Below the pieces are notes generated by a model. The model worked only from the letters and a program-made list of their open reading frames with translations. It was not told where the DNA came from and made no database searches. From positions 54,053 to 118,052 of the IMG/VR virus record IMGVR_UViG_3300030102_005172: 64,000 nucleotides of DNA. One strand, written 5' to 3'. Made by a program: the position numbers and the translations under genes. This DNA is from a virus. This document shows, piece after piece, positions 1-64,000 of the stretch (the stretch's first letter is position 1; every line of letters starts with the position of its first letter).

Positions 1-2
1 AT

Positions 3-611
3 TGTATCGAGTTCTAAGTTTAGTGCGTCTTTTAAAAACTTCATAGGTGACATCCATGTTTGACCATCATTAGTTAAAATATGTCTGAACTTACTATCTA
101 ATGATTCTCTTTGAAATCCTTCACCAATATCATCTCTATCTAAATAGATTGTTTCGTGTGCTTTTTCAGGATAAAATCTCCAAGGTTCTTTTGCGTTCCA
201 AATCCAAGTTCTGAAATATTTTATACCAGGTCCTTGACATGGTACATTCCAACTTTGTACTGAGGTGTCATTAAATACTGACCAATCGAAGTCATCATCA
301 ACTTGTAATACTTCATCTGCGTCAACTCTTAGAATCCAATCACATCCATGGTCTGCCTCTAACGCAGTTCTTACACAATGGTCTCGATTTATACCATGTC
401 CCTTCCACCAATCTAATTGATATAAGAAACCAGGTATTCCCTTTTCGTTAAAAAAGTTTTTAATTATGTCTTGAGTTCCATCAGTTGAACCATTGTCTTG
501 AATAACCCAATAATCAATGTATGGATATACACTTTCCAACATTCTCTCAATAACATGAGATTCATTATTAACCATTGTGTTAAAACAAAACTTTGCAGTT
601 GTGTTTTTCAT
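3..611 (-). CDS. GT-A (GT2-like) glycosyltransferase, 3' end outside window
   Basis: Not in ORF track. Manual translation from ATG at 611: MKNTTAKFCFNTMVNNESHVIERMLESV...WVIQDNGSTDGT...WILRVDADE (DxGSxD and DxD motifs). Frame is open to the window edge. Confidence 0.85.
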   Translation of the reverse strand, partial: MKNTTAKFCFNTMVNNESHVIERMLESVYPYIDYWVIQDNGSTDGTQDIIKNFFNEKGIPGFLYQLDWWKGHGINRDHCVRTALEADHGCDWILRVDADEVLQVDDDFDWSVFNDTSVQSWNVPCQGPGIKYFRTWIWNAKEPWRFYPEKAHETIYLDRDDIGEGFQRESLDSKFRHILTNDGQTWMSPMKFLKDALNLELDT

Positions 612-627
612 AACTAATTTCTAATTT

Positions 628-864
628 TTAAGCAGATAAATACTCATTAAGATTTTTAACACCAATGTGTCTTTTAACTTCTTGTCCACCTTCCAATAAT
701 ACTACTGTTGGTACACTTCTGATTCCGTACTTCTGTGCGAAGTCTGGTTGTTCATCTACATTTATTTTATTTACAGGAATAGTGTTACTCACTTGTTCCA
801 TTACGGGACTCAACATCTTACATGGACTACACCATGGTGCTGAAAAATACAAATATTCTTTCAT
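628..864 (-). CDS. trxA: thioredoxin
   Basis: FSAPWCSPCK active site and GIRSVPT cis-Pro loop; directly follows nrdA. Confidence 0.93.
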   Translation of the reverse strand: MKEYLYFSAPWCSPCKMLSPVMEQVSNTIPVNKINVDEQPDFAQKYGIRSVPTVVLLEGGQEVKRHIGVKNLNEYLSA

Positions 865-878
865 TTTATTTACCTATC

Positions 879-2663
879 TTAACCATCGCAGGATACACAA
901 TCAGGGTCCAATGCTCGTGCTGCGATATCACCACGAAGGACGGACTCTGTTCTCATATAATATAAAGTTTTAATCCCTTGTTTCCATGATTCCATAGTGA
1001 CTTGATTAATCCACTTTGGACTTGCTTCAGATGGAAACGCCAGATTCAACGAAACTGATTGGTCAATATATTGTTGTCTAACGCCTGCTTGTCTAATTAA
1101 TTCTAACTGATTAATTTCTTTGAAAGTCTTAAATACATCTTTGACCCAAAACACTTGGTCTTTATCAAATGCCTCTTGAGGAATGTCTTCTCTTTTTAAG
1201 AGTTTTCCATCTACATATCCCCAATCATCCAATTCTTTTATATCTTGAACCGAACCACCATCTTCTAAAACTTTATCCCAAGTTGCCTTTTTATTTATAC
1301 CCACTTTTCTAAATACCTTTTCTAACTCAAGGTTTTTACGGATGAATGTTCCCTTTGCCGTTTGTTCCGTAAATACATTGGAAGGCCAAGGTTCTATTCC
1401 TGCGGATACATTACCACTTAATTTAGAATTAGAAACAGTAGGAGCAATTGCTCTTAAATGTGTGTTTCTAAATCCACTATCTTTACACCATAATGGTTCA
1501 CCATACTCGGTAGCTAAATCTCTACTTGCTCTTTCTGATTCTATCTTTAGTTGGGAAAAAATCTTACGAGTTTCAAATTGAGCAGGTAATCCTTCAAATG
1601 AAATACCTTTTCTTTGTAAGTAAGTATGCCATCCAAGAACACCTAATCCTAATGCTCTACCTTTTTCTGCTGAACGAACTGCGTTTTCAAAACCTCTCAT
1701 GTTTTTTGCTTTCTGTAAAAACTCTGAAAGGACACCATCTAAGAAATAGATTGATGTATAAATTAAATCTGTATCTTTCCACTCATCATACTTTGCTAAG
1801 TTGAGTGAGGATAAACAACAAACAAAACTATGTGACTCATCCGTATGTAGTACAATCTCAGAACAAATATTTGTCATAAAGACTTTTAGTCCGTTTGCTT
1901 TATACATTTCAGGATTTGCTTTGTTTACATTACCCTTAAACATTATATAAGGTTCACCTGTAGCTTTTCTCTTTTGAAGTACTTTACCCCATCTTCTTCT
2001 TGCTTCAGGTACACCATCTTCTAATTTTCTCATGAACTTATCACCAACAACAATACATTGATGTAGATTCATACATTGTCTGTTTACATCACCTTTAGGT
2101 TCTCTAATTTCAATCCACTCATCAAAATCTTCGTGTTCGATGTTTAGATTTACAGATGCCGCACCTCTTCTGACTGCACCTTGATTTGTTGCAAGGATTG
2201 TAGAATCGTAAATCTTACAAAATGGTACAACACCATCTGATGTTCCGTTTTGTGTAATATTAGAACCTGCAGGTCTAATCTGATTTACACCGATACCAAC
2301 ACCACCACCATGTTTTGCAAGTAACATCATTTCTAAGTTTTTAGTACCAATTTCGTAGATACTATCACCTACATCAATACCAAAACAACTAATTGGTAAT
2401 CCTCTATCGGTGCCAGTATTAGAAAGTACAGGAGAGGCTAGATTTAACCAACCTTTCCAAATATAATCAAAAAACTTCGAAGCAAGTTGAGGTTTGTTTA
2501 GTCTTCTTGCGACTGCCGTTGATACTCTCCAATATGCGTCTTTGGGTTTTTCGCCAGGAAGTAAATAACCATTTGATATTGTTTTTACATAGATTTCGGT
2601 GTTTGCCCAAACGGGAAAATCCACACCAACTTCCCAACCTAAATTTTCTGCGTGATTTTTCAT
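879..2663 (-). CDS. nrdA: class Ia ribonucleotide reductase alpha subunit (no ATP cone)
   Basis: PISCF, TNICSEI, VCCLSSLN, AIAPT, KTLYY motifs and C-terminal CVSCDG. Confidence 0.96.
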   Translation of the reverse strand: MKNHAENLGWEVGVDFPVWANTEIYVKTISNGYLLPGEKPKDAYWRVSTAVARRLNKPQLASKFFDYIWKGWLNLASPVLSNTGTDRGLPISCFGIDVGDSIYEIGTKNLEMMLLAKHGGGVGIGVNQIRPAGSNITQNGTSDGVVPFCKIYDSTILATNQGAVRRGAASVNLNIEHEDFDEWIEIREPKGDVNRQCMNLHQCIVVGDKFMRKLEDGVPEARRRWGKVLQKRKATGEPYIMFKGNVNKANPEMYKANGLKVFMTNICSEIVLHTDESHSFVCCLSSLNLAKYDEWKDTDLIYTSIYFLDGVLSEFLQKAKNMRGFENAVRSAEKGRALGLGVLGWHTYLQRKGISFEGLPAQFETRKIFSQLKIESERASRDLATEYGEPLWCKDSGFRNTHLRAIAPTVSNSKLSGNVSAGIEPWPSNVFTEQTAKGTFIRKNLELEKVFRKVGINKKATWDKVLEDGGSVQDIKELDDWGYVDGKLLKREDIPQEAFDKDQVFWVKDVFKTFKEINQLELIRQAGVRQQYIDQSVSLNLAFPSEASPKWINQVTMESWKQGIKTLYYMRTESVLRGDIAARALDPDCVSCDG

Positions 2664-2675
2664 AACTAATTTTTC

Positions 2676-3668
2676 TTAAAATATGTCGTCCCAATCTTCA
2701 CCTTCATTTGCCTTACTATAATCAGTAGGTCTGATAGCGAAGAAGTCCGTATGTGTTTGTCCACCTGTTAAGTGGTAGAACCAATCTAAATTACCTGCTT
2801 TTTCATCATCAAAGTCAAAGATAGCATTATATCCTAACTCTTTTAATTTAGAATTTGTTCTTGATTTAATAAACTCTTTTAAATCATCTGCCTTTAAATT
2901 TTCTAAATCACCCATCTCAAACATCTTATCAATGTACTTCAACTCAAGTTCTACAATTAATTTTGCAGCCTCTTCGATTGAGTCTTTACATTGGTCTAAT
3001 AATTCAGGGTATTCTTCACACATATGTCTAAATAATTGACAACCCATCTTAGAATGTAAAGATTCATCTCTTACACTCCATTTCATTTGCTGGCCAATAC
3101 CTTTTAACTTATTTCTCATTTGAAATGAATAAAGTACTGCGAATGATGAATATAACGCCACACCTTCTGTAAATGCTGAGAATATAGCGAGTGATTTTCC
3201 TACTTCTTTTCTTGCGTCTGCATTATCTTTAAGGTCTTCCCAAGTGTATCTATTTGTTATACTTGCAAGATTCTCAAATCTTTCTGCGGTTGCTGGTTCG
3301 TGTAGGAATGCTTCAAAGTCTTCTAATCCAAGAGACTCGTTTAAATATGAATATGCGGTTGCGTGAATGGTTTCTTGTGAACCAAACATCATTGCCATTT
3401 GTTTTATTTCATGTTTTGGAAACCACTCTGTCACCCAACCTGTCCAATAATCTGATACTGCACATTCGGTTTGTGCGAATCCAAGTAAGATATTACCGAC
3501 TAAATTTTTTTCTTCTGGTGTAAGATGTTCGTTCCAATCTTTTATATCACCTTGCATTGGTATTTCTGTATGTAACCAAAATGCTTGTGCTTGTTTTAAC
3601 CAACCTTCTGTATAGTACTCAGGGTACTCAAAAGGTTTAAACGGAATACGATTATCAAATAATCCCAT
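2676..3668 (-). CDS. nrdB: class Ia ribonucleotide reductase beta subunit
   Basis: QETIHATAY, FTEGVALYSSF, VRDESLH di-iron motifs; DFFAIRPTDYSK tail. Confidence 0.96.
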   Translation of the reverse strand: MGLFDNRIPFKPFEYPEYYTEGWLKQAQAFWLHTEIPMQGDIKDWNEHLTPEEKNLVGNILLGFAQTECAVSDYWTGWVTEWFPKHEIKQMAMMFGSQETIHATAYSYLNESLGLEDFEAFLHEPATAERFENLASITNRYTWEDLKDNADARKEVGKSLAIFSAFTEGVALYSSFAVLYSFQMRNKLKGIGQQMKWSVRDESLHSKMGCQLFRHMCEEYPELLDQCKDSIEEAAKLIVELELKYIDKMFEMGDLENLKADDLKEFIKSRTNSKLKELGYNAIFDFDDEKAGNLDWFYHLTGGQTHTDFFAIRPTDYSKANEGEDWDDIF

Positions 3669-3728
3669 AGTAATTTTATAGATTTTAAATTAAACTTTTA
3701 TGTTATAGTCGGTGATAATATATATGAT

Positions 3729-5087
3729 TTAAAAATCAATACCATCCGACATTTCTTTATATTTTTGCGCTAATTCTTTTCTTACTAAACTCTCCCCTTG
3801 TTTCATCTGACTTGTAGTCTTTCTACCATCAATGGAATCGTCATTGTAAATATGAATTTGGCCTGTCGAGAAGTTTGCTTTAGATGGGAATGTCATTCCA
3901 TCAGGTCCAAACCTATTTTTTATTACATGCCATCTACCTGTACCTGCGAGTTTATCTTCTATTTTTCGAGATAAAGATACCACAAAGTCTGCGGTCATCA
4001 TTTTAGAAAATGAACCTGCTATTTTTGTACCTGTAATAATGTCATCTTCTGCTCCACTTCTATTAATTTGTGAGGCAGTGTAGACAGGCACCTCGTACTC
4101 ACCTGCCATACCACGAAGGTCTTCTATAATCTCTTCCAACTCTTCGTGTCTTTTTTCTTTTGTAGGCCCTCTCAATAAGTCTGCATAATCTACAATGACT
4201 ACATCAGGTTTTTTACCTTGTAAAATCATTTTGTCCATATGAGCCTTTAGTGAAGTTACACTAGCGGTTTTGGTAGGATAATGTTTTACAACTAAGTCAC
4301 CACTAACAGAATTAACTGCTTTTGTAACATCTTCCATGTTGTATTTCAAATTACCAACGGCGACACCACTTAATACGGCGTCATATCGTTGACCCACATA
4401 ACCTTCATTTAATTCAAGAGTGTAGTGTGCAACTATCTTTCCTTTCTTCATTGCGTTGACTCCGATGTTAATCAGAGACCACGATTTACCAATGCCGGGA
4501 GGTGCTGCAAATAAAATTAATTCACCCTTACCAAAACCACCTTGTGTAATTTCATCAATAACTTGCCAACCAGTAGTAACCACATTTCTTACTGTATCTT
4601 CATATCTTTCTACAATCATAGATTTGTATTCATGACCAATATCAGAATCTTGACCTGCTTTCATTGCGGTATCAATATTCTTTTTGATTTGGTCATACTT
4701 ACCATTTTCTAATAATGGTACTGAATCTAAGATTGCGTTTTTAATAGATTGATTTTTACAGAAGTCAAGGATTTCTTCTTTAACAAAGTCCAAATCACCA
4801 CTTTCTAAATGATTCCAAGCAAACTTCAATGTATCAATCACCGAGGTTTTTAATACATCTCTTTCTATTGGATTTATTTTAACTTTGAGAACATCTAAGG
4901 TTGGCATTTTCTCAAACTCGTTAAAATATTTTAGGATTGTTTTTACTAACCACTCCGATGCCTCAGAATCAAAATATTCTGGTTTCATAATATCGTAAAT
5001 CTGTCTTGTAAAAGACCTATCAGATAATATCGCAGATATTACTTTGTTCTGAAATGAGGTACTAAACTTACTTCCTAATTTTTCCAT
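3729..5087 (-). CDS. DnaB-family replicative helicase (T4 gp41-like)
   Basis: Walker A APPGIGKS, VIVDYADLL, TASQINR, KNRFG. Confidence 0.93.
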   Translation of the reverse strand: MEKLGSKFSTSFQNKVISAILSDRSFTRQIYDIMKPEYFDSEASEWLVKTILKYFNEFEKMPTLDVLKVKINPIERDVLKTSVIDTLKFAWNHLESGDLDFVKEEILDFCKNQSIKNAILDSVPLLENGKYDQIKKNIDTAMKAGQDSDIGHEYKSMIVERYEDTVRNVVTTGWQVIDEITQGGFGKGELILFAAPPGIGKSWSLINIGVNAMKKGKIVAHYTLELNEGYVGQRYDAVLSGVAVGNLKYNMEDVTKAVNSVSGDLVVKHYPTKTASVTSLKAHMDKMILQGKKPDVVIVDYADLLRGPTKEKRHEELEEIIEDLRGMAGEYEVPVYTASQINRSGAEDDIITGTKIAGSFSKMMTADFVVSLSRKIEDKLAGTGRWHVIKNRFGPDGMTFPSKANFSTGQIHIYNDDSIDGRKTTSQMKQGESLVRKELAQKYKEMSDGIDF

Positions 5088-5093
5088 AGTTTA

Positions 5094-5124
5094 CTAATAT
5101 ACGAAATTATTTTTTAATATCAAA
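5094..5124 (-). promoter_or_regulatory. Bacteroidota sigmaA-type promoter (TTTG-N19-TATATTAG) for the helicase
   Basis: Matches the -33 TTTG / -7 TAnnTTTG consensus with one mismatch; ATG lies 6 nt downstream. Confidence 0.7.
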
Positions 5125-6162
5125 GTGATTCTTAAGATAATTGTCTAAAGATGTAAATGAATTTCTTAACCAAGAATCTACATTTGCAAATGCAGTATAT
5201 AGTTTATCATACATAAACATCTTTTTGAACTCAACAATGTTTAGTTGAGGTTGGTGTACATCCATCAACTCTCTAACATTAGATTTAATTGATGATGATA
5301 TATCAGGGTCAGATAATTGCATAAGACCATAGTTCATATTGATAGTATCTAAATTATCTTCAAGTTTTTTTGCCAACTTATCATCACACTCTGAAGAACA
5401 TTTCTCAATGAATGTGTCTAAAGAAAGGTCATTTTCAGTTAAAAACTTCATTTTAGATTCAATTGTTTTGATACCAACACCATTTACACCTTTTATATTG
5501 TCTGATTTATCGCCCATAAGAACTCTGTAAAATATTAGATTTTGTGGAGTTACTCCATAATCTTCTACAACTTCTTTTTCGGTGTACATTTTCTTTTTTG
5601 TTGGTGTAAAAACCTTAATCCTTTGATTTACTAATTGTAAAAAGTCCTTGTCAGATGATAAAATCGTAACTTCTTTTTTAAAGTAGTGATTTGCCAAGTA
5701 TGCAATTATATCATCTGCCTCTACATAATCTATATAAGTCATTGTGATAGGTAGTATCTGTAAGTACTCAATGAGTCTCTTGAATTGATTTCTCATCGAT
5801 ACTTGTTGGTCTTCTAAGTCTTCATATCCTGCAAGTCTATTCAACTTAGTTAAACCTGTTCTACCTTCCTTATATCCCTTATATACGGACTTTCTTCTAT
5901 TAGAACCACCCTTTCCATCAAAGACTATAACGACACGAGTTGGTTTTAATCTTCTAATCGTTGCAGCGGTGGACAAGAGAAAACCTGTCACACCACCACA
6001 ATGTTCACCATCATCATTCAAAGCAGGTACTGCTCCAAATACTCTAATGAATTGATTAAGACCATCAATGATAAGAACTCTATCATTAAGGGATTCGTTT
6101 TTTACTTCGTTATGTTCTTTACTTACTTCTTTGAGTAGCTCTTTGTATTTATTAATCATCAA
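5107..6162 (-). CDS. 5'-3' exonuclease / flap endonuclease (T4 RNase H, PolI N-domain family)
   Basis: LIIDG, VFDGKG, EADD, SSDKDFLQL, MGDKSDNIKGVNGVGIKT (H3TH). Confidence 0.93.
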   Translation of the reverse strand: MMINKYKELLKEVSKEHNEVKNESLNDRVLIIDGLNQFIRVFGAVPALNDDGEHCGGVTGFLLSTAATIRRLKPTRVVIVFDGKGGSNRRKSVYKGYKEGRTGLTKLNRLAGYEDLEDQQVSMRNQFKRLIEYLQILPITMTYIDYVEADDIIAYLANHYFKKEVTILSSDKDFLQLVNQRIKVFTPTKKKMYTEKEVVEDYGVTPQNLIFYRVLMGDKSDNIKGVNGVGIKTIESKMKFLTENDLSLDTFIEKCSSECDDKLAKKLEDNLDTINMNYGLMQLSDPDISSSIKSNVRELMDVHQPQLNIVEFKKMFMYDKLYTAFANVDSWLRNSFTSLDNYLKNHFDIKK

Positions 6163-7285
6163 AATCTGTTACTTCAACATTATCAATATTTGCCTCTTCA
6201 CTTGATTGTTTGTAAGCCATAATGTATGAATTACAAATCTCATTGTAAATAGACTCTTTTAGTTCGGGTCTTTCTTCGAGTATGTCTTCCCAATTTTTAG
6301 CTTGGAATTTTATTTCCTCACCTGTTTCTTTGTCGACATAAGTGTACCATGCACCACTTTGAGTTACCAACTTATATGTTTTCATCATTTGTAACCATGA
6401 ACCATAATTGTCGATACCACTATCAAAGTAGATATCATAGTCAACTGAACGAAGAGGTGGCCCCATTCTATTCTTGATAACTTGAGCACGAGTTTTGATA
6501 CCAACTACTTGGTCTACTCCACCAATTTTAGATTTAAGTTGTCCCATTGATTTTAACCTAATTCTACAAGAAGAGTGGAATGCTATTGCTTTACCACCAC
6601 TTGTAGTCCAAGGGTCACCAAAAGAAACACCTAATCTTGTTCTTAATTGATTTGTGAAAATTAAAGATATTCTTTCTCTACCTATAAGATTTGTAATCTT
6701 TCTCATAGCTTTAGAAATAATAATAGCTTTCTGAGTAGCATAACCTGCTTGGTCGTAATCTGCGGATATCTCTACCTTAGTTGAAGCACCTGCGACAGAA
6801 TCCACTACAATAGTTACTAGCTTTTTCTTGTCTGATGACCTTACTGACTCTATAATTGAATCAATACCTTCAAAGATATCTTCAACAGTTTCAAGAGGAA
6901 CATACAACATTTTTTGAATGTCAACTCCAATCGCTTCTAAGAAATCAGTATTACAAGCATTCTCAGTATCTATATAAACACCAAGACCACCCTTTTTCTG
7001 AGTATCTGCGATTGCGTGAGCTGCCAATAGTGATTTACCACTTCCTTCTAAACCTGTAATCTCTGTTAGTCTACCAACTGGTAATCCACCATTTGGTCTA
7101 TTTGATATCGCCAAATCTAACATCGGTGAACCTGTCGAAATCCAACCATCAAGGTCGGTAGGAGTTTGTTCACCACCATCCAAGAAGTAAGCCACCTTGT
7201 GGGCGGACTTAAACTTCTTGTTGAGGTTATCAGCTAAGATTGAAGATAGTTCATCACGAACCGATTCTTTCTTCTTCTTTGCCAT
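6152..7285 (-). CDS. recA: RecA/UvsX recombinase
   Basis: GLEGSGKS, YIDTENA, IVVDSVA, IFTNQLR, TTSGGKAIAFHSS, KNRMGPP, SGAWY. Confidence 0.93.
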   Translation of the reverse strand: MAKKKKESVRDELSSILADNLNKKFKSAHKVAYFLDGGEQTPTDLDGWISTGSPMLDLAISNRPNGGLPVGRLTEITGLEGSGKSLLAAHAIADTQKKGGLGVYIDTENACNTDFLEAIGVDIQKMLYVPLETVEDIFEGIDSIIESVRSSDKKKLVTIVVDSVAGASTKVEISADYDQAGYATQKAIIISKAMRKITNLIGRERISLIFTNQLRTRLGVSFGDPWTTSGGKAIAFHSSCRIRLKSMGQLKSKIGGVDQVVGIKTRAQVIKNRMGPPLRSVDYDIYFDSGIDNYGSWLQMMKTYKLVTQSGAWYTYVDKETGEEIKFQAKNWEDILEERPELKESIYNEICNSYIMAYKQSSEEANIDNVEVTDFDD

Positions 7286-7288
7286 AGA

Positions 7289-8050
7289 TTATTCGTTAAA
7301 TAAGTCGTCAAACGCTTCTTTTACATTAGTCGCTGGGGAAGTTGCAGTTGTAGTTTCTTTTACTTCAACTTTAGGTTCTTCTTTTTTATCAGAAACTTCA
7401 CCTGTATCCAACCATTCTTTTAACATTCCTTCCATTTCTTCATAAGAAACTTTTTTGAACATATCACCAAGAACGATTTGGTCTTTAGCGGTTTCTAATA
7501 CATTCTTATCCTCTGAGATAGCTGATGTATTTGGTTTTACTCTGATGTAAGTTTCAGGATAAGTTTTACCTAACTCTGCAGCAGTTTTAAATTCTACTGT
7601 TACATCTCTACCATTTACGGGGTCAGTCAAATCACCATAATCAGGGTCAGCGAAGAATCCAAGAAGTTCTTGGTATACATTCTTACCGAATCCCCAAAAC
7701 TTAACACCTTCAGACTCTTCACCTCTAACGAGGATAGGAACATAAGTTCTCATCTTTGGAGTTAACTTTCTTGAAAGTTGGTAATCATTCCTATCACCTG
7801 TTGCTTTCAACTTTTCTGCAAACTCTAAGATAGGGTCTGCTTCACCAAAAGAACTTGGGCTGATAATATTCTTACCACCAAATCCAAAATGGAAATAAAG
7901 TTCGATGAACGGGTTAGAGGGATTGTGAACATAAGGAAGAATCCTTACTTGTTGTTTGCCGGGTTGTGGTTTCCACAAGTTGTCGGTCTTTGTTACTTTG
8001 GTCTGAAGAGAGTTCAGACGATTGCGGATTGCGTTTAAATCAATTGCCAT
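7289..8050 (-). CDS. single-stranded DNA-binding protein (gp32-like)
   Basis: LWKP..GKQQVRILP, KFWGFGK, acidic tail AFDDLFNE; located in the replication block. Confidence 0.82.
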   Translation of the reverse strand: MAIDLNAIRNRLNSLQTKVTKTDNLWKPQPGKQQVRILPYVHNPSNPFIELYFHFGFGGKNIISPSSFGEADPILEFAEKLKATGDRNDYQLSRKLTPKMRTYVPILVRGEESEGVKFWGFGKNVYQELLGFFADPDYGDLTDPVNGRDVTVEFKTAAELGKTYPETYIRVKPNTSAISEDKNVLETAKDQIVLGDMFKKVSYEEMEGMLKEWLDTGEVSDKKEEPKVEVKETTTATSPATNVKEAFDDLFNE

Positions 8051-8089
8051 AATTTACCTTTTTTAATTATTATTTATTTAAGTTAGTCA

Positions 8090-8121
8090 CTAATATACAA
8101 CATTTGGTTGACAAATCCAAA
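8090..8121 (-). promoter_or_regulatory. Bacteroidota sigmaA-type promoter (TTTG-N20-TATATTAG) for the ssb-recA operon
   Basis: Coding strand TTTG GATTTGTCAACCAAATGTTG TATATTAG. Confidence 0.7.
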
Positions 8122-8184
8122 TGTTTTTTCATTTTTTTTATTTTGCAGTTATCACTACTGATATAAATATGTAAAAATATTTAA

Positions 8185-9183
8185 TTAACTGCGTTCTGAG
8201 CGTTTTTCTAAGTCTAAATAAAATCTACTTGCCTCAGAGTCAATCCATGACTTTTCACTCATTTCTTTGTTTATTTCTTTCTTATCACTCCACCATTGAT
8301 TTTCTTTTTTAATGGTATTCCATTTGTTGTCAACCTCTAAGTCTCTAACATCATCTTGGTGTAATACTTCACCAGTTTCACTACTAAATGGTGATGATGA
8401 TTTTGGTGTTTGTGGTACAAGGTTCATAAAGTAATCTTCTAACATTTTAGATGGTCGCATTGGTAGTTTATCATATAAAGGCATTCCATCGTAATAATCT
8501 ATAAATGGAGTATCACCATCCATATTCGTATGTATTCTTAAATCTTGATGATACATTTTATACAACTTTCCTTTTTGTAGAGTTGCCGTTCCATTAAGTT
8601 GTTTGTTTTTAGGAATTGTTTTATCCCACTTGTTAGTATATGGCTTTCTTAAGTTACCTTGCCAATACCATGGCCATTGTTCACAAAAAAATGTCCAATG
8701 ATTATCTTTAAATTTTAGTTTTAATGATTCTGAGTGTTTAAATATATTGTGATGAATTGTTTCATCAAAGTTAGAACCACCTATCCAAAATTTTGGATAT
8801 GGATATATTTTTTGTATTTCGTCAAATTGTTTAATTGTAGGTTTATTGATATAAACAAAGTCAAGGACTTCCCATGCTCTTCTGAAAACATCAATCAGTT
8901 CAGAGTGTGACAATAATCTTACTACATCTTGAAATGTAGATTTAAGTTGTAAAGCTTGCTCGTCTGTAAAGTCTTCTATAATGTATATATGGTCAAATTC
9001 ATTTGAGTCTACAAAGGTTTGTACAACTCCAATATCATCGTATCCTACGATAATCATCGCTTTAGGTACACAATATTTTTTAGGAATTTTTTTACCTGCA
9101 CCTAATTTAAAAGTATCTTTGTGTCTGTGTTGTCTTCCGATATATGTTAACATATCTTTAAGACCTTCATAACTTTTTTGCAT
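8185..9183 (-). CDS. hypothetical protein
   Basis: 332-aa ORF, co-oriented, no confidently recognised motif. Confidence 0.7.
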   Translation of the reverse strand: MQKSYEGLKDMLTYIGRQHRHKDTFKLGAGKKIPKKYCVPKAMIIVGYDDIGVVQTFVDSNEFDHIYIIEDFTDEQALQLKSTFQDVVRLLSHSELIDVFRRAWEVLDFVYINKPTIKQFDEIQKIYPYPKFWIGGSNFDETIHHNIFKHSESLKLKFKDNHWTFFCEQWPWYWQGNLRKPYTNKWDKTIPKNKQLNGTATLQKGKLYKMYHQDLRIHTNMDGDTPFIDYYDGMPLYDKLPMRPSKMLEDYFMNLVPQTPKSSSPFSSETGEVLHQDDVRDLEVDNKWNTIKKENQWWSDKKEINKEMSEKSWIDSEASRFYLDLEKRSERS

Positions 9184-9189
9184 ACTTAA

Positions 9190-9579
9190 TTAATTTACAT
9201 CAACTATTCTGAATAAACTTGTCTTTAGTATTTTGTGTCCTTCACCATCGGTTAGAATCATAGAGTTTCTATAATCTTCCCAATTAATTTTATATGTTTT
9301 GTCTGCAACACCACCATTTAAGTCAACAATCAATCTATTTAATGCGTTTATTGTGTAGATAGTGTTTGATTCCTTCTTACGATGTGCTAATATAGTACTT
9401 CCTAAGAATTTTCTTTCATTGTTCGGTATTATATTGTAACTAATCACTAACTCTTGTGATGGTTTTAATTTTAAAATAAATATTTTTCTACTATAAAGGA
9501 TAAATGAGTTTTGAATGTTTTCTAAAACTGATTCAAATTCAGCCTCATTAGTAAATGTACATAATAGTTGTGTTCTCAC
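9190..9579 (-). CDS. hypothetical phage protein
   Basis: 129 aa, GTG start preceded by AGGGA; HRKKESNTIYTINALN segment. Confidence 0.75.
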   Translation of the reverse strand: MRTQLLCTFTNEAEFESVLENIQNSFILYSRKIFILKLKPSQELVISYNIIPNNERKFLGSTILAHRKKESNTIYTINALNRLIVDLNGGVADKTYKINWEDYRNSMILTDGEGHKILKTSLFRIVDVN

Positions 9580-9589
9580 TCATCTTCCC

Positions 9590-11671
9590 TTATTTTACAT
9601 TCAAAGCTGACTTTACTTTTCCTAATGGAAGTTCTTGTGTGCCTTCAAAGTTGTAACTATATCTACCAGATGAATTTGTTCCCATTCTAAATTGTGAATA
9701 CTTCATATCACCTGTTGTTTCATTTATACCTGTTAATCCATACCCCGTCATTGCGAAATACTTACCATCTTTTGCATTTGTTCTTAAAAAGAATACAATT
9801 GTGTCTGATAAGTCTTTTGATAGCTTATCTTCTACAAATTTTGATGAACCAGGGAATTGTTTATATGTAGTTCCCTTTCCATCTTTATCTACACCAAAGA
9901 CCTTATATAAAGGTAATGTTGTTTTACCATATATCATTTCTTTTTCTATCTCTATTAGTTGTGAGTATAACTTTTTTGCGTCTCCAGATAAATCACCCAA
10001 AATATTTTTAAGAACTATTGCTGATTGAAAGTTTGTCAATAACTTAGCAACAGTATCTTTTGTTACAGGTGCGGTTAAAGAAAGTTTTTCATATCCGTTA
10101 TAGTAAAATGCTGGATTTGATATAGCTGCGGTTGACAATGCTTTCAGTTTAATATCTACATTACTTACTAATTTATCTAATACTTTTTGATTTGTTGCAA
10201 TTTGTTCAAAAGAATCATATATAGATGGTTTTTTAGCTTCATTTAAAATACCTTCATGTAATCCTGCTCTTAACAATTCTTTTTCTAATTTTTTAACTTC
10301 AGATTTTGGTGATTTTTTTAATCCTTTGAATATCTTTTTTGAGAATCCAAATAAGAATTTTCCTAATTGAGAAATTTTTTGTAATAAATTAGAACCAATA
10401 CTTTTTATGAAAGCAACACCCTTATTTAAAAAGTCTCGTAATCCCTCATTCAATTGAACTGACTCTAATGCCAACTTCTTAACATCTTCAGTACCCAATA
10501 AATTATACTTATCTTTTAAGAATCCGTATATTTTACCTAATTGAGCTCCACCTTCTGCTTTTTTAAGTGATACTTGTATAAACTTAATACTTGTACCAGT
10601 TATTGTACAAACACCCTTTTTATCATATTCAACAGGTAAACCTTCGCTTAACTTAGATATAAGTTCAGACGCTGGGACATTAGATATGACACAATCGGCA
10701 GTATTATCTTTTACACCATCTACTAATTCAGAACGCTCAGTAGCTTGATAGTATGATTTAATACTTTTGTGACATATATATGCACCTTTAAATTTCATAT
10801 CATCTGTAAACTTGGTCATACCTGCCATTAATTGTGCTATCAAGAAATAATCCCCAAGTGGCATTGTATCTAATTTAGATAAAATTTCATTAGGTTTTGC
10901 ATAGTCACCACTCATTCCTAATGCTTTTACAAATTTCTGTTTTACATCGTTAGTAACTTTTGGTAAAGTTTCTTCGGTAGCTGAATTTAATTGTTTAAGT
11001 ATACTGAAACCATTTACATATGTTCCCATACATTGTGCGGTTTCCATCGTTTCTGTATCGAAGTTTACATCGGTTGGTTTAGAACCTTTTCTCATTTTAC
11101 CGAATAAAGATTGAATGTTTCCATTACTAGCGGTAATTATATAATTTTTACCAGTATCTTCGGCAGATACATATACAGTTTGACCATTATTTATTTTTAC
11201 TTGAACACCATCTTCAGTAGGTCCTATTTTAGTAAAAGGTCCTTTAGGTACTTTTTCACCCTTTGGTAATCCTAATTTCAATAAGTCTGCGGTATTTTTA
11301 AGTGGTATGAATTTATCACCTATTGCATATTTGTTATCGTATATTGAAGCTTCACTAAGAAGTTGTCCTAATTCAATTAGTATATTTTCTTTTACTTCTT
11401 CTTTTTTCTTTAACTCATCCTTCTCAATTTGAGTTAACATTCCAAACTTATCAATTTCTTTTTCGTTTTCTGAATCTTCTTCTTCGGTTTCTTTTTCTTT
11501 TTGAAATTCTTGGATTAGGATATCTGCATTCTTTTCACCAACCTCATCAATTAAGTGATAATAGAATGATTTTAAGAATTCTTCAGTATAGATACCTTCA
11601 GTAAGTTTAAGGTCTATATCAGACCAAACTTTCCTTAATATTCTATCTACTATGTTTTGGGATTTATTCAT
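9590..11671 (-). CDS. hypothetical protein, possibly a protease-processed internal head protein
   Basis: 693 aa; late-type motif 3 nt before the ATG; LxE sites (LLSEA, QLNEG, ILNEA). Confidence 0.65.
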   Translation of the reverse strand: MNKSQNIVDRILRKVWSDIDLKLTEGIYTEEFLKSFYYHLIDEVGEKNADILIQEFQKEKETEEEDSENEKEIDKFGMLTQIEKDELKKKEEVKENILIELGQLLSEASIYDNKYAIGDKFIPLKNTADLLKLGLPKGEKVPKGPFTKIGPTEDGVQVKINNGQTVYVSAEDTGKNYIITASNGNIQSLFGKMRKGSKPTDVNFDTETMETAQCMGTYVNGFSILKQLNSATEETLPKVTNDVKQKFVKALGMSGDYAKPNEILSKLDTMPLGDYFLIAQLMAGMTKFTDDMKFKGAYICHKSIKSYYQATERSELVDGVKDNTADCVISNVPASELISKLSEGLPVEYDKKGVCTITGTSIKFIQVSLKKAEGGAQLGKIYGFLKDKYNLLGTEDVKKLALESVQLNEGLRDFLNKGVAFIKSIGSNLLQKISQLGKFLFGFSKKIFKGLKKSPKSEVKKLEKELLRAGLHEGILNEAKKPSIYDSFEQIATNQKVLDKLVSNVDIKLKALSTAAISNPAFYYNGYEKLSLTAPVTKDTVAKLLTNFQSAIVLKNILGDLSGDAKKLYSQLIEIEKEMIYGKTTLPLYKVFGVDKDGKGTTYKQFPGSSKFVEDKLSKDLSDTIVFFLRTNAKDGKYFAMTGYGLTGINETTGDMKYSQFRMGTNSSGRYSYNFEGTQELPLGKVKSALNVK

Positions 11672-11683
11672 AACTATAAATAT

Positions 11684-12907
11684 CTAAATATTGGTCTTAA
11701 CCATATTATCGTAATCTTTTCCAATCTCTAATTGTGTAGGGAATCCATCTTTTTCCATTATCTTCTTTACTTCCCTAATATATTTGTCTTCACCTTCATC
11801 TACATCAAATAGAATCGAGTCATATGTGTATAGTATAGGTATTGACTTTTGATTCAAACCTATTTTAGACAATTTGTCTAATATAAGTATGTTTCTTTCT
11901 GTTTCAAGCGCTTGTAAAACATAATTAAATAATTTATTTTTATTCAGACTATCATCAAATTTAATTTTTCTTTGTAAAATAGGTGTAACCACTTCACGAT
12001 TTCGTAAAAAATCTAACCATAGTGAGTTTATGTAATCTGATGTTTTTTTGAAAAATGGTATGTGATAGTATTCATCTTCCACCCCACCATATAGTTGTCT
12101 AAATGTGATTGCCTTTGCTTGACTAATATCTTTTCCATATTGATTTGCCAACCATTCATGTGCTTTCTTATCTAACGGAATATCTATGCCAATTAGTTTT
12201 GATATAAGTCGAATGTGATATCCATCGAAATCTAATTGGCACAATTTACCATTTTCGAATCTTGATATAAATCTACTACGAACACCATCATCTTTTTTAA
12301 GTGCCGCATAATTTGTTCCTTTAAATGTATTGGATGGTCTTGATGTTATTGTTAATGGATTGTAACGAGTATATTCATAACCCATCTTAGTATATAACCC
12401 ATTCTTTTCTACCCAAGCCAAACTCTTTGGATAAAGTTGTGAGAATTTAGAAATTTTTGAGTCGACAAAAAGTTTCTTCCAATCTTCGAATTGTTCGTAA
12501 TGTTTCCATATAGGAATAAGGTCATTTGCTTTAGGTGCCTGTCGTCTTCTGAAGATAGTGTATATAGGTTTCTCTTCTACATCAAAGTTCTTTGCTTGCC
12601 AGAATAAAGACATTTCTAAGTCATACATATTCGGTAAAAAGTCATAATGATACAAGAAGTCTTTCATACCTACTATATAAACTTCTTTGAAGTTATGAAA
12701 CTCTACTTTTTGGTCTATTTTAGTTGCGTCTATGTTATGATAATTGATAAATAGGTCTAATGTACCATCTGATATGATTAATGCGGATACTCGTGTATGT
12801 ATGGAGTGTTTATCTAAACTTGTGAGTATAGGATATACCATAACCCTCTCCCCTTGGAGTTGGGATATATGTTTCCTAAGTTGTTTGTTGCTATCTACAA
12901 TTTTCAT
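11684..12907 (-). CDS. compact family A DNA polymerase-like protein
   Basis: Motif A QLDFDGYHIRL, motif B AKAITFRQLYG, motif C YTYDSILFD, TITSRPSN. Confidence 0.8.
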   Translation of the reverse strand: MKIVDSNKQLRKHISQLQGERVMVYPILTSLDKHSIHTRVSALIISDGTLDLFINYHNIDATKIDQKVEFHNFKEVYIVGMKDFLYHYDFLPNMYDLEMSLFWQAKNFDVEEKPIYTIFRRRQAPKANDLIPIWKHYEQFEDWKKLFVDSKISKFSQLYPKSLAWVEKNGLYTKMGYEYTRYNPLTITSRPSNTFKGTNYAALKKDDGVRSRFISRFENGKLCQLDFDGYHIRLISKLIGIDIPLDKKAHEWLANQYGKDISQAKAITFRQLYGGVEDEYYHIPFFKKTSDYINSLWLDFLRNREVVTPILQRKIKFDDSLNKNKLFNYVLQALETERNILILDKLSKIGLNQKSIPILYTYDSILFDVDEGEDKYIREVKKIMEKDGFPTQLEIGKDYDNMVKTNI

Positions 12908-12913
12908 CCGTAA

Positions 12914-12945
12914 CTAATATACGAAATATTTATGAGTTTTCCAAA
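12914..12945 (-). promoter_or_regulatory. Bacteroidota sigmaA-type promoter (TTTG-N20-TATATTAG) for the PolA-like gene
   Basis: Coding strand TTTG GAAAACTCATAAATATTTCG TATATTAG; ATG lies 6 nt downstream. Confidence 0.7.
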
Positions 12946-13079
12946 TTTATATGGGTTTCTATTAAGTCTATGATTTGTAATCGTGACTTATCCATATTTG
13001 TCTTGTAGCATAGACTCCAAATGTCTGATACTAAATTCCTTAATTTTAAGTTTTCTTTTTTTAATTCTAAATTTGTCAT
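12930..13079 (-). CDS. small hypothetical protein (49 aa)
   Basis: Manual ORF MTNLELKKENLKLRNLVSDIWSLCY...; starts 1 nt after the upstream stop. Confidence 0.55.
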   Translation of the reverse strand: MTNLELKKENLKLRNLVSDIWSLCYKTNMDKSRLQIIDLIETHINLENS

Positions 13080-13080
13080 A

Positions 13081-13407
13081 TTAATATCCTATAAATTCTA
13101 AATCAACATCACTTACTAATCCTTTTTCAACATAGTAAGGATACTCTTCGTTTAACCAATAGTTTTGAACATTGTCTACTTCACTTATTACATCGTTGTA
13201 TAAGTCAGAAATATCATATCCATCACCATATTGAATACCACCACAAAGAACCATAAGTTCATTTAGGTTGTCCCAATTATCTTTGTTGTTTTTGATACTA
13301 AGTAATATCTCAGCTTTCATAAGGTCTGATACCTTGTCATTGTGGTCATACATTTCAGTTGACCAAGGTTTTGTAATTTTTATTCCGTATTTACTCATAT
13401 TTTTCAT
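13081..13407 (-). CDS. hypothetical protein
   Basis: 108 aa, tightly packed in a putative early operon. Confidence 0.7.
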   Translation of the reverse strand: MKNMSKYGIKITKPWSTEMYDHNDKVSDLMKAEILLSIKNNKDNWDNLNELMVLCGGIQYGDGYDISDLYNDVISEVDNVQNYWLNEEYPYYVEKGLVSDVDLEFIGY

Positions 13408-13408
13408 T

Positions 13409-13627
13409 TTATCTGTACATTGTTACAAAAGAACCGAACTTATCATCGAATACTTTGATTAGATTTTCATAATCACCACTTGTCATTTCATCCATTAGTG
13501 GTTTAAATGGAATATCAAGGTTTCTACATAATCTTTTAGCCAAACCTAAGATTGCGTAAGCATTACCATCAGGTCCTGTTAAATCGATTTCGATTCCTAC
13601 TTTTTTGTTTTCTTTTGATTTTATCAT
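13409..13627 (-). CDS. small phage protein (IDLTGPDGNAY motif)
   Basis: Start moved to the ATG at 13627 because the track start overlaps the promoter at 13646-13677. Confidence 0.7.
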   Translation of the reverse strand: MIKSKENKKVGIEIDLTGPDGNAYAILGLAKRLCRNLDIPFKPLMDEMTSGDYENLIKVFDDKFGSFVTMYR

Positions 13628-13645
13628 ATCTCTTACTTTACATAG

Positions 13646-13677
13646 TAAAGATAACAAAAAGATTTGTAATTGCCAAA
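13646..13677 (-). promoter_or_regulatory. Bacteroidota sigmaA-type promoter (TTTG-N20-TATCTTTA)
   Basis: Consensus spacing; sits at the boundary between structural and early modules. Confidence 0.65.
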
Positions 13678-13684
13678 TTTTTAA

Positions 13685-13723
13685 TGTTAAATTTATGTTA
13701 AATTTATTAACAAGTTATTAACA
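13685..13723. repeat. 11-bp-phased array TGTTAA, TGTTAA, TTAACA, TTAACA
   Basis: Hexamers start at 13685, 13696, 13707 and 13718. Confidence 0.6.
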
Positions 13724-13729
13724 ATTTTC

Positions 13730-14308
13730 TTAAATTTTTGCACCTTGTTGTAGATTGGTAAGGTATCTTTCTAATCCTTCGAATTGATTTATGTACAAAA
13801 GGATTGTTCGTTGATTAGTATCAATAATACCTTTTTCTTCAGGTGTATCATTAAGTGGGCCTGATATTTTCCATTTTAACTTAAGTTTTTGATAGTAAGG
13901 ACTGTCTAATTCATCAAACCCATCTTTATTAATCTCATTTATGATTTCACTACCTTTTCTTTTGTAAAAAAACCTTTCTGCAAACCCATTGTCATAATCT
14001 TCGTTAGTTGGTTGAAAGAAATATGGGTCAGGTATTGAAATAATAGGGTCAAAATCTTCTACTGCGTCTGTTAATACATTGTATTGGTAAGTATTTGTAA
14101 GAATTTGATTGTCTAAGTTGTAATATCTAACTAATTTTTTAGAAACATCCTTTACAAAGAGGGGTTCAGTATACACTTCGTTGGTATTAGAATAAATGTG
14201 ATACTGTCCTTCATATTCAGTACCATCTTCAAACATCCACTCACCACCACTTGTGTACAGACCTTTTTGGATTGCTCCCTCTGGATAATATATTCGTTTT
14301 CTTCCCAT
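13730..14308 (-). CDS. hypothetical protein, baseplate module
   Basis: 192 aa, translationally coupled to the upstream gene. Confidence 0.7.
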   Translation of the reverse strand: MGRKRIYYPEGAIQKGLYTSGGEWMFEDGTEYEGQYHIYSNTNEVYTEPLFVKDVSKKLVRYYNLDNQILTNTYQYNVLTDAVEDFDPIISIPDPYFFQPTNEDYDNGFAERFFYKRKGSEIINEINKDGFDELDSPYYQKLKLKWKISGPLNDTPEEKGIIDTNQRTILLYINQFEGLERYLTNLQQGAKI

Positions 14309-16038
14309 TACGCGTCAATCATCATTAAGCCACTAATTTTAGTAGTCCAGTCACCTGCACTAAAATCTTGACCAAGTTTTGTTACTATAAAATATGCATT
14401 ATCTTTTAATCTTTTAGGTAATCTATCTACCGTAAATGCGTCACCATATTTTGGACCACTATAACCATCACAAGTAAGTTCACATTCTAATCCATAACTA
14501 ATGTTTGGATTATATTGTTTATTCTGACTTTTTACATATGCTTTCAATGCTTGTTTTGCACCTGTAATATCATCTTCACTAATATTATCACCAAGATTTT
14601 CTAATGCTTTCTTCAAATCAGCAGTTGTGGTATTTTCAGGTTCCGTTCCTTCTGGGTAACAACCACCAAATACTTTATTAAGTTGTGGTGCACCTTCACC
14701 ATCCATAGCTGCGGCAGTTGCCATACTTATTAGTTCTGAATCTAAGTTAGATGTCAAACTACAATCTCTAATACCATTATTAAATCCATTTGCTAAATTA
14801 ATTGTTGTCATAGCAGTTGATTTAGCGGCAGTCCCTTTATTTAAAATTAAAAATTTACCTTTATCACCATCAACTATATCTGGGTCATTATATAAAAACA
14901 TAGTTAGATATCCACCTGACAATTCTTTTACTTTATTAAATACTTTTTTCAAAAACATTGGGGTTGATATTCTTTTGGGTGATTCTTCTTTTCCTGGTGG
15001 GTTTTGTAAATCACTCATCATTTTTTGCAATAGTGGAATAGATATGTATATGTTATCTATTGGATTACTGCTAGAGTCTTTAATATCTCTATAATCTGCA
15101 TTACTACCATAGTTACACCCCCATCCAAATATAACTTCCAAAGGATTTGCAGATTTTATATTGGAATCATTCGTTTTGTTAAGTGTAAATTTTGAATAAT
15201 CGAATTTTTTAGCACTTAAACCTTGAATACTTTTTGCGTTTTTATTAATGTAGTTAAGAAATGACCCAAGGCTAACATATGGTAGTACATTATCTGTATT
15301 ACTATCAAAAAAAGAAAAGAACCCTGAAGCTTGCATTTGGTGATTTGCTAATCCAAGTTTTACACCAGACCTATTATATTTTTTTGCTTTTCCACCAGAT
15401 GGTTGGTCTGAAATTTTAGAAGCGATACCTACAAGATTTGTTATTAGGTCTTTAGATGGTACTTCTTTACCCGATTCCTCGTCTTTTACCATTTGTGAAC
15501 CAACATCTTTTAAAGTCATGTAATCTACATCTACAACACCATCAGCGGCACCTGCCACTTTTAAACTAACATCATAACTTAAATCTTGATTTATAGTAAA
15601 ATTAAAACCTGTTATTTCACCTTTTACTGTTACACTCGAACTACCAACCCATCCGATAATTAGATTTACTCGTTGTCTTGGTGTCATAAATGTTTGGTCT
15701 ATTTGGTCAAAATCAGATTTATTGTAAACCTTTACCTTTACATCTGCTTCAAACAACATTGCGTCTGATATATCTTGTCCACCATCATTTGATATAGAAA
15801 TACTTTCTAAAATAGGTTTTGGTGTTAATCTACCACCCTCTGAACTCATTAATTCTGAGTGTTTTTTCTTTACATCACTCTCGATTGATGTTATACTTCC
15901 TGCACATCCTACTACACCACCACCAACTCTTTGAATTTTCGCATACGCTCTTTTATGTATACCTACACCTTTTATTCTGTAATCTGCTCCTTGTAATTGT
16001 GGGGTTGGTAACCCTCTACTTCCTAATGTAAATGCCAT
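14308..16038 (-). CDS. putative baseplate hub protein
   Basis: Position after the LysM gene; IGW..GEITGFNFTI and C-terminal DWTTKISG typical of hub proteins. Confidence 0.55.
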   Translation of the reverse strand: MAFTLGSRGLPTPQLQGADYRIKGVGIHKRAYAKIQRVGGGVVGCAGSITSIESDVKKKHSELMSSEGGRLTPKPILESISISNDGGQDISDAMLFEADVKVKVYNKSDFDQIDQTFMTPRQRVNLIIGWVGSSSVTVKGEITGFNFTINQDLSYDVSLKVAGAADGVVDVDYMTLKDVGSQMVKDEESGKEVPSKDLITNLVGIASKISDQPSGGKAKKYNRSGVKLGLANHQMQASGFFSFFDSNTDNVLPYVSLGSFLNYINKNAKSIQGLSAKKFDYSKFTLNKTNDSNIKSANPLEVIFGWGCNYGSNADYRDIKDSSSNPIDNIYISIPLLQKMMSDLQNPPGKEESPKRISTPMFLKKVFNKVKELSGGYLTMFLYNDPDIVDGDKGKFLILNKGTAAKSTAMTTINLANGFNNGIRDCSLTSNLDSELISMATAAAMDGEGAPQLNKVFGGCYPEGTEPENTTTADLKKALENLGDNISEDDITGAKQALKAYVKSQNKQYNPNISYGLECELTCDGYSGPKYGDAFTVDRLPKRLKDNAYFIVTKLGQDFSAGDWTTKISGLMMIDA

Positions 16039-16045
16039 AACTTAC

Positions 16046-16345
16046 CTATACATTATTTAATTCATTGTACTCATTTTGTAGTGATTCTACATCATCTGGT
16101 ATTCTTAGTTGAACTCCTACTTCTGGAAATAAAGTACCTTTTCCCATATTATTAGCTCTTGCAAGAATCCACCACAAACTTGGGTCTCTATAATACTCCC
16201 ATGCTAAGTTGTCTAATCTATCACCTTGTTTTGTTATGATGTAAATATCATTTATAGATGGATTTATGACAGGATAAACCACAGTCTCAGTAAACTTTCG
16301 TTCACCCTCTTTTTTTATTATTTGTATGTTATCGTATCTTTTCAT
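16046..16345 (-). CDS. LysM-type baseplate wedge / tail X protein
   Basis: YIITKQGDRLDNLAWEYYRDPSLWWILARAN...GVQLRIP. Confidence 0.85.
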   Translation of the reverse strand: MKRYDNIQIIKKEGERKFTETVVYPVINPSINDIYIITKQGDRLDNLAWEYYRDPSLWWILARANNMGKGTLFPEVGVQLRIPDDVESLQNEYNELNNV

Positions 16346-16347
16346 AT

Positions 16348-19128
16348 TTAAACTCTAAAACTTCCATCAAAAGAAAATACTTTTTCACTTTCATATTGAT
16401 GTAATTCATTTCCAAGGATTGTACATCCAACTGAAATATCAATTCCCATAGGTAGTCCAAAGTCAATATCCCATGTTGTCTCATCAGAATATGCGTATGA
16501 TAATGAAGTTAGTATCATTGGTGTATCTACATATAATTTTCCAATTGTTAATTGTAACTCTGATTCTGCACCACCCTTACCTGGAGCCGTATATCCATTA
16601 GAACCAACATATTTTGGCATTGTATAAGTTGATAATCTTTCTAATTTAGTATACAATGGTTGCATTTCAACTCTTGAAGTTGGATATACTTTAAAGTTAA
16701 AAGAAATATCTCTTTTAAATGAATCATATACATATACAGGTTCTGCTCTACCACTATATTTTATTTCAGTATAACTTGGTGAGAAATTTTCTGATAAACC
16801 TGATATTGTTCCTCTAAATTGTAGTCTACTACCATCTTCACCTAATTTAAAAACTAATGGAACTAAATCATCGCTAGTTTCACCAATCTTAAGTGCGTTG
16901 ATTTTATCTACATGAAGTGTAAAATCTGCCAATTTAGTGAAGTCTACATCAAACTGACCTTTTCGTACATTTCCTTGCGCATCCAACATTCTACCTGGAT
17001 TACCAAATCCAAAGTCTTTTTCAATGTTGTTTTTATCATAGTCTTGTGCGTTTTCTTTACCTCTACCACCATCTAACTTTTTTCTAAAGTCTGTTGGTAA
17101 AGGTGGATTTGCACCCTTTTGTTTTCTATCATCTGCAATTTCTGATAGTTTACCATAAGATATCATTTGATAGTCAGAGATATCAGGAATCCCTTTAACT
17201 AAACCATCTGGATTACTGGTGACAAATTTATCGTCAAGAGGAAACGAATCATCCTTTTTCTCTACTTGCTTAGCTACACCAAACTTTTTTAATTCTTCTT
17301 TCTTTTTTGGTACTGCGTTATCACCTTGAGTGTAAGTTTGGTCTTGTTTAGTTTTTAAATCAAACGAATCTTTTAAAACAAACTTTTGTTTGAATTTTAG
17401 ACCTGTACCTTTTTGTTCAAATTCGCCAGTAGTTTTACCAGGTACAAAAGTACTTACATATTTTTTTACTTGAGATACACCTATTCCGTACAGTGAGTCA
17501 ATTCCACCTCTTTTATCTTCTCTAAGAGCACTACCTATTTCGATTTTACTAAAGTCACCATATAATTTTTCTAATGTATCGTCACTTGTTAGACTAGCAA
17601 TTTTGCCTAATCCCACTTTCTGATATTTTCCATCAACATCTAATCCAAGAATACCACTTCTATCAGGTTTAAATCCTATATGTTGACCACCTATTGCTCC
17701 TAAGAAGTTCGCAGGTGTCCATGTTTTATTGTATTTGTTAGTTCTCTGTAATCCTATTTGTGTTGCGGACCATAGTAAACCTTTTACTGATAAAAAGAAT
17801 GAACCTAACCTTACTAAATCTAATACTGCTCTTTCAGTTGAAGCAACTACACCACCTCGAATCAATCCATCATCAATAGGAACTCCGAGACCCCAATTTT
17901 GTGGTTCAGTAAAACTATTTCTTTGAATACCTCTTAAAACATATGGTTGAGGTACTAAACTAAATTTATTTGCTGCAGGGTCTTGTAGATTGAACTTATT
18001 ATACATTTCATCTAAGAATGATGGTGATTGTCTTTGTTGTAGTAAATCACCAATACTTGTAAATGAATCTATATACCTATCACCATCTGGCGAATATCTT
18101 TGTGTATCACCAATTGCTGCACCCACTTTATATTGACCATATCCTGCTTGGAATGATATTCCTCTACTTGAACCACCGAAGTTACTTAGTAATGAAGATG
18201 CGTTATCAAATTGAGTATCACTTATACCTGTAAATTTAGTATCATCTTTAGTTTTCATGAATGGTGAGAATCCCTCTGCCTTATCATTTGTAAAGAAATC
18301 AACTTTTTGAGGTACTTCTAATCCTTGACTTTCTAAGTTTCCACTAAATGTAAAATCACCTGGCGTTGTCTCACCTTTAAATCTGTCACCTTGTGTTATA
18401 TTTTGTTTATCAGTTTCACCTAAGAATTGTTCTGATAAATTCATTTGATTAGGAGTCGTTTCACCTAAGAATTTAGAACTTCTATCTGATTCGGTAGGAG
18501 TTGTTTCACCTAAGAATTTAGAACTTCTATCTGATTCTTTTTGTGTTGTCTCACCCAAGAATTGTTGAGTAAACTTAAATTCATTAGGAGTAGTTTCACC
18601 CAAGAATTTTTGACTAAATTTAAAATCACCTGGTTCAGTTTCACCTTTGAACTTATCACCTTGAGTTACTTCATTAGGTTCTGTTTCACCTTTAAACTTA
18701 TCACCTTGAGTTGCCTGATTGGGTTCGGTCTCACCTTTGAACTTATCACCTTGGGTTACTTCATTAGGTTCTGTTTGTCCAAGGAATCTTTCTTCTAAAG
18801 ACATTGGTTTTGGACTTGTCTCACCTTTGAACTTATCACCTTGAGTTACTTCAGTAGGTTCTGTTTGACCTTTGAACTTATCACCTTGAGTTACCTCATT
18901 AGGGTCAGTTTGTCCTTTGAACTTATCACCTTGAACTACTTTGTTTTGATTAGTTCCAATTTTTTCAGGAGTTTGTTTTGAAAATCTAACATCGTTTTTT
19001 GTTTTTACTTTATCAGTTAATGGTACAGTATTAAACGCAGAAGGTTCTACTCTTGTTTTTACTTCAAGAGGTTCACTTTTTGGTTTTCTGTAATCACCAA
19101 GGTTTGATTTTAAATCTTTTAACGACAT
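16348..19128 (-). CDS. baseplate / tube-initiator-like protein with N-terminal peptide repeats
   Basis: C-terminal FRGTISGLSENFSPSY..YSGRAEPVYVY..FKRDISFNFKV; lies between tape measure and LysM genes. Confidence 0.6.
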   Translation of the reverse strand: MSLKDLKSNLGDYRKPKSEPLEVKTRVEPSAFNTVPLTDKVKTKNDVRFSKQTPEKIGTNQNKVVQGDKFKGQTDPNEVTQGDKFKGQTEPTEVTQGDKFKGETSPKPMSLEERFLGQTEPNEVTQGDKFKGETEPNQATQGDKFKGETEPNEVTQGDKFKGETEPGDFKFSQKFLGETTPNEFKFTQQFLGETTQKESDRSSKFLGETTPTESDRSSKFLGETTPNQMNLSEQFLGETDKQNITQGDRFKGETTPGDFTFSGNLESQGLEVPQKVDFFTNDKAEGFSPFMKTKDDTKFTGISDTQFDNASSLLSNFGGSSRGISFQAGYGQYKVGAAIGDTQRYSPDGDRYIDSFTSIGDLLQQRQSPSFLDEMYNKFNLQDPAANKFSLVPQPYVLRGIQRNSFTEPQNWGLGVPIDDGLIRGGVVASTERAVLDLVRLGSFFLSVKGLLWSATQIGLQRTNKYNKTWTPANFLGAIGGQHIGFKPDRSGILGLDVDGKYQKVGLGKIASLTSDDTLEKLYGDFSKIEIGSALREDKRGGIDSLYGIGVSQVKKYVSTFVPGKTTGEFEQKGTGLKFKQKFVLKDSFDLKTKQDQTYTQGDNAVPKKKEELKKFGVAKQVEKKDDSFPLDDKFVTSNPDGLVKGIPDISDYQMISYGKLSEIADDRKQKGANPPLPTDFRKKLDGGRGKENAQDYDKNNIEKDFGFGNPGRMLDAQGNVRKGQFDVDFTKLADFTLHVDKINALKIGETSDDLVPLVFKLGEDGSRLQFRGTISGLSENFSPSYTEIKYSGRAEPVYVYDSFKRDISFNFKVYPTSRVEMQPLYTKLERLSTYTMPKYVGSNGYTAPGKGGAESELQLTIGKLYVDTPMILTSLSYAYSDETTWDIDFGLPMGIDISVGCTILGNELHQYESEKVFSFDGSFRV
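18360..18935 (-). repeat. intragenic ~45-bp (15-aa) tandem repeat QGDKFKG(E/Q)TEPNEVT / SSKFLGETTP
   Basis: About 13 units visible in both protein and DNA. Confidence 0.85.
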
Positions 19129-21524
19129 TAATTAACTCCTCTAGTACTTCTTACTCGTTGTACTTTTGATATTTCACTAATTACTTTATTATCAAATACT
19201 ATTTGTATAGGTTGAGCTTGTAAATCACCTCTAAGTCCTTTAATTTCTTCTAATAATGGGTCACTTTCACCACCACCACCTGCGGTTGCACCACCACCAT
19301 CGTCACCACCTGCTCCAAATGCTCCTGCAATCATTGGTAACATAAGTCCTAATGCGAATACCGTTCCAAGGAATGGTGTTATCATCAATAGACCCATTGC
19401 GAATGGCATCATCGCTAATCCTACTGCCGCAAGTCCTGCCGCCAAGGAAAGTAAACCTGGTGCGACTAACACTAATTGACCCAATCCTGCGGCTAATGCC
19501 GATATTGCTGGAACTGCTGCAATCAATATCATAGATGCGAGTCCAAACGCAAGAATACCCGGCGTTGCGTAAAGTAATCCAATACCCAATGCTAACATAC
19601 CGACACCAAGTAAACTTAATATAGCAGTTAATGGTATTAAGAATGGTGCAATCGTAATCAGACCCATTAAGGATTCTGTAAGATTACCCATCATTTCAAA
19701 TCCTTTAGCTATTTCTTGTATCGCATATCCAAGAACTAATAATGCTGCGGCAATAATTAACATTGCGGCGGCACCTGCGAGAATCGCAACTGCTCCAACA
19801 CCACTCATCATTATTGCACCTACTAATGCCAATGCACCTACTAATGCTAACATGGATACAACTGCCATACCAATAGCTTTCCATTCAACCTTCATAAATT
19901 CTTGTACTGCTTTTGCGAATACAAATACGGATGCCGCTACAAGTAATAATGCCGCACCACCTGCGAGTAATTTTTTAGCGTCTATTTTTGAAATAGCATT
20001 TGTCATACTACTTGTTCCTTTACCAGGACCACTATCAATTTTTGGTTTAGGTTTTGGCATATTTGTTTGTTTATCACCACCAATTAGACCCATAGCTGAA
20101 CCTGCCTTTTTAGCAAGTCCACCTATACCTTTTAATGCAATTGAGGCCTGTGCTATCGCTGGTAAATATGATGTCATCAAAGCTTGTCCTTGTTGCATAA
20201 CAAATTGTTTATTAGCCTCTCGCGCTTCATTATCTTCAATTAGTTTTTTTCTCGCTTCATCTGTTAAATCTGCAGTTTCTTCCAAGAATTTCGCATGTTC
20301 AGCTTGTTTGGTAACTACTTCAGATAATTGTTGACCAGTCATACCATATGCAGCACCCAACGCCTCAAGTTCCATTGGTCCTTTACCTTCTAAATCCTCT
20401 AAAGATATTCCTAATTCTGACATAGCTTTATTAAATGCGTCTAAGTCACCTGTTAATTGATATTCCATTGAAGCTTGTCTAATTGCATTTGTATTTTTAA
20501 GTAAGTCACCCATTCCCATGGCTCTTGCTTTCATCTCAGCTTGTATAGAATTTTCAATATTTAACATATTAGATGAAACATCTGCCATTTGCTCCATACT
20601 CATACCCATTTGTTTAAGTTGTGCGGCTTGTTTAGCAAATGCCATTATTTGTTTTTCAGATTTACCTACTAATAAGGTTGCGTTTTTGGCCATATCTTGG
20701 AATATAGCTCTTGCAGATACACCTTCTTTTTGTGCTAATACTTTTATATTTGATGTGAGTTCATCTGCACTTGAACCTGAGTTAGCAAATGCCTGTTGTA
20801 ACATGATTGCGTTCTCACCAGATTCTCCTGATAATGCAGATATCTCTACTAAGTCTCTCTGCATTTCTGCAGTAAAGTTTTGAGTAGTTCCAAAGAATTC
20901 AGCAGAGTCTTTTGCTGCGGTTGCTAATGCCTCACCACCATACAACATACCTTCCATGGTAAATAAGTTTCTGAGTGTTATCGCTCCCATTCTTGCAGAT
21001 TCTTGAGCTGATAATCCTAATTGAGTATAAAGTTCTTTTGCTAATCCAACGGTTGCTTGGAATCCTTCGGTTAACATTTCTACACCTTTTTTGGCAACTG
21101 CTAAACCAACACCGAACATAATACCATTTTTAAGCATATCAGCTGATAGTCCAACTGATTTCAATAAACCATCTCCAAGTTCATCAGCAAGGTCTGTGAT
21201 TTCTTGTTGTTTGTCTTTTCTTTTTTGTTCAACCTTTAAAAGATTTTCTGTTGCCTCTAACTCTTTTAAAATTTCTTCTTTTCTATCTTTTGTTAAGTTA
21301 TATTCACCTTCAATGATTTTTTGTTTTTCTTCGAGTACTTTTGTGAGTTTAGAAGATAAATCTTTTTCTTGAGCTAAGTCTGCAGTAAGTTGTTTGGCAA
21401 TCTTACCTTGTTTGGTACGATAATCCAAATTTTTCTTTAAAACATCGGCAAGATTTGATTGTAAGTCTTTTTCCGCCGCAACTGCGTCAATTCTTGCTTG
21501 TGTATCTTTGTTAAACTTAGCCAT
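19128..21524 (-). CDS. tape measure protein
   Basis: Ala/Leu-rich helical protein with hydrophobic C-terminal segments, downstream of tube and chaperone genes. Confidence 0.8.
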   Translation of the reverse strand: MAKFNKDTQARIDAVAAEKDLQSNLADVLKKNLDYRTKQGKIAKQLTADLAQEKDLSSKLTKVLEEKQKIIEGEYNLTKDRKEEILKELEATENLLKVEQKRKDKQQEITDLADELGDGLLKSVGLSADMLKNGIMFGVGLAVAKKGVEMLTEGFQATVGLAKELYTQLGLSAQESARMGAITLRNLFTMEGMLYGGEALATAAKDSAEFFGTTQNFTAEMQRDLVEISALSGESGENAIMLQQAFANSGSSADELTSNIKVLAQKEGVSARAIFQDMAKNATLLVGKSEKQIMAFAKQAAQLKQMGMSMEQMADVSSNMLNIENSIQAEMKARAMGMGDLLKNTNAIRQASMEYQLTGDLDAFNKAMSELGISLEDLEGKGPMELEALGAAYGMTGQQLSEVVTKQAEHAKFLEETADLTDEARKKLIEDNEAREANKQFVMQQGQALMTSYLPAIAQASIALKGIGGLAKKAGSAMGLIGGDKQTNMPKPKPKIDSGPGKGTSSMTNAISKIDAKKLLAGGAALLLVAASVFVFAKAVQEFMKVEWKAIGMAVVSMLALVGALALVGAIMMSGVGAVAILAGAAAMLIIAAALLVLGYAIQEIAKGFEMMGNLTESLMGLITIAPFLIPLTAILSLLGVGMLALGIGLLYATPGILAFGLASMILIAAVPAISALAAGLGQLVLVAPGLLSLAAGLAAVGLAMMPFAMGLLMITPFLGTVFALGLMLPMIAGAFGAGGDDGGGATAGGGGESDPLLEEIKGLRGDLQAQPIQIVFDNKVISEISKVQRVRSTRGVN

Positions 21525-21541
21525 TTATCCCCTTGTGTAGT

Positions 21542-21754
21542 TTAGTCGTCAGTTAATTCACGACCTGTCCATTGTACGGGCTTAATATTATACTTTTTTA
21601 GTAATGATTGGTATTTAGGGTCATTTGTCAATTTAGCAAGTTCTTTTTCTTTTTTACTTTTTTTTATGTAATTGATAAACTGACTAATAAAACCTTCAGG
21701 TAGGTTTTGTTTTTCAAGTACTTCCCTAAACTTTGATTCTTTTATGGTTTTCAT
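21542..21754 (-). CDS. hypothetical protein
   Basis: 70 aa; SD AAGGG and a late motif upstream. Confidence 0.65.
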   Translation of the reverse strand: MKTIKESKFREVLEKQNLPEGFISQFINYIKKSKKEKELAKLTNDPKYQSLLKKYNIKPVQWTGRELTDD

Positions 21755-21788
21755 ATGGTATCCCTTAGTTTATATTCTATAAATATGT

Positions 21789-21813
21789 AAAAACCCAACA
21801 AATATGTCGGGTT
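21789..21813 (-). terminator. intrinsic terminator
   Basis: AACCCGACA-TATT-TGTTGGGTT followed by a T run. Confidence 0.7.
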
Positions 21814-21819
21814 CTTATA

Positions 21820-22045
21820 TTACTTCTTGACACGAGGCATTTTTGACTTCATTTTTCTCATTTCCTTGTCATGTGCCTTCTTTTCTTCTTGTTTGAACTC
21901 TATTATCTTTCCGATATAGAAATTCCTTGCCCAAACGGGCATATTGTAGACATCGGTGTGAGTAAACCCACCATTTCCATGGAATATAAGGTCAAAAATT
22001 TGAGCGTGTAAATGCTTTCTATAATTACTCGGAAGGCCAAAAAAA
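21820..22045 (-). CDS. tail assembly chaperone C-terminal extension (probable frameshift product)
   Basis: +1 frame overlapping the end of 22025..22903 at a T7 run; FHGNGGF..VYNMPVW.RNFY. Confidence 0.6.
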
Positions 22046-22903
22046 CCCGACATCCATAGGCAGTTGCATTTCTCTCTCTTCCCCGGTCTCCTCAGATACA
22101 AATTCAAATGTTAAATCAATATCGGGAACACTTTCGTTGATATACGCTCTGAGTGCCTTTGAATCTACTGCGAATAATTCATTGTCCACGAAATGATTAA
22201 TGTCTTTTTGTTCTTCAGAACCATCTACTGAAAGAATCATATTTTTCATCCTTGTAGTTAATTCTCTTGAAGTCATATCTTTTAATTTTCGATTTGCCTT
22301 CTTTAGAGCTTCAACTTGATGTTTTACTTTTCTTTCTCTTGATTCAGTCATCGCCATAAAAGTAATTTTTCTCTTTGATACTGGTAATGTGAATTCAAAC
22401 TCATTCTTATGAAGTTCTACTTGATTTGAACCATCGTATGATTTGTTTTCAAACTGAGTGAGGTCAATTGTTTCCTTCTGCTTTGTACCTGGTTGTGATG
22501 GGTCATCAATTTCTACTTTGTAGTCTTTACCATACCCAAGTACTCTTGCTGCAATCATAATTGCGTTTTTATCACCTGTAACTAAATCTACATATTTTAT
22601 AGGTTCACCTTCACCATTACCGATGATTAGTGATTGGAATAGTCTGTCTAAAACAGTTCCATCTTTAATATATGATTGTGTAGTTAGGATATCTTCCTCT
22701 TTTGCCGTCATATACTTCATTTCAACCTTTCCTACTGAAAGTGGGTTGTCTTTTTCGTATATTAGACCTTTTGAGGGTAAATCTATAACTTCCGTAGGGA
22801 ATTTATAGTCACGAACTTCTTTTGTTTCGTGTTGTTGGATAGCTTTTTGTACCATATCCTTATCGGATATTGGGTACTCATCTTGTAATTTTTCTTTTGC
22901 CAT
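22025..22903 (-). CDS. tail assembly chaperone / gp26-like hub assembly protein
   Basis: LPSKGLIY, MTAKEEDIL, ends FFWPSE; lies between tube and tape measure genes. Confidence 0.75.
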   Translation of the reverse strand: MAKEKLQDEYPISDKDMVQKAIQQHETKEVRDYKFPTEVIDLPSKGLIYEKDNPLSVGKVEMKYMTAKEEDILTTQSYIKDGTVLDRLFQSLIIGNGEGEPIKYVDLVTGDKNAIMIAARVLGYGKDYKVEIDDPSQPGTKQKETIDLTQFENKSYDGSNQVELHKNEFEFTLPVSKRKITFMAMTESRERKVKHQVEALKKANRKLKDMTSRELTTRMKNMILSVDGSEEQKDINHFVDNELFAVDSKALRAYINESVPDIDLTFEFVSEETGEEREMQLPMDVGFFWPSE

Positions 22904-22974
22904 AATAAAACTCGTTTTATATCTTTTTGTTGTACTGTACTATAATATATATGTAACTGGACTATTATTAATAC

Positions 22975-23001
22975 AAAAAACCCCCAAAAAGTTGAGGGTC
23001 T
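22975..23001 (-). terminator. intrinsic terminator
   Basis: GACCCTCAA-CTTT-TTGGGGGTT followed by a T run. Confidence 0.7.
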
Positions 23002-23024
23002 TTATTTTTTTAGTAGAATATTGG

Positions 23025-23288
23025 TTATGCCCAAGAATAACTTCCGTCTGAACCATTTAAAACATTTACACCTGCTTCAAATCCATCTGGTAAATCACCA
23101 TCATAGGTAATTTTATCTCTTCCACCATAATCAAACCCATCAGATGGTAGTCCCCATGTATTATCTGCCTCTGCAATTGTAAAGTGAGTAACAGGGTCAC
23201 CTGCAACATCTTGCCAAGTAGCGTATTCTGATTCACCTATCCACTCAACAACATTGTCGTCTTTTCTTCTAACGATTAAATATGCCAT
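23025..23288 (-). CDS. small acidic hypothetical protein
   Basis: 87 aa; SD AAGGAG; has its own late motif and terminator. Confidence 0.75.
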   Translation of the reverse strand: MAYLIVRRKDDNVVEWIGESEYATWQDVAGDPVTHFTIAEADNTWGLPSDGFDYGGRDKITYDGDLPDGFEAGVNVLNGSDGSYSWA

Positions 23289-23335
23289 AGTATCTCTCCT
23301 TTGTATTAATATGTAATAAATATGTCTTTATATAA

Positions 23336-23361
23336 TAAAAAACCCACCAATCGGTGGGTTA
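23336..23361 (-). terminator. intrinsic terminator after tail tube gene
   Basis: AACCCACC-GATT-GGTGGGTT-TTTT. Confidence 0.85.
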
Positions 23362-23394
23362 TTCATTTTGTAATTTCTATTTACAATCCGTATA

Positions 23395-23883
23395 TTAAAA
23401 TTGTAGTATTGCGTAATCGTAAGTAAGTGTCATTTCTACTGTTGCCAAGTCTTCACCTGCGTAGTCCATATCTGAAAAGTTTGCAGATTGGATATATGCA
23501 CCTTTTAATGTCCACTCTTCTACTTTATCACCAACAGGACCCAAACTGTTAAATGTGATGTCTTTTTTATAGAAATCAGAGTATCCATCTCTACCTGTTA
23601 CAGATTCGTGATGTAGTCTTACCCACTCCATTACTGCTTGTGCAGCGGAAGGTACGACTGGGTCGTATAAAGTGATTGCTAAATCTTGCCACTCAGAACG
23701 ACCTTTCACATATCTTCTAACATTGATATGGTCGATGGTAACTTTACCATTGTTTATTTCTGGTCTGGCTGCCGTTTTCACCAAGTATGCAGGGATTCCT
23801 TCGATGTACATGATGAACCTATTTGACATTTTAGGTTCAAAGTTGGTGAACATTATTTCATTTGGGTCTAATAATTGTGCCAT
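23395..23883 (-). CDS. tail tube protein (gp19-like)
   Basis: FEPKMSNRF, VKGRSEW, YKKDI, EEWTLKGA, LTYDYA; follows the sheath gene. Confidence 0.9.
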   Translation of the reverse strand: MAQLLDPNEIMFTNFEPKMSNRFIMYIEGIPAYLVKTAARPEINNGKVTIDHINVRRYVKGRSEWQDLAITLYDPVVPSAAQAVMEWVRLHHESVTGRDGYSDFYKKDITFNSLGPVGDKVEEWTLKGAYIQSANFSDMDYAGEDLATVEMTLTYDYAILQF

Positions 23884-23931
23884 TTAATTCTCCTATTTCT
23901 CTTTCTAATAAATAGTGTTATCTATTATTTT

Positions 23932-26334
23932 TTATTCAGGGAACGCTGCGCCTGTTGGTAGTACATTGAAATCAAGTACTATAAACTCTGCAGTTTTCGC
24001 TGGTTGAATAAAAATCTCTCCTTTTAAGATGTTTCTATCAATAATATCTGGTGTATTATTTGATTCATCCATTATTACTCGGAATGCGAACAAACCTTGT
24101 CTCTGTTGTACTGACTCTAAGTAAGGGTTAACTATACTTAAGAATCTGTTTCTTGTCGCTGCCGTATTATTTTCGAACAATAAGAATCTTGAAGATGATG
24201 CGATGAACTTCTTCAATGCGATTAACAATCTTCTTACATTGATTCTGTCAAGTGCGGATGGTCTAGCTTGGAGTGTTTTTTGTCCAAATACCGTAGCACC
24301 TTGTCCAGGGAATGTAGCGATTGGGTTAATTCTATTTTCGTATAATGTATCTCTTTCATCGTGAGTTAATCTTGATTTAACTTCGATTACATTTGATAAA
24401 CCACCTCTGTTAAGACCTGCTGGTGCGAACCATGGTTCTGCAACTGCGTCATTAAATGCGATAACACCTGGTAATACAACACTTGGTGGTACCCAGACTG
24501 GCTTATTTTTATCTGTATCAAGGATTTTAACCCATGGATGATAAGTTCCAACATAATTTGAATCGAATGAACTTAGTGAGTTAACTACTGTTGCGATTGA
24601 ATCTGAATAAGACCCAGCGTCCATTACATAGAATGCGTCTTGTCTATCTTCTACCATATCTTTTGCAAAAGTAGTTACTGATGAGTGTAGTCTATTGATT
24701 ACACCTGGTGTAACTAACATATTCATATCATACTCATCAGGGTTTGACATTGCGTTAATAGCTTTTCTAAATGCAATCGTACCACCTGCAGTCGCTGATG
24801 ATAAATCTAATCCTTGCATATTACCTGCAACAATGTTTTCTCCTGTAAGTATTGTTCTGTTTGGTGCGAATCCATCAAATCCACCTTGGAATGGTACATT
24901 GAATTTTTTATTGTCTATAATACCATCGTTTAGTGTAATTGCTGCTCCATTTGAAATACAATTACTTAGTAAGAACTTAGAACCAACAGTTTCAGAACTT
25001 GAATCTGGAATTGGATTTAAGTAGTTTAAGTTATCTGTATTTGTAAAGTCATATGAGTATCCTAAGAATGCTCTCTTGTTAAATTCACCTGCAATTGACT
25101 GAGTTAGTTCATATGTTGGACTTGGTATATCGTGTCCACTATGAATTGGTGATTTAACTGCTGCAAATCCGAATGGTACAAGACTTGAATCGATTGCTCC
25201 CGCGTCTACATCAGAATTTACTTCTACTCTAATGTTTACAGATGCGTTTGGATAGTCACCATTTGAAGTAACTTTACCATTGTTATCAACAGTAATATAT
25301 TTGTCACCAATTACTCTCTTAATATAGTTAGGTGAATTAGGGTCTAAGTTAAGTCCACTAAACTCTTCTACTATATTTGGTCTAACATCACTATCTTGTA
25401 CATTTTGACCGAAAACAGAATAAGGAATCTTAGAACTATCTACTCTTCTTACTATTACTGAGAATGTTCCATATTCAGAACCAGGTACTTCATTTGCTGG
25501 TTTGATATCTCTAATACCAATTTTAAATTCGTAGTTTGTTGGATTACCATGTGATAGTGTGTGGAATCTAAATAAGTTTTTAGTAACACCTGATACATCT
25601 TGTGATATGATGAAAGGTGTTGTAGCCTCACAATATGCTTTAGTATAGTCGGTTTTTCTAAGTGTATCTATTTCTACATCACAATTAGGGTCGCTGGCAA
25701 AAGACGATGATTGGAATGTTTTAAAGTTTAGATACAGATAACCGAATTCCGAACCATTTTTAGGAGATGAACCAAATGTTTTTCCAATATACTTGGTAGA
25801 TGTTGGGTTCAATGATGCGGTTGCGATTGCAAGTACTGCTGATTCTGATAAACCTGTTACTGCACCTGAAGCACTTAAATATAGTGCGAAGTTTGAAGCT
25901 GATACTTCTGTTGTTGGTGAAGCGGCTGAACCACTTAAGTTAGTGACTACTGATTTATCAAACGAACCTGTTGAGTTTGCTACATTTCCAAATGGAACTT
26001 TTGTAGTTGGGTGAATCACCGCTGCTACTGAACCACTAATCTTTAAAACTAAAGGTTCAACAGTATAACCACTTTGTCCTAATACTCTAACAATAGTTGC
26101 CGTTCCTGCGTCTTCTAAATACGATTGTGCAGTATATGGTAAATATGAATCTTCTGTCAATCCACCGAATACCTGCGTAAATTCTTGAAAGGACTCGACT
26201 TTGGTTGGTACGAATGCAGGTCCTTTAATACTTTGTCCTATAAGTGCTGCACCTATTTCACCAATACCTTGAGGTAAAAATGATAGGTCTTTTTCTCTTG
26301 TGAATACACCTGGACTAACAATTCTTTCTGCCAT
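23932..26334 (-). CDS. tail sheath protein (gp18-like)
   Basis: SPGVFTRE, WFAPAGLNRG, INPI, FGQKTL, DRINVRRL, P.KTAEFI. Confidence 0.96.
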   Translation of the reverse strand: MAERIVSPGVFTREKDLSFLPQGIGEIGAALIGQSIKGPAFVPTKVESFQEFTQVFGGLTEDSYLPYTAQSYLEDAGTATIVRVLGQSGYTVEPLVLKISGSVAAVIHPTTKVPFGNVANSTGSFDKSVVTNLSGSAASPTTEVSASNFALYLSASGAVTGLSESAVLAIATASLNPTSTKYIGKTFGSSPKNGSEFGYLYLNFKTFQSSSFASDPNCDVEIDTLRKTDYTKAYCEATTPFIISQDVSGVTKNLFRFHTLSHGNPTNYEFKIGIRDIKPANEVPGSEYGTFSVIVRRVDSSKIPYSVFGQNVQDSDVRPNIVEEFSGLNLDPNSPNYIKRVIGDKYITVDNNGKVTSNGDYPNASVNIRVEVNSDVDAGAIDSSLVPFGFAAVKSPIHSGHDIPSPTYELTQSIAGEFNKRAFLGYSYDFTNTDNLNYLNPIPDSSSETVGSKFLLSNCISNGAAITLNDGIIDNKKFNVPFQGGFDGFAPNRTILTGENIVAGNMQGLDLSSATAGGTIAFRKAINAMSNPDEYDMNMLVTPGVINRLHSSVTTFAKDMVEDRQDAFYVMDAGSYSDSIATVVNSLSSFDSNYVGTYHPWVKILDTDKNKPVWVPPSVVLPGVIAFNDAVAEPWFAPAGLNRGGLSNVIEVKSRLTHDERDTLYENRINPIATFPGQGATVFGQKTLQARPSALDRINVRRLLIALKKFIASSSRFLLFENNTAATRNRFLSIVNPYLESVQQRQGLFAFRVIMDESNNTPDIIDRNILKGEIFIQPAKTAEFIVLDFNVLPTGAAFPE

Positions 26335-26404
26335 TATTTTCTCCTAAATTAAAATCTTTGGTTTACCTTTATATAAATACTCCAAAAATTTTGAAAACGA
26401 ATAC

Positions 26405-26686
26405 TTATTTGCTAGGTGTGAATGTATTAGTATTAATATCGTAAGTTCCCTCACCATATTTCTCTCTTAACTTCACGCTTAACTCTTTTTCTTCATTAAG
26501 TAATTCATTGTAAGAATCCATTAAAGCGCCTTTTTCTTTTTTCAAATCACTAAACTGATTTTCTAAACTTGTTACGCTAATTTCAATCTCACCTATTCTT
26601 GATGTTATTGATATAACCTTACTTTGAATTTCCGTAATTTTTTTAACTTCTTCTTCCGAAAAACTTTTTGCTATCTTTTCTGTCAT
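26405..26686 (-). CDS. small coiled-coil protein
   Basis: Heptad pattern and C-terminal KYGEGTYDI. Confidence 0.7.
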   Translation of the reverse strand: MTEKIAKSFSEEEVKKITEIQSKVISITSRIGEIEISVTSLENQFSDLKKEKGALMDSYNELLNEEKELSVKLREKYGEGTYDINTNTFTPSK

Positions 26687-26729
26687 AACTTAAAATTTAT
26701 TGTTTACTACTAATATAAATATGGAAAAA

Positions 26730-27569
26730 TTATTCATTACCACTCTTTTTGGTAATTTTAATACCTGAAAGTGATGGCGCTTCCGTAAATACTGCTTTTC
26801 CTTTTGATATTCTTCGTTTTGTATTATTGTTCAAACCAACAAATTCTGGCACAATATATGCTTTTGCTACCAATGATATTGTTGCTTTAGTAATCCTATC
26901 TTGACCCATCTCTGCGATAGTTTCAAAACTATAAGAATCACCTTTTATTACAAACTTATATCTTTCACCGAAAGACCTTCCTTGAAAGAATACAATTTGT
27001 TCTACTACTTTATTAACCTGTTCCATGTAGTCACACCAAACTATTACTTCATATTGTAAATCAACATAATCTGGTCTTTCGACTGACATAAATTCTCTTT
27101 TAGGACTTTCACCTGTTAGAACTGAAAATTGGTCGTATCTATTTGTTTTAGTATACTTTCTTTCAAATGCTTGATGTGCGTCTTCGTTCTGTGCAACTTT
27201 TAATTTTGATAATTCTGTATTAATTGAAAGATTGTCTCTTTTGAAAACTATAACGGGTGTAAGTATCATTCCGTTATCATCTTTCATAAAACCATCTCGT
27301 TGTGCACTTGCCCATTTTTCAGGTGAAGCATACATTACAGGTACAGGAAAAAATCTTCCATCATCCTCAACAGTTGGTCTTACATCTTTTTCTAAAAATG
27401 TTTTAAATGCAGAATCAACATCGTAAATACCAACACTAACATTTTTTACATTGTCTTTATCTCTTCTAATTTGTTTTGCCTTGTTTAACTTAGGGTCAAC
27501 AGATGTAGAGGATTGTGTTTGTATAATCTGAGGTTTACTTGTATCTGTATTTCTGTATTTTATAGCCAT
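26730..27569 (-). CDS. tail terminator / sheath stabiliser (gp15-like)
   Basis: VPVMYASPEKW motif; T4 gene order gp13-14-15-18. Confidence 0.7.
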   Translation of the reverse strand: MAIKYRNTDTSKPQIIQTQSSTSVDPKLNKAKQIRRDKDNVKNVSVGIYDVDSAFKTFLEKDVRPTVEDDGRFFPVPVMYASPEKWASAQRDGFMKDDNGMILTPVIVFKRDNLSINTELSKLKVAQNEDAHQAFERKYTKTNRYDQFSVLTGESPKREFMSVERPDYVDLQYEVIVWCDYMEQVNKVVEQIVFFQGRSFGERYKFVIKGDSYSFETIAEMGQDRITKATISLVAKAYIVPEFVGLNNNTKRRISKGKAVFTEAPSLSGIKITKKSGNE

Positions 27570-27570
27570 C

Positions 27571-28098
27571 TTATAGTCCTATTGGTACTTCATTATCATT
27601 TTGATTTGAATTACCAAATCTTGTTTCTACTAATTTAATACTTGATTGTCGTGTTACATGGGTATCACATATAATAGATACATTTAAACCTTGAGTTTCA
27701 CCACCATCCCAATACTTAGGATTTTTACCTGCGAAATATTGATATGAATATGCCGCATCAATCAAATGATATTCATTATTCCATTGTATAATGTCACCAA
27801 CTTCAGGTACTAAATCAATACTTACTAATGAATCTCTTAAAAACTTAAATTGAACTTCACGCTGATATGATTGACCAAATTCATCAGATATTTGTGAAGC
27901 TTGGTTTCTTTCTACTAAACATGGTACTTTAATTGGATTGTGAAATACTTTATCTTTACCTTCACCATATAGGTTTGATTTTGTTTCCGTAATCGCTACC
28001 ATATAGTAATAGATTTGTGTATCAATAATATCATTGATAAGTTCTTTGTTCAACTTATTGAACAAATCCATGTCTCTTTGCCCACCGAACAACGCCAT
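27571..28098 (-). CDS. neck protein (gp14-like)
   Basis: NLYGE and PEVGDII motifs; synteny. Confidence 0.75.
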   Translation of the reverse strand: MALFGGQRDMDLFNKLNKELINDIIDTQIYYYMVAITETKSNLYGEGKDKVFHNPIKVPCLVERNQASQISDEFGQSYQREVQFKFLRDSLVSIDLVPEVGDIIQWNNEYHLIDAAYSYQYFAGKNPKYWDGGETQGLNVSIICDTHVTRQSSIKLVETRFGNSNQNDNEVPIGL

Positions 28099-28101
28099 TT
28101 A

Positions 28102-29265
28102 TTATCCTATAAAAATTGGTCTTGGAACTCTGTTTAAAGTTTCCTCTAAAAATTCAGATTCTTCTTTTCGCGCTTCCATTAATGCTCTACGAGAAGTTGA
28201 TTCTAACATTTCTTTCAATTCCGTTAATAAAGTTTCTTTTTCTGCAGATGCCTCATTTCTTAAATCAGCACCATCAAGTGTTACATCCGCACCTGGTATA
28301 GGGATAGAACTAAACTTAGCTCTAATTGCACCTAACATTTCTTTTGCTAATGCCAATGCATATCTTGCAATCCATTGTTTTCCTGCACTATTAATATTTG
28401 TATATGTTAGTCTACCAAATGGTGCATTTGATAAATCACTCACAACATTTGAATTTGCTATTGGTGATTTACTTTCACTTTCTAATGTATAATCAAAATA
28501 TACTTTTGCACCTGCGTCTTTAGATTGTGGGAATGGATATAATCTAATTCGTTTACCATCAACATGGAATCCATATGCAGACTTACGAATAAGGTCATTG
28601 AATTCAATAGCTTGTAATCTTAAAAGGTCATCAAACATAGGTTGCATCATAAATGAGACACCAGGGGAATAATTACCCCATCCAAAAGTTTCTAACATTT
28701 GTTGAGAACCTAAACCTGTACCGATAAATGGGTCAAAGTATCTTATGATTGCTGGTGGTTGTGTATGGAATACTCTTCTAAGTACAATTCCATCACTTAC
28801 TGAACCACTTTCTAAACTTACAACACTTGCGTCACTCAAATCATAAATTTGTTGATTTGCTACCATTGTAAAAGAACCTGTATATACTGTTACTCGTCCA
28901 CCACTTAATCCTTCAGTACCATAATCTTTTGCTATACTAACCATACCACTTAGGTTCGGTGCGATTTCAGTATCTTTTAAATCACCACCCAATGCAGAAC
29001 CTTGTATGGATAACATATTTTCTTTTGCTCTATATTGATTAACTTGTGAAGAATATTCATTAGCTGCCTCTTCAAGACAAGTAAAAAAGTTTATATCTTG
29101 TAATTCGACATCTACGATTGGATATCCTAATCTCTTCGCACACCATTCTGCAACTTTCGGAGCGTCACTTTGAAATTGTGTATCACCATCAAAGTATCCG
29201 AAAGGAGTTGATGAACCACTTGTAAATGAACCTGAGCCAGGCCAAATTGGAATATTTACTGCCAT
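28102..29265 (-). CDS. neck / head-tail adaptor (gp13-like)
   Basis: RLGYPIVDVEL, WIARYALALAKEMLG.IR.KF, VTLDG. Confidence 0.85.
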   Translation of the reverse strand: MAVNIPIWPGSGSFTSGSSTPFGYFDGDTQFQSDAPKVAEWCAKRLGYPIVDVELQDINFFTCLEEAANEYSSQVNQYRAKENMLSIQGSALGGDLKDTEIAPNLSGMVSIAKDYGTEGLSGGRVTVYTGSFTMVANQQIYDLSDASVVSLESGSVSDGIVLRRVFHTQPPAIIRYFDPFIGTGLGSQQMLETFGWGNYSPGVSFMMQPMFDDLLRLQAIEFNDLIRKSAYGFHVDGKRIRLYPFPQSKDAGAKVYFDYTLESESKSPIANSNVVSDLSNAPFGRLTYTNINSAGKQWIARYALALAKEMLGAIRAKFSSIPIPGADVTLDGADLRNEASAEKETLLTELKEMLESTSRRALMEARKEESEFLEETLNRVPRPIFIG

Positions 29266-29300
29266 TTAATTCTCCTCTATGTATATAAATATGGAAATAA

Positions 29301-31109
29301 TTAGCTTTCCCTATTTTCCATAAACGAAACTACAATATAACGAGTACCTTTTGTTGTAGCCCTTGCGCCGTGCTTATGTGTTATATTGCCAGGGTGTAAT
29401 GTTGCGTAACCAATTGGACCTTTTACTAACTTCTTTTGTCTTCTAAACCAAGTACCACCACCCTCGTACTCGTCTAAGTCTGATAATTGTATCAAACAAG
29501 TAATATCTGCTCTATCATGATGTATAGAAAGATGTCCTTGTGCATTTGGTTTATATTTAGCTAAAAAGTTTTCAGATTTCATATCATCCCAACCTTTACC
29601 TTCTAACGCCCATAAATATATGCTAAGTTGCATAACATACTCTTTCATGACATCATTATATATTTCATCCATACCGATTGCGGTTAGTAACATATCTGTT
29701 GTTGGGTAGTTTTCATGTCTATCAACAGTCCATGAGTCTGAATATTCTGCCTCTTCTCTAATTTTTTTACAAAACTCTTCTGTAAATAGTGGGAATGTAA
29801 AACAACTATCAAAAGGTTCATCTACAATCAAATCCCATTCTTTTGTTCTAGCCGAGTATGTAATAAACTTCTTTGTCCATTCTTCTTTATTATCCCAATA
29901 TGAATATAAATCATTATGTAATCTTTGTGAGTCTTGAGGTGGTCTAAATCCCCTAGCCTCATCTGGTAATGTGTCTTGTATCATGTTTAACCAAGTTTTA
30001 TATCTATTATCCCAATTTTGTTGTCTTGCAAATGTTTCTGCTTTGTTTAAATTTTCTTCTAATTTATCACCTTGTTCATTTGAAAAAGCATATGCCGCAA
30101 CAAAAGTATATCTCATTAATCCTGCGTTTTTATTTTCAATGTCTTCATCACTATCTTCTAAAAAAGGTGACTTTTGTTCTTGATTTTTTCCATGTGTAAA
30201 TGAACTAATTAATGTACTTTTATTATTTAGTAATGTTTTTAAATTACCTGTATCTGTTGATAGTACTTTCACTCTACCCATCATCATTTCAAGAGCGGTT
30301 ATACAATATGTTTCAGGATATTGTGATGGATAAATCCACCACTCAGAAGATTTAATTTGTCTAATCAAATCGGATGGATTTAAAGAACCTAAATAATGTA
30401 CATCAAAATTTTTATCATAATTTGGAAAATCTCTTTTGATTCTATTCCATTCGTCCCAATTGTCAGTATAAGGTGGGTTTGCAATCCATAATGTTAATTT
30501 AGGATTTATCTTTTTTAAATCATCCCATATTTGAAGTAAGTTCCATAACCCTCTATCTGGTCCTGATGTATAAATTACTTTATCTTTAAATTTTTCTTGT
30601 GAAATATCATCAAAATCTTGTGGATTTATTGCATTACTTATGACTTTTACTTTATCTGGATTTATATTATATTTTTTAACTAATTTACCTTTTTGCCATT
30701 CTGATACTGCAATTATATTTGTTAATTTAGAATGATTTAGATAGTCTAATCCATTATTTGGTAAAACCTCACCATTGTAAAATGGATAAAATTCTAAATT
30801 ATGTATCCAAAAGTACGATTTGTCAAATGTAATATTTTTTTCTTCAAGGTGTTTAAAATAGTGTATATAATTTGATGCAATTACTACATCAAAGTGTTGA
30901 TTATTTGGAAGATTTCTATAATCAAGATATTTTACATTATTATATGTTTCTTGTTTAACTTGTCCTGTAACATAAACATCATGACCATCACGACCAAACT
31001 TATCTGCTAAATTAATAACACAATACTCAGAACCACCTGTACCATTTTCTTTCCAATCAGTATAACTAAGTGGTTTGTTTTGATATCCTACTGTAAATAA
31101 AACTTTCAT
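29301..31109 (-). CDS. GT-B (GT4-like) glycosyltransferase fused to a PLOD-like lysyl hydroxylase (2OG-Fe(II)) domain
   Basis: N-part: GGSE, IAVSEWQ, YTSGPDRGL, YPSQYPETYCITALE. C-part: FPLFTEEFC, ENYPTTD, NFLAKY.P..Q..L..HHD, YEGGG, LHPG..THKHG..TTKGTRYIVVSF. Confidence 0.88.
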   Translation of the reverse strand: MKVLFTVGYQNKPLSYTDWKENGTGGSEYCVINLADKFGRDGHDVYVTGQVKQETYNNVKYLDYRNLPNNQHFDVVIASNYIHYFKHLEEKNITFDKSYFWIHNLEFYPFYNGEVLPNNGLDYLNHSKLTNIIAVSEWQKGKLVKKYNINPDKVKVISNAINPQDFDDISQEKFKDKVIYTSGPDRGLWNLLQIWDDLKKINPKLTLWIANPPYTDNWDEWNRIKRDFPNYDKNFDVHYLGSLNPSDLIRQIKSSEWWIYPSQYPETYCITALEMMMGRVKVLSTDTGNLKTLLNNKSTLISSFTHGKNQEQKSPFLEDSDEDIENKNAGLMRYTFVAAYAFSNEQGDKLEENLNKAETFARQQNWDNRYKTWLNMIQDTLPDEARGFRPPQDSQRLHNDLYSYWDNKEEWTKKFITYSARTKEWDLIVDEPFDSCFTFPLFTEEFCKKIREEAEYSDSWTVDRHENYPTTDMLLTAIGMDEIYNDVMKEYVMQLSIYLWALEGKGWDDMKSENFLAKYKPNAQGHLSIHHDRADITCLIQLSDLDEYEGGGTWFRRQKKLVKGPIGYATLHPGNITHKHGARATTKGTRYIVVSFMENRES

Positions 31110-31110
31110 A

Positions 31111-32397
31111 TTATTCTACTATATAATTAACAGATTCTTCATTTTCATAATATCGATTGTCATCCCTATAACCAATTTCTTTTATAGAATGTCCTGCCTC
31201 ATCATCCCACATCCAATCTTCTTTTCCAAGTTCTTCAAATCTTTCTTTGATTTGAAAATCATAATAATCTCTAATCAACCTTGCTCTTCGATTAATATCT
31301 ATTCTATTGTTATCAACAGTAGAATCACCATTATTATATTGTACATATAGCATTTTTTTCAGATGTATAAATTTAGTTTCTAAAAATGTTTTAATAATTA
31401 ATTCAAAATCATCTGCTACTGATATGTTTCTACTATGTCCTCTTATTTTATGATAAGTATCTCTATGCCAAACTCTACAATGATTAGGCATTCCTATATT
31501 ATATCTAATAGTTTTTGGATTTATTTCTGGATAATGATGAACTAACCAATCTCTATTATCAATGTTTTTCCAAGTGTGACCTGCGTATCCCCACACAAAT
31601 CCATTATCAGGATGATGATACCAATCATCACCGATGTGACCATAAATTCTTGGTGAATCATCTTTTTCTATTTCTGTTACATCCGTATAAATAAATCCAG
31701 CGTCTTTATGTTTTCTACTTGCATTTAGTACATCCTCTAAACAAGTTGATATTAACCAATCATCATGGTCTAACTCAAATAACCACTCACCATCACATAA
31801 CATAGCCGCTCTGTGTTTTGCTTCACCCACATTTCCACCTGATATTGGGAGTATTCTATGTGGTTTTACTCTATAATCTAACTTTGCTATATGATTTAAC
31901 ATTTCCCAAGTTAAATTATGGTCTTCAGGTGAATCATCTACAACTACCCATTCCCAATTTTGATATGTTTGTTCAACTAAAGATTTGTATGTTCTAAAAA
32001 TTCTTTTTTCTGTTTTATATGTTGGTGTAAATACTGATAATAATGGAGTTTCTTCATTACTATAAATTTCATTTGTTGAACAAGCCCAAAATGTTGAATT
32101 ACAAACTATATCATTTGCAATAATGTTGTCACTTAGTATTTCTTCACTACCAATTATTTTTGATTCAACTATTAGATTATCTATTTCTTCTAATTCAATA
32201 GGTAACTTACCAAAATGAAAAATAACATCTGGTTTATGTTTAGATAAATGTAGTTTAAAGTTTTTACTTGAAGGATATGAGTGTACTACTACTTTTTCAT
32301 ACAAACCTTCTTGAAAATAGACATCTGATGTAAGTTCATATCTTCCAAATCTATTCCAACCATAAACTAAAGCCGTTGGTAAAGTTGTTTTTTGCAT
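31111..32397 (-). CDS. GT2 glycosyltransferase
   Basis: LSVFTPTY, QTYQNWEWVVVDDS, FELDHDD, ADDFELI. Confidence 0.9.
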   Translation of the reverse strand: MQKTTLPTALVYGWNRFGRYELTSDVYFQEGLYEKVVVHSYPSSKNFKLHLSKHKPDVIFHFGKLPIELEEIDNLIVESKIIGSEEILSDNIIANDIVCNSTFWACSTNEIYSNEETPLLSVFTPTYKTEKRIFRTYKSLVEQTYQNWEWVVVDDSPEDHNLTWEMLNHIAKLDYRVKPHRILPISGGNVGEAKHRAAMLCDGEWLFELDHDDWLISTCLEDVLNASRKHKDAGFIYTDVTEIEKDDSPRIYGHIGDDWYHHPDNGFVWGYAGHTWKNIDNRDWLVHHYPEINPKTIRYNIGMPNHCRVWHRDTYHKIRGHSRNISVADDFELIIKTFLETKFIHLKKMLYVQYNNGDSTVDNNRIDINRRARLIRDYYDFQIKERFEELGKEDWMWDDEAGHSIKEIGYRDDNRYYENEESVNYIVE

Positions 32398-32400
32398 ATC

Positions 32401-33003
32401 CTATCTGTATGGTTCACCACCTACCCATAATACAAAAGATTTTCTTACACCTTTTGTTACAGGAGTTATTCTATGTAAATAAAATGATGGAAATATTACT
32501 GCAGCACCTTGTACTCTTGGTGCAACAAGTTTTTTACCAATATTAAACTCTAAATCACCACCTTCGTATTCATCTGAATCTGAAAGTTGTACAGTTACTG
32601 ATATTTTTCTTTGATTTTGTATTTCAATTCCACAATCCATGTGCCATTCATATCCACCTTCTTGTGTTCCATAGTATTCTGTATATTGAATTTGTTCATT
32701 CATGGTAGATAAATCAAACTTCCACATTTTATTATTTGATTCTGCAATCATATCGTGAAGTTTTTTGTATACCCATCCCCATTCTTGATTTTGAGGACAC
32801 CACTTTATTCTTGATTTTCTATAATCTGATTTTTTTGATTGTTGACCTTCGCCTGTTACTGCGTCTTGAAACTCAATTTGTTTGGTCATACCTTCTATGG
32901 TTTGTAACTCTTGTAGAGTAAATCCATCTTTAAACCAATAATAATCGTTGAAATTAACATCCCATCTATAAGGGTTTCTATCGAATCCAAAATTTGTTCT
33001 CAT
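32401..33003 (-). CDS. 2OG-Fe(II) oxygenase (PKHD / prolyl-hydroxylase-like)
   Basis: WHMD, RKISVTVQL, YEGGDL, FPSFYLHRITPVTKGVRKSFVLW. Confidence 0.92.
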   Translation of the reverse strand: MRTNFGFDRNPYRWDVNFNDYYWFKDGFTLQELQTIEGMTKQIEFQDAVTGEGQQSKKSDYRKSRIKWCPQNQEWGWVYKKLHDMIAESNNKMWKFDLSTMNEQIQYTEYYGTQEGGYEWHMDCGIEIQNQRKISVTVQLSDSDEYEGGDLEFNIGKKLVAPRVQGAAVIFPSFYLHRITPVTKGVRKSFVLWVGGEPYR

Positions 33004-33044
33004 AACTTTTTATTTGATGTTTGTATATAAATATTAAAATAATT

Positions 33045-36000
33045 TTAGTAAAAGCTACCACTATGTACAGACCTTACTATGTAAACATCATCACCCTCAG
33101 ACCAACCTTCAGGTTTAAATGTTAGTACACCACCAGTAACTTCAAAGTATCCATCGCCAGGTATTTGAGAACCTTGAGCACCTGCTCCACCACCCGTTCC
33201 TACTGTTCCTGTTGGTCCTTGAGCACCTTGAGCACCTTGATTACCTTTAGCACCTACTGCGCCAGTATTTCCTTTATTACCTTTAGAACCTTTAGTACCT
33301 ACTGCGCCTGTATTACCTTTTTTACCTTTGTTACCTGCGTCACCTGTTTCGCCTGTACGACCTAAGTTACCTTTACTACCTTTAGCACCTGCATTACCTT
33401 GTGGACCTGTATTACCCTTTTGACCTTTTGAACCTTGAGCACCTTCATCACCAGATGCGCCTGTATTACCTTTTATACCTGTAAGACCTGTATTACCTTT
33501 TTGACCTTTAGCACCTGCGTCGCCTGTTTCACCCGTTGCACCTGTTGAACCTTGTCGACCCTCTCCACCTGTTGAACCTTTAGCACCTGCGTTACCTTGT
33601 ACTCCTTTATGTCCCTTGTTTCCTTTTGAACCTTGAGCACCCTCATCACCTGATGCGCCTGTTGAACCTCTATTACCTTTGTTACCAGTTGCACCTTGAG
33701 AACCTACTGCACCTGCGTTACCTTGTGCTCCTCTATTTCCCTTGTTACCCGTTGCACCTTTATTACCTTTTGCACCTGCCGCGCCTGTATTACCTTTTAC
33801 ACCAGTTGCACCTTGAAGTCCTTGAGCACCTTCATTACCTGATGCGCCTGTTGAACCTATATTACCTTTGTTACCAGTTGCACCTTGAGCACCTTGGTTT
33901 CCACTTGCACCTTGAGCACCTCGATTACCCTTTGCACCTTGATTTCCTTGAGAACCTTGATTTCCTGCCGCGCCTGTATTACCTTTTACACCAGTTGCAC
34001 CTTGAGCACCTTGAGCACCTTCATCACCTGAAGCACCTTGTACTCCTTTATGTCCCTTTTGACCTTTTGAACCTTGAGCACCTTGATTACCTTTAGCACC
34101 TGCTGCACCTTGAGAACCTACTGCACCTTGAACTCCGGCATTACCTTGAGAACCTTGATTACCTGCAGCGCCTGTATTACCTTTTACACCCGTTGCACCT
34201 GGTTCACCTTTTTTACCTTTTTGACCCACAGAACCTTGAGCACCTTGAGCACCTTGGTTTCCTTTTGCACCTTGAGCACCTTGATTACCTTTAGCACCTG
34301 CAGCACCTTGAGAACCTACTGCACCTTGAACTCCGTCATTACCTTGAGAACCTTGATTTCCTGCTGCGCCTGGGTTTCCTATTTTACCATCACGACCTAA
34401 ATTACCTTTTTGACCTTTGTTACCACTTGCACCTTGAGCACCTTGAGCACCTCGGTTTCCTTTTGCACCTTGATTACCTTTAGCACCTTTAGCACCTGCC
34501 GCACCTTGAGCACCTTCAGCACCTTGAACTCCGTCATTACCTTGAGAACCTTGATTACCTGCTGCGCCGGTATTTCCTTTATGACCATTACGACCTAAAT
34601 TACCTTTTTGACCTTTATTACCTGCAGCGCCTGTATTACCTTTTGCACCTTGATTACCTTGAGAACCTTGATTACCTGCAGCGCCTGTATTTCCTTTTAC
34701 ACCAGTTGCACCTTGAGCTCCCCTAGCACCTTCATCTACTAAACCACCTACTGCACCTTGAGCACCTTGAGCACCTGCAGCACCTTGTTCACCAGTAAAA
34801 TCTTCCTCTAATATTTGTTCAGGGTCCATGTCAGAACCTTTTTGTCCCTTAGAACCTTGATTACCTTGATTACCTTTAACACCAGTTGCACCTTGAGGGC
34901 CTGTTGCACCTTGAGGGCCTGTATTTCCTTTTGCACCTTGTAGACCTGTTGCACCACCTTCACCTTTTGGACCTGCCGTACCTCTATTCCCTTTATCACC
35001 TGTTGCGCCTGTATTTCCTTTTGCACCTTGTCTACCTGTGTTTCCACTATTCCCAACTGCACCTTGAGCACCTTGTGCACCTGTTTCACCATCAAAGTCT
35101 GGCTCTAATATTCCTTCGGGGTCCATCTCAGAACCTTTTTGTCCCTTTTGACCTGTTGCACCTTGATTACCTTTAACACCAGTTGCACCTTGAGGGCCTG
35201 TTGCACCTTGAGGGCCAGTTGCACCTTTTAAACCTTGTGGACCTTGAGCACCACCTTCACCTTTTGGAGCTCCAGCGCCAGTATTACCTTTTGCACCTGT
35301 TCTACCCGTTGCACCTGTCGAACCTTTAGCACCTGCGGCGCCCCTATTTCCTTTTGAACCTGTACGACCTAAGTTACCTTTAGCACCAAAATCACCCCCA
35401 CTACCTTTATTTCCTTTTACACCTGTTGCACCTTGAGCACCTTGAGCGCCTGTTTCAGCCGCTGCACCTTGTCTACCTGTATTTCCTTTTACACCTTGTG
35501 GACCTTGAGCACCTTGGTTTCCACTTGCACCTTTATTTCCTTTATGGCCTGTTGCACCTGCTGCACCTTGAGCACCTTGATTACCTACTCGGCCTGTATT
35601 TCCTTTTGCACCTTGTCTACCTGTGTTTCCACTTGGAGCGTCTACACCTGCCGCACCCGGCACACCAGTATTTCCTTTATGGCCTGTTGCACCCATTGAA
35701 CCTTTTTGACCTGCGGCGCCAGTATTTCCTTTATGGCCTGTTGCACCCGTTGAACCTTTTTGACCTGCAATACCTGTATTTCCTTTTACACCTGTTGCGC
35801 CTGTATTTCCTTTTGCACCTTTATTACCTGCAGCGCCTGTATTACCTTTTGCACCCGTTCTACCTTGATTACCCGTTGAACCTTTTTGACCTACTGCGCC
35901 GGTATTTCCTTTTGCACCTGTTCTACCCGTTGCGCCTGTTGAACCCTTTGCACCTGCTGCGCCTGTATTTCCTTTTGCACCTGTTCTACCTAAATTTCCT

Positions 36001-37148
36001 GTTGGTGGGTCTGCACCTGCCGAACCTGGCCTACCTACTCGGCCTGTATTTCCTTTTGAACCTGTTGCACCTTGAGGGCCTGTTGCGCCTGTTGGGGCGT
36101 CTGAACCTGCCGCTCCTTGAGCACCTTGAGCACCATTTAGGGCCACATCAGCTGAAGCTCCTTGAGCACCAGCAGACCCAACTTTTCCTTGAGAACCTGC
36201 TGCACCTTGAGCACCTTGAGCACCTGTTGGTCCAAGTTGTCCAGCTGGTGCCAGATGTTCCTCTCCTTTTTGACCTTTTGAACCTTTAGGACCTGTTGAA
36301 GAGTCTGAATCGGTACAAGAACTACAATTTGAGAACCAATCGAAATTATCTACAGTTAAACATAATGCAGTACCATCTGGAAAACTAGCGTTTGTACCAC
36401 TAAAGTTGTAACAAATATTACTGATTTTTGCTACATTGTTTGGTCTTGTATCATCAAATGCAAAACTTGCTGGTCCATATCCACTACATCTTGGTACATT
36501 ATTATACTGAACTGAACATCCCTCATCACCATTAAAAAAGTTGTGTACTACGAATCTATTTACCATGAATAGGTCAGATTCTTCTACATCTAAACTTCTA
36601 ACATCAAAATATCCATATATAGGTTCATCTTCATTTACTTCTTGTACACCATCTATAATTGGTACATATTCGAATGTAGAATTATCTTCTTTTAGTCTTA
36701 CTAAGTAATGATTGTCATAATCACTTGCATTTCCCCACTCAAGACCATCTAATTGTTCAAAGAAAACATTCCATCCGCTTTGAAAAGATGATGTAGTTTC
36801 AGTTTCTTCGTCCCAACTAAATGCTCTATTTTTTTGAGCAACCATGATGTATTCATCTTCATCGAGAGTTAGTGAACCTGATGGTGTTTCTAATGTGTAT
36901 AGTGATTTCCAAAGTCTTGTACCTATTGGTCCTACATCTTTGATAACCTCATTTTCATTTAATTGAAGATATGAAAAATCATCGTAACTACCTGTCCAAT
37001 TTATTGGAATGTCATTATTATTTGTATATGGGTTACCAACAATACTAACACCTACAATAGAAGAACCTGTTTGAAGTGTACCTATTGCGGCAGTATTACC
37101 TGATAGATTTAGTAAAGTATGTTGAGATTTTAAGAAACCACCAATCAT
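33045..37148 (-). CDS. collagen-like fibre protein A: Hint domain, Cys-rich domain, Lys-rich Gly-X-Y
   Basis: N-domain ends [18 protein letters not shown] (Asn203); 6-Cys segment; about 1040 aa Gly-X-Y rich in GAK/GNK/GQK. Confidence 0.88.
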
Positions 37149-40100
37149 TGTAACCTTTTATTTTATTTTAAGAAGAACCACTTGTATACATTAATACTAC
37201 AAATTTTGTACTTCCACTTGTAAATGTTAATAATCCGTCTGTTGCCGAGTATGCGAATCCACCACTTCCACCTATTTCAGCGCCACCAATTAATGTTCCT
37301 AATGCATTTGCACCTTTTTGACCTTTACTTCCTTGACCACCTTGAGCACCTGTTGCACCTTGAGCACCTTGTTCACCTGTTGGACTAGCACCTTGAGCAC
37401 CTTGAGCACCTTGGTCACCTTTTGGACTGGCACCTTGAGCACCTTGAGCTCCTGTTGGACTTGCACCTTGAGCACCTTGTGGTCCTTGAGCACCTTGAGC
37501 ACCTTGAGGACTTGCACCTTGAGCACCTGTTGCACCTTGAGCACCTTGTTCACCTTGTTCACCTGTTGGACTAGCACCTTGAGCACCTTGAGAACCTTTT
37601 GGTCCTTGAGCACCTTGAGCTCCTTGAGGACTTGAACCTTGAGCACCTTGAGGTCCTTGAGCACCTTGTGGTCCTTGAGCACCTTGAGCACCTTGAGGAC
37701 TAGCACCTTGAGCACCTGTTACACCTTGAGCACCTTGTTCACCTTGTTCACCTGTTGGACTTGCTCCTTGAGCACCTTGAGGTCCTTGAGCACCTTGAGG
37801 TCCTTGAGCACCTTGAGGACTTGACCCTTGAGCACCTTGTGGTCCTTGAGCACCTTGATTACCTTGAGCACCTTGAGGACTAGCACCTTGAGCACCTTGT
37901 GAACCTTTAGGTCCTTGAGCACCTTGTTCACCTGTTGGACTAGCACCTTGAGCACCTTGAGGTCCTTGAGCACCTTGATTACCTTGAGCACCTTGAGGAC
38001 TTGAACCTTGAGCACCTTGTTCACCTTGTTCACCTTTTGGTCCTTGAGCACCTTGAGGACTGGCACCTTGAGCACCTTGTGAACCTTTAGGTCCTTGAGC
38101 ACCTTGTTCACCTGTTGGACTAGCACCTTGAGCACCTTGGACACCTTGAGCACCTTGAACACCCGTTGCACCTTGAGCACCTTGAGGACTTGAACCTTGA
38201 GCACCTTGTTCACCTTGTTCACCTTGAGCACCTTGAGCACCTTGAGGACTGGCACCTTGAGCACCTTGAGAACCTTTTGGTCCTTGAGCACCCTGTTCAC
38301 CTTGTGGACTTGCCCCTTGAGCACCTTGGAGACCTGTTGCACCTTGAGCACCCGTTGCACCTTGAGCACCTTGCGGACTTGCACCTTGAGCACCTTGTTC
38401 ACCTTGTTCACCTTGAGCACCTTGAGCACCTTGTGGACTTGCTCCTTGAGCACCTTGAGAACCTTTTGGTCCTTGAGCACCTTGAGCACCTTGTGGACTT
38501 GCCCCTTGAGCACCTTGGAGACCTGTTGCACCTTGAGCACCCGTTGCACCTTGAGCACCTTGAGGACTTGAACCTTGAGCACCTTGTTCACCTTGTTCAC
38601 CTTGAGCACCTTGAGCACCTTGAGGACTGGCACCTTGAGCACCTTGAGAACCTTTTGGTCCTTGAGCACCTTGAGCTCCTTGAGGACTTGCACCTTGAGC
38701 ACCTTGAGAACCTTTTGGTCCTTGAGCCCCTGTTGGACTTGCACCTTGAGCACCTTGAGAACCTTTAGGTCCTTGAGCACCTGAATCACCTTGAGCACCT
38801 TGAGCACCTTGAGCACCTGCAGCACCTTGAGCACCTGCACTACCTTGAGCACCTTGTAGACCTTGAGCACCAGTACCTTGGTCACCTTTAGGACCTTTTG
38901 CACCTTGTGCACCTGTATTACCTTTAGGTCCTTGAGCACCTTGTGGTCCTTGAGCACCCGTTGCTCCTTGAGCACCTTGAGGTCCTTGAGCACCTTGAGC
39001 ACCTTGTGGACTTGAACCCGTTGCTCCTTGAGCACCTTGTGGTCCTTGAGCACCTTGATTACCTTTAGGTCCTTGAGCACCTTGAGCACCTGTTGTTCCT
39101 TGTGCACCTTGATTACCTTGAGCACCCGTTGCCCCTTGAGCACCAGCACCTTGGTCACCTTTAGGACCTTTTGCACCTTGTGCACCTGTATTACCTTTAG
39201 GTCCTTGAGCACCTTGTGGTCCTTGCGCACCCGTTGCACCTTGAGCACCTTGATTACCTTGTGGACCTTGAGCACCTTGTGGACTTGAACCTGCCGCTCC
39301 TTGAGCACCTTGAGGTCCTTGAGCACCTTGAGCACCTTGTGGACTTGAACCTTGAGCACCTTGTGAACCTTTAGGTCCTTGAGCACCTTGAGCACCTTGT
39401 GGACTAGCACCTTGAGCACCTTGATTACCTTTTGGTCCTTGAGCACCTTGAGCACCTTGAGGTGATGACCCTGCAGGTCCTTGAGCACCTTGTGAACCTT
39501 TAGGTCCTTGAGCACCTTGAGGACTGGCACCTTGAGCACCTTGATTACCTTTAGGTCCTTGAGCACCTTGAGCACCTTGTGGACTTGAACCTTGAGCACC
39601 TTGTGAACCTTTTGGTCCTTGAGCACCTTGAGCACCTGTTGTAGTTCCACCTTGTGGACCTTGAGCACCTTGAGACCCTTTAGGTCCTTGAGCACCTTGA
39701 GGACTTGAACCTTGAGCACCTTGTGAACCTTTAGGTCCTTGAGCACCTTGAGGACTTGAACCTTGAGCACCTTGTGAACCTTTTGGACCTTGAGCACCTT
39801 GTGAACCTTTTGGACTTGAACCTTGAGCACCTTGTGAACCTTTTGGTCCTTGAGCACCTTGAGCACCTTGTGGACTTGAACCTTGAGCACCTTGTGAACC
39901 TTTTGGACCTTGAGCTCCTTGAGCACCTTGAGGACTTGCACCTTGAGCACCTTGAGAACCTTTTGGACCTTGAGCACCTTGAGCACCTGTTGTAGTTCCA
40001 CCTTGTGGGCCTTGAGCACCTTGTGCACCTTGAGAACCTTTTGGTCCTTGAGCACCTTGAGGTCCTTGAGAACCTTGTGTAGTTCCACCCGTTGCACCTT

Positions 40101-40280
40101 GAGCACCTTGAGAACCTTGTACACTTGCACCCGTTGCACCTTGAGCACCTTGAGAACCTTTTGGTCCTGAACTACCCGATGAACCTTGAGCACCTGTTGG
40201 TCCTTTTGCACCTGTTGAACCTGGCGAACCACCGGCACCTTTTTGACCTTTTTGACCTTTTTGACCTTGTGGTCCTGTGT
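33170..40280. repeat. two low-complexity 9-bp-unit repeat tracts (core CACCTTGAG) encoding collagen triplets
   Basis: About 33170-36300 and 37310-40280, separated by unique sequence. Confidence 0.95.
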
Positions 40281-40722
40281 TATGTACTAATAACTCACCT
40301 ATAAAATAATTGTGGTCAGGTTCTACCTCTATACTTATGAGTTCTATTGGTCCTTCTACATATTTTACTGAAGTGACCTTAATATCGTTGAAGAATAGTT
40401 TACCATCACACTTACAATCTTTATCTGCGCATGATGTATTACCGATTGGTGAAACCCATTCACCATCTTTGAATATTTTTATATCAACGGAAGTTTTTAA
40501 TTCAGTTCCGTCTGAAAGTTTAAGTTCTAAATAGGAGTTTAGTTGTCGTGTAAATTTAGTTACAACCTTGTTGTACCTTACGACACCATTTTCAACATCA
40601 TAACCTTTTATGTAGTCACCAACTTCAATATTTGACAAGTTAATTGGAACACCTTGTCTTTTATTTACTCTTCCTTTGATGTCTACTAAGGTATCTTTAT
40701 GTAATCCATGTATTAATTCCAT
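37168..40722 (-). CDS. collagen-like fibre protein B: Hint domain and Gln/Pro/Ser-rich Gly-X-Y
   Basis: [43 protein letters not shown]|T (Asn148); about 990 aa GAQ/GPQ/GPK with G(A/S)SPQ interruptions. Confidence 0.9.
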
Positions 40723-40732
40723 AATTTACCCC

Positions 40733-41569
40733 TTAACTAACAAAATCAAGTCTTAATATTATTGTAAAACCAAATCCTCGTGACCTTGTGGTTGCCATTC
40801 TATTAATAAATAAATTTAATCTATCATTAGCACTAAAACTATATGATGAACCAAAAGTATAAGTTGTTGGAACACCTGCCGTTGCTGAAATTGAACCACC
40901 TATTGCACTTCCTAAATTTCCAGATTGGTTTTTCCATGTTAGTTCAACTTCACCACCCGTTGCAGATTGATGTGGACTTACAATTACTTTTTCTACATAT
41001 CCATCTACGGGAACAACATATTGCCAATAACCAGTTTGAACATCACCATCTATTTGGTTTATATTTGCAAATGGGATATAACCAGTTGTTTCAGCTGCTT
41101 TTAGTACCTCACCATTTGTATGTATTATTTGTTTTTCTTTTGTTGCGTCAATTAGACCAGTAATTTCAACACCACTACTCTGTACTCTTAATTTTGTACT
41201 ACCACCTCGTCTAAGATGTACTTCATCACTAGCATTTAAAAGTAATTTAGTACCTGAAGTTGTAGATTCTATGTCAGAACTTGCTCCGAAGTTCACTTTC
41301 TTATCTGAAGATAGGTTTATTTCATCTGCAGTAGTGATATCACCACTAACTTGTAAAGAACCTGTGACTTGAACACCAGTATTATTTGTTTTTAATCTTG
41401 TTGAACCGCCTGTTACAAGTACAATAGTATTACCTGCACTAAATCCAAATTTAGTGTCTGTATCACCTAAGTGTTCAACATATTGTGGTATAAGTATTTC
41501 ACCTGATGCGGTGATATCATTCAGTACGGCGTTACTGCCTGATGTAATAAGTTTTTTCCAATTTGGCAT
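40733..41569 (-). CDS. putative fibre/virion protein
   Basis: MPNWKKLITSGS N-terminus, beta-rich Gly/Ser/Thr composition. Confidence 0.7.
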   Translation of the reverse strand: MPNWKKLITSGSNAVLNDITASGEILIPQYVEHLGDTDTKFGFSAGNTIVLVTGGSTRLKTNNTGVQVTGSLQVSGDITTADEINLSSDKKVNFGASSDIESTTSGTKLLLNASDEVHLRRGGSTKLRVQSSGVEITGLIDATKEKQIIHTNGEVLKAAETTGYIPFANINQIDGDVQTGYWQYVVPVDGYVEKVIVSPHQSATGGEVELTWKNQSGNLGSAIGGSISATAGVPTTYTFGSSYSFSANDRLNLFINRMATTRSRGFGFTIILRLDFVS

Positions 41570-41584
41570 ATCCTAATCCTCTTT

Positions 41585-41636
41585 GCGGTTGGTCACTCTA
41601 AAATGAGCCCACTTCCCTTTCGGGCCAACAACCAGG
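41585..41636 (-). ncRNA. candidate structured 5' leader RNA (three-way junction)
   Basis: GC-rich island: GUUGG/CCAAC, CCC-GAAA-GGG, GCUC-AUUUUA-GAGU; lies between a late-type motif and the RBS. Confidence 0.5.
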
Positions 41637-41684
41637 TTTTACTTTAATTCCTATGTATATAAGTATTAAGAAAAAAAGAAAGAA

Positions 41685-41876
41685 TTATCCTTTTATTAAA
41701 GTATCACCTTTTTTTGGTCTTCCTCGTTTCGGAGTTTTAAGAAAATCTATCTCCATTTGAATTTTTTGTTGAAGATTTACCATCATTTGTGCTTCAGCAC
41801 CTGTAATTGGTAATTTATTTAGAGCGATTTGAATAACTTTCAAATCTTGTCCATCTAATCCTTTGTATTCTACCAT
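41685..41876 (-). CDS. small helical protein with AT-hook-like KRGRPKK tail
   Basis: 63 aa; resembles neighbour 41879..42064. Confidence 0.65.
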   Translation of the reverse strand: MVEYKGLDGQDLKVIQIALNKLPITGAEAQMMVNLQQKIQMEIDFLKTPKRGRPKKGDTLIKG

Positions 41877-41878
41877 AA

Positions 41879-42064
41879 CTATTTTAATTTATCGTGTTCG
41901 TTTTGTAATTTTACTGCTAATTTATAGATTCTTTCAATGTCTCTTCCTTTGAAAGTTCCATTTGATATTAAAAATAAGAGAACCTCAAGCTCGTCTTTAC
42001 TGAGCTTGAGGTTTGTCTCTTTAATAGGTTGTTGTGTATTTTCTTGTTGTTTATGATTTGACAT
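41879..42064 (-). CDS. small helical hypothetical protein
   Basis: 61 aa, LSKDELEVLL..FKGRDIE..LAVKLQ. Confidence 0.65.
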   Translation of the reverse strand: MSNHKQQENTQQPIKETNLKLSKDELEVLLFLISNGTFKGRDIERIYKLAVKLQNEHDKLK

Positions 42065-42084
42065 AACTTAATTTTTTAATTTAT

Positions 42085-43797
42085 TTACACATAGATATAA
42101 ATCTCATTTGATTCTATTCTAATATTACCTGCGTGGTCTGCTTTTGCAGTTGCTGCGTCATCTGCATTTCCTGAGAATACACCTGCTACATAGTAACCAG
42201 TAGTTCCAGCTGCAAAGTTAGAAGTACTATTGTGAGCAACATCAGTTGTTGATACTGCCAAACGACCATCATTACTATTAAAAGAATAATCCCAAATAAG
42301 TGCTTTACCTTGTTGTGCAGTTCCACTTGTTCCACCAAATACAATACCTGCGTCTTTTGCAGTTGAACCAGAGTTAACCAAAATAAATTGGTCTTCTACA
42401 TTCAAGTTTGTAGTATTAAGTGTTGTTGTTGTACCATTAACTACTAAATCACCAGATAATGTTAAATTAGCAAATGCTACATTATTACCTGTTGCTAGTC
42501 CTTGGTCAATTGCTTTAACTGCTGCTAGGTTAGTTAATTCAGAATCCATTAATGCTCCAGCTGCCGTTACATTAGTCGCATCTGTTACATCTGCACCATC
42601 TTCTACATTTAATGCAGATAACATTTCAGTTTTATTTAAACCTTCTACATCTGTTCCGTTGATTCTTAAGAAATCATCGTCTGCTACATCAGCTGCTGCG
42701 ATTAAAACATTTCCTTCTGAAATACCACTTGCTAATGATTTTACAAATGCAAGATTTGTTACTTCTGAATCCATCAATGCACCTGCATTTGTTACATTTG
42801 TAGTATTTGCAGTTAACTTAGCGTCATTTGCAGTTACTCTTGTACTAAATGAAGCACTTGCTTGTACGAATGAACCTGAAATTCCTGCTTTTGTTAATCC
42901 TTTAACCAATGCTAAATCAGTAACTTCTGAATCCATCAATGCACCTGCTGAAGTTACATTTGCAGTATCAGTAACATCTGCATTATTCTCAACACTAATC
43001 ATTGTTCTAACTTGTGCTGCAGTCAATGCGCTTGGTGCTGCTGAACCTTCTGATACATTACCTAAAATCCTAGCGTCTGCAATATTTGCAAGTTTCGCTA
43101 ATGTAACACCACTATCTTTAATTCTTAGTGCGTCTGAGTTAAGTTCGATTGTTGAATCATCAACACCTACTGCTAATGAAATAGTTCCATTACTTCCTGT
43201 ATTTACAGTAAATGAACCACCACCTGATAAACCATTACCTGCAGTTATTGTGATTGTTGAATCTTGAACACCACCTAATGCAGATACCTGCGCTGATGAT
43301 GATACTAATCCTGCACCTAATCCTGCTAATGCGGTTGCTGATAATGAACCTGAGATTCCTGCTTTTGTTAATGCTTTTACTGTTGCGATTTCTGTAAGTT
43401 CAGAATCCATTAATGCACCTGCACTTGTTACATTTGCAGTATCAGTTACATCTGCTCCGTCTTCAACATTAATTAATGTTCTTACATTTGCAGCAGTTAA
43501 TTCACTTGGTGCTGCTGAACCACCTGAAACATTACCTAATATTCTATCATCGGCGATGTTTGCTATTTTTGCGAGTGTTACACCACTATTTTTTACACTA
43601 ATGGTTCTCGCACCAGAACCATCATATGTGGTTCCTGAGTTAAGTTGGATTGTCGAATCATCTACCGTCAGACTATTTCCAACTTGGGTTGCCGTCCCTG
43701 TTACATTACCAACTAAATTTCCTTTGAATCCGGCGGATGCGGATACATTAAGAAGGTCGGCACTTGAACCTGAGACAATGACTTTTTTCCATCCCAT
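42085..43797 (-). CDS. tail fibre-like protein with internal repeats
   Basis: Four (ADVTD..)NVT.AGALMDSE units; GDLVVNGTTTTLNTTNLNVED fibre motif; SD AGGAG. Confidence 0.75.
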   Translation of the reverse strand: MGWKKVIVSGSSADLLNVSASAGFKGNLVGNVTGTATQVGNSLTVDDSTIQLNSGTTYDGSGARTISVKNSGVTLAKIANIADDRILGNVSGGSAAPSELTAANVRTLINVEDGADVTDTANVTSAGALMDSELTEIATVKALTKAGISGSLSATALAGLGAGLVSSSAQVSALGGVQDSTITITAGNGLSGGGSFTVNTGSNGTISLAVGVDDSTIELNSDALRIKDSGVTLAKLANIADARILGNVSEGSAAPSALTAAQVRTMISVENNADVTDTANVTSAGALMDSEVTDLALVKGLTKAGISGSFVQASASFSTRVTANDAKLTANTTNVTNAGALMDSEVTNLAFVKSLASGISEGNVLIAAADVADDDFLRINGTDVEGLNKTEMLSALNVEDGADVTDATNVTAAGALMDSELTNLAAVKAIDQGLATGNNVAFANLTLSGDLVVNGTTTTLNTTNLNVEDQFILVNSGSTAKDAGIVFGGTSGTAQQGKALIWDYSFNSNDGRLAVSTTDVAHNSTSNFAAGTTGYYVAGVFSGNADDAATAKADHAGNIRIESNEIYIYV

Positions 43798-43900
43798 TTT
43801 TTTTCTCCTATTAATTTATTATTTTAAACAACTGGTACACAACAAAGTACCAACCAAAACTTCTTAATTATACATAATATAAATATGTATTAATTTTTTA

Positions 43901-44563
43901 TTAACTATCACCTATTCCTATAAAAAGATTAGAGGCTGAATAGAATAATGCACCTTCTTCATATGTAGGTGTAGAACTTAATTCTTTAAACTTAATGACA
44001 TTACTAACTCTAACTGAACCTGTTATATCTAAATTATTAGTAGTTGATTTGAAAGAACCTGTTGTTGTAAAGATTCCACCAAAACTTGAGCCAGTAAAAG
44101 TATTCAATGCAGCAATACTTGTATTTGCTGAACCTGTAAAATTATTTAGTGGTGTGATTACACTACTAACACCGCCTTTAAATGTAGATGAGTTAGTATC
44201 TAATGTAACAGTCGCTGCACCACTCGTTGCACCACCACTTAAACCATTTCCTGCGACAACACTTGTGATATCACCACCGCCACCACCGCCACCACTAATA
44301 CCTAAATTAGTAGTATGGAATGAAGCGGAATCATCTGTTCCGTCATAACCTGGCGTAGAGAATGCAACAAACTTTCTTGTAACATATAATTGTTCGGTAT
44401 GTTCTACCCAAATTATCTGTCCATCTTTAAGTCTGTCGTGATATATACCTGTCATGTCTGAAGCAGAAGGTACAGTAGTCCAACCACCTTGTACATATTG
44501 TACTGATGTAAATGAACCTGAAGCCCCACTTCTTACATAAATATCACCTGCCGTTGTTGCCAT
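43901..44563 (-). CDS. putative virion/fibre protein
   Basis: GDITSVVAGNGLSGGATSG motif, poly-Gly hinge. Confidence 0.7.
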   Translation of the reverse strand: MATTAGDIYVRSGASGSFTSVQYVQGGWTTVPSASDMTGIYHDRLKDGQIIWVEHTEQLYVTRKFVAFSTPGYDGTDDSASFHTTNLGISGGGGGGGDITSVVAGNGLSGGATSGAATVTLDTNSSTFKGGVSSVITPLNNFTGSANTSIAALNTFTGSSFGGIFTTTGSFKSTTNNLDITGSVRVSNVIKFKELSSTPTYEEGALFYSASNLFIGIGDS

Positions 44564-44580
44564 CTATTTTCTTCCTTTTC

Positions 44581-47500
44581 CTATGGTGCTGACGCTGAGT
44601 CAGGCATTAAATAATATCTTGAGTTATTTGTATTTTCACCTTCTGCAAAAATCATTCCCCATTTTGAATATCCTTCTACTGCATTTTCAGTATTGAAGTA
44701 ATATACACCCGTTCCAATTGTACCAGGTATGGATGCGTCTTTTGCATATACATAGTATTCATTTGCAGTACCCGTACTATCTGGCGGTACTCCATCATAC
44801 ATACTTACAGGTTTACCACCTTGATTCGATGCCGATGGGAATACTACGATTAATCTTTTTGAACCACCACTACTAAAGTTTATATATCCAAAACTTGATA
44901 GACCTGTTGCGTTACTATCTGATAATGTTGCTTTAGATGAACTTCCAAATAGTTGCATTGTACCACCAACATATGTTGGACTAAATGTTTGACCAAGTGA
45001 ACCACTTTGTAGTTTTGCGATTACTGAACCTGCTTCAATATCTACTCCATCACCACCACTATCACCCATCGATGCGATTGCTGCTGCTTCACTTGCCGCA
45101 GAACCACCATCCCATCCGTAAATATATGTTTTAGCAACAGGGTCAAGAATTGTTATACTTCTATTGTAATTTCTTGACTTGTTAAAGTTATCATGTATAG
45201 ATGCGGTATAGTTGTAAGTTGTACCAGTACTAATTGTTCCTGCACTTTGTAGTTGATACGATGATGAGTTTGCATTTTGGGGTACAAGTTTTAAATTACT
45301 TGCGTGTGCTCCACTTAATGAAGCTGAGAATGGTGTATCTGATTCTGTATCTGTTATAGCAATCGTTGTAAGATTTGTTGATGCCGCAACTGATGCGGTC
45401 ATGTTTGCACCTATTTCAGTAAATGTTGCAGTTGGTGCTTGATTAGCAAATATGTTTACTGTTAATGAACCACTTCCTACATTTCCAAATTGGTCTTGAT
45501 ATCTAATTGTTGATGTAAATCCATCACCACTTGATGAAGGTGAACCACTAACATGGATTGCCATTGTTAGGTTACCACTATTATCAATCGCAATATTACT
45601 ATTGGATGATGTAAATGATTGAACTGCTGCTGAGTTATATTGTGGTGAATAACTTACTGTTAATTGAGCTGGGTTTCCACCACCAAAACCAGTTGCGTCT
45701 CTAATTACAGAACCACTTAATGCAGATTCTATAATGTGTGATTCTGTATCACCACCTAAAGTACCTATTCCTGCTTGTGCTATGGTTACACTATGTTTAG
45801 TAGTACCTGTTCTAAATCCATGACTATCTTTTATAGATGCGGTCATTTGATAAGCAGAACCACTTAAATTATTTTTTGGTTGTACTAAGTAAGTATCACC
45901 AGATTTATATGCGTTTAATTGACCACTTGGGTCTGTAAAAGTAAATGAGTTATGATTTAAAGAATCACTCTCTGTATCTGTAAATGATATTGTTGTAATT
46001 GTACTACCACTTCTTGCACCATTAGTATTTAAGTTTGCAGATGTATTACTGAAACTTGGAACAGGCGCGTTATTGATAACAACTGCTATATTTTGATTTA
46101 CATATTGTTTAGTTGTTTCAAATCCATGTTCTGATGCGGTTAATTCTACTGCGATTGTACTTCCACTTGAATATGCTGAACCACTTAGGTTACTTGCTAA
46201 CCTTAAAGTAGTACTTGAACCTGTTGTTGCTGATAATCCAATTAAATTACCTGTTGATTTAACTTCCCATCGTTGAGATACGCCTGATGACCATTGTCCA
46301 CTTGTTCCTGTTCTACCATTTGAACTAATTTTTATTTCATTACCACTTGTTGCTGATTCTATGATATATAAATTGTCCCAATTGTCAGATATTGCACTTG
46401 CTGCGTCATCTGCGATGTTAATTCTTATTAAAGCGGTATCGGATGTTGTATTAAATGCGTCTTTTACTGTTACTTGATAAAAATATCTATTTGCAACATC
46501 TGAATTTAAGAAAACTCCATTCTTTCTTGTTACTAAACCTGCAGAACTACATTGGAATGGGTTTGAACTTGGATTATATAGTGAAGTACCACCTAAAGAT
46601 GAGGTAATATTTGAACCACCATCTAAATTTGCCTCTTTTAGTGTGAAATTACTAAATACTATTGTGTCACCTGTTGGGTCTGTTGCAGTTATTGTTCCTA
46701 TTTCCTCACCATCACCAGTATTTTCATTTATACTACCTAATGTTTGGTCATTTACTGTTGGACCAACATTATCAACCACTGCTATTTGGAATGGTAAGTA
46801 TGCAATTGCTGAAGTATCGTCACCACTTACATAGTGTTCGTCACTTGCAGTTAAAACTAACTCATATTTTGGAGTAGTTTCGTAATCTAATGACGCAGTT
46901 GTCTGATTTAACTGAACATATGTACTTGCTTTAGTAAATGTGAACCCACTTGGTACTGAACCACTTCCTATTGTTATAGTATCACTTTCATCATCAGTAA
47001 AATATACTCTAACTTTGTTGTTTGCTGCAGTTGAGTTCTCATTTAGTGATTGTGTAAATGTAGTTACTACTGAACCACCGACTGATGTTTGTCTCCACTT
47101 AGGAGCGGTGTTAGGAGTTACCCTAATGTATATTGTTTTTGAACCAACACCACTAAATGTATCTACTGCCTCTACTAAGAATGGATGTGAACCACTACCT
47201 GGTGTACTATCAGTATTTAAAGATGATGTTGATTTAGTATTTAGAGTTATTGCACCTGCTGATGATATTCTAAACTTATCATCAGTATAAGAACTTGCAG
47301 TTCTAAATGTAATTGATTGTCCCTCTGCGTCTGTTGCGGTAACCGTACCAACTGCCGAACCACTTGCTACAAATTCACCGATTGTAAATCCATTTGTTGT
47401 GATTGATGGTACTGTATTTGGGAAAAATACCTTTTCTACAAACTGAGCTAATGAACCACTTGTTCCTTGATTAGTATTGTAAACACCTGCAGGTAAATTT

Positions 47501-48930
47501 GTATTAGATATTACTCTATTACCATCAAATATTGTAAAACCTGTTGCGAATGAAGCGGTTGCAACTGACATAGAGCTTGTTTGAGCATTTGATATTGCAG
47601 AACCTGTAAAAGTATTTAATGCAGTTATACTTGTACTAGCGGAGCCAGTAAAAGTGTTGAGTGCACTTATGTCAGTAGAACCACCACCACCTGAACCTGT
47701 ATTGGCGTTGTCAATATAGATAACACCACCCATGTTTGCGTGAGCAGTACATTGATAATACAATACTCGTGGTGAATCAAATTGTACATTCCAAGTTAAT
47801 GTTCCATTTGAAACATTATTATTTGTTACACCATCATTATATGCCGTACCTGCCGAACCATTTGGAGTTGATTGAATCCTAAATGGATGTGCACCCATGT
47901 TATTAATAAATTTATATTTTTGACCTCTTGTTAAGTAAATTGTTGGGTCATTTTCTGCACCTGTCAAACCTGGACCAGTAAATGTATAATGATTAGACCC
48001 ATCCGCTCCTAATGTCCATTGTGCAGTATAATTACTTAACTCTGCTACTGAGGATGAATCAACACTTGTAATTGAAACTTGTGCTGATGAAGATATAATA
48101 CTTGCACCTAAACCTCTAATTGCTGCAGCTGATAGTGAACCTGATATGTCACTTGATATTTGTGCTGATGAAGATAATATTCCACTTGGTAATTGTACCG
48201 AAGATGATATCAATCCACTTGGTAATTGTACGGAAGATGATATCAATCCACTTGGTAATGATACCGAACTTGTATTGATTGTAACTGTAATTGCGTTGCC
48301 AGTATTGGTTGCCGTAACCGCGTTACCTACAAAATCAAAACTACGAACTACTTTACTTAATGCACTACCTTCGTCTGATGCGGTTATGTTTAATCCTGCA
48401 CCACCGCCACCACCGCCTGCGAGTGATGATAGGTCTACTGAGTTTCCACCTGAGATACTCAATGCATTTGTTCCATCATTAAAAGATAGTGTTTGTGAAT
48501 CTGTATTTGTATCACCACCACTTCCAAACCCTGCAGCTGCCGCACTTGCTGAAGTTAAGTAACCTGCACCTTCAACACTTGTTAGTCTTGTTGCTAAAGA
48601 TGATGAGGTATCACCAAATGCTCCTGATATTTCTGCTTTTGTATAATTGTTTCTCGCCTCTAAAGATGTAACTCTTGTAGAAATTGAAGATGATATTGAT
48701 GGAAATGTTGTTTGTCTAAAAGCGTTTGCTGCTATTAGTGAATTTTTTTGAAAAGCAGTAATTGTTTGCGGTCTATTCTGTATAGAGTTATATTCTACTT
48801 GATTTGAACTCGATACTGAACCCGCTGGAAGGTTTGATATTACTTGTGCGGATGATGATATAACTCCATTAGATGATGTTATTTCGCCAAAAAATGACCC
48901 ACTAAATGAACCTGAATAATCAAATGACAT
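44581..48930 (-). CDS. large adhesin-like virion protein with a cupredoxin-like domain and cadherin-like repeats
   Basis: GAHPF...YYQCTAHANMGG; cadherin signatures ATDAEG, LDYE, INEN..G.EIGTITATD. Confidence 0.8.
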   Translation of the reverse strand: MSFDYSGSFSGSFFGEITSSNGVISSSAQVISNLPAGSVSSSNQVEYNSIQNRPQTITAFQKNSLIAANAFRQTTFPSISSSISTRVTSLEARNNYTKAEISGAFGDTSSSLATRLTSVEGAGYLTSASAAAAGFGSGGDTNTDSQTLSFNDGTNALSISGGNSVDLSSLAGGGGGGAGLNITASDEGSALSKVVRSFDFVGNAVTATNTGNAITVTINTSSVSLPSGLISSSVQLPSGLISSSVQLPSGILSSSAQISSDISGSLSAAAIRGLGASIISSSAQVSITSVDSSSVAELSNYTAQWTLGADGSNHYTFTGPGLTGAENDPTIYLTRGQKYKFINNMGAHPFRIQSTPNGSAGTAYNDGVTNNNVSNGTLTWNVQFDSPRVLYYQCTAHANMGGVIYIDNANTGSGGGGSTDISALNTFTGSASTSITALNTFTGSAISNAQTSSMSVATASFATGFTIFDGNRVISNTNLPAGVYNTNQGTSGSLAQFVEKVFFPNTVPSITTNGFTIGEFVASGSAVGTVTATDAEGQSITFRTASSYTDDKFRISSAGAITLNTKSTSSLNTDSTPGSGSHPFLVEAVDTFSGVGSKTIYIRVTPNTAPKWRQTSVGGSVVTTFTQSLNENSTAANNKVRVYFTDDESDTITIGSGSVPSGFTFTKASTYVQLNQTTASLDYETTPKYELVLTASDEHYVSGDDTSAIAYLPFQIAVVDNVGPTVNDQTLGSINENTGDGEEIGTITATDPTGDTIVFSNFTLKEANLDGGSNITSSLGGTSLYNPSSNPFQCSSAGLVTRKNGVFLNSDVANRYFYQVTVKDAFNTTSDTALIRINIADDAASAISDNWDNLYIIESATSGNEIKISSNGRTGTSGQWSSGVSQRWEVKSTGNLIGLSATTGSSTTLRLASNLSGSAYSSGSTIAVELTASEHGFETTKQYVNQNIAVVINNAPVPSFSNTSANLNTNGARSGSTITTISFTDTESDSLNHNSFTFTDPSGQLNAYKSGDTYLVQPKNNLSGSAYQMTASIKDSHGFRTGTTKHSVTIAQAGIGTLGGDTESHIIESALSGSVIRDATGFGGGNPAQLTVSYSPQYNSAAVQSFTSSNSNIAIDNSGNLTMAIHVSGSPSSSGDGFTSTIRYQDQFGNVGSGSLTVNIFANQAPTATFTEIGANMTASVAASTNLTTIAITDTESDTPFSASLSGAHASNLKLVPQNANSSSYQLQSAGTISTGTTYNYTASIHDNFNKSRNYNRSITILDPVAKTYIYGWDGGSAASEAAAIASMGDSGGDGVDIEAGSVIAKLQSGSLGQTFSPTYVGGTMQLFGSSSKATLSDSNATGLSSFGYINFSSGGSKRLIVVFPSASNQGGKPVSMYDGVPPDSTGTANEYYVYAKDASIPGTIGTGVYYFNTENAVEGYSKWGMIFAEGENTNNSRYYLMPDSASAP

Positions 48931-48996
48931 CTATTTTCTTCTCCAATTAAAATACTTTTACCTATATAAATAGTTTATTATTTTCATAAAATAATT

Positions 48997-49659
48997 TTAT
49001 TCGAATGAAAATAACAATTTTAAAACTTCGTCTAATGATTCATGCCTATGATTGTCTTTTAAGTTAACAGTATAAACATATTCAGATTCTTTCAATTTAT
49101 GAACCTCATGTACTGCTGAATCATTTGAGAATTTCAAATCAATTTGTTGAGGGTCACCACATAACATCATTGTTGAATGTTTACCCAATCGACCCAATAC
49201 CATAGCTAGTTGTTGTTTTGTTAAGTTTTGAAACTCATCTACTATAACTATTGAATTATCAAAAGTTCTTCCACGAAAATGTGATAAAGATACTAATTCA
49301 ATGTTTTCGTCTGATTCCATCTTTTGTAAGATATTTGGTTTATTGTAAACCTTTCTCATATTAGAACGAATCGGTACTAACCAGGGTTCCATTTTTTCAT
49401 CCAATGAGCCAGGCAAGAATCCATTATCTTCATTTGATATCGTTGGTCGTGTAATCACTATTTTGTTTACTTGTCTTTTAAAAAAACTATCTAATGCAAT
49501 TTGTACTGCCAATAATGTTTTACCACTACCTGCTTTTCCTAAAATAAAATTAAATGGATGATTTCTAATTTGTGCTTTTGCGAGTTTTTGTTCTTCGGAA
49601 AGAGTGATTGAAAATCTAACATTTCCTTTTGGTGCTCTTTTAGTAATATTTTCTGGCAT
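48997..49659 (-). CDS. phoH: PhoH-family ATPase
   Basis: GKAGSGKT, ITRP, GFLPG, RGRTF, DEFQN, GDPQQID; start moved to MPENI, which follows AAGGA. Confidence 0.93.
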   Translation of the reverse strand: MPENITKRAPKGNVRFSITLSEEQKLAKAQIRNHPFNFILGKAGSGKTLLAVQIALDSFFKRQVNKIVITRPTISNEDNGFLPGSLDEKMEPWLVPIRSNMRKVYNKPNILQKMESDENIELVSLSHFRGRTFDNSIVIVDEFQNLTKQQLAMVLGRLGKHSTMMLCGDPQQIDLKFSNDSAVHEVHKLKESEYVYTVNLKDNHRHESLDEVLKLLFSFE

Positions 49660-49701
49660 AGACAATCCTTTTGTGGTTTCTAATAAATATGAGTTAGGCA
49701 T

Positions 49702-49730
49702 AAAAAAAGGGTGACCGAAGCCACCCTTTT
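49702..49730 (-). terminator. intrinsic terminator after the major capsid gene
   Basis: AAAAGGGTGGC-TTCG-GTCACCCTTTT-TTT (cUUCGg loop). Confidence 0.9.
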
Positions 49731-49755
49731 AATAACATAAGCGTTAATCAATTAA

Positions 49756-51429
49756 TTATTGACTTATTGCTTCAAGTCCATGACAAATTACTTTACCATA
49801 GAACTCACCTCTTACCATTTGTTTAGCGTATCTTGTCATTACACCTTTTCTTGGTTGGAAGTTAGTTGGGTCATACACAAGCGGAGTCATAATTAATGGA
49901 ATGTATGGTGCGTAAACCGCTCCAGTTTCTAAGAATTGTGAACCTTTGAATCCTAATAGAATTACATTTTCTTTCATGTATGGGTTTTTGTACACTTGGT
50001 ATCTGTTAGCGAATGAACCTACTTGGCTTACACCAAACGCAAATTGCATTTCGTTACCTGTACCATTTGAATGATAACCTGGAATTGACTCGATGATTGT
50101 AGCAACATCTGGTGATACTACCATAAAGTTTGCTCCACCTCTCATAGTCTTCGCGTGAATTTGGTTAGAAACTCTCTGTATTTGCGTACCTAAAGTCTGG
50201 AACCATTGTTGTTGAGTATATCTTTCAACATTTGCGTTAAGACCACTTGATGTGAATGCGTTACCATTCCAAGAGAACCCGATTCTAGCTGACCACTTAG
50301 CTTCAGTTAAAGCATTTTCCAATAACATATCTAAGATTTCTAAGTCAATCTCTTGTGAGATGTACTCAGATAACATAGAAGTTAATTCTGCTTCAGCGTC
50401 AATTGAGTGATAAGCGTTTAAATCTTGTGCGAACTCAGGCGTCCATTGTGCTTTCAACTTTCTTGTCTTAGCTACGATTGGAACACTTCTAAGTTCAACA
50501 TTTAATTCTGGAATACCTAAATCAGAACCACCTGCAGTTGTGTCTTCAAAGTCACCTCTTGTAATATCAGTTGGTTGTTTTTGGTATTTAACTCTTACAC
50601 CTGTAAGTGCAGTTGCGTCAGTTGTGTCACTCAACAATACGATGAATGATACAGTACTTGAACCACTTGCATTTACTTTAGTGTATTCAGGATAGTAAGT
50701 AGAAATACCAGTACCAGTAATTTCAAATCCTCTTACGCCTTCAAAGTCAGCGCCAGGTAAATCTGCGTTTGCTACTGTTAATCTTCTTACTGCTCCTCTA
50801 TTAGCCGTACTTAATGAAGCTGAGAATGCACTATCATAATTAACTGCACTAAAGTTAGCGCTATTAATTGCTAATGAAATTGACTCAGTTGTAAATTTGT
50901 CTGAAGCTGCTGCTGCACCTGCTGCTGCTTGACCTAACGCCTGAGACGATGTTTCGTTAATTGAATATGCAAATCTACCTGCTCCATAAAGACCTTCACT
51001 TGCTTCAGCTGCAGTTTCAGTAATACCGAATACAGAGTCAGTTTGTGAATCTTTACCTGCACCTGTTTCAAAACCAGGTTGTGCAGTTCCATACTTAAAG
51101 TCTAAGTAAAATACAAGACCAGATGGAAGGTTCATTGGTTGTACAGAAACGAATTCCTTCGCAGCGATTTCGCTGAAAATTCTTCTAACCAATGGAAGTG
51201 CTACACCTGCCCACTCTTCAGAGTTTGCAGAAGTACCAGTTGAAGAAGCCTCTTTTACTAATTCTCTAGCTTGGTTCTCAAGTAGAGTAGCAATAGAACT
51301 TCTCTCGAAATCAGACTCGATACCTTCTAAAAGGCCAGTCTTTTCCCACTTAGATACAAGACCTTTTGACTCTTCAGACATTTTCTTGTTAAATCCAGCG
51401 GACTCGTTTAATAATGAATTTGTATCCAT
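49756..51429 (-). CDS. major capsid protein (gp23-like)
   Basis: SVQPMNLPSGL, KTRKLKAQWTPEFAQDL, EIDLEI, YAPYIPL, FQPRKGVMTRY. Confidence 0.97.
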   Translation of the reverse strand: MDTNSLLNESAGFNKKMSEESKGLVSKWEKTGLLEGIESDFERSSIATLLENQARELVKEASSTGTSANSEEWAGVALPLVRRIFSEIAAKEFVSVQPMNLPSGLVFYLDFKYGTAQPGFETGAGKDSQTDSVFGITETAAEASEGLYGAGRFAYSINETSSQALGQAAAGAAAASDKFTTESISLAINSANFSAVNYDSAFSASLSTANRGAVRRLTVANADLPGADFEGVRGFEITGTGISTYYPEYTKVNASGSSTVSFIVLLSDTTDATALTGVRVKYQKQPTDITRGDFEDTTAGGSDLGIPELNVELRSVPIVAKTRKLKAQWTPEFAQDLNAYHSIDAEAELTSMLSEYISQEIDLEILDMLLENALTEAKWSARIGFSWNGNAFTSSGLNANVERYTQQQWFQTLGTQIQRVSNQIHAKTMRGGANFMVVSPDVATIIESIPGYHSNGTGNEMQFAFGVSQVGSFANRYQVYKNPYMKENVILLGFKGSQFLETGAVYAPYIPLIMTPLVYDPTNFQPRKGVMTRYAKQMVRGEFYGKVICHGLEAISQ

Positions 51430-51452
51430 TGTTTCTTCCTCTATTTTTTAAA

Positions 51453-52649
51453 TTATTTTATTAATCCTGCTAACTTCTTAAATCTGTTAGCAACTTCGTT
51501 ACCTTCAGAGATTATTCCTTTTTTAGGTGCAGTACTTGCAGTTGGTTTAGAGGCAATTCCCTCTTTAACAACAGTTTTCTTTTTTCTTGCAACATTTAAG
51601 TTTTCACCTAATGTAGCAAAAACAAGCTTAACTTCTCTTAAGTTTGCAGCTCTATCAAAGTTCTCGATAACTTTAACTTTTTGTGACTCATTCAAATCAA
51701 AAGTTCTGAATAATTTATTAGTATAAAGTAATTTAGCATTCAATAAGTTTACTTCGTTGATTGTACCTCTTAGAGATTTGATAGTTGCGTATGCCTCTTT
51801 CAATTCTTCTTCGTAAGTTTCATCAGCGTTTTCTTCTTCGTCTACTTCATTTTCTTCTACTTCTTCTTCAGATACTTCTTCTTCATCCATATCTTCTTCT
51901 ACTTCTTCTTCATTTGCCATTTCTTTTAGAGTTTCAATGATTTCATCAATGTTTAACTCGTCATCGTTTTCAATGTCAGATGAATCGTTAGCGTCATCAG
52001 ATGGTTCAGCGTTTTCGCCATCACCAATATCAGATGAGTCAAGTTCTTCTTTTACTTCTTCTTCCTCGTCAACTTCTTCTTCCTCGTTGATTGAAGCTTC
52101 TAATTCTTTGATTACAGATTCCAAGTCAAGTTCTTCTTCCATGTCTTCTTCATCCATCTCTTCACCTTCGTAAGTTTCGTCTGCAGGACCTTCTTCTTTT
52201 TCTTCTTCGTCATGCATTTCGTCTTCGTGTGAATCGACTTCTGAGTCAATCATGTCTTCGACTTCTTCTTTTTCTTCTGAATCTAATTCTTCGTCAGCTT
52301 TTTCCTCTTCGGAAACTTCCTCTTCGTCAGCTTTTTCCTCAGACATTTCTTCGTCAGCCTTTTCCATTTCATCAGCTTTTTCCATTTCATCGACATCCAT
52401 TTCGTCTGCCTTTTCCATTTCGTCTGCTTTTTCCATTTCGTCTGCTTTTACGCCCATTTCCTCAGAGTTCATTTCTTCCTCTTCGTCCATGTCTTCTTCG
52501 TCTAATTCTTCAGCTATCTTATGAGAAAGCATTGATTGAAGTTTTGGAGTGAAGGCTTCTTCTAAGGCCATCTTTGCGTTTGCTAATGCAGTTTCTTTTA
52601 CTGCCTTTGCGTCTGCGATTGCCTCTTTTAATAAATCAGATTTAGCCAT
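51453..52649 (-). CDS. prohead core / scaffold protein
   Basis: Highly acidic with KADEME repeats; EVNLLNAKLLY; directly upstream of the capsid gene. Confidence 0.85.
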   Translation of the reverse strand: MAKSDLLKEAIADAKAVKETALANAKMALEEAFTPKLQSMLSHKIAEELDEEDMDEEEEMNSEEMGVKADEMEKADEMEKADEMDVDEMEKADEMEKADEEMSEEKADEEEVSEEEKADEELDSEEKEEVEDMIDSEVDSHEDEMHDEEEKEEGPADETYEGEEMDEEDMEEELDLESVIKELEASINEEEEVDEEEEVKEELDSSDIGDGENAEPSDDANDSSDIENDDELNIDEIIETLKEMANEEEVEEDMDEEEVSEEEVEENEVDEEENADETYEEELKEAYATIKSLRGTINEVNLLNAKLLYTNKLFRTFDLNESQKVKVIENFDRAANLREVKLVFATLGENLNVARKKKTVVKEGIASKPTASTAPKKGIISEGNEVANRFKKLAGLIK

Positions 52650-52680
52650 TTCTGTCTCTCCTTAATTAAATTTTGGATAA

Positions 52681-52748
52681 TAAGATTATTGGGAATCTTA
52701 ATAACGATTGTTATTATATAAATAAGTGACTACACATTGGGGTGTAGT
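52681..52748 (-). promoter_or_regulatory. leader of scaffold-capsid operon with two CCCAAU-loop hairpins
   Basis: ACTACAC-CCCAAT-GTGTAGT and TAAGATT-CCCAAT-AATCTTA; late motifs at 52717 and 52761. Confidence 0.6.
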
Positions 52749-52809
52749 ATTGTGTTCGGTAATAAATATAGGTCAAAAAGTAAAAACGCTAAAGTGTTTA
52801 CTACTTTAT

Positions 52810-53058
52810 TTAATGGTCTGACCTAATTCTTCTTATATATTCTTTTCGAATTGCGTCCATCTTTTGTTTTCTTTTGATTGCAGATGGTTTAATAAATTCT
52901 TTTCTATCTTTTACTTCTTGTAGTACACCCGACTCTTTTACTTGTCTTTTCCAAAACTTGAGTGCGGCTTCAATATTTCCGTTTACTACTTTTGCAGCTT
53001 TATATCTGCCAGGAATAATCATTTGTTCCTTCCTTACCTTCTTGAATCTTTTTGTCAT
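52810..53058 (-). CDS. rpsU: phage-encoded 30S ribosomal protein bS21
   Basis: NIEAALKFWKRQVKESGVLQEVKDRKEFIKPSAIKR signature. Confidence 0.9.
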   Translation of the reverse strand: MTKRFKKVRKEQMIIPGRYKAAKVVNGNIEAALKFWKRQVKESGVLQEVKDRKEFIKPSAIKRKQKMDAIRKEYIRRIRSDH

Positions 53059-53097
53059 ATATAAAAATTAAAACACCTATCGTTATTGACAGGTGTA

Positions 53098-53105
53098 TAT
53101 AAATA
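53098..53105 (-). promoter_or_regulatory. putative late promoter motif TATTTATA (representative of about 20 copies)
   Basis: Copies or 1-mismatch variants at 8162, 11675, 21778, 23315, 23907, 26372, 26714, 29284, 33026, 41658, 43878, 48965, 49682, 52717, 52761, 56513, 58482, 61112, 62166, all upstream of ORFs. Confidence 0.75.
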
Positions 53106-53129
53106 TAAAAAAATTTTTAATGAAATTGT

Positions 53130-53288
53130 TTATGCTGATAAATCGTCAACTTTTTCTTTGAACTCAATAAATGCTTTTGCAAATGCTTTTTTTGTCTTAG
53201 GGTCTAACTTCTGAATGTTCTTAAGTGCTTTCTTATACATAAAAGAAAGGTCTACTGATATGTCTTGTAAGATTTCTGCTTTGTCCAT
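53130..53288 (-). CDS. small hypothetical protein (52 aa)
   Basis: Manual ORF MDKAEILQDISVDLSF...; TAATG stop-start overlap with the upstream gene. Confidence 0.65.
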   Translation of the reverse strand: MDKAEILQDISVDLSFMYKKALKNIQKLDPKTKKAFAKAFIEFKEKVDDLSA

Positions 53289-53734
53289 TACTTTACTTTA
53301 CCACTACTTTCAAGTTCTTTTGCCGTACCGATTACATAACGCAATGCAGTTGCAAGGTCTCTGTTCATATATTTAGCAATCTTTCTAACTGCCATCATTA
53401 CGATTCTTTTTTCTTCAGTAGAGTATCCTTCGTTAACATAGTGTCCCTCATTTACTGATTCCATAAATACAGTTCTACCATATCCGTCTTCAATAGAAAC
53501 TCCTCTACCCTTATGCTTTTTATTGTACTTGTGATACATCTTAATCGCATCTTCAACTTTGTCATAAGATTTTGGTGAGTGGTCAACCACTTTCTTACTC
53601 ATGTTTCCATGTCTAACAATAATAGTGTATGGTCCACCTCTTTCTTTTTTCTTGATGGAGTTTTTGATTTCTGAATCAGAAACTTTTTCGTCTATTGATT
53701 TAGACTCATTTAATATGTTTTTTAATTTAATCAT
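53288..53734 (-). CDS. putative internal head protein
   Basis: MIKLKNILNE N-terminus; ESVNEG and YVNEG sites. Confidence 0.65.
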   Translation of the reverse strand: MIKLKNILNESKSIDEKVSDSEIKNSIKKKERGGPYTIIVRHGNMSKKVVDHSPKSYDKVEDAIKMYHKYNKKHKGRGVSIEDGYGRTVFMESVNEGHYVNEGYSTEEKRIVMMAVRKIAKYMNRDLATALRYVIGTAKELESSGKVK

Positions 53735-54303
53735 TTTATTAGGTCTTTCAATTTCATTGATTTAGATTCATTTGTAAATTCTTTTGCATTTTCTTTATCA
53801 TCTTTGTCAACAGACTTTACAGGATATTTTTTACCATCTACTTCAAATTCATTTTCTCCTTTAGCAATCGCTTTAGCTCTTGCAGCGCCAAATTCGTTTC
53901 CTTCTTTAATTTCATAATATTTCGAAAGTACTTCACCGATTTCATCATAAGTGGACTCCAATCTCTGTTGTAGTGTATGAACCTCTGTTAAAGTCTTTTG
54001 GAAAACTTTAAAAGATTCGTTCATAGATTTCATGTGTCTATTTACTGTAACTCTATCAAACCAATCACCTGTTTCTTCAAGTGTTACTTTGTTTGCGTTT
54101 TCAACAATACCTTTAATAGCAGTATATGTTTCCATAAGGTCACCATTACGATAAATTGTTTCACCAAATTTCTTGTATGCAGATACGGCTTCAAGAAATG
54201 CTTTCTTTTCTTCAGAAGTCATTTTTTGTTCTTTTTCTTCTTCACCGATATTTAGTCTTCTATAATCTTTAGTAGATTCTTTTAATAAGCTTTTTAATTT
54301 CAT
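53731..54303 (-). CDS. putative prohead core/internal protein
   Basis: MKLKSLLKE N-terminus; follows the protease gene. Confidence 0.65.
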   Translation of the reverse strand: MKLKSLLKESTKDYRRLNIGEEEKEQKMTSEEKKAFLEAVSAYKKFGETIYRNGDLMETYTAIKGIVENANKVTLEETGDWFDRVTVNRHMKSMNESFKVFQKTLTEVHTLQQRLESTYDEIGEVLSKYYEIKEGNEFGAARAKAIAKGENEFEVDGKKYPVKSVDKDDKENAKEFTNESKSMKLKDLIK

Positions 54304-54316
54304 AATTAGTCCCTAT

Positions 54317-54949
54317 CTAAAAACACTCACAATATCCACCAACTTCACAAATGATGTCTCTCATGATGTTTTGTGCTTTGTTATACCTATAAGTATCCTG
54401 TTTTCTCTCAATACCTTCTTTTAATACACCTTCATTTTTTGGTGACATAAATGCTCCATGAGTTGAAGGATTAGATACAAAGTCCCAACAAATTAATTCA
54501 AAATCATTTTCTACTGCAACAGTACCATCTTCACTAATTTGTTTTACTGAACCCATTCCTCTCGATGAAATACCAACCGTACATCCTGCGTTGATTATTT
54601 CTTGTAATATTTTTCCTGTGGGTGTGTTTAGAATCTCTACTGTTCCAACCACATCATCACCACGCCATTTTACATCTCTTACAATATGAGATGTATTTTT
54701 TAATTCAACTACTGAAGACTCTGGGTGGTCAAGTTCACCATATGCTCTATTCTCAGCAATTTCTCTTCCCATATACTTAGTAACTTCTCGTTTAAGAATA
54801 TCTTTTGGATAGACTCTACCATTTTGATTTTTAGCATTTGCTCTTTGAAGAACACCATTAACTAAAAATCTACCATGTTGGGTTTTTGCCTCAGCCAACA
54901 TAGTAGGAGTTACTTCAAATACCATTGTGTCAATAAGTAATTCTTTCAT
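54317..54949 (-). CDS. prohead protease (gp21-like)
   Basis: NQNGRVYP, GELDHP, GISSRGMGS, DFVSNPSTHGA. Confidence 0.95.
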   Translation of the reverse strand: MKELLIDTMVFEVTPTMLAEAKTQHGRFLVNGVLQRANAKNQNGRVYPKDILKREVTKYMGREIAENRAYGELDHPESSVVELKNTSHIVRDVKWRGDDVVGTVEILNTPTGKILQEIINAGCTVGISSRGMGSVKQISEDGTVAVENDFELICWDFVSNPSTHGAFMSPKNEGVLKEGIERKQDTYRYNKAQNIMRDIICEVGGYCECF

Positions 54950-55099
54950 CTAGCCTTCCCATTGTTTTTTCTTACGATATAAATCAAAGAATACTCTAGC
55001 CAATTCGTGTCGAATTAGTTTTCTGATTTGTTGGATATCACTTACTTCCAACTCCTCTTTCAAGGTCATCTTTTTATTTTCATTACATCCACAAGACAT
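54950..55099 (-). CDS. small hypothetical protein (49 aa)
   Basis: Manual ORF MSCGCNENKK...IRHELARVFFDLYRKKKQWEG that exactly fills the gap. Confidence 0.65.
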   Translation of the reverse strand: MSCGCNENKKMTLKEELEVSDIQQIRKLIRHELARVFFDLYRKKKQWEG

Positions 55100-55100
55100 A

Positions 55101-55646
55101 TTATGCACTCAATTCTTTTAGTTGTCGTGCAACTTTTAACATTCTTTCAGAAATTTTTCCAAATCTTCTTTGTGTTGATTTCCAATATTGTCCGTTGTGT
55201 ACACCCATTTCTGTTTTAAGTTTGGAGTTCTGACTTACAATCTTAGTTATTTCCCACATCAGTCTATTAATCTCTTTAATTGAATTGTTTACCTTTTGAT
55301 GAGCTTTCATTGACTCGTCATTTTTGTAATCACGATAACTTGCTTCAACTATCTTTTCTAACTTAGCTTCAATCTTACTGATAGATTCTAATTTTTTAAT
55401 ATTCTTATTTGTCTTCTTAGATTTTTTATATCCAAGTACTTCTATGTGGTCATCGTCCATGTCGTCCTCACTTTTTGCAAATGCGTAAGGAGTTCTTGGT
55501 GGACCTGCTCCACCATCTAAATTACCCGTAACATTTGCCTCATCTTGAGTTTCTTCTTCATCTTCATCTTGTCCGAGTAGAACAGTTTTCTTTTCCTCTA
55601 ACTCATCAAATCTTTTATCAAGTTGTTCAAGTAAAAATTTAGACAT
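55101..55646 (-). CDS. hypothetical head-module protein
   Basis: SD AAGGAG; GPPRTPYAF motif. Confidence 0.75.
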   Translation of the reverse strand: MSKFLLEQLDKRFDELEEKKTVLLGQDEDEEETQDEANVTGNLDGGAGPPRTPYAFAKSEDDMDDDHIEVLGYKKSKKTNKNIKKLESISKIEAKLEKIVEASYRDYKNDESMKAHQKVNNSIKEINRLMWEITKIVSQNSKLKTEMGVHNGQYWKSTQRRFGKISERMLKVARQLKELSA

Positions 55647-56482
55647 TATTTTCTCCTTAGTTCTTCTAATAGTTGATTATATCTTAAAAGAGCCAATACC
55701 TGATTTTCGTTTACTACTTTATGCTTAGTTAACTCTCTTATCAGATTTATGGTTTCATTTAATTTTATCTGAGTAACTTTATCTGCAATCTTAATTGATT
55801 TCAGTTCTCTTTTTAATCTAGCTACTTCAGAAACAACAAACTTTCTCAATTTTTGAGAATTATCAATATTATTGATGTAGTTCTTTAATATAAGTTTTTG
55901 AGCCTCAGATAAACTTGAGTATTTTGAATTAAATGAGTTTACTAAAAACTTATATGCTAACAATCTAACTTCTTTTGGTTGTTTAGCGTACTCTTTATTT
56001 GAAGTGTCTTCTTTTATTACAACTTTATCAGTTGTAATCGCTTCAAATATTGTATTTTTACATTCAACATACTCTTTTGGTGAAAATGATTCTGTATTTT
56101 CGAATAATTTGTATGCCGATGCCAATTCTTTGTAATTATTAACTCTATATTTGAAAAAGTCTTCAATTACATAAGAATTCTTTATTGATTTAATCAAATT
56201 ATATTTTTCTCTTCTAAGATTCGTCTCATTTAACTTAGCTCTTTCTTTCAAAACTATGTTTAGAAATTCTTGTGCCTTGTATTGTGAATCAAAGTTCTCT
56301 TTTGTAAGAGCTTGGTATAATTTTAATTCAGTTGCAAGTTGAGAACCTCTTTTGAAGTGTTTTTTAATAATTTGAGTGGCATAACAAGTGGTATCTGATA
56401 ATGTATCAGAGGCAATTTGTCTAACTAATAGTTCAAACAAAATACCTGTGTTTTTAAATTTGCTATGTTTTAATTTACTCAT
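55646..56482 (-). CDS. hypothetical head-module protein
   Basis: KHSKFKNTGILFELLVRQI; start placed at MSKLKHSK. Confidence 0.75.
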   Translation of the reverse strand: MSKLKHSKFKNTGILFELLVRQIASDTLSDTTCYATQIIKKHFKRGSQLATELKLYQALTKENFDSQYKAQEFLNIVLKERAKLNETNLRREKYNLIKSIKNSYVIEDFFKYRVNNYKELASAYKLFENTESFSPKEYVECKNTIFEAITTDKVVIKEDTSNKEYAKQPKEVRLLAYKFLVNSFNSKYSSLSEAQKLILKNYINNIDNSQKLRKFVVSEVARLKRELKSIKIADKVTQIKLNETINLIRELTKHKVVNENQVLALLRYNQLLEELRRK

Positions 56483-56532
56483 TCTTACTGCCTTAATTAT
56501 TAACAACTACAATATAAATATCTAAAAAATAA

Positions 56533-58443
56533 CTAAATCGTGTCGTCTATTAAATTCTTCTCATCTAATAACCCACCTTTATCATCATGTTGTGAGTCAT
56601 CTTTCAAAGATTCTAATATAACTTTCTTAGTTTTTCTTTTCATTTTACCGAGAGAGTTGTTAAGTGCCTCGGCTTGTTCGTATGCTAATGGTGATAGTTT
56701 ATTTTTACTATATGACTTCTCTGGCTTAGCTGCTCTTCTATTAATTTTCTGACCTAATGGGTCTCTACCAAATGGATTATCATCTGTTTTGTAGTTACCA
56801 GCTTTAGGTGGTCTTCCTGCACCATCAAACCCACCTTCGGGTGCGCCAGGTTCAGTTGGAACACCTGCGTTTCCATATTCATTTTGTGAACCATCCTCAC
56901 CATCACCATTTTGTTGTATCATAGCCAAATCATGTGGAGTACCAAATGATTCACCTGATTTTATTGGGTCATTACCTTCTGATTCTATCTGTTCATGTCT
57001 AAATCCAAGTTTCAAGTCATTAATTACTTTACCTTGTTCAAGTTTCCACTCATCATCTGACATATTAAAGATGTTTTTGTATACCCATTCTTGAGATACC
57101 ATCTTAAGGTCTTTTAAGTCACTAGCTAATCTTGTCTTTTCACTCCAAAGGTTTGCTTTTTCTTGTTCATATATGATTGATGGGTTTGTTAACTCTAATT
57201 CAAAGTTAACTAAGTCAGCATTTTCATATCCTTGTGAGTATAAGTGTATAATAGCAATTTTTGTTAATTCAGATAATACAATTTTCTGTAATCTTTCAAC
57301 AGTTCTTGCAAATCTAATGTCCTCTTGTGCAAGAGTTGCTTTACCTTCAACACCTTCTTCGTATCCAATGAATGCTTTTGGAACTTTAAGTGCTGCCATC
57401 ATTCTATTTCTTAGGTATTCGATGTCATCAATACCACCAAACTCCATTCCTTGTAAAGAATCAATCTCAGTACCACTTTGACCACCTCTTACAGGTAGAT
57501 AATAGTCTTCTAACATATTCATTAAGTTAAACTTAAGATTATAGTCACCTGTATTTTGGTCTAAGTAAGGAACTTTCTTCATTTGGTCAATAATACTTCT
57601 CATGTGATTATCAACTTCACTTGGTGGAATGTTACCTACATCAATTTTGAAGATTCTCTTTTCAGGAGCCCTCATGATTCTGTGAATCATCATTGCGTCT
57701 TCCATAAGAGTTAATTGTTTCCAAGTTTTTCTTGCACCTTCTAATAGTGAACGACCATATGGAAGGAAGTTAGTATCAGTCATTAACCTAAAGTGTGCCA
57801 TTTGGTAGAACTCTAAGTAATCTGCCTTTTTATTTGAAGCGACACCATGAGCTGCACCAGCCGAACCTATCTTAAATCTTACTTCATATGGATTTTCAGG
57901 ATTAAATCCTTCTTCTCTTTCTATTTCATATGCTGAAAGTGGTGATACATTAACGATTCCCACACCCTCTTCAATATCAAGGTGTAAAAAGTAATCACCA
58001 TACTTGTTCATACCTCTAATCCACGACCAAAGATTAAACTCAATGTTTAATACATCATAGAAAAGGTTCTGTAATATCTTTTTTACATTTTCATCATTAG
58101 TTTTAATTCTCAATACATCACCCATATCATTTTTTAGGGTACATTCGTCTGAGTATATATCTAATACAGATGCGATGATTGAATCTTTGTCCATCGCTTC
58201 ATAGTCTGTATATAATTCTAATTTATTTGAGTGATAGTTAAACTGATTATTATATGTTTCCCAATGTTTTCTGGTAGTGTGTAATCTACCGAACCTATCA
58301 TAATAGGAAGAACTCCTCAAGTTACCTTGTGATTGTAGTCTTTGGGTATCAATAGCTTGTGTATTACCTTTACCAATCCTACGAACAACAACTTGAGTGT
58401 TGAATAATTTTTTTAATCTACCAAATAATGATTTATCTGCCAT
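56533..58443 (-). CDS. portal protein (gp20-like)
   Basis: LMEDAMMIHRIMRAPEKRIFKIDVGN, EDYYLP.RG, GTEIDSL, ALKVPK. Confidence 0.96.
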   Translation of the reverse strand: MADKSLFGRLKKLFNTQVVVRRIGKGNTQAIDTQRLQSQGNLRSSSYYDRFGRLHTTRKHWETYNNQFNYHSNKLELYTDYEAMDKDSIIASVLDIYSDECTLKNDMGDVLRIKTNDENVKKILQNLFYDVLNIEFNLWSWIRGMNKYGDYFLHLDIEEGVGIVNVSPLSAYEIEREEGFNPENPYEVRFKIGSAGAAHGVASNKKADYLEFYQMAHFRLMTDTNFLPYGRSLLEGARKTWKQLTLMEDAMMIHRIMRAPEKRIFKIDVGNIPPSEVDNHMRSIIDQMKKVPYLDQNTGDYNLKFNLMNMLEDYYLPVRGGQSGTEIDSLQGMEFGGIDDIEYLRNRMMAALKVPKAFIGYEEGVEGKATLAQEDIRFARTVERLQKIVLSELTKIAIIHLYSQGYENADLVNFELELTNPSIIYEQEKANLWSEKTRLASDLKDLKMVSQEWVYKNIFNMSDDEWKLEQGKVINDLKLGFRHEQIESEGNDPIKSGESFGTPHDLAMIQQNGDGEDGSQNEYGNAGVPTEPGAPEGGFDGAGRPPKAGNYKTDDNPFGRDPLGQKINRRAAKPEKSYSKNKLSPLAYEQAEALNNSLGKMKRKTKKVILESLKDDSQHDDKGGLLDEKNLIDDTI

Positions 58444-58483
58444 AATTTTAGTTTCTAATTATATAGTATACTTATACAATCTA

Positions 58484-58515
58484 TAAATATACAAAAAAAA
58501 TAGTTTATATCCAAA
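58484..58515 (-). promoter_or_regulatory. composite promoter TTTG-N20-TATATTTA(TA) upstream of portal
   Basis: The host-type spacing and the late motif overlap. Confidence 0.55.
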
Positions 58516-58517
58516 TT

Positions 58518-60092
58518 TTATAGTAACCAAGTTAAATCTTGCTCATTACCATGTACATCTTTCTGTTTCCAAGGGTCTCTACCAAGGTTTCTATTACTAT
58601 AAACACCTGGTTGATTCCTTTTTATATGGGCTAATGTCGTTCTTGTTAAGTCCATTCCTTGTTGTCTCAACTTTAATGCGGTATCTCTAACCCAAAGACC
58701 TGTTGAGAATGATATTACTAAGTCATCATTGTAACCTCTTTGTGCCTCTGCTCGGGATCCTGACCAAATGAATACGAACAACTCATCAATTAATCTTTTT
58801 GAACGAATTACAGGTGTTCTTTCTCTCATGTATGTATCTAACTTAGATATAACAAGTGGTCTTGTTCTTGATGTCATAGAAAAACCAGGCACCATATCAT
58901 CTTTTCGTTTTAAATCAAAACCTTTTCTTAGATGGATGTCTTCATCTATATAACCCAAGTCTCTATATGAGTAATATAAGTTAGTATAGTTTCTATCAAT
59001 AACTTCTTGTATTACTGCCCAACCAATATTTGCGTTTTCAATTACAAGTAATGCATTGTTCCAATCAGTTGCAACTGAGGTTAGGAATGCACCATATTGT
59101 TTTGTTTCGATTTTACCTTTATATTCAGCAACCTGTTCCACATTCTCGACATCAAAAACATGAAACGCAGAATAGTCAGTAGAATCCCCACGAGCAACAT
59201 CAGCCACAACAACATAGTCACGAGAATAATTAGGATAATCCCATAACCAATAGTTACCATCAAAACCTCTTTTTTCAATAGGGTCTTTAACATGAGTCTC
59301 TTCATACCATTTTAATGTTGAACCTTCTACTACTGTATAACCTGAAGAAATAAAGTCACAATCACATTCTTGTGCTGCACCTTTTTCACCTAACAATTTT
59401 GTTTGTTGTTCTCTCCAACTTTGGTCTCTTTCAGGATGAACTGACCAATGTAATTCTATTGGATTCCATTGTTCACCATTTTGACCTTGTAACCAAACTT
59501 TGTGAAACCAATTACCAACACCATTTGGAGTTGATAAAACTATTGCACCACCACCCGTTGATAATGTTGATTGTGATGAAGTCCAAATGTCTTCTACATT
59601 ATCAATGAATGCCGCCTCATCAATTACAAGTAAAGATAGTGCTTCAGAACGACCAGCGTCACCTGCTGCAGATGTTGCTTTAATTTGAGAACCATTTTTT
59701 AATCGTAATGATAGTTTGTTGTCCTCTTCTGTATTACCCCTTAACCACGATGGTAAGTTTTGGTGCATGAATCTAACTTTAGTAACTAAGTTTTTTGCAA
59801 CTTCTTGTTTAGTTGCGATTACTAAAACATTTTTATCTTCATGAAACAACATAAGCCAGAGTGAATATCCGGCTGATAGTGTTGATATACCTAATTGTCT
59901 TGATTTTAAAATTACATTGAATCTGTTTTCAGATACTGCGTCCATCAAGTCTTCTTGAAAATCATATAGATTAAAAAGAATCTTACCACGAGATGGATGT
60001 TGAATGTAACAATACTTTCTAAAAAAGTATACGGGGTCTTTAGCACATTTAATGTACTCTTCTTTGATGATTTGTTTTATTGGCTTTGCCAT
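58518..60092 (-). CDS. terminase large subunit (gp17-like)
   Basis: KSRQLGIS, LVIDEAAF, STPNG, ADVARG..DYS, IEN.N.G, NDDLV; start placed at MAKPIK. Confidence 0.95.
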   Translation of the reverse strand: MAKPIKQIIKEEYIKCAKDPVYFFRKYCYIQHPSRGKILFNLYDFQEDLMDAVSENRFNVILKSRQLGISTLSAGYSLWLMLFHEDKNVLVIATKQEVAKNLVTKVRFMHQNLPSWLRGNTEEDNKLSLRLKNGSQIKATSAAGDAGRSEALSLLVIDEAAFIDNVEDIWTSSQSTLSTGGGAIVLSTPNGVGNWFHKVWLQGQNGEQWNPIELHWSVHPERDQSWREQQTKLLGEKGAAQECDCDFISSGYTVVEGSTLKWYEETHVKDPIEKRGFDGNYWLWDYPNYSRDYVVVADVARGDSTDYSAFHVFDVENVEQVAEYKGKIETKQYGAFLTSVATDWNNALLVIENANIGWAVIQEVIDRNYTNLYYSYRDLGYIDEDIHLRKGFDLKRKDDMVPGFSMTSRTRPLVISKLDTYMRERTPVIRSKRLIDELFVFIWSGSRAEAQRGYNDDLVISFSTGLWVRDTALKLRQQGMDLTRTTLAHIKRNQPGVYSNRNLGRDPWKQKDVHGNEQDLTWLL

Positions 60093-60096
60093 ACAT

Positions 60097-60717
60097 TTAC
60101 TTTTTATCCCTGTCTTTCTTAAGTGAAATCTTCCAATACATTCTACCAATTATGATTGGTTGAAAATTTTGATTTACACCTAAGCCCAACCCATAAACAT
60201 TATCTCGTTTTGATTTGTAAAGTAAATCACCAGATAAAAAGTTTATTTGAGATTTATTACCACCGAGACTTACCCCGCCAAAGAATTTTGGTTTATTGAG
60301 GTAAATCTCATTAGTAATGGTTGTGGTGGGTATTAATACTTGGGAGTCAAAGTTTCTGCTGAATATCTTATTCTGAGTAATAGTATCAACAATAGTAATG
60401 TAACCCAATGAATCTAACTTAAGAGTATCTTTATAGACATACTTGCTATAATAATCTTTTAAGATTTCAAGGGTATCGATTTTAGATTTCAATACTATTG
60501 TATCTGTAATAGTTTTAGTCTCAATTCTCGTAGTGTATTTTGGTACATAGACTTTTTTCTCTACCGTCAAAGTATCATATCGTGTTTCCACTTTAGTGAT
60601 AACTTTTTCGGTTTCAATAGTCTCACCACCACCACAAGTTTTTAGTAAGAGTAAAATACAGAGGACAATAATTATTAAATTTTGGAGTTTAGTTCCAACA
60701 TTTTTAAATAGTCCCAT
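60097..60717 (-). CDS. membrane-anchored / lipoprotein-like protein (possible lysis or spanin function)
   Basis: Hydrophobic stretch followed by LLLKT-C-GG; C-terminal amphipathic beta strands. Confidence 0.55.
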   Translation of the reverse strand: MGLFKNVGTKLQNLIIIVLCILLLLKTCGGGETIETEKVITKVETRYDTLTVEKKVYVPKYTTRIETKTITDTIVLKSKIDTLEILKDYYSKYVYKDTLKLDSLGYITIVDTITQNKIFSRNFDSQVLIPTTTITNEIYLNKPKFFGGVSLGGNKSQINFLSGDLLYKSKRDNVYGLGLGVNQNFQPIIIGRMYWKISLKKDRDKK

Positions 60718-60737
60718 TACTATGTACTCCTATGAGT

Positions 60738-61079
60738 TTACTTTTTGCTTTTGCCTCTACCTCTGCCTGAACCTGAACCTGAACTTGCTTTACGAGGTTT
60801 TCTGCCTTTTCGGTTTTTACCTTTTGCAGCTGAGACAACATCTTTAGTTTGTTTACCAACTTCTTTTACGGCGTCAGCAACATCACCGAGTTCTTCTTTA
60901 ACTCTTTTTGCTCTTCTTTTTACTTCTTTAGCAACTACCTTAACATCTTCAACTGCGTCTTCAACCTCATCAGGTATGTAGTCACCATCTCTATCGTTAA
61001 TCTTTCCTTGCTTGTAAAAATAATAGTATACACCTGCTCCAACAAGTAGTACACCTAAAATAATTAAAAATGTAGTCAT
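60738..61079 (-). CDS. single-pass membrane protein
   Basis: N-terminal TM helix, DRDGDYIPD loop, coiled coil, basic tail. Confidence 0.7.
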   Translation of the reverse strand: MTTFLIILGVLLVGAGVYYYFYKQGKINDRDGDYIPDEVEDAVEDVKVVAKEVKRRAKRVKEELGDVADAVKEVGKQTKDVVSAAKGKNRKGRKPRKASSGSGSGRGRGKSKK

Positions 61080-61130
61080 AATTTATCCGTTTTTTGATTA
61101 ATGTTTACTAATATAAATATGTAAATAATT

Positions 61131-62144
61131 TTAATTAGTATCTTTTGGTACTTCCCTACAATATTCTACTACTTTTTCTAAAATATCATAGTACTCATCC
61201 TTTCCATGAAGTTGGATGAATTCGTTATTAGCAGAAATTATACCTTCTTTAATACCATCCCATACTTTAAATAGTTCTGGCTCGTTTTCTTTCTCTGCTC
61301 TGTCATAAAAATCTTTTGCACCCCATAAGTGAAATATCTGTTTGTTAAACTCTTCCATAAGAACATTTCCTGGTACATTGTGTTGTTGGTGTTTAAAGTT
61401 TAGTGGATACATATGTGCTTGTGTTAGTGATTGTGGTATCCACGAATCTGCAAGTATCTGTCCCTTTTCATCATGTGTCTCTTGCCAAATCATCGAAGAT
61501 AACAACCATTGTTCCATTGTGATTTGTGCTCCAAACTTATGAGTAAAATCTGATTTGAAATTTTCAAGTTCTTTTACATAACCGCCTGGATTATTTAGAA
61601 CAAATCTAAAGTACTTATCTGTATACTTTTTTAAAAATTCCATGTCTGTAAATGAAACTGCTGCACAATTAAAAGGAGTTGAGTTTACAAAGGATGTAAT
61701 GTCCCAATCAGTCCACTTAAATGCTTTTGGTTTATTTAGTGTAGTTGGAAATGCATAATGTGTTGGTGTTTCTGTATGTAAGAATGATACTTTTGCTCTT
61801 TCTAAAATGTCGTCAGTTATATTATGTAATACTAAGTCGACATCTAACATACAAAATGGTTCTTCTTGATGTTTCATCACCCAAATCTTTGGCGATGACC
61901 AATACTCATCCATGTTAATCTCTACTGCAGGGAATGAATCGAGAACCTCAGTATTCACTTCATCATATAATTTTTCAATTCCGAATTTTTTATATTCTTC
62001 TAATGTTGGTGTATCAACATATAATGATACTTTAGATGTTTTGTTTGAGACTTTGATTTTAATAACACTAAGAATTTGTGTTAGTAACTCTAAATCATTG
62101 AGAGTCCTTCCCTCTCTAAGTCTATACGAGTGGATATACTTCAT
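61131..62144 (-). CDS. putative nucleotide-sugar transferase-like protein (DUF6734-like)
   Basis: LYVD, WSSPKI..QEEPFCMLDVDL (DxD), MEQW, FHLWG. Confidence 0.55.
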   Translation of the reverse strand: MKYIHSYRLREGRTLNDLELLTQILSVIKIKVSNKTSKVSLYVDTPTLEEYKKFGIEKLYDEVNTEVLDSFPAVEINMDEYWSSPKIWVMKHQEEPFCMLDVDLVLHNITDDILERAKVSFLHTETPTHYAFPTTLNKPKAFKWTDWDITSFVNSTPFNCAAVSFTDMEFLKKYTDKYFRFVLNNPGGYVKELENFKSDFTHKFGAQITMEQWLLSSMIWQETHDEKGQILADSWIPQSLTQAHMYPLNFKHQQHNVPGNVLMEEFNKQIFHLWGAKDFYDRAEKENEPELFKVWDGIKEGIISANNEFIQLHGKDEYYDILEKVVEYCREVPKDTN

Positions 62145-62192
62145 AACTTTTTGCTTTTACTTTTATATAAATATTAAAATATTTTTAATGAA

Positions 62193-63917
62193 TTACCAAG
62201 TTCTACAAGCCCAATATCTTGCTTTGTGTCTTGGACCAGGATTATCACAATTGTGTCTTGCTCTAAATGCTTTTCTTCTTTCAGGGTCAGATTTTTTAAT
62301 TCTCATGGTTTTTTCGCCACCCTTACCCTTGTGACCAAAGTTTACTTTTACTACATTACCTTTTGGATTCTTAACATAGACTTTAAACTTTTTAACATCA
62401 CCTTGCATTATCTTACCAAGTTTAACATCACGACCTTGATACTCTGCTTCATTGACATCTGATTTGTATTCTTTCATAAATTCTACAAACTCTTTGACAT
62501 CTTGGTAATTTTCTACATCATATTCTTCGATTGATTCTTTTTTACCTTTTTTACCTTTTGCTTTGTATCCACTTGCGAATGCTGCTCTTCGTTGTGCGTC
62601 ACTTGCAAATCCTTCATAGATAGATTTAAGATACTTTAAAAACTCTCTGTCGTTTTTCATATCTTTAAAATCATCATCTTTAAATACATTCTTGATAAAA
62701 TCTCTTGCGTCTTTAGAATTTTGTCTGATGAGGTCTAAGTTGGAAAATACACCTTCTGCCATTGTAGGTTTGTCTGCAACATTAATTACTTTGTTTTGTT
62801 TAATGTATTCAACTGCGTCTTTGTAATCAACCTTAAATTTATCAGCTAACTTTTTTATATTTTTTGGTGTGAACTGATTAAATTTTAATCTATCTAATAC
62901 TTTATCAAATGCAGATGGAACAAAAAGTGTTTCGTTTACTGATTCTTCAATGTATCCTTGTTTTTTTAAATCTTTTCTAAATGACTCTAAGTCTTTTTTG
63001 TTTTTAAAAATTTTGATACCAAAGAAATCACTTCCGTCTTTGTGTTTTTGTTTGCCATCGTGATAAGAGATTGTATATTTTGATTTACCAATACCATCTT
63101 GTTGTCTAAATCTTTTTTTACCTTCATCAATACCTTTGATTTTCTTTTGGGTCATCATTACTTTGTACCCATCCTTTTTCATATCAGCCATAAACTTTTG
63201 AGCCATCTTTTTATCGGCGTAAGCTGCGAATGCAGGTTTGATAGGTTTAGGTCCTTTTCCGTATGCAACAACAAATGCTTCATTTACTGATTCGTTCTTT
63301 TCTACAAACTTAATAACATCTCTCATAGTTTTTTTACCATTGAATGCCATTTTTTTGTATGCGTCAACATATGATGATGGACCTTCTATTTCTACATAAG
63401 AGGTTTTCATTTTACCTTGTGGATTCATATCGTGATATGCTTTTACACTAACTCTTGGATGACCACTTGGAAATATTCTTTTTAAATCTTTTTGTTGGTC
63501 AGTTATAGATTTGTAAGTATGTTTGTATTTAGCTTCATTTACTGAATCGGACATTCGAGGTTTCGCTACTTTATATGCTACGTTTACCATTTTAGGTAAA
63601 GAAAGTTTACTAAATTTATCTTTGTTAGATTTGTTAATTTTATCATAGACCTGAGTTACTACTGATGCTGACATCAAATCAACTCTCATCATTTTACCAC
63701 TCTTTGGGTCTTTGATTCTTTTGTTTTGTTTTTTATTAACAATATCTCTTAATTGTGAAATTACTTCAGGTTCAGATACTTCGTTTACAAATGACTTTGC
63801 GTAAGGATTGGAAATCACTTTACCTAACTCAGGTGTGAATCCATATTTGTCTTCCATAAATGATTTAACATTTTGGTACTCTTCCTTAATGATGTGTTTG
63901 AGTTGGTTCTTATCCAT
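62193..63917 (-). CDS. modular internal head protein / polyprotein
   Basis: Basic modules separated by (E/D)SVNE-type linkers; C-terminal VNFG..RRKAFRARHNC..KARYWAC domain. Confidence 0.7.
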   Translation of the reverse strand: MDKNQLKHIIKEEYQNVKSFMEDKYGFTPELGKVISNPYAKSFVNEVSEPEVISQLRDIVNKKQNKRIKDPKSGKMMRVDLMSASVVTQVYDKINKSNKDKFSKLSLPKMVNVAYKVAKPRMSDSVNEAKYKHTYKSITDQQKDLKRIFPSGHPRVSVKAYHDMNPQGKMKTSYVEIEGPSSYVDAYKKMAFNGKKTMRDVIKFVEKNESVNEAFVVAYGKGPKPIKPAFAAYADKKMAQKFMADMKKDGYKVMMTQKKIKGIDEGKKRFRQQDGIGKSKYTISYHDGKQKHKDGSDFFGIKIFKNKKDLESFRKDLKKQGYIEESVNETLFVPSAFDKVLDRLKFNQFTPKNIKKLADKFKVDYKDAVEYIKQNKVINVADKPTMAEGVFSNLDLIRQNSKDARDFIKNVFKDDDFKDMKNDREFLKYLKSIYEGFASDAQRRAAFASGYKAKGKKGKKESIEEYDVENYQDVKEFVEFMKEYKSDVNEAEYQGRDVKLGKIMQGDVKKFKVYVKNPKGNVVKVNFGHKGKGGEKTMRIKKSDPERRKAFRARHNCDNPGPRHKARYWACRTW

Positions 63918-63925
63918 GTTAGTCC

Positions 63926-64000
63926 TTAACTTGCGTACTTCATTAATTCTTTAACTTTCTTTTCCATAGCAGGTACTTTGAGTCCGTATGTGTTTGCCAT
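63926..64000 (-). CDS. 3' end of a gene probably starting beyond the window
   Basis: Open frame MANTYGLKVPAMEKKVKELMKYAS* ending 8 nt before the next start. Confidence 0.5.
   Translation of the reverse strand: MANTYGLKVPAMEKKVKELMKYAS

Follow-up and report, generated by a model that had tools for sequence, protein, structure and literature searches.

A predicted GT4-lysyl hydroxylase fusion encoded next to collagen-like fibre genes in an uncultured marine T4-like phage

Introduction

Hydroxylation of collagen lysines with subsequent O-glycosylation has been described, in the literature that we found, for animals and mimivirus only. The site of collagen lysyl hydroxylases is X-Lys-Gly, that is, a lysine in position Y of Gly-X-Y. 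The animal Glc-Gal-Hyl pathway comprises COLGALT1/GLT25D1, a member of family GT25, together with LH3, and mimivirus R699, reportedly a glucosyltransferase, is grouped with these glycosylation systems. Human LH3/PLOD3 (PDB 6fxk, 8zgc) is an enzyme of the ER with the hydroxylase (LH) domain at the C-terminus, joined in a single chain to a glycosyltransferase, the GT-A PLOD GT domain, and to an accessory domain. The available text of PMC6082870 describes for LH3 an Fe(II) triad formed by His667-x-Asp669...His719, with Arg729 and Tyr656 binding 2-oxoglutarate (2OG). A virus-encoded combination of hydroxylase and glycosyltransferase is found in L230 (895 aa; LH domain in PDB 6ax6 and 9nev) of Acanthamoeba polyphaga mimivirus, a giant virus of a eukaryote. 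In the available text of PMC9614988, L230 is presented as a bifunctional lysyl hydroxylase/hydroxylysine glycosyltransferase for the virus's own collagen-like proteins, with lysine in Y; it hydroxylates Lys in collagen-like peptides and then glucosylates the product, and its N-terminal GT domain belongs to the GT25 family.

Our search of the openly accessible literature gave no account of a lysyl hydroxylase in phages or of GT4 fused to LH, and nothing on hydroxylysine glycosylation of phage tail fibres. Here we describe a gene of this kind in a 64,000-nucleotide stretch of DNA (the window) whose source is an uncultured marine T4-like phage.

Results

A GT-B glycosyltransferase and a PLOD-type hydroxylase on one chain

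The gene is an open reading frame from ATG to stop, with boundaries exactly as given in an earlier note on this DNA. Its product (P0001) consists of an N-terminal GT4 glycosyltransferase of the GT-B type and a C-terminal Fe(II)/2-oxoglutarate dioxygenase of the PLOD family:

29301..31109, minus strand: GT4-LH fusion gene, 602 aa (ORF, translation, Pfam, PDB sequence matches, AlphaFold2 model, Foldseek)
29970..31109, minus strand: GT4-type GT-B glycosyltransferase domain, about residues 1-380 (PF13439 and PF00534, invariant residues, Foldseek)
29304..29936, minus strand: PLOD-type lysyl hydroxylase domain, residues 392-602 (LH3 alignment, invariant residues, TM-score with L230)

The five PLOD motifs quoted in the earlier note (FPLFTEEFC, ENYPTTD, NFLAKYKPNAQGHLSIHHD, YEGGGTWF and LHPGNITHKHGARATTKGTRYIVVSF) are all present in the translation and align column for column with human LH3. 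A search of PDB sequences matched residues 392-598 to human LH3 chain positions 498-714 (E 6.7e-30) and also recovered the LH domain of mimivirus L230 (6ax6, E 2.7e-22), while the next oxygenase, PiuC, reached an E-value of only 0.33. Identity to both LH3 and L230 was 30-40% across the entire domain. In Pfam, the OGFOD2-like family PF25238, which covers the N-terminal part of this double-stranded beta-helix domain, was detected at residues 395-500 with 38.9 bits (cut-off 31). The AlphaFold2 model of the protein had a mean pLDDT of 83.4 and, in Foldseek, superposed on the L230 LH domain with a TM-score on target of 0.85 and an rmsd of 2.4-2.7 Å over about 205 columns. 

Residues of P0001 were mapped onto LH3 by hand from the PDB-search alignment, with residue roles taken from the available text of PMC6082870. 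The predicted Fe ligands H530, D532 and H580 correspond to LH3 H667, D669 and H719, and the predicted 2OG-binding R590 and Y519 to R729 and Y656. The phage domain thus shares its Fe triad and its 2OG-binding Arg and Tyr with the C-terminal domain of LH3 and PLOD1-2, to which it is homologous over about 210 aa. These five residues, together with E266 and E274 of the glycosyltransferase domain, were invariant among 28 homologues with identities of 41-88%. The domain departs from LH3 at three features that are regulatory and not catalytic. Cys691, which lines the 2OG pocket of LH3, is replaced by an invariant Thr (T553); the capping loop (LH3 590-610) is 9 aa shorter, with Asp597 and the Lys-mimic Arg599 falling in the deletion; and from the second Fe site (His595, Asp597, Asp611, His613) H465 and D472 are kept, His613 being replaced by L474. 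At the tail-to-tail homodimer contact, LH3 Leu715 (L873 in L230) aligns to the invariant I576 and the cavity residues are partly conserved; a homodimer prediction with two copies of residues 385-602 and an alignment scored 0.00, a value that counts neither for nor against dimerisation.

The earlier assignment of the N-terminal ~380 residues to a GT4-like, GT-B enzyme was borne out by Pfam matches above cut-off, namely Glyco_transf_4 (PF13439; residues 120-164, 36.1 bits, cut-off 28.5) and Glycos_transf_1 (PF00534; residues 185-298, 35.4 bits, cut-off 26.4). The EX7E motif, the defining mark of GT4, is formed by E266 and E274, and G23 and G26 belong to the Gly-rich loop; these four residues and H103 were invariant in the 28 homologues. 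In Foldseek, the N-terminal half of the model matched the retaining GT4 GT-B enzymes PimA, BshA, MshA and WaaG with TM-scores on target of 0.63-0.72 (PimA 0.70, BshA 0.65-0.69, WaaG 0.63-0.65). With these enzymes the phage domain shares the GT-B fold, the EX7E motif and the Pfam GT4/GT1 signatures, but only 12-15% sequence identity; none of them is known to carry a dioxygenase domain, and they transfer sugars to lipids or small molecules. Among PDB sequences the strongest match was 7mi0 (E 0.0013), and no close characterised homologue emerged.

Pfam, the PDB matches and the model agree, far beyond chance, on a PLOD-type lysyl hydroxylase domain and a GT-B domain on one chain, whereas the glycosyltransferases of LH3 and L230 are of the GT-A type. 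The Pfam search found GT4 and GT1 matches in P0001 instead of PF25342, the N-terminal GT-A PLOD GT domain. L230 has a GT25-like active GT domain of the GT-A type, in a layout (GT25, PLOD-GT-like, LH) that differs from that of P0001, and it comes from a giant virus of a eukaryote, P0001 from a tailed phage. In contrast with the ER enzyme LH3, P0001 is cytoplasmic and phage-encoded, its presumed substrates being phage fibres. Among GenBank phage records, megablast with the GT4-LH gene gave no match and tblastn gave partial matches in 15 records, 0 of them covering 80% of the query; that collection offered no cultured phage giving access to the fusion.

The fusion closes a conserved cassette with collagen-like fibre genes

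The GT4-LH gene is the last of a series of five that is followed by neck and sheath genes:

37168..40722, minus strand: collagen-like fibre protein A, 1184 aa, presumed substrate (Pfam Collagen, E 8.6e-85; composition)
33045..37148, minus strand: collagen-like fibre protein B, 1367 aa, presumed substrate (Pfam Collagen, E 8.5e-139; composition)
32401..33003, minus strand: second 2OG-Fe(II) oxygenase of PKHD/PiuC type, 200 aa (Pfam PF13640, E 3.6e-13; NCBIfam PRK05467 type; PDB PiuC, E 7e-7)
31111..32397, minus strand: GT2 (GT-A) glycosyltransferase, 428 aa (Pfam PF00535, E 1.8e-16; PDB chondroitin synthase, E 1e-12)
28102..29265, minus strand: neck or head-tail adaptor-like gene directly downstream of GT4-LH (PHROG 211 head-tail adaptor, E 4e-14)
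26730-27569: gp15-like gene, after the neck-like gene
23932-26334: tail sheath gene, after the gp15-like gene

Only 3 nt separate the oxygenase gene from the GT2 gene, and 1 nt lies between the GT2 stop and the GT4-LH start. The gene that follows GT4-LH, resembling those of neck or head-tail adaptor proteins, indicates that the cassette is part of the virion structural module.

Both collagen-like proteins are rich in lysine at the position used by collagen lysyl hydroxylases. Gly-X-Y runs account for 873 aa of protein A and 966 aa of protein B. Position Y of these runs is occupied by 35 lysines (mostly as GPK) and a single proline in protein A, and by 78 lysines and 4 prolines in protein B; position X has 0 and 4 lysines, respectively. 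Summed over both proteins, 113 lysines are in Y vs 4 in X. Other residues are also plentiful: Ser and Thr occur in X and Y (in Y, 38 Ser and 20 Thr for protein A and 71 Thr for protein B), Gln is very common in Y (189 and 80), and so are Pro or Asn in X. Since triple-helix stability also favours Lys in Y, hydroxylation would fit this bias but is not its only possible cause.

Relatives were encoded on 336 viral contig stretches, from which 80 partly redundant loci were kept for the synteny counts. A collagen ORF was present in all 60 loci having at least 2.6 kb upstream. Among the related loci with sufficient upstream DNA, the second 2OG oxygenase was found in 64 of 64 and GT2 in 63 of 68; downstream, the neck-like gene and gp15 were each present in 80/80 loci and the sheath gene in 78/80. 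Over these loci, lysines numbered 4412 in Y vs 88 in X, a count that includes the redundancy among them. The cassette was kept among phages whose GT4-LH proteins are only 50-76% identical, and GT4 and LH stay joined in one chain across 50-88% identity. The substrate-like collagen genes and this conserved cassette around GT4-LH, which the earlier note had missed, are the strongest evidence on the role of the fusion.

A variant within a domain-shuffling family

At E-values up to 0.001, 1956 representative proteins matched the hydroxylase domain. Of the best 150 LH-domain matches, the 86 with a length of 300 aa or more were typed by architecture: GT25 (the COLGALT family) was present in 47, the PLOD GT domain in 26 and GT4 in 22, 19 of these last being GT4-GT25-LH proteins. 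GT25-LH without a further GT partner accounted for 13 of the typed proteins and the L230 layout for 10. GT4 takes the position that the PLOD GT domain has in GT25-GT_PLOD-LH proteins. The same cassette was found around three-domain GT4-GT25-LH genes, in 7/7 loci with upstream DNA.

The earlier note had regarded the fusion as independently assembled, and this was not supported in that form. One near relative, P0064, has the layout of P0001 except that its linker houses an additional GT25 domain; the two proteins are 75% identical in LH and 43% in GT4. Likewise, in an unrooted LH-domain tree from a quick search (124 rows, after 33 of 157 were dropped for coverage below 170 aa), the P0001 domain was placed among fusions carrying GT25, the deep branches being weak (support 44). 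Taken with the architecture counts, these data indicate that P0001 is a variant within a domain-shuffling family and not a separate invention.

A separate GT25 gene was encoded elsewhere in the genome in 5/5 near-complete two-domain relatives, vs 1/14 control bacterial genomes. Its surroundings (thymidylate synthase, methyltransferases, an APS kinase-like gene) are metabolic and far from the fibre module, which rules out a location beside the fibre genes and means that this GT25 could serve LPS chemistry instead. GT25 was not found in the viral record of P0001; as that record is only 66% complete, its absence is not established. The GT2 of the cassette as a stand-in for a missing GT25 was ruled out, since phages with GT4-GT25-LH retain GT2 (7/7 loci).

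Discussion

The fusion shares its cassette with two large genes for Lys-rich collagen-like fibres, which makes it probable that the phage hydroxylates and glycosylates its own fibres, and we consider it likely that P0001 is the bifunctional enzyme that modifies them. Hydroxylation followed by glycosylation, the order proposed in the earlier note, is the most economical reading. Inside the infected cell, the LH domain would convert Y-position lysines of both fibre proteins to 5-hydroxylysine, and the new hydroxyl would then be O-glycosylated. The analogy of COLGALT1 and L230 suggests that a GT25 enzyme would attach the first sugar. The sugar from the retaining GT4 domain would be alpha-linked and would be either the second one, with GT4 replacing the PLOD GT-A of LH3 in this role, or attached directly to hydroxylysine; the neighbouring GT2 may lengthen the glycan. 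The phage lineage would thus have the same three-step logic as the animal COLGALT1 and LH3 pathway (LH, GT25 and a further, probably retaining, transferase), with the difference that its third enzyme is a GT-B GT4 and not the PLOD GT-A, and that GT2 and the second oxygenase are extra. Once glycosylated, the fibres, whose genes precede those of the neck in the gp12/wac position, could act in host recognition or virion stability.

A wider proposal is rather doubtful: that abundant marine T4-like phages encode a full hydroxylysine glycosylation pathway of their own (PLOD-type hydroxylase, GT25, GT4 in place of the PLOD GT-A, GT2 and second oxygenase) that sets host recognition through the fibre glycan, and that the LH/COLGALT systems of animals and giant viruses descend from such a phage or bacterial cassette and not the reverse. 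The hydroxylase domain is in any case widespread in tailed phages, joined to a different glycosyltransferase fold, and the shuffling of GT25, PLOD GT and GT4 in the LH family is relevant to the assembly of the animal LH3/COLGALT system. The small enzymes, suited to the bacterial cytoplasm, could be used in E. coli to modify recombinant collagens by hydroxylation and glycosylation. Modification of the phage's fibres, as proposed here, would be a new kind of fibre glycosylation in phages and can be put to a direct test. For some of the marine myophage glycosyltransferases of the host-recognition region discussed in the available text of PMC7029224, it offers an alternative to their reading as LPS modifiers.

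The two domains might act separately, the LH domain hydroxylating fibre lysines for cross-linking or stability, or for glycosylation by GT25 or GT2 only, while GT4 glycosylates Ser/Thr of the fibres or of another virion protein. GT4 enzymes can O-glycosylate Ser-rich repeat proteins, X and Y positions of the collagens hold many Ser and Thr, and the 13 GT25-LH proteins indicate that GT25 alone suffices as a partner of LH. This is nevertheless unlikely: GT4 occupies the PLOD GT place in the related architectures and its fusion to LH persists over 50-88% identity, both of which favour a single coupled GT4 and LH pathway. The reaction of the dioxygenase raises a further alternative, in which the enzyme is a lysyl hydroxylase by family but its target is Pro in position X, a Gln or Asn, or a carbon of Lys other than C5. 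The abundance of Y-Gln and of X-position Pro or Asn in the collagens would fit such a target, as would the Cys691 to Thr change and the shortened capping loop lacking Arg599, a loop which in LH3 gates the active site. Against this stand a domain that is 30-40% identical to LH3 and L230 throughout and keeps the 2OG and Fe pocket, the separate cassette oxygenase available for another residue, and the case of L230, which is similarly distant from the animal enzymes and, in the available text of PMC9614988, a true lysyl hydroxylase; we hold a different target to be very improbable.

Modification of the phage's own fibres has also to be weighed against a host-directed auxiliary gene, with GT4 remodelling LPS or other surface glycans and the oxygenase hydroxylating a host protein or a small molecule. 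Pelagimyophage glycosyltransferases in the same genome region are read as O-chain modifiers in the available text of PMC7029224, and one source annotates homologues as "glycosyltransferase involved in cell wall biosynthesis". The bacterial homologues, moreover, lie away from collagen genes: a collagen-like ORF was found near 0/8 of them (up to 10 kb each side where the contig permits), and in the two loci scanned the homologue stood among housekeeping genes, neighbours that give no hint of its substrate. A host-directed role is nonetheless quite improbable, given the adjacent collagen genes in 60/60 phage loci, an oxygenase that is specifically PLOD-like (E 7e-30 vs 0.33 for the next oxygenase) and fusion partners, GT25 and GT_PLOD, that are both collagen-glycosylation families. 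Bacterial genomes bearing a homologue did encode the Collagen Pfam family elsewhere in 5/5 cases (4 over cut-off), vs 4/14 controls, a weak difference. The sole clear Y-Lys collagen among them was that of an Aliishimia MAG, whose collagen-like protein, encoded away from the homologue, has 64 Lys in Y vs 1 in X.

Domain structure and catalytic residues of the GT4-LH protein

The fusion gene GT4-LH (29301-31109, minus strand) consists of one ORF of 602 aa from ATG to stop, and its translation contained all the motifs listed in an earlier note, which had recognized a PLOD-like lysyl hydroxylase (LH) joined to a GT-B glycosyltransferase. This fusion was confirmed by phmmer against the Protein Data Bank, by Pfam, and by an AlphaFold2 model compared through Foldseek. 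The phmmer search aligned residues 392-598 with two hydroxylase domains, one belonging to human LH3/PLOD3 (E 6.7e-30) and the other to the bifunctional mimivirus enzyme L230 (E 2.7e-22); PiuC, which ranked next among the oxygenases, reached just E 0.33. Three Pfam families were over the cut-off: Glyco_transf_4, Glycos_transf_1 and the OGFOD2-like PF25238, which covers the N-terminal portion of the LH domain in PLODs. The model, obtained with 28 homologues as input (mean pLDDT 83.4), showed two well-folded halves and low-confidence linkers at residues 307-329 and 382-394. The C-terminal half resembled the LH domain of L230 (TM on target 0.85, rmsd 2.4-2.7 Å), and the N-terminal half the retaining GT4 enzymes of GT-B fold PimA, BshA, MshA, WaaG and glycogen synthase (TM on target 0.55-0.72).

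Residues with roles in LH3, taken from the available part of PMC6082870, were mapped by hand onto GT4-LH using the phmmer alignment, with a chain numbering offset of +23 anchored at the HxD motif. His667, Asp669, His719, Arg729 and Tyr656 of LH3 correspond to H530, D532, H580, R590 and Y519, respectively, which are invariant across 28 full-length homologues (41-88% identity). In the glycosyltransferase half, the EX7E motif typical of GT4 is formed by E266 and E274, and both residues, together with G23, G26 and H103, are invariant in the same alignment. Since the Fe/2OG residues of the LH and the motif residues of the GT4 are invariant, both domains look active from their sequence. Regarding differences from LH3, Cys691 is replaced by T553 (an invariant Thr), the dimer-interface Leu715 by Ile576, and His613 by Leu474, whereas His595 and Asp611 are retained as H465 and D472. 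The capping loop lacks 9 residues of its LH3 counterpart, among them Asp597 and the lysine-mimic Arg599.

Genomic context and conservation of the cassette

All large ORFs of the window are on the minus strand. The genes surrounding GT4-LH are listed in the direction of transcription.

Genes of the structural module
44581-48930, 42085-43797, 40733-41569; minus; baseplate and tail-fibre genes
37168-40722; minus; collagen-like protein A
33045-37148; minus; collagen-like protein B
32401-33003; minus; 2OG oxygenase, PKHD/PiuC type, 200 aa
31111-32397; minus; GT2
29301-31109; minus; GT4-LH
28102-29265; minus; neck or adaptor-like gene
27571-28098; minus; 175-aa ORF
26730-27569; minus; gp15-like gene
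23932-26334; minus; tail sheath

The oxygenase and GT2 genes are separated by 3 nt, and GT2 and GT4-LH by 1 nt. Because it is flanked by baseplate and tail-fibre genes and then by neck, gp15 and sheath genes, the cassette (collagen-like genes, oxygenase, GT2 and GT4-LH) occupies the position of gp12 and wac in T4, within the structural module. The top match of the tail sheath was Microcystis phage Mel-JY01 (55% identity). The 1449-aa product of 44581-48930 (minus) resembles at its N-terminus the baseplate wedge and tail-fibre connector PHROG (E 7e-35) and also shows a weak cadherin-domain match. In the GT2 protein (31111-32397, minus), the GT-A core comprises residues 115-247, and ca. 115 N-terminal and ca. 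180 C-terminal residues are without family match.

A protein search for GT4-LH revealed 261 homologous clusters, mostly full-length fusions of 555-603 aa of metagenomic origin, with Tara among the sources; in a viral contig collection, a relative was encoded in 336 stretches. Eighty of these were kept as loci (GT4-LH identity 50-76%) and searched for matches to the proteins of the window and, with a detector, for Gly-X-Y repeats. The neck-like gene, the 175-aa ORF and gp15 were present in 80/80 loci, and the sheath in 78/80. Upstream, a collagen-like ORF was found in 60/60 loci with at least 2.6 kb of upstream DNA, and the PKHD/PiuC-type oxygenase in 64/64 with at least 2.1 kb, in every judged locus with the collagen gene on one side and the transferases on the other. 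GT2 was present in 63 of the 68 loci with at least 1.4 kb, L052, L073, L074, L076 and L077 being devoid of it. The GT-B variant is widespread among marine T4-like phages.

Gly-X-Y runs comprise 873 residues in collagen A and 966 in collagen B, with Lys at Y in 35 and 78 cases and at X in 0 and 4, respectively; Pro occurs at Y just once in A and 4 times in B. Summed over the 80 loci, which are partly redundant, the values were 4412 Y vs 88 X for Lys and 57 Y vs 1884 X for Pro. Collagen lysyl hydroxylases act at X-Lys-Gly, and the Y bias of Lys fits the hydroxylation hypothesis; it is also expected from triple-helix stability and is no proof. Just ahead of the fibre part, both proteins carry an N-terminal globular domain ending in VHN (ca. 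148 aa in 37168-40722, ca. 290 aa in 33045-37148) that resembles a Hint or intein domain. The G+C content of 0.43-0.52 at 34000-40000, vs 0.29-0.37 elsewhere in the window, reflects the collagen repeats, which are rich in Gly, Ala and Pro, and the long overlapping ORFs there (e.g. 37719-40238, same strand, other frame) are most likely repeat artefacts.

Relatives were also present at eight bacterial genome loci (Granulosicoccaceae, Rhodobacteraceae, Chromatiales and other MAGs). No collagen-like ORF was found at any of the eight within 10 kb of either side, or as far as the contig permitted, and the neighbours at two scanned loci were housekeeping genes. At L084-L087 (Granulosicoccaceae, Chromatiales and Aliishimia MAGs), a full-length GT4-LH stands alone among housekeeping genes. 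The Collagen family was detected elsewhere in 5/5 carrier genomes (4 over the cut-off) vs 4/14 controls, and the Aliishimia MAG encodes, ca. 1.3 Mb from GT4-LH, a collagen-like protein (L091) with 64 Y-Lys and 1 X-Lys; such genes lend weak support to a bacterial collagen link.

The LH family and its association with GT25

When 1.84 billion representatives were searched by phmmer with the LH domain, 1956 matched at E<=0.001 (476 at 1e-10 and 86 at 1e-30). Among the best 150 of these matches, 86 proteins had at least 300 aa, and all of them were typed with Pfam.

Architectures of the typed LH proteins (PLOD-GT, PLOD GT-A domain)
GT4-GT25-LH: 19 of 86
Long N-terminus of no family, then GT25-LH: 4 of 86
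GT25-LH: 13 of 86
GT4-LH: 3 of 86
PLOD-GT - LH (animal type): 15 of 86
GT25 - PLOD-GT - LH: 10 of 86
PLOD-GT - GT25 - LH: 1 of 86
Other fusions (peptidase C39, prolyl-hydroxylase-type oxygenase domain, DUF6445): 3 of 86
No N-terminal Pfam family: 18 of 86

GT25, the family of collagen galactosyltransferase COLGALT1, was present in 47 of the 86 proteins typed among the best 150 matches, with GT4 and the PLOD GT domain as alternative additional transferases. The GT25 - PLOD-GT - LH architecture appears to be the L230 type, since it agrees with the available part of a review (PMC9614988), where the N-terminal domain of L230 is likened to GLT25D1 and its C-terminal part to PLOD1. In P0162, P0251, P0133 and P0126, the LH is fused to peptidase C39, a prolyl-hydroxylase-type 2OG domain, DUF6445 and C-terminal TPR repeats, which hints at LH substrates besides collagen-like fibres.

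The protein P0064 corresponds to the window's GT4-LH with a GT25 inserted at the linker (identity 75% in LH and 43% in GT4), and phages with GT4-GT25-LH carry the same cassette, GT2 included, in 7/7 loci with upstream DNA. GT25 was not found in the window's own record, which has 118 kb and is an estimated 66% complete. A stand-alone GT25 exists elsewhere in the genome in 5/5 near-complete two-domain relatives vs 1/14 control bacterial genomes; as the gene sits in a metabolic region, its role on fibres is putative. Its neighbours at L115 and L116 (relatives G008 and G007) are thymidylate synthase, FkbM-type and other methyltransferases, cytidylyltransferase-like and APS-kinase-like genes, and the region may form a module for activating sugars or sulfate.

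A tree was built quickly and without a root from 124 LH domains (33 of 157 were excluded for short coverage); in it, the window's LH grouped with other GT4-LH proteins, adjoining GT4-GT25-LH and GT25-LH proteins. Of the PLOD-GT-bearing rows, 20/26 fell inside one group of 33 (support 99), and the deep branches were weakly supported.

Potential role of the cassette

The domain identities, the intact catalytic motifs, the tight operon, the conserved association with Lys-rich genes for collagen-like proteins and the fusion of LH, across the family, with collagen-glycosylation families suggest that GT4-LH and its cassette hydroxylate, and then glycosylate, the phage's own collagen-like fibres, a role that we consider probable. 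The LH domain would generate 5-hydroxylysine at Y-position Lys of both fibre proteins. By analogy with COLGALT1 and L230, the first sugar would probably be provided by GT25, acting in cis in relatives and in trans in this phage. The retaining GT4, standing in for the PLOD GT-A domain, would add an alpha-linked sugar on the first one or straight on hydroxylysine, and glycan extension by GT2 may follow. At the sequence level, GT4-LH is thus a predicted bifunctional collagen lysyl hydroxylase/glycosyltransferase with a GT-B domain in place of GT-A.

Other functions were considered. The GT4 might act on a target other than hydroxylysine; this seems unlikely to us. Glycosyltransferases of this genome region in marine myophages are read as LPS modifiers in the available part of PMC7029224, and modification of the host surface by the gene, to be weighed along with the conserved collagen pairing, is slightly less likely still. 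That the dioxygenase is specific for another residue appears improbable given its match to the LH3 and L230 domains, despite its substitutions relative to LH3.

The literature searched yielded no account of a lysyl hydroxylase from a phage, nor of a fusion between GT4 and LH. Bacterial dioxygenases, though of other families, are predicted to modify collagen-like proteins in the available part of PMC2938197, and that of PMC13382579 mentions neither phages nor bacteria. As for the second, 200-aa oxygenase of the cassette, it may modify another residue of the fibres, which are rich in X-Pro and Y-Gln: since their Pro is almost confined to X and Y-Gln is abundant, the target could be X-Pro, Gln or Asn.

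Follow-up and report, generated by a model that had tools for sequence, protein, structure and literature searches.

Nucleophile-less Hint domains as putative self-removing N-terminal pro-domains of two collagen-like phage fibres

Hint domains in described systems

Three activities are known from the Hint superfamily: inteins splice proteins, hedgehog domains transfer cholesterol, and bacterial-intein-like (BIL) domains bearing Cys1 cleave at their N- or C-terminus. Cys1-to-Ala mini-inteins are, moreover, used in biotechnology as self-removing N-terminal tags. Review passages describe Asn cyclisation with cleavage of the C-terminus as an off-pathway reaction of inteins, and the His at G:6 or F:13 as dispensable in some of them (PMC4031507). 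According to the same passages, cyclisation uncoupled from splicing is often slow, that of Mxe GyrA being 10-fold faster with the branched intermediate (PMC4031507); therefore, activity of the domains described below is not to be assumed. For A-type BIL domains, cleavage of the C-terminus through Asn is reported (PMC7765530). The premise of an earlier sequence-only reading of this locus, that Hint domains devoid of Cys1 can cleave C-terminally via Asn, is thus backed by these passages. A literature search found no paper on phage collagens headed by Hint pro-domains that lack the nucleophile.

Two collagen-like genes and their N-terminal domains

The window (the whole stretch of 64,000 nucleotides that was analysed) belongs to an uncultivated marine phage, the IMG/VR record of which is estimated to be 66% complete; in a phage collection, the flanking DNA matches cyanophage-like myoviruses. 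Two collagen-like genes lie on its minus strand. The gene of chain B (37168..40722) is a 1184-aa open reading frame inside which Pfam Collagen exceeds its cut-off, and it comprises a Hint domain (the candidate pro-domain), a collagen-like rod and a small C-terminal domain. The gene of chain A (33045..37148) is a 1367-aa open reading frame with Pfam Collagen matches, in which a divergent Hint domain is followed by a six-Cys domain, a collagen-like rod and a small C-terminal domain. Orthologues of chain B occur at 16 IMG/VR loci and homologues of chain A at 17, chain A lying directly downstream of chain B in 6/6 related viral contigs with enough sequence. The ATG starts of both chains are placed 7-8 nt past an AAGG-type ribosome-binding site, soon after the stop of the preceding gene. 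Upstream of the start, the frame continues for only 0-3 codons before a stop (19/19 loci), and position 1 of the Hint domain is preceded by only 3-5 residues (MELIH in chain B). The Hint gene begins 10-14 nt past the end of the upstream gene at a variable offset, so a conserved frameshift fusion is impossible. The collagen genes are adjoined by a 2OG-oxygenase (hydroxylase-like) gene and glycosyltransferase-like genes, and the N-terminal motif WKK-(V/L)-I-(V/T)-S-G-S, common to neighbouring fibre genes, is absent from both collagens.

The Hint domain of chain B (residues 1-148; 40279..40722, minus strand) was recognised from sequence matches to Hint domains. Against the PDB, the single sequence (phmmer) matches the gp41-1 intein (E 9.6e-4), followed by a BIL domain from Clostridium (E 1.7e-3), while the Hint domains found by the family profile have E values from 1.6e-6 to 7e-3, with 8/8 matches listed being Hint; among these, 6y75/6tmm, named as a BIL2 domain, are matched at E 1.6e-6 and 2lwy at 3.5e-3. 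Pfam Intein_splicing is matched by 8/10 family members at E <= 0.01, and the Pfam Hint matches of chain B itself fall under their curated cut-offs (PT-HINT, 20.5 bits vs 27.7). A sequence-library search with the domain gave 260 matches at E <= 1e-3; the distant ones among them are tandem Hint/BIL domains that carry Cys1. The single-sequence structure model has a pLDDT of 36.7, and it is by sequence profile that the N-terminal domain of chain B is assigned as a Hint domain. Intein position 1 corresponds to Gly6 in the stretch GLHKDTLV (residues 6-13). Block B falls in KTSVDIKI (residues 76-83), where the register is ambiguous (TSVD, or S78..I81) and no His stands at B:10 in either register. H137 occupies F:13, and the domain closes with LLVHN (residues 144-148), ending in H147-N148. 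Asn148 ends at 40279 and is followed by TGPQG and unbroken G-X-Y repeats, which begin at residue 150 without a linker. The predicted scissile bond, Asn148/Thr149, was located from the conserved junction (40276..40281, minus strand). At the other end of the chain, a non-collagen domain of ~46 aa (37171..37308, minus strand), recognised as the conserved C-terminus of closed orthologues, is a possible trimerisation or attachment module.

The Hint domain of chain A (residues 1-203; 36540..37148, minus strand) was recognised from an AlphaFold2 model and its structural alignment. At the sequence level, no significant Hint match was obtained from Pfam (0/22 family members) or from the PDB. The model, built from a 22-row alignment, is of middling confidence (pLDDT 69.9, pTM 0.61). 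Over the model range 1..203 it aligns to the NpuDnaB intein with Z 16.5 (VIA-align; rmsd 1.9 Å over 138 residues), and it aligns to hedgehog 1at0 with Z 16.3 and to BIL2 with Z 15.6. The 28 PDB chains at Z >= 8 are all Hint-fold (inteins, hedgehog, BIL, Vint), and in a Foldseek search of the PDB, in which 1at0 was matched at E 6.6e-5, the top matches are likewise all Hint. In this predicted model, the Hint fold of the N-terminal domain is clear. Both chains, A by model and B by profile, are thereby placed in the superfamily of horseshoe-like all-beta domains in which the N- and C-termini meet at one site.

Several inteins align from residue 1 to their last residue with 4..203 of the chain A model; therefore, Gly4 corresponds to position 1 and Asn203 to the terminal Asn. 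The opening stretch is GFLKSQHTL (residues 4-12). A block-B His is absent from residues 88-106, and none is conserved across the family, in which F:4 is also variable; D192 takes the F:13-equivalent position. The domain ends in FVVHN (residues 199-203) with H202-N203, Asn203 ending at 36540, and continues into FFNGD. From the alignment of intein ends, the scissile bond is predicted at Asn203/Phe204 (36537..36542, minus strand). Between the Hint and collagen parts lies the Cys-rich domain (residues 204 to ~285; 36294..36539, minus strand), the length and sequence of which differ between clades; it has no Pfam match and, in the whole-model search, no structural match above Z 2.6. A C-terminal non-collagen domain of ~39 aa (33048..33164, minus strand) is conserved in closed orthologues. 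Compared without their collagen tails, the two Hint domains are weakly similar (hhalign P 0.0068, probability 5.6%). The sequence-only reading had described Hint domains with these motifs at these positions in both chains, had expected a Hint fold of each, and had pointed to the missing N-terminal nucleophile, the missing block-B His of chain B, the non-nucleophilic Phe at +1 of chain A and the near-absence of an N-extein; every one of its sequence statements checks out, and both N-terminal domains do belong to the Hint fold, as it had expected.

Catalytic residues and the function they suggest

Set against the described classes, the two domains retain one end of the active site. The position-1 Cys/Ser of class 1 inteins is replaced by Gly and the block-B Thr-x-x-His is missing in both chains, while the terminal Asn (G:7) and penultimate His (G:6) are present in both. 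A +1 Cys/Ser/Thr is found only in chain B (Thr), and neither domain interrupts a conserved host protein or follows a real N-extein. The class 3 signature of Trp (B:12), Cys (F:4) and Thr (G:5) is absent, chain B having Lys82, Ser130 and Val146 at these positions. With A-type BIL domains, as a review characterises them (PMC7765530), the chains share the C-terminal His-Asn, a mini-Hint without endonuclease and residence in variable, non-conserved proteins, and the N-terminal Cys/Ser nucleophile of that type is again replaced by Gly.

Comparison across relatives extends this pattern. The fibre families have Gly at position 1, with Ser, Ala or Val as rare exceptions. Among the distant relatives, Cys followed by a hydrophobic residue stands at the expected position 1 in 148/164 Hint domains; on these aligned sequences, the loss of the N-terminal machinery is a derived state of the fibre family, because the distant relatives carry Cys. 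In the B family, the terminal Asn and penultimate His are kept in 22/22 sequences reaching the junction, and HN-TGP is found at 16/16 chain B loci and in 6/6 library proteins reaching it. H137, H147, N148 and T149 are invariant in 10/10 aligned members, and block B reads T/S-x-x-D or S..I, depending on register, with His in 0/10. In the A family, the pairwise identity of which ranges from 19 to 99% (median 35%), the terminal Asn is kept in 20/20 sequences and the penultimate His in 19/20; leaving aside the start Met, no more than 11 of the 203 residues are invariant, and Asn203 is among them. The +1 residue is Thr in the B family and varies in the A family (n=20: P 11, F 5, D 1, A 1, R 1, E 1), and F:13 is an invariant His in B and an invariant Asp in A. 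The terminal Asn is thus invariant in both families while Cys1 and the B:10 His, and in chain A also the His at F:13 and the residue at +1, are lost or drifting, and with these comparative data the case for selective retention, which the sequence-only reading had drawn from the loss pattern shared by the two copies, becomes much stronger.

With Gly at position 1, no block-B His and a leader of just 3-5 residues, these domains cannot initiate splicing. The C-terminal catalytic end (penultimate His, terminal Asn and F:13 His/Asp) is kept, so the domain probably cuts itself off the fibre. The most likely reading, to which we give slightly better than even odds, is that both Hint domains, derived from BIL domains, act as C-terminal-cleavage-only Asn-lyase pro-domains. 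Each fibre would then be made as a precursor headed by a complete Hint domain (148 aa in B, 203 aa in A); after folding, the terminal Asn would cyclise to a succinimide and the Asn/+1 peptide bond would break. The Hint domain would be freed as a fragment of 16.7 kDa (chain B, residues 1-148) or 23.0 kDa (chain A, residues 1-203), calculated masses that agree with the ~17 and ~23 kDa given by the sequence-only reading. Cleavage would leave mature chain B as a bare collagen rod with the N-terminus TGPQG, and mature chain A with the six-Cys domain at its start (FFNGD...). The Hint domain would thus serve as an asparagine lyase of a single turnover, a self-removing N-terminal pro-domain, the purpose of which may be, for example, to maintain the solubility or register of the chains up to the formation of the triple helix; a role as folding or trimerisation chaperone may be envisaged. 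Its removal would leave mature chain B devoid of an N-terminal globular part, so virion attachment would have to use the 46-aa C-terminal domain. A more specific version, which we regard as unlikely, is that the Hint domain caps or holds the N-terminal end of the collagen and that Asn cyclisation is gated by the triple helix reaching the junction, as an N-terminal counterpart of the phage intramolecular-chaperone domain. Such gating is proposed because the chain B repeats begin at +2, and self-removal would then both report and complete correct fibre assembly.

Several observations count against cleavage: uncoupled Asn cyclisation is slow in many inteins, chain B would be left without an N-terminal globular part, chain A has Asp in place of the F:13 His, Pro stands at +1 in 11/20 A-family sequences, the penultimate residue is Arg in one A-family sequence (loci L032 and L033), the chain A fold is a predicted model of middling confidence and the similarity between the A and B sequences is weak. 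The main rival to an asparagine lyase is a retained, inactive structural head, that is, a catalytically dead Hint domain kept as the globular N-terminal head of the fibre, for example as a docking adaptor, with a structural His-Asn. We consider it possible, on the doubtful side. It accords with the disappearance of most catalytic positions (Cys1 and the B:10 His in both chains, in A also the His at F:13 and the nucleophile at +1) and with the Arg tolerated at the penultimate position; an attachment domain at the N-terminus is, moreover, a usual requirement of fibre proteins, and nothing else at that end of chain B is globular. Packing of the last strand, instead of catalysis, could be the reason why the Asn and His are invariant. 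Nevertheless, the terminal Asn is unchanged throughout both families despite A-family divergence to 19% identity and drift at every other catalytic position, and a terminal Asn is not needed for folding in hedgehog-type Hint domains. The beginning of the G-X-Y repeats two residues past the Asn, without a linker, and the lack of the neighbours' WKK-type N-terminal motif in both collagens argue further against a permanent head. Self-cleaving modules do occur in this fibre family, as the A-type homologue P0159 bears a C-terminal Peptidase_S74 intramolecular-chaperone domain (30.6 bits vs cut-off 22), which was counted in favour of cleavage; in chains A and B themselves, a scan of the N-terminal domains and C-terminal ends found no Peptidase_S74 (PF13884), only Collagen matches at the C-termini.

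Non-canonical splicing of class 2 or class 3-like type, in which the N-terminal peptide of 3-5 residues (MELIH in B) would be ligated to the collagen via the +1 Thr or the F:4 Ser, appears very improbable. Inteins of classes 2 and 3 do exist without a position-1 nucleophile, but class 2 depends on His at B:10 with Asp at F:4, and class 3 on Cys at F:4, in the passages cited above (PMC4031507), and neither set of residues is found here. The invariance of I4, H5, G6, L7, H8, K9, S130 (the F:4 position) and T149 in 10/10 B-family members would suit splicing; against it, the A family lacks a +1 nucleophile and varies at F:4, and the joining of so short a peptide has no obvious benefit. F:4 is Asn in 145/171 distant BIL-relative domains, so the B-family Ser looks neutral. 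Hardly any credence is given to decaying mobile-intein remnants, or a chance resemblance of motifs, without a function of their own. The cyanophage-like flanks and the best PDB match of chain B alone, the cyanophage-like gp41-1 intein, would fit such remnants, but there is no homing endonuclease, N-extein or insertion in a conserved host protein; the open reading frames are intact, are paired in all six related contigs and recur at 16 and 17 loci, the fold-level significance is very high, and the nearest relatives that have Cys1 are BIL-type domains arranged in tandem in bacterial proteins, not replication-gene inteins. The contention of the sequence-only reading that these are not mobile inteins therefore holds, given the missing endonuclease, the lack of a conserved insertion site and the stable inheritance in two paralogous fibre genes. 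A weak search for orthologous fibres without a Hint domain found none.

Significance and comparison with known systems

If C-terminal cleavage by these domains is true, they represent a natural lineage that has discarded the N-terminal chemistry, kept the Asn end alone and come to head structural proteins in two paralogous collagen genes, evolution having reached the same design as the self-removing tags of engineers. An autocatalytic "propeptide" step would also be added to what appears to be a phage collagen maturation locus with its adjacent 2OG-oxygenase and glycosyltransferase genes. Gating by the triple helix, if true, would be a novel role of the Hint fold in biology and offer a ready-made traceless self-cleaving tag. 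If there is no cleavage, the locus is still a clear case of recruitment of the Hint fold for a non-catalytic part of a fibre.

The closest sequence relatives of the B family are BIL domains, the library matches being tandem Cys1...HN-K domains in bacterial proteins. The likeness extends to the mini-Hint without endonuclease, the His-Asn end, a +1 nucleophile that is often missing and variable, non-conserved host proteins. Nevertheless, BIL domains have Cys or Ser first and are able to cleave or splice the flank on their N-terminal side, whereas the phage domains have Gly at position 1, no block-B His, a location at the extreme N-terminus and a collagen rod as C-terminal flank. Engineered C-terminal-cleaving mini-inteins (Cys1-to-Ala) follow the same logic, with a nucleophile-less Hint domain ahead of the target and release by Asn cyclisation; these, however, are laboratory mutants, while the phage arrangement is natural, is found in two paralogous families and has lost the block-B His too. 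Peptidase_S74 ("chaperone of endosialidase") of phage fibres and tailspikes is likewise a self-removing domain on a trimeric fibre precursor, but differs in its unrelated fold and chemistry (a Ser-Lys dyad), its C-terminal position and its demonstrated chaperone function. Finally, the N-propeptide of animal procollagen is also a globular pro-domain that a collagen chain loses from its N-terminus, and the parallel extends to the hydroxylase- and glycosyltransferase-like genes that adjoin the phage collagen genes; the animal propeptide, however, is cut by separate metalloproteases instead of autocatalytically and has no homology to the phage Hint domains.

Organisation of the collagen gene pair

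The two collagen-like fibre genes, chain B (37168-40722, minus strand; 1184 aa) and chain A (33045-37148, minus strand; 1367 aa), are arranged head to tail on the same strand. G-X-Y repeats make up most of both products (Pfam Collagen above cut-off), and these repeats also give rise to the many overlapping ORFs of the other frames. Both ATG codons have an AAGG-type ribosome-binding site in front of them and lie, in a different frame, 10 nt (chain B) or 19 nt (chain A) past the stop of the preceding gene. The IMG/VR source record, of an uncultivated virus, spans 118 kb (estimated to be 66% complete), and its flanking fibre genes weakly resemble those of Synechococcus/Prochlorococcus T4-like myoviruses (15 records matched, each over ≤4% of the query).

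Upstream of chain B, fibre-like genes on the minus strand (40733-41569 and 42085-43797) match PHROG tail-fibre families and share the N-terminal motif M-x-x-W-K-K-(V/L/I)-I-(V/T)-S-G-S, with equivalents in four related loci (L004, L009, L010 and L016). Both collagens are devoid of the W-K-K motif and carry a Hint (hedgehog/intein) domain in its place. At their other ends, short non-collagen domains (37171-37308 in chain B and 33048-33164 in chain A, both minus strand) are kept in the orthologues and resemble each other, with a G-(L/V)-L-T-F motif and a terminus of S-G-S plus 1-2 residues, making them candidate trimerisation or attachment modules. Immediately downstream of chain A, three minus-strand genes within 29301-33003 encode, in order, a 200-aa 2OG-Fe(II) oxygenase (PF13640, E 3.6e-13), a GT2 glycosyltransferase (PF00535, E 1.8e-16) and a 602-aa fusion of a GT4/GT1 glycosyltransferase with an OGFOD2-like oxygenase, which together have the appearance of a set for hydroxylating and glycosylating collagen. 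In all related contigs reaching that far, the 200-aa oxygenase gene lies 3' of the A-type gene, and only some of them have glycosyltransferase-like genes.

All sequence strings quoted for the two chains in the sequence-only reading were located at the residues and coordinates it assigned, and the predicted fragments that it had put at about 17 and 23 kDa were calculated as 16.7 and 23.0 kDa. Further, the in-frame codons before the start, up to a stop, number 0-3 in 19 of 19 loci, and in the various relatives the Hint gene begins 10, 11, 13 or 14 nt past the point where the upstream gene ends. This varying offset rules out fusion to the upstream gene by frameshift or readthrough; together with the 0-3 codons, it leaves neither a hidden N-extein nor a conserved frameshift fusion.

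Assignment of the N-terminal domains to the Hint fold

By its sequence, the N-terminal domain of chain B is a Hint domain. As a single sequence compared with the PDB, it retrieves the gp41-1 intein (E 9.6e-4), a bacterial-intein-like (BIL) domain of Clostridium thermocellum (1.7e-3) and the Pho RadA intein (6.4e-3), in alignments that stop exactly at H-N. The B-family profile (10 rows) retrieves BIL2 of the Tetrahymena BUBL locus (E 1.6e-6), gp41-1 (3e-5) and 2lwy (3.5e-3). Pfam Hint matches of chain B are real, though below cut-off (PT-HINT 20.5 bits against 27.7; Intein_splicing E 2.5e-3), and within the family Intein_splicing is matched at E ≤ 0.01 in 8 of 10 members and PT-HINT in 5 of 10. 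Since a single-sequence AF2 model reached a pLDDT of only 36.7, the fold of chain B rests on these profiles. Prediction of a homotrimer from three copies of the domain scored 0.02 and 0.20 (mark 0.42), values that speak neither for nor against a trimerisation role.

Word-indexed homologue searches with chain B residues 1-150 and chain A residues 1-285 returned no homologue among near-full-length proteins, and tblastn with both domains gave no match in 50,697 phage records, a collection that may lack those close to the window; both families were found by exhaustive search of representatives and by IMG/VR scans. For chain B, the exhaustive HMMER search of 1.84 billion representatives yielded 260 proteins at E ≤ 1e-3, with 20 reaching ≤ 1e-10 and 3 reaching ≤ 1e-30. 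The close matches all begin at residue 1 (M-x-(L/H)-I-H-(G/S/A)-L-H-K-D-T-L), and all six that reach the domain end continue as H-N-T-G-P into collagen. The distant matches come from bacterial proteins in which Hint/BIL domains stand in tandem, each with Cys-Phe/Leu at position 1, T-x-x-H and H-N-K. Chain B carries a small Cys cluster (C-x3-C-x-C, residues ~98-106; 40390-40430, minus strand) within a loop insertion of its Hint domain, present in the window and in the L001, L004, L008 and L009 clades and absent from the L010/L012/L016 clade and from the library proteins P0006 and P0007. One B-family member has a weak metallothionein-type Pfam match, and the cluster may be a metal or disulfide site.

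The N-terminal domain of chain A is likewise assigned to Hint, at the level of the modelled fold only. Its single sequence gave no match in the PDB, its 8-row profile retrieved no Hint chain there (one unrelated chain at chance level, E 0.94), and none of the 22 A-family members gives a Pfam Hint match; viral Hint clusters in the ESM Atlas scored 0.76-0.79, which is below the reliability range of the tool and amounts to a lead only. The sequence likeness of chain A to chain B is weak: BLASTP aligns the final 27 residues (E 0.055), an earlier 8-row hhalign comparison gave 47.8% over 43 N-terminal columns, and hhalign of the two families trimmed at the Asn gave P 0.0068 with a probability of 5.6%, in an alignment that stays colinear all the way between block A and the closing H-N. 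A value of 99.5%, obtained with the collagen tails included, was rejected as an artefact inflated by the G-X-Y repeats.

The evidence for chain A comes from a model of residues 1-300 folded from the 22-row family alignment (mean pLDDT 69.9, pTM 0.61). Foldseek against the PDB placed only Hint structures at the top, led by hedgehog 1at0 (E 6.6e-5) and followed by BIL2 and inteins (target TM-scores 0.7-0.8). Among the 48,161 representative chains of VIA-align, the NpuDnaB intein came first, at Z 16.5 and with an rmsd of 1.9 Å across 138 residues (model range 1..203), followed by hedgehog at Z 16.3 and both BIL2 and gp41-1 at 15.6; Z ≥ 8 was reached by 28 chains, all of Hint fold, and the first non-Hint chain scored 2.6. 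Several inteins align from their first to their last residue with model residues 4..203, so that Gly4 corresponds to position 1 and Asn203 to the terminal Asn. The earlier proposals of a Hint fold for both chains, and of this register for chain A, are thus borne out, the former through sequence profiles for chain B and through comparison of the AF2 model with known structures for chain A.

Conservation of the two domain ends

Relatives of chain B occur at 16 IMG/VR loci (46-83% identity), while those of chain A numbered 3 loci at first and 17 by profile; the A-type gene directly follows the B-type gene in all six distinct contigs with enough downstream sequence. Across the 10 rows of the B family, which are 48-83% identical to the window, the residues that never vary include I4, H5, G6, L7, H8, K9, S78, D80 and S130, as well as E132-V-E-P-D-H-N-Y139, H147, N148, T149, G150 and P151, and no row has a His at block-B position 10 in either possible register. 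The A family (22 rows) is far more diverse (pairwise identity 19-99%, median 35%), with 11 of 203 positions invariant besides the start Met. Two of these are N203, kept in all 20 rows that reach it, and D192, which hhalign places opposite the F:13 His (an intein block position) of chain B. H202 is kept in 19 of 20 sequences; the sole exception, from L032 (1752-2540), has Arg as the penultimate residue (VVRN|RF), as has the near-identical L033. The +1 residue is Pro in 11 sequences, Phe in five and Asp, Ala, Arg and Glu in one each, and a Cys-rich segment of varying length separates the Asn from the collagen, shrinking in one homologue (P0170) to ~20 residues without Cys. A search for orthologues devoid of Hint, made with the final 60 residues of chain A, gave 27 loci, of which 18 end with the contig inside the collagen, 8 are complete with Hint and 1 is a short aberrant ORF; no Hint-less orthologue was found in this weak test.

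Among distant relatives, the expected position 1 is Cys followed by a hydrophobic residue in 148 of 164 domain instances (those spanning at least 90 profile positions), the others being 2 with a Ser motif, 10 N-truncated proteins and 4 with neither. This count is positional, local and glocal HMM alignment having left block A unaligned. The loss of Cys1 in the fibre Hint domains is, by this comparison, a derived state. With the position-1 nucleophile, the block-B His and a real N-extein all missing, nothing is left of the N-terminal half of the splicing chemistry, and the C-terminal end shows selective retention in two lineages whose sequences have almost nothing else in common. The shared pattern of loss and retention, from which the sequence-only reading had argued for selection, is solid: the Asn stays in both divergent lineages and the N-terminal chemistry has gone.

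Proposed self-removal, possible retention and known systems

The block-B His strains the N-terminal scissile bond in canonical splicing. As set out in a review, Asn cyclisation needs catalysis by the fold and is helped by the His residues at G:6 and F:13, neither of which is needed in every intein; in ~5% of functional inteins, G:6 is occupied by a residue other than His (PMC4031507). Given this chemistry, the lost N-terminal half and the kept C-terminal end, both domains are read as self-removing Asn-lyases. We lean, with restrained confidence, towards each being a single-turnover pro-domain that would cut itself off once at its terminal Asn (Asn148 in chain B, Asn203 in chain A). Cleavage would leave chain B as a bare collagen rod starting TGPQG and would give chain A a new N-terminal six-Cys domain starting FFNGD. 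The role as a folding or trimerisation chaperone that the sequence-only reading suggested is conjectural.

The main alternative, rather unlikely, is a Hint domain that is inactive and stays on the fibre as a structural part. Several points count against self-removal. Uncoupled Asn cyclisation is often slow, F:13 of chain A is Asp instead of His, the A family commonly has Pro at +1 and in one sequence has Arg at G:6, and the invariant Asn might itself be structural. Moreover, a mature chain B without its Hint domain could attach only via the 46-residue C-terminal domain. On the side of self-removal stand the retained C-terminal residues in both lineages. Non-canonical splicing and other explanations together account for a small remainder.

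Related architectures extend beyond the two families. P0159, a metagenome protein of 494 aa homologous to the A type, has an N-terminal Cys1-less Hint domain that ends IVHN|PP, followed by a short collagen and, at the C-terminus, a Peptidase_S74 domain (30.6 bits, cut-off 22). It could be the precursor of a fibre and bear a self-cleaving module at each end. A group including P0102, P0130 (a giant protein of 6256 aa), P0124 and P0069 has its apparent start inside or at the edge of the Hint domain and lacks Cys1, but keeps T-x-x-H and H-N intact; these could be further N-terminal Hint domains of the C-cleaving kind, or their starts could have been mis-called on fragmentary contigs. Foldseek of the chain A model against BFVD retrieved uncharacterised proteins from uncultured Caudovirales (ranks 1, 4, 25 and 44 among them) in which Hint occurs together with FN3, PASTA or collagen repeats, and non-intein Hint domains may thus be widespread in structural-type phage proteins.

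A full-text literature search covering the main texts of open-access papers gave none that describes a phage collagen or fibre protein bearing a Hint domain. In the available portions of the phiCbK and CBB papers, terminase inteins are the only inteins mentioned, and the corresponding portions of the pelagimyophage and Prochlorococcus-phage papers mention collagen repeats only. Both domains belong within the Hint fold superfamily, with BIL-type domains (reportedly first described in the work of Amitai 2003 and Dassa 2004) as their nearest relatives. Since the defining N-terminal features are missing, neither intein (classes 1 and 3) nor A-type BIL is a fitting label for them. In function, both domains would resemble the C-terminal cleavage of BIL domains and the laboratory mini-inteins in which a Cys1-to-Ala change leaves C-cleavage. 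A looser parallel is offered by Peptidase_S74, known from phage fibres as a self-cleaving intramolecular chaperone, which P0159 bears at its C-terminus as a 'chaperone of endosialidase' domain.

Follow-up and report, generated by a model that had tools for sequence, protein, structure and literature searches.

The bS21 gene and its surroundings

In the head-gene region of a T4-like marine phage, between the prohead protease gene and the genes for scaffold and major capsid protein (MCP), lies an 82-aa open reading frame that is a phage copy of the small-subunit ribosomal protein bS21 and falls into the class of phage forms with an extended, basic N terminus. It is encoded on the same strand as all neighbouring genes of the window, which is the whole 64,000-nucleotide stretch of IMG/VR record IMGVR_UViG_3300030102_005172 analysed here (Table 1). 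The initial annotation had called this frame bS21 from its letters, and the assignment is borne out by the PF01165 (Ribosomal_S21) profile, which matches residues 24-73 with an E-value of 3.4e-13 and 49.5 bits against a cut-off of 27. A six-frame search with PF01165 returned bS21 at 50 bits, and 38 of the 40 solved-chain sequences listed by phmmer were bS21 matches. The gene complement, with a Gp23-type MCP, S77 prohead protease, portal, sheath and tube in conserved order, relates the phage to Flavobacterium phage vB_FspM_immuto (MW353176), which has the same head-module synteny and an MCP that is 51-52% identical.

The N-terminal extension of bS21 comprises 12 residues, including six Lys/Arg and one Phe, and is followed by a core that begins M-I-I-P-G, carries a 5-6 residue insertion after I-I-P and contains the central RKEFIKPS motif. 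Within that motif, K57-P58-S59 is invariant in the alignment of the window protein with its relatives (A1). Codon-level comparison with relatives shows that the extension is coding, and the protein fits the N-terminally extended phage S21 class of Al-Shayeb et al. (2020). In support of the Met1 start, Arg codons differ synonymously among relatives, and locus L019 has no internal Met. A start at Met13 behind AAGGAAGGAA, as in the 70-aa forms of database gene calls, was rejected, given that the purine run is coding sequence and is not kept in L015 and L017, and that the internal Met is missing from L019. A more basic C-terminal tail than in Bacteroidota was also considered and dropped (net charge +6 versus a median of +4, range 1-6). 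A search of the ESM Atlas with bS21 returned viral S21 clusters only, and scores against PDB chains do not separate Firmicutes from Bacteroidota. In a genome scan for the I-I-P/RKEFIKPS pattern, 79 of the best 80 loci came from Bacteroidota, a biased count, as the motifs scanned for were those of the query itself.

With a late-type promoter motif, a hairpin and an SD-less A/U leader, bS21 forms a small unit of its own just upstream of the scaffold and MCP genes. The motif, TATTTATA, occurs in 24 sense-strand copies compared to 6.5 in shuffled sequences, and 20 of these copies lie between genes or at their edges, with 3-111 nt to the following start; SD-less genes, too, are preceded by it. The copy 39 nt upstream of bS21 is the one feature that speaks for late transcription of the gene. 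The hairpin (RNA fold -12.8 kcal/mol, z -3.8) is flagged as terminator-like, is kept in four related loci (L003, L005, L015 and L017) despite differing stem sequence, and insulates bS21 from the upstream genes. In contigs from four marine metatranscriptome studies, MCP and scaffold are covered and almost nothing of bS21; level, ends or absence are not readable from contigs, and the libraries may include DNA.

Table 1. Genes and leader elements of the window, in window coordinates
Feature	Position	Strand	Details
bS21 ORF (82 aa)	52810..53058	minus	ORF, PF01165, phrog_21469, alignments to PDB chains and relatives
Late-promoter-like motif TATTTATA	53098..53105	minus	39 nt 5' of bS21 ATG; putative function
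Hairpin, 9-bp stem then T-run	53073..53096	minus	terminator-like; between TATTTATA and bS21 start
Last 14 nt of bS21 leader	53059..53072	minus	SD-less, A/U-only, ending TATAT before ATG
160-nt spacer, bS21 to scaffold	52650..52809	minus	contains the three elements below
Spacer hairpin	52729-52748
Spacer TATTTATA	52717-52724
Scaffold SD	52658-52663		AAGGAG
Acidic scaffold-like protein, 398 aa	51453..52649	minus	AAGGAG, -7.9 kcal/mol, spacing 7
Major capsid protein, Gp23 type	49756..51429	minus	PF07068 E 2.7e-79; GAGGA at 51437-51441
Prohead core protease S77	54317..54949	minus	G-rich leader GGGAAGG, spacing 3, doubtful SD
Head-module protein, 181 aa	55101..55646	minus	AAGGAG
206-aa protein	60097..60717	minus	AGGAG
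Baseplate/fibre-connector protein, 1449 aa	44581..48930	minus	GGAG
Tail fibre protein	42085..43797	minus	AGGAG
278-aa protein and collagen-like fibre (1184 aa, start 40722)	37168..41569	minus	GAGGA; AAGGGG
Head-tail adaptor-like (gp13-like) protein	28102..29265	minus	GAGGAG
Sheath (start 26334), tube (start 23883), 87-aa protein (start 23288)	23025..26334	minus	AGGAG; AGGAG; AAGGAG
Two large virion-module proteins: 798 aa (start 21524), 926 aa (start 19128)	16348..21524	minus	AAGGGG; GAGGAG
Portal and large terminase (TerL)	56533..60149	minus	both SD-less; TerL start uncertain (TTG begins longest ORF)
Replication/nucleotide block	628..13657	minus	zero strong SDs

Shine-Dalgarno sites in the window and in related phages

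Strong Shine-Dalgarno (SD) sites of the AGGAG type are almost wholly confined to virion genes of the window, and bS21 itself has none. SD sites were scored for 154 genes from our own longest-ORF calls, with unrefined starts, and were classed as strong when their duplex energy against an 8-nt anti-SD core, the motif of which is our assumption, was -5.7 kcal/mol or lower at 3-12 nt from the start. Such sites precede 15 of the 37 genes of the virion module versus 4 of the 117 other genes (Fisher p = 7.7e-8), and median SD energies are -4.2 and -0.4, respectively (Mann-Whitney p = 8e-6), so that the initial annotation's proposed split by gene class holds, in relatives as well. The chance rate of strong sites, taken from 2395 internal ATGs, is 5.5%; SD motifs in the virion module are 7.5 times above the internal-ATG rate, and early and replication genes remain at the null level for weak and strong sites alike. 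The replication block encodes thioredoxin, NrdA, NrdB, a DnaB-like helicase, an exonuclease, a UvsX-like protein, ssb and unknowns, and two of its genes have an early-like promoter motif within 6 nt upstream.

Every SD named in the initial annotation is present, at a spacing of 3-9 nt, and only its wording that they precede most structural genes was slightly generous, given 15 strong and 7 weak sites among the 34 ATG-started virion-module genes of at least 50 aa. The SD-less leaders that it listed were recovered for nrdA, nrdB, the UvsX/RecA-like gene, the DnaB-like helicase, the GT at 611, the oxygenase at 33003 and bS21, as were its two exceptions, a portal gene that lacks an SD and an ssb gene with AAGGT. 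Its 'PolA-like' gene was not identified, and the DNA polymerase of the phage (phrog_262) lies outside the window.

The pattern extends to relatives. Of 586 relatives in the MCP family, 80 were covered. SDs are kept at the orthologous scaffold, MCP, sheath, tube and 181-aa genes of the genomes G001 and G002 and of phage Mel-JY01, the nearest cultured relative (MCP 59.6%), where flanks differ and the SD word varies (GAGGA, CGGAG, TGGAG, AAGGAG) at a constant position. In 32 further loci, the scaffold SD is strong in 28 of 30 scorable cases, and the 21 bS21-anchored MCP genes have 8 strong and 13 weak sites. Despite these SD-led neighbours, the bS21 leader falls into class 'none' in all 28 scorable related loci, in line with the earlier claim of an SD-less bS21 mRNA; strong SDs precede TerL in 0 of 20 and portal in 3 of 25. 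The purine-rich motifs might instead belong to late promoters, serve RNA stability or be there by chance, as they stand in late-gene leaders near TATTTATA. This is very improbable, however, considering their fixed SD spacing, their match to the anti-SD core, their excess over internal ATGs, the orthologue words that vary while the position is kept, and the fact that the promoter motif precedes SD-less genes too.

Relatives that infect Flavobacterium and lack bS21 avoid SDs. No bS21 was found in the whole genome of immuto, which differs from the window phage also in that SD-like leaders are depleted (0.5% strong and 1.6% weak versus 8.6% and 10.7% at internal ATGs). Across 48 bS21-negative MCP relatives, 26 of 492 genes (5.3%) have a strong SD and the MCP lacks one in 28 of 32 cases; bS21 was likewise not found in a complete 162-kb relative. 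Genome G003, which has genes in common with the window phage, encodes a canonical 64-aa bS21 with His54, and its structural genes are SD-less. A four-row clade (L231, L243, L255 and L258) does have MCP SDs, and no bS21 was found at the syntenic place or elsewhere in its contigs, which are 10-32% complete; the 53% G+C of L255 suggests another host, one that reads SDs. The MCP tree shows two changes for bS21 and one for SD, with a single joint change, so their co-occurrence reduces to about one event. Statistical support is impossible because the tree offers only two independent pairs, one of which agrees and one of which displays no difference.

Residue 54 and the host

In Flavobacterium johnsoniae, Tyr54 of bS21 makes a stacking contact with A1534 at the point where the 3' tail bends towards the platform (PMC7797042). 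The corresponding residue of the window protein is Arg71, followed by Tyr74-Ile75, which agrees with the initial annotation's placement of an Arg at this position and a Tyr three residues later. In phmmer, residues 27-70 of the query align without a gap to residues 10-53 of the F. johnsoniae chain 7jil_z, which gives this register, and a MAFFT alignment with relatives agrees. Both the N-terminal extension and this Arg are conserved in the bS21 gene, with Arg54 present in 114 of 114 scorable close homologues, the window clade, and a Tyr or Trp conserved at +3 that might take over the stacking in these forms. The scorable cellular Bacteroidota proteins number 76, of which 71 have Tyr and 5 have His; the window protein thus departs from the Bacteroidia type at residue 54, yet has its I-I-P and RKEFIKPS motifs.

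Residue 54 does not decide SD use, because sister lineages with an extended bS21 and an aromatic residue (Tyr54 in L155-L172 and L185-6, Phe54 in L019 and L165-6) have the same SD pattern as the Arg54 clade, with SD-led scaffold and MCP genes and an SD-less bS21. The 31 aromatic-54 proteins were too diverse to serve as an alignment in the locus scan, and single proteins were used. On these comparisons, the Tyr54-to-Arg change cannot be the reason why SDs are readable; it is at most an enhancer, and neither the switch nor the determinant.

The switch proposed in the initial annotation presupposed a Bacteroidota host, and such a host is likely because two members of the clade, G002 and G322, encode proteins with a T9SS sorting domain; both fall with the window inside the starred 11-row MCP clade, and G002 has a cohesin plus T9SS-sorted protein in common with immuto (50% identity). 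The T9SS protein was not found in the window's own phage (G000), G001 (95% complete) or G324 (97%). Several other host signals were tried and set aside. Phage GroEL does not discriminate, because its identity to four Bacteroidota genomes and one Aminicenantes genome is alike (49-51%), and a nucleotide-sugar epimerase reached at best 41% identity among 301 Bacteroidota genomes. The exact Bacteroidota -33/-7 promoter pattern is not enriched, even in immuto, and the bipartite promoter motif of the window fits a generic sigma-70 layout equally. A control in the form of a cultured Bacteroidota phage with bS21 was looked for by tblastn with a canonical phage bS21 and was not found.

In an alternative explanation of the SD pattern, the hosts of the bS21-bearing branches would be partly SD-blind or not SD-blind, with strong SDs marking the most abundant late proteins. 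The role of bS21 would then be to keep ribosomes replete, to compete in assembly or to recognise other leader features. Mel-JY01 is recorded on Microcystis, and 48% of its genes are led by SD-like sites (25 strong and 53 weak of 162); its bS21, which has no aromatic residue near position 54, is closer to Firmicutes than to F. johnsoniae chains; the cyanophage mark psbA is absent from Mel-JY01, G001, G002 and immuto. An SD-reading host would further fit the SD-positive L255, with its G+C content and no bS21 in its fragment, the one-off change in SD presence across the MCP tree, which is what a host shift would produce, and the Lys or Arg found at position 54 outside Bacteroidota (in one Aminicenantes locus and in the S. 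aureus alignment). On the other hand, the T9SS-sorted proteins point to Bacteroidota hosts in the window's own clade, and the Tyr54 lineages have Bacteroidia-type tails and are sister to the Flavobacterium-phage clade. In addition, if SDs were of use already at the onset of infection, the lack of SD enrichment in early and replication genes would be unusual; bS21, a protein needed in large amounts, is never SD-led. Overall, an SD-reading host appears rather unlikely.

A possible role of bS21 in late translation

Taken together, the locus and its relatives hint that the window phage may retune ribosomes late in infection. The best reading of these sequences, still held tentatively, is that the N-extended phage bS21 lets otherwise SD-blind ribosomes read the late SD mRNAs. 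Native SD-blind host ribosomes would translate the SD-less early, replication and bS21 mRNAs, after which phage bS21 would accumulate and exchange into the 30S subunit in place of host bS21. There it may release the 16S 3' tail from the bS21/bS18/bS6 pocket or stabilise the SD duplex, presumably through the N-terminal extension and the insertion, helped in the window clade by the Arg that replaces Tyr54. Once the anti-SD is usable, the abundant SD-bearing virion mRNAs would gain over host and SD-less phage mRNAs. It is possible, albeit doubtful, that viral bS21 in this way converts Bacteroidia ribosomes to SD reading and splits translation in time, with the extension as the active part and Arg54 as a later reinforcement; the same reading holds that the late, remodelled ribosomes would prefer SD-led virion mRNAs beyond any competition from host ribosomes and mRNAs. 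For the switch as first proposed, the SD split, the SD-less bS21 and the precedent of the Y54A mutant stand, but one lineage has SDs and no detected bS21, and the association comes down to roughly a single event when placed on the MCP tree.

F. johnsoniae provides the closest cellular parallel (Jha et al. 2021, PMC7797042; McNutt et al. 2023, PMC9976891), with the same residue position and the same logic of anti-SD sequestration, and there, as in the case proposed here, selectivity for SD-less versus SD-bearing mRNAs follows the state of bS21. The Y54A mutant is viable, and this single change suffices for a 1.7- to 3-fold gain in SD-dependent translation: output from strong-SD reporters is up by 70% and 3-fold in vivo, the gain in vitro is 3-fold, and SD-less reporters do not change. 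Ribosomes lacking bS21 translate SD mRNAs better (PMC9976891). In that organism the SD-reading ribosomes are bS21-less or engineered mutants, whereas here a natural viral variant would act. Furthermore, the sole strong natural target there is rpsU, which is autoregulated through exceptionally strong pairing (below -13 kcal/mol; PMC9976891), in contrast to the set of virion genes here, whose 5-6 nt SDs (-5.8 to -8.4 kcal/mol against the 8-nt core) do not reach that value on energy scales that are not strictly comparable.

Among phages, Chen et al. (2022, PMC9723584) described a bS21 gene similarly placed inside a TerL-portal-protease-MCP module, highly transcribed late in infection along with the structural genes, and proposed that the protein enters Bacteroidetes ribosomes and favours phage transcripts at that stage. 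Their freshwater phages are 293-331 kb long with bS21 on the opposite strand, whereas here it lies on the same strand in a genome of about 175 kb (judged from the relative G001). All 61 of their proteins have Tyr54 or another aromatic residue, from which the authors infer a host-like function, in contrast to the Arg of the window protein; the parts of that paper covered here contain no SD analysis of phage genes. As in the window, Bacteroidetes-type phage S21 genes mostly have leaders of RBS class 'None' in the covered portions of Al-Shayeb et al. (2020, PMC7162821) and Watson et al. (2020, PMC7550191). The supplement rows considered from the latter concern the RBS of the S21 gene itself and not gene classes, and its text reports no clear relation between phage and host ribosome-binding sites; neither paper describes, in those portions, a difference in SDs between virion genes and other genes. 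Pelagibacter phage HTVC008M (Mizuno et al. 2019, PMC6375957) is likewise a T4-like marine myophage with a host-derived bS21, which is able to enter E. coli ribosomes. That protein is alphaproteobacterial and 54% identical to its host counterpart, the parts of the paper at hand propose no link to SDs, and the window bS21 did not match it in tblastn at E <= 1e-3.

By the argument of Chen et al., the anti-SD should stay sequestered when bS21 has Tyr54, which speaks against release by phage bS21 in the Tyr54 lineages. Following that argument, phage bS21 would be host-like and the anti-SD would stay hidden, the extension would select phage mRNAs by some other feature, and SDs would be read by a pool of bS21-free 30S subunits. 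Infection could make or enlarge such a pool through new or damaged subunits, or through a phage protease that removes host bS21. The many family members that keep Tyr54 and the behaviour of bS21-less F. johnsoniae ribosomes favour this possibility, as do the speculation of McNutt et al. (PMC9976891) that host bS21 may be the target of a phage-encoded protease and the ClpP, Hsp20 and GroEL/ES genes of G001. Nevertheless, it is improbable: two ribosome pools are needed, the replacement of Tyr54 by Arg throughout the window clade is left unexplained, bS21 depletion is itself an assumed part of the explanation, and ClpP was not found by PHROGs in the 66%-complete G000. The phage remarks in the covered parts of McNutt et al. 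concern replacement and a possible protease rather than the anti-SD release considered here.

To conclude, it is known that bS21 conceals the anti-SD in Bacteroidota ribosomes, and published proposals hold that phage bS21 replaces the host protein and favours phage mRNAs, leaving the mRNA feature unnamed. The locus and its relatives present a concrete one that can be checked, namely SDs that are conserved on virion genes, are missing from early genes and bS21, and are avoided by bS21-less relatives with hosts in the same phylum. F. johnsoniae offers reporters, Y54A and C-terminal truncation strains and a cryo-EM baseline for such a check. If ribosomes are indeed re-tuned by phage bS21, this would be a clear example, from nature, of their re-specialisation by a virus, and it would bear on gene calling and host prediction for Bacteroidota phages. 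If false, the SD pattern would still flag a difference in host or translation within one phage family.

The bS21 gene, its product and its phage

The virus record (118,052 bases, 34% G+C, 66% complete by CheckV), whose rightmost 64 kb form the window, carries 154 genes over 96.5% of its length, every one on the minus strand according to a longest-ORF caller. Its gene set, with TerL, portal, sheath, tube, fibres, PhoH, two oxygenases and a replication block, and with DNA polymerase, clamp and loader, sugar enzymes and GroEL/GroES outside the window, is that of a T4-like phage. By major capsid protein (MCP), the nearest relatives are the Microcystis phage Mel-JY01 (59.6%), an uncultured 484-kb phage (54%) and the Flavobacterium phage immuto (51%). 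Around the bS21 gene lie the genes for the S77 prohead protease, for a scaffold-like acidic protein and for the Gp23-type MCP, together with three small unknowns; Mel-JY01 has RpsU at the same position. The product also matches PHROG 21469 and solved bS21 chains.

Several further genes deserve mention. Two collagen-like fibre genes, which have many repeat matches, are giant (1367 and 1184 aa), and their homologues in the compared phage genome G003 reach 2704 aa. The phage GroEL (532 aa) is merely 49–51% identical to the cellular GroELs searched. Two adjoining Mom-like DNA-modification genes lie next to glycosyltransferases, a heptose-pathway set and UDP-glucose dehydrogenase, a neighbourhood pointing to DNA modification or to glycosylation of the virion. 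An ORF-poor region of about 2 kb, with raised G+C, several hairpins and repeats of TTGTAACAC and TTGTTGATAAC, may act as an origin or in regulation. In addition, the related phage genome G001 encodes a 1205-aa protein with a poly(A) polymerase/CCA-adding head domain, Hsp20 and ClpP, the last being of interest because a protease acting on host bS21 has been the subject of published speculation.

Coordinates of the features discussed
Feature	Location	Strand	Remarks
bS21 ORF	window 52810-53058	-	82 aa; Pfam Ribosomal_S21 49.5 bits (cut-off 27)
Virion module	window 14308-63917		see text for excluded genes
TATTTATA, examples	window 62166-62173, 58482-58489, 26372-26379
Bipartite early-like motif	window 12914-12945, 5094-5124, 8090-8121		also outside window
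Helicase; 407-aa gene	window 5087; 12907		start positions
Collagen-like fibre genes	window 33045-40722
GroEL; GroES	L027 10457-12055; 13250-13561		record, outside window
ORF-poor region	L027 5328-7476		record at 5.3-7.5 kb, outside window
tRNA-Arg(TCT)	L027 5522-5596		in ORF-poor region
Mom-like genes	L029 14126-15653		record, outside window
1205-aa protein	L111 8285-11902		G001
ClpP; Hsp20	L113 3505-4173; 7213-7563		G001
Cohesin/T9SS protein	L146 9235-9972		G002, 245 aa
Cohesin/T9SS protein	L129 12691-13422		immuto

A gap-free phmmer alignment pairs residues 27–70 of the product with residues 10–53 of F. johnsoniae bS21 (7jil_z), and therefore Tyr54 corresponds to Arg71, with Tyr74-Ile75 three residues further on. 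A MAFFT alignment with relatives gives Arg71 the same placement, which bears out the initial annotation in reading Arg at the Tyr54 position and a Tyr three residues later. Arg54 and Tyr57 (F. johnsoniae numbering) occur in all 114 scorable sequences among the best 120 database homologues. For cellular comparison, a pattern-biased genome scan provided 80 loci: 78 from cellular Bacteroidota (L031-L109 without L106), L106 from Aminicenantes, and L030, a short contig binned with a Flavobacterium MAG, yet encoding a phage-type protein. Position 54 is Tyr in 71 and His in 5 of the 76 scorable cellular Bacteroidota proteins from this biased scan. Five cellular rpsU genes of the set (L089, L090, L093, L104 and L105, labelled Bacteroidetes or Flavobacteriaceae) have a long SD (AAAGAAAGGAGG and onward), and the remaining cellular rpsU leaders are A-rich with no SD; the long type is the one described by McNutt et al. 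(PMC9976891).

The product begins with a 12-residue basic extension followed by the core M-I-I-P-G, where cellular proteins start M-L-I-I-P, and it has an additional insertion of 5–6 residues. In public databases the gene is often called from Met13, just after a purine run (70-aa forms), and this holds for the present contig too; the in-frame run probably drew the calls there, and thus automatic annotation hides the extension. A start at Met13 is contradicted by the Arg codons of the extension, which vary synonymously in relatives (AGG, AGA, CGA, CGT), by the absence of the purine run from relatives and by the bS21 of locus L019, which has no internal Met; codon comparison together with these losses shows that the extension is translated. 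For huge phages, N-terminal extensions of S21 have been noted by Al-Shayeb et al. 2020 (PMC7162821).

The motif TATTTATA lies 39 nt upstream of the bS21 ATG. Next comes a hairpin (9 bp, T-run; -12.8 kcal/mol, z -3.8), which is kept in relatives despite differing stem sequence, and the final 14 nt of the leader are only A/U. Because of this combination, bS21 looks like an insulated late unit. The motif has 24 sense-strand copies versus 6.5 in shuffles, 20 of them intergenic or at gene edges, just upstream of genes. It resembles the T4 late promoter, occurs window-wide and is enriched too in G001, G003, immuto and the related genome G002. A bipartite early-like motif (TTTG, 18–21 nt, TAnnTTAG), often with a TTAACA-rich A tract upstream, has 7 sense-strand copies in the record versus 1.7 in shuffles, with 11 in G001, 10 in G002, 2 in immuto and 0 in Mel-JY01. 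Since it ends 6 nt from the ATG of the helicase and of the 407-aa gene, their mRNAs may be leaderless or nearly so.

Shine-Dalgarno use in the phage and its relatives

An SD was scored as strong when its duplex with an 8-nt sequence, which we take to be the anti-SD core, reached -5.7 kcal/mol or lower at 3–12 nt from the start codon. The virion module excluded TerL, PhoH, two oxygenases, a GT and bS21. With the class boundary set by position and PHROG category and starts unrefined, strong SDs precede 15 of 37 virion genes versus 4 of all 117 others (Fisher p = 7.7e-8), the chance rate at 2395 internal ATGs being 5.5%. TTG and GTG starts, that of TerL included, are probably often wrong; ATG starts of at least 60 aa give 15/33 and 2/86. 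In the early and replication blocks, weak SDs too are at chance level. The SDs listed in the initial annotation are all present at the right spacing, the leaders it named as SD-less are so, and pairing energies differ between gene classes. The bS21 gene, its Arg54 and the division of SDs between the classes are all genuine.

Orthologous scaffold, MCP, sheath, tube, 181-aa and baseplate genes are SD-led in G001 (173 kb, 95% complete), G002 and Mel-JY01 with varying SD words (GAGGA, CGGAG, TGGAG), and the replication genes of these three have no SDs in any. SD-like leaders are clearly avoided in immuto, which has no bS21 anywhere in its genome. G003 encodes a canonical bS21 (64 aa, His54) and has genes in common with the window (fibre, oxygenase, small genes; 47–81% identity), despite which its large structural genes are SD-less.

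SD classes at ATG starts of at least 60 aa, main strand only; the null is each genome's own internal ATGs
Genome	Strong	Weak	Null strong	Null weak
Whole record	14.5%	18.8%	5.4%	10.1%
G001	16.5%	17.7%	5.8%	10.1%
G002	13.2%	15.8%	6.4%	9.4%
Mel-JY01	15.4%	32.7%	4.1%	7.4%
immuto	0.5%	1.6%	8.6%	10.7%
G003	5.3%	3.5%	4.9%	9.4%

SD-less genes of the record, G001 and G002 favour T at -1 (54–61%) and -2 (35–46%) and A or G at -3, with an A peak at -11 (54–63%), and A[AG]TT is a common leader ending ahead of the ATG; the start context of immuto differs, with A peaks at -13/-12.

Residue 54 and the bS21 family

The extended phage-type family includes both Arg54 and aromatic-54 members, as an all-against-library search showed, and many aromatic-54 phage proteins have tails of the Bacteroidia kind. 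The 32 loci fetched around three extended bS21 proteins have a common synteny: TerL, portal, 286-aa, 181-aa, protease, small genes, bS21, scaffold and MCP. Within this set bS21 is SD-less in 28/28, and the scaffold SD is strong in 28/30, the two misses probably being start miscalls; of 21 MCP genes, 8 have a strong and 13 a weak SD, and strong SDs are found on TerL in 0/20 and on portal in 3/25. The initial annotation had tied release of the anti-SD to the replacement of Tyr54. As written, this argument finds no support, and residue 54 is not decisive for SD use, because Tyr54 (L155-L172, L185-6) and Phe54 (L019, L165-6) lineages show the SD pattern as clearly as Arg54 ones. In a handful of lineages, strong-SD shares per lineage tend to be somewhat higher for Arg54 (about 35–70%) than for Tyr54 (about 15–39%).

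A second set was anchored on the immuto MCP: from the best 80 of 586 relatives, 30 with less than 3 kb upstream were dropped and 50 kept, and bS21 was scored with a profile from 120 family members. The profile search found no bS21 in 48 of these 50 loci, where 26/492 genes (5.3%) have a strong SD, and the MCP lacks an SD in 28/32 scorable cases and the preceding gene in 22/32. In the two positive loci, both genes have strong SDs. In a FastTree phylogeny of 60 full-length MCPs, all 28 SD-negative rows fall with immuto in one starred clade, sister to the Tyr54 clade. Across the tree from these stand 18 bS21-positive rows, along with a four-row clade (L231, L243, L255, L258) with an SD on MCP and no bS21 found in contigs 10–32% complete. 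One of these, L255 (IMG/VR, 34 kb, 53% G+C), probably represents a branch whose host is of a markedly different kind. The association is striking in counts, yet amounts to roughly one evolutionary event and one possible counter-example, because bS21 changes twice and SD once on the tree, and of two independent pairs one agrees and one is without difference.

Host and translation of virion mRNAs

The main rival explanation, that bS21-bearing branches infect hosts that read SDs anyway, turns on the host, for which the initial annotation had supposed Bacteroidota. Close kin support this supposition. G002, whose MCP and bS21 are 80% and 76% identical to those of the window, encodes a protein that combines a cohesin domain with a type A sorting domain for T9SS (TIGR04183, 45.2 bits versus a cut-off of 23) and has a hydrophobic N-terminus, read by eye as a putative signal peptide. 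Along its whole length it shares 50% identity with an immuto protein that also has cohesin and a T9SS tail, and both are presumably exported by the host T9SS during infection. A T9SS-sorted ORF is also present in G322 (168 kb, 94% complete, bS21 with Arg54/Trp57), and G322 and G002 both belong to the starred 11-row MCP clade containing the window. To our knowledge, T9SS is confined to Bacteroidota. For the window itself we infer such a host from these kin only, because no T9SS-sorted gene was found in the record, G001 or the compared genome G324; several other host-signal routes gave no signal, and Mel-JY01, against a Bacteroidota host, is recorded (record only) as a Microcystis phage. We regard the rival as only somewhat less probable than the reading given below.

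In F. johnsoniae, bS21, bS18 and bS6 hold the anti-SD, with A1534 stacked by Tyr54 (PMC7797042); Y54A cells are viable, and their strong-SD reporters rise by 70% to 3-fold with SD-less ones unchanged (PMC9976891). Phage bS21 is common, able to enter ribosomes and thought to favour phage mRNAs (PMC6375957; PMC9976891, discussion). Chen et al. report aromatic-54 in 61/61 proteins and conclude that phage and host bS21 act alike (PMC9723584), Watson et al. report no clear relation between phage and host ribosome-binding sites, with rows of their supplement giving the S21 gene's own site (PMC7550191), and a preprint describes Cellulophaga phages that, like their host, are without anti-SD binding. 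A full-text literature search and passages of the papers cited here (main text only for Chen 2022 and Al-Shayeb 2020) gave no report of bS21 phages restricting SDs to their late genes, nor of a phage bS21 that frees the anti-SD. Our best reading, tentative and held with somewhat less than even confidence, is that through the extended phage bS21, host ribosomes otherwise blind to SDs would come to read the SD-led virion mRNAs, and that Arg54 would reinforce this at most.
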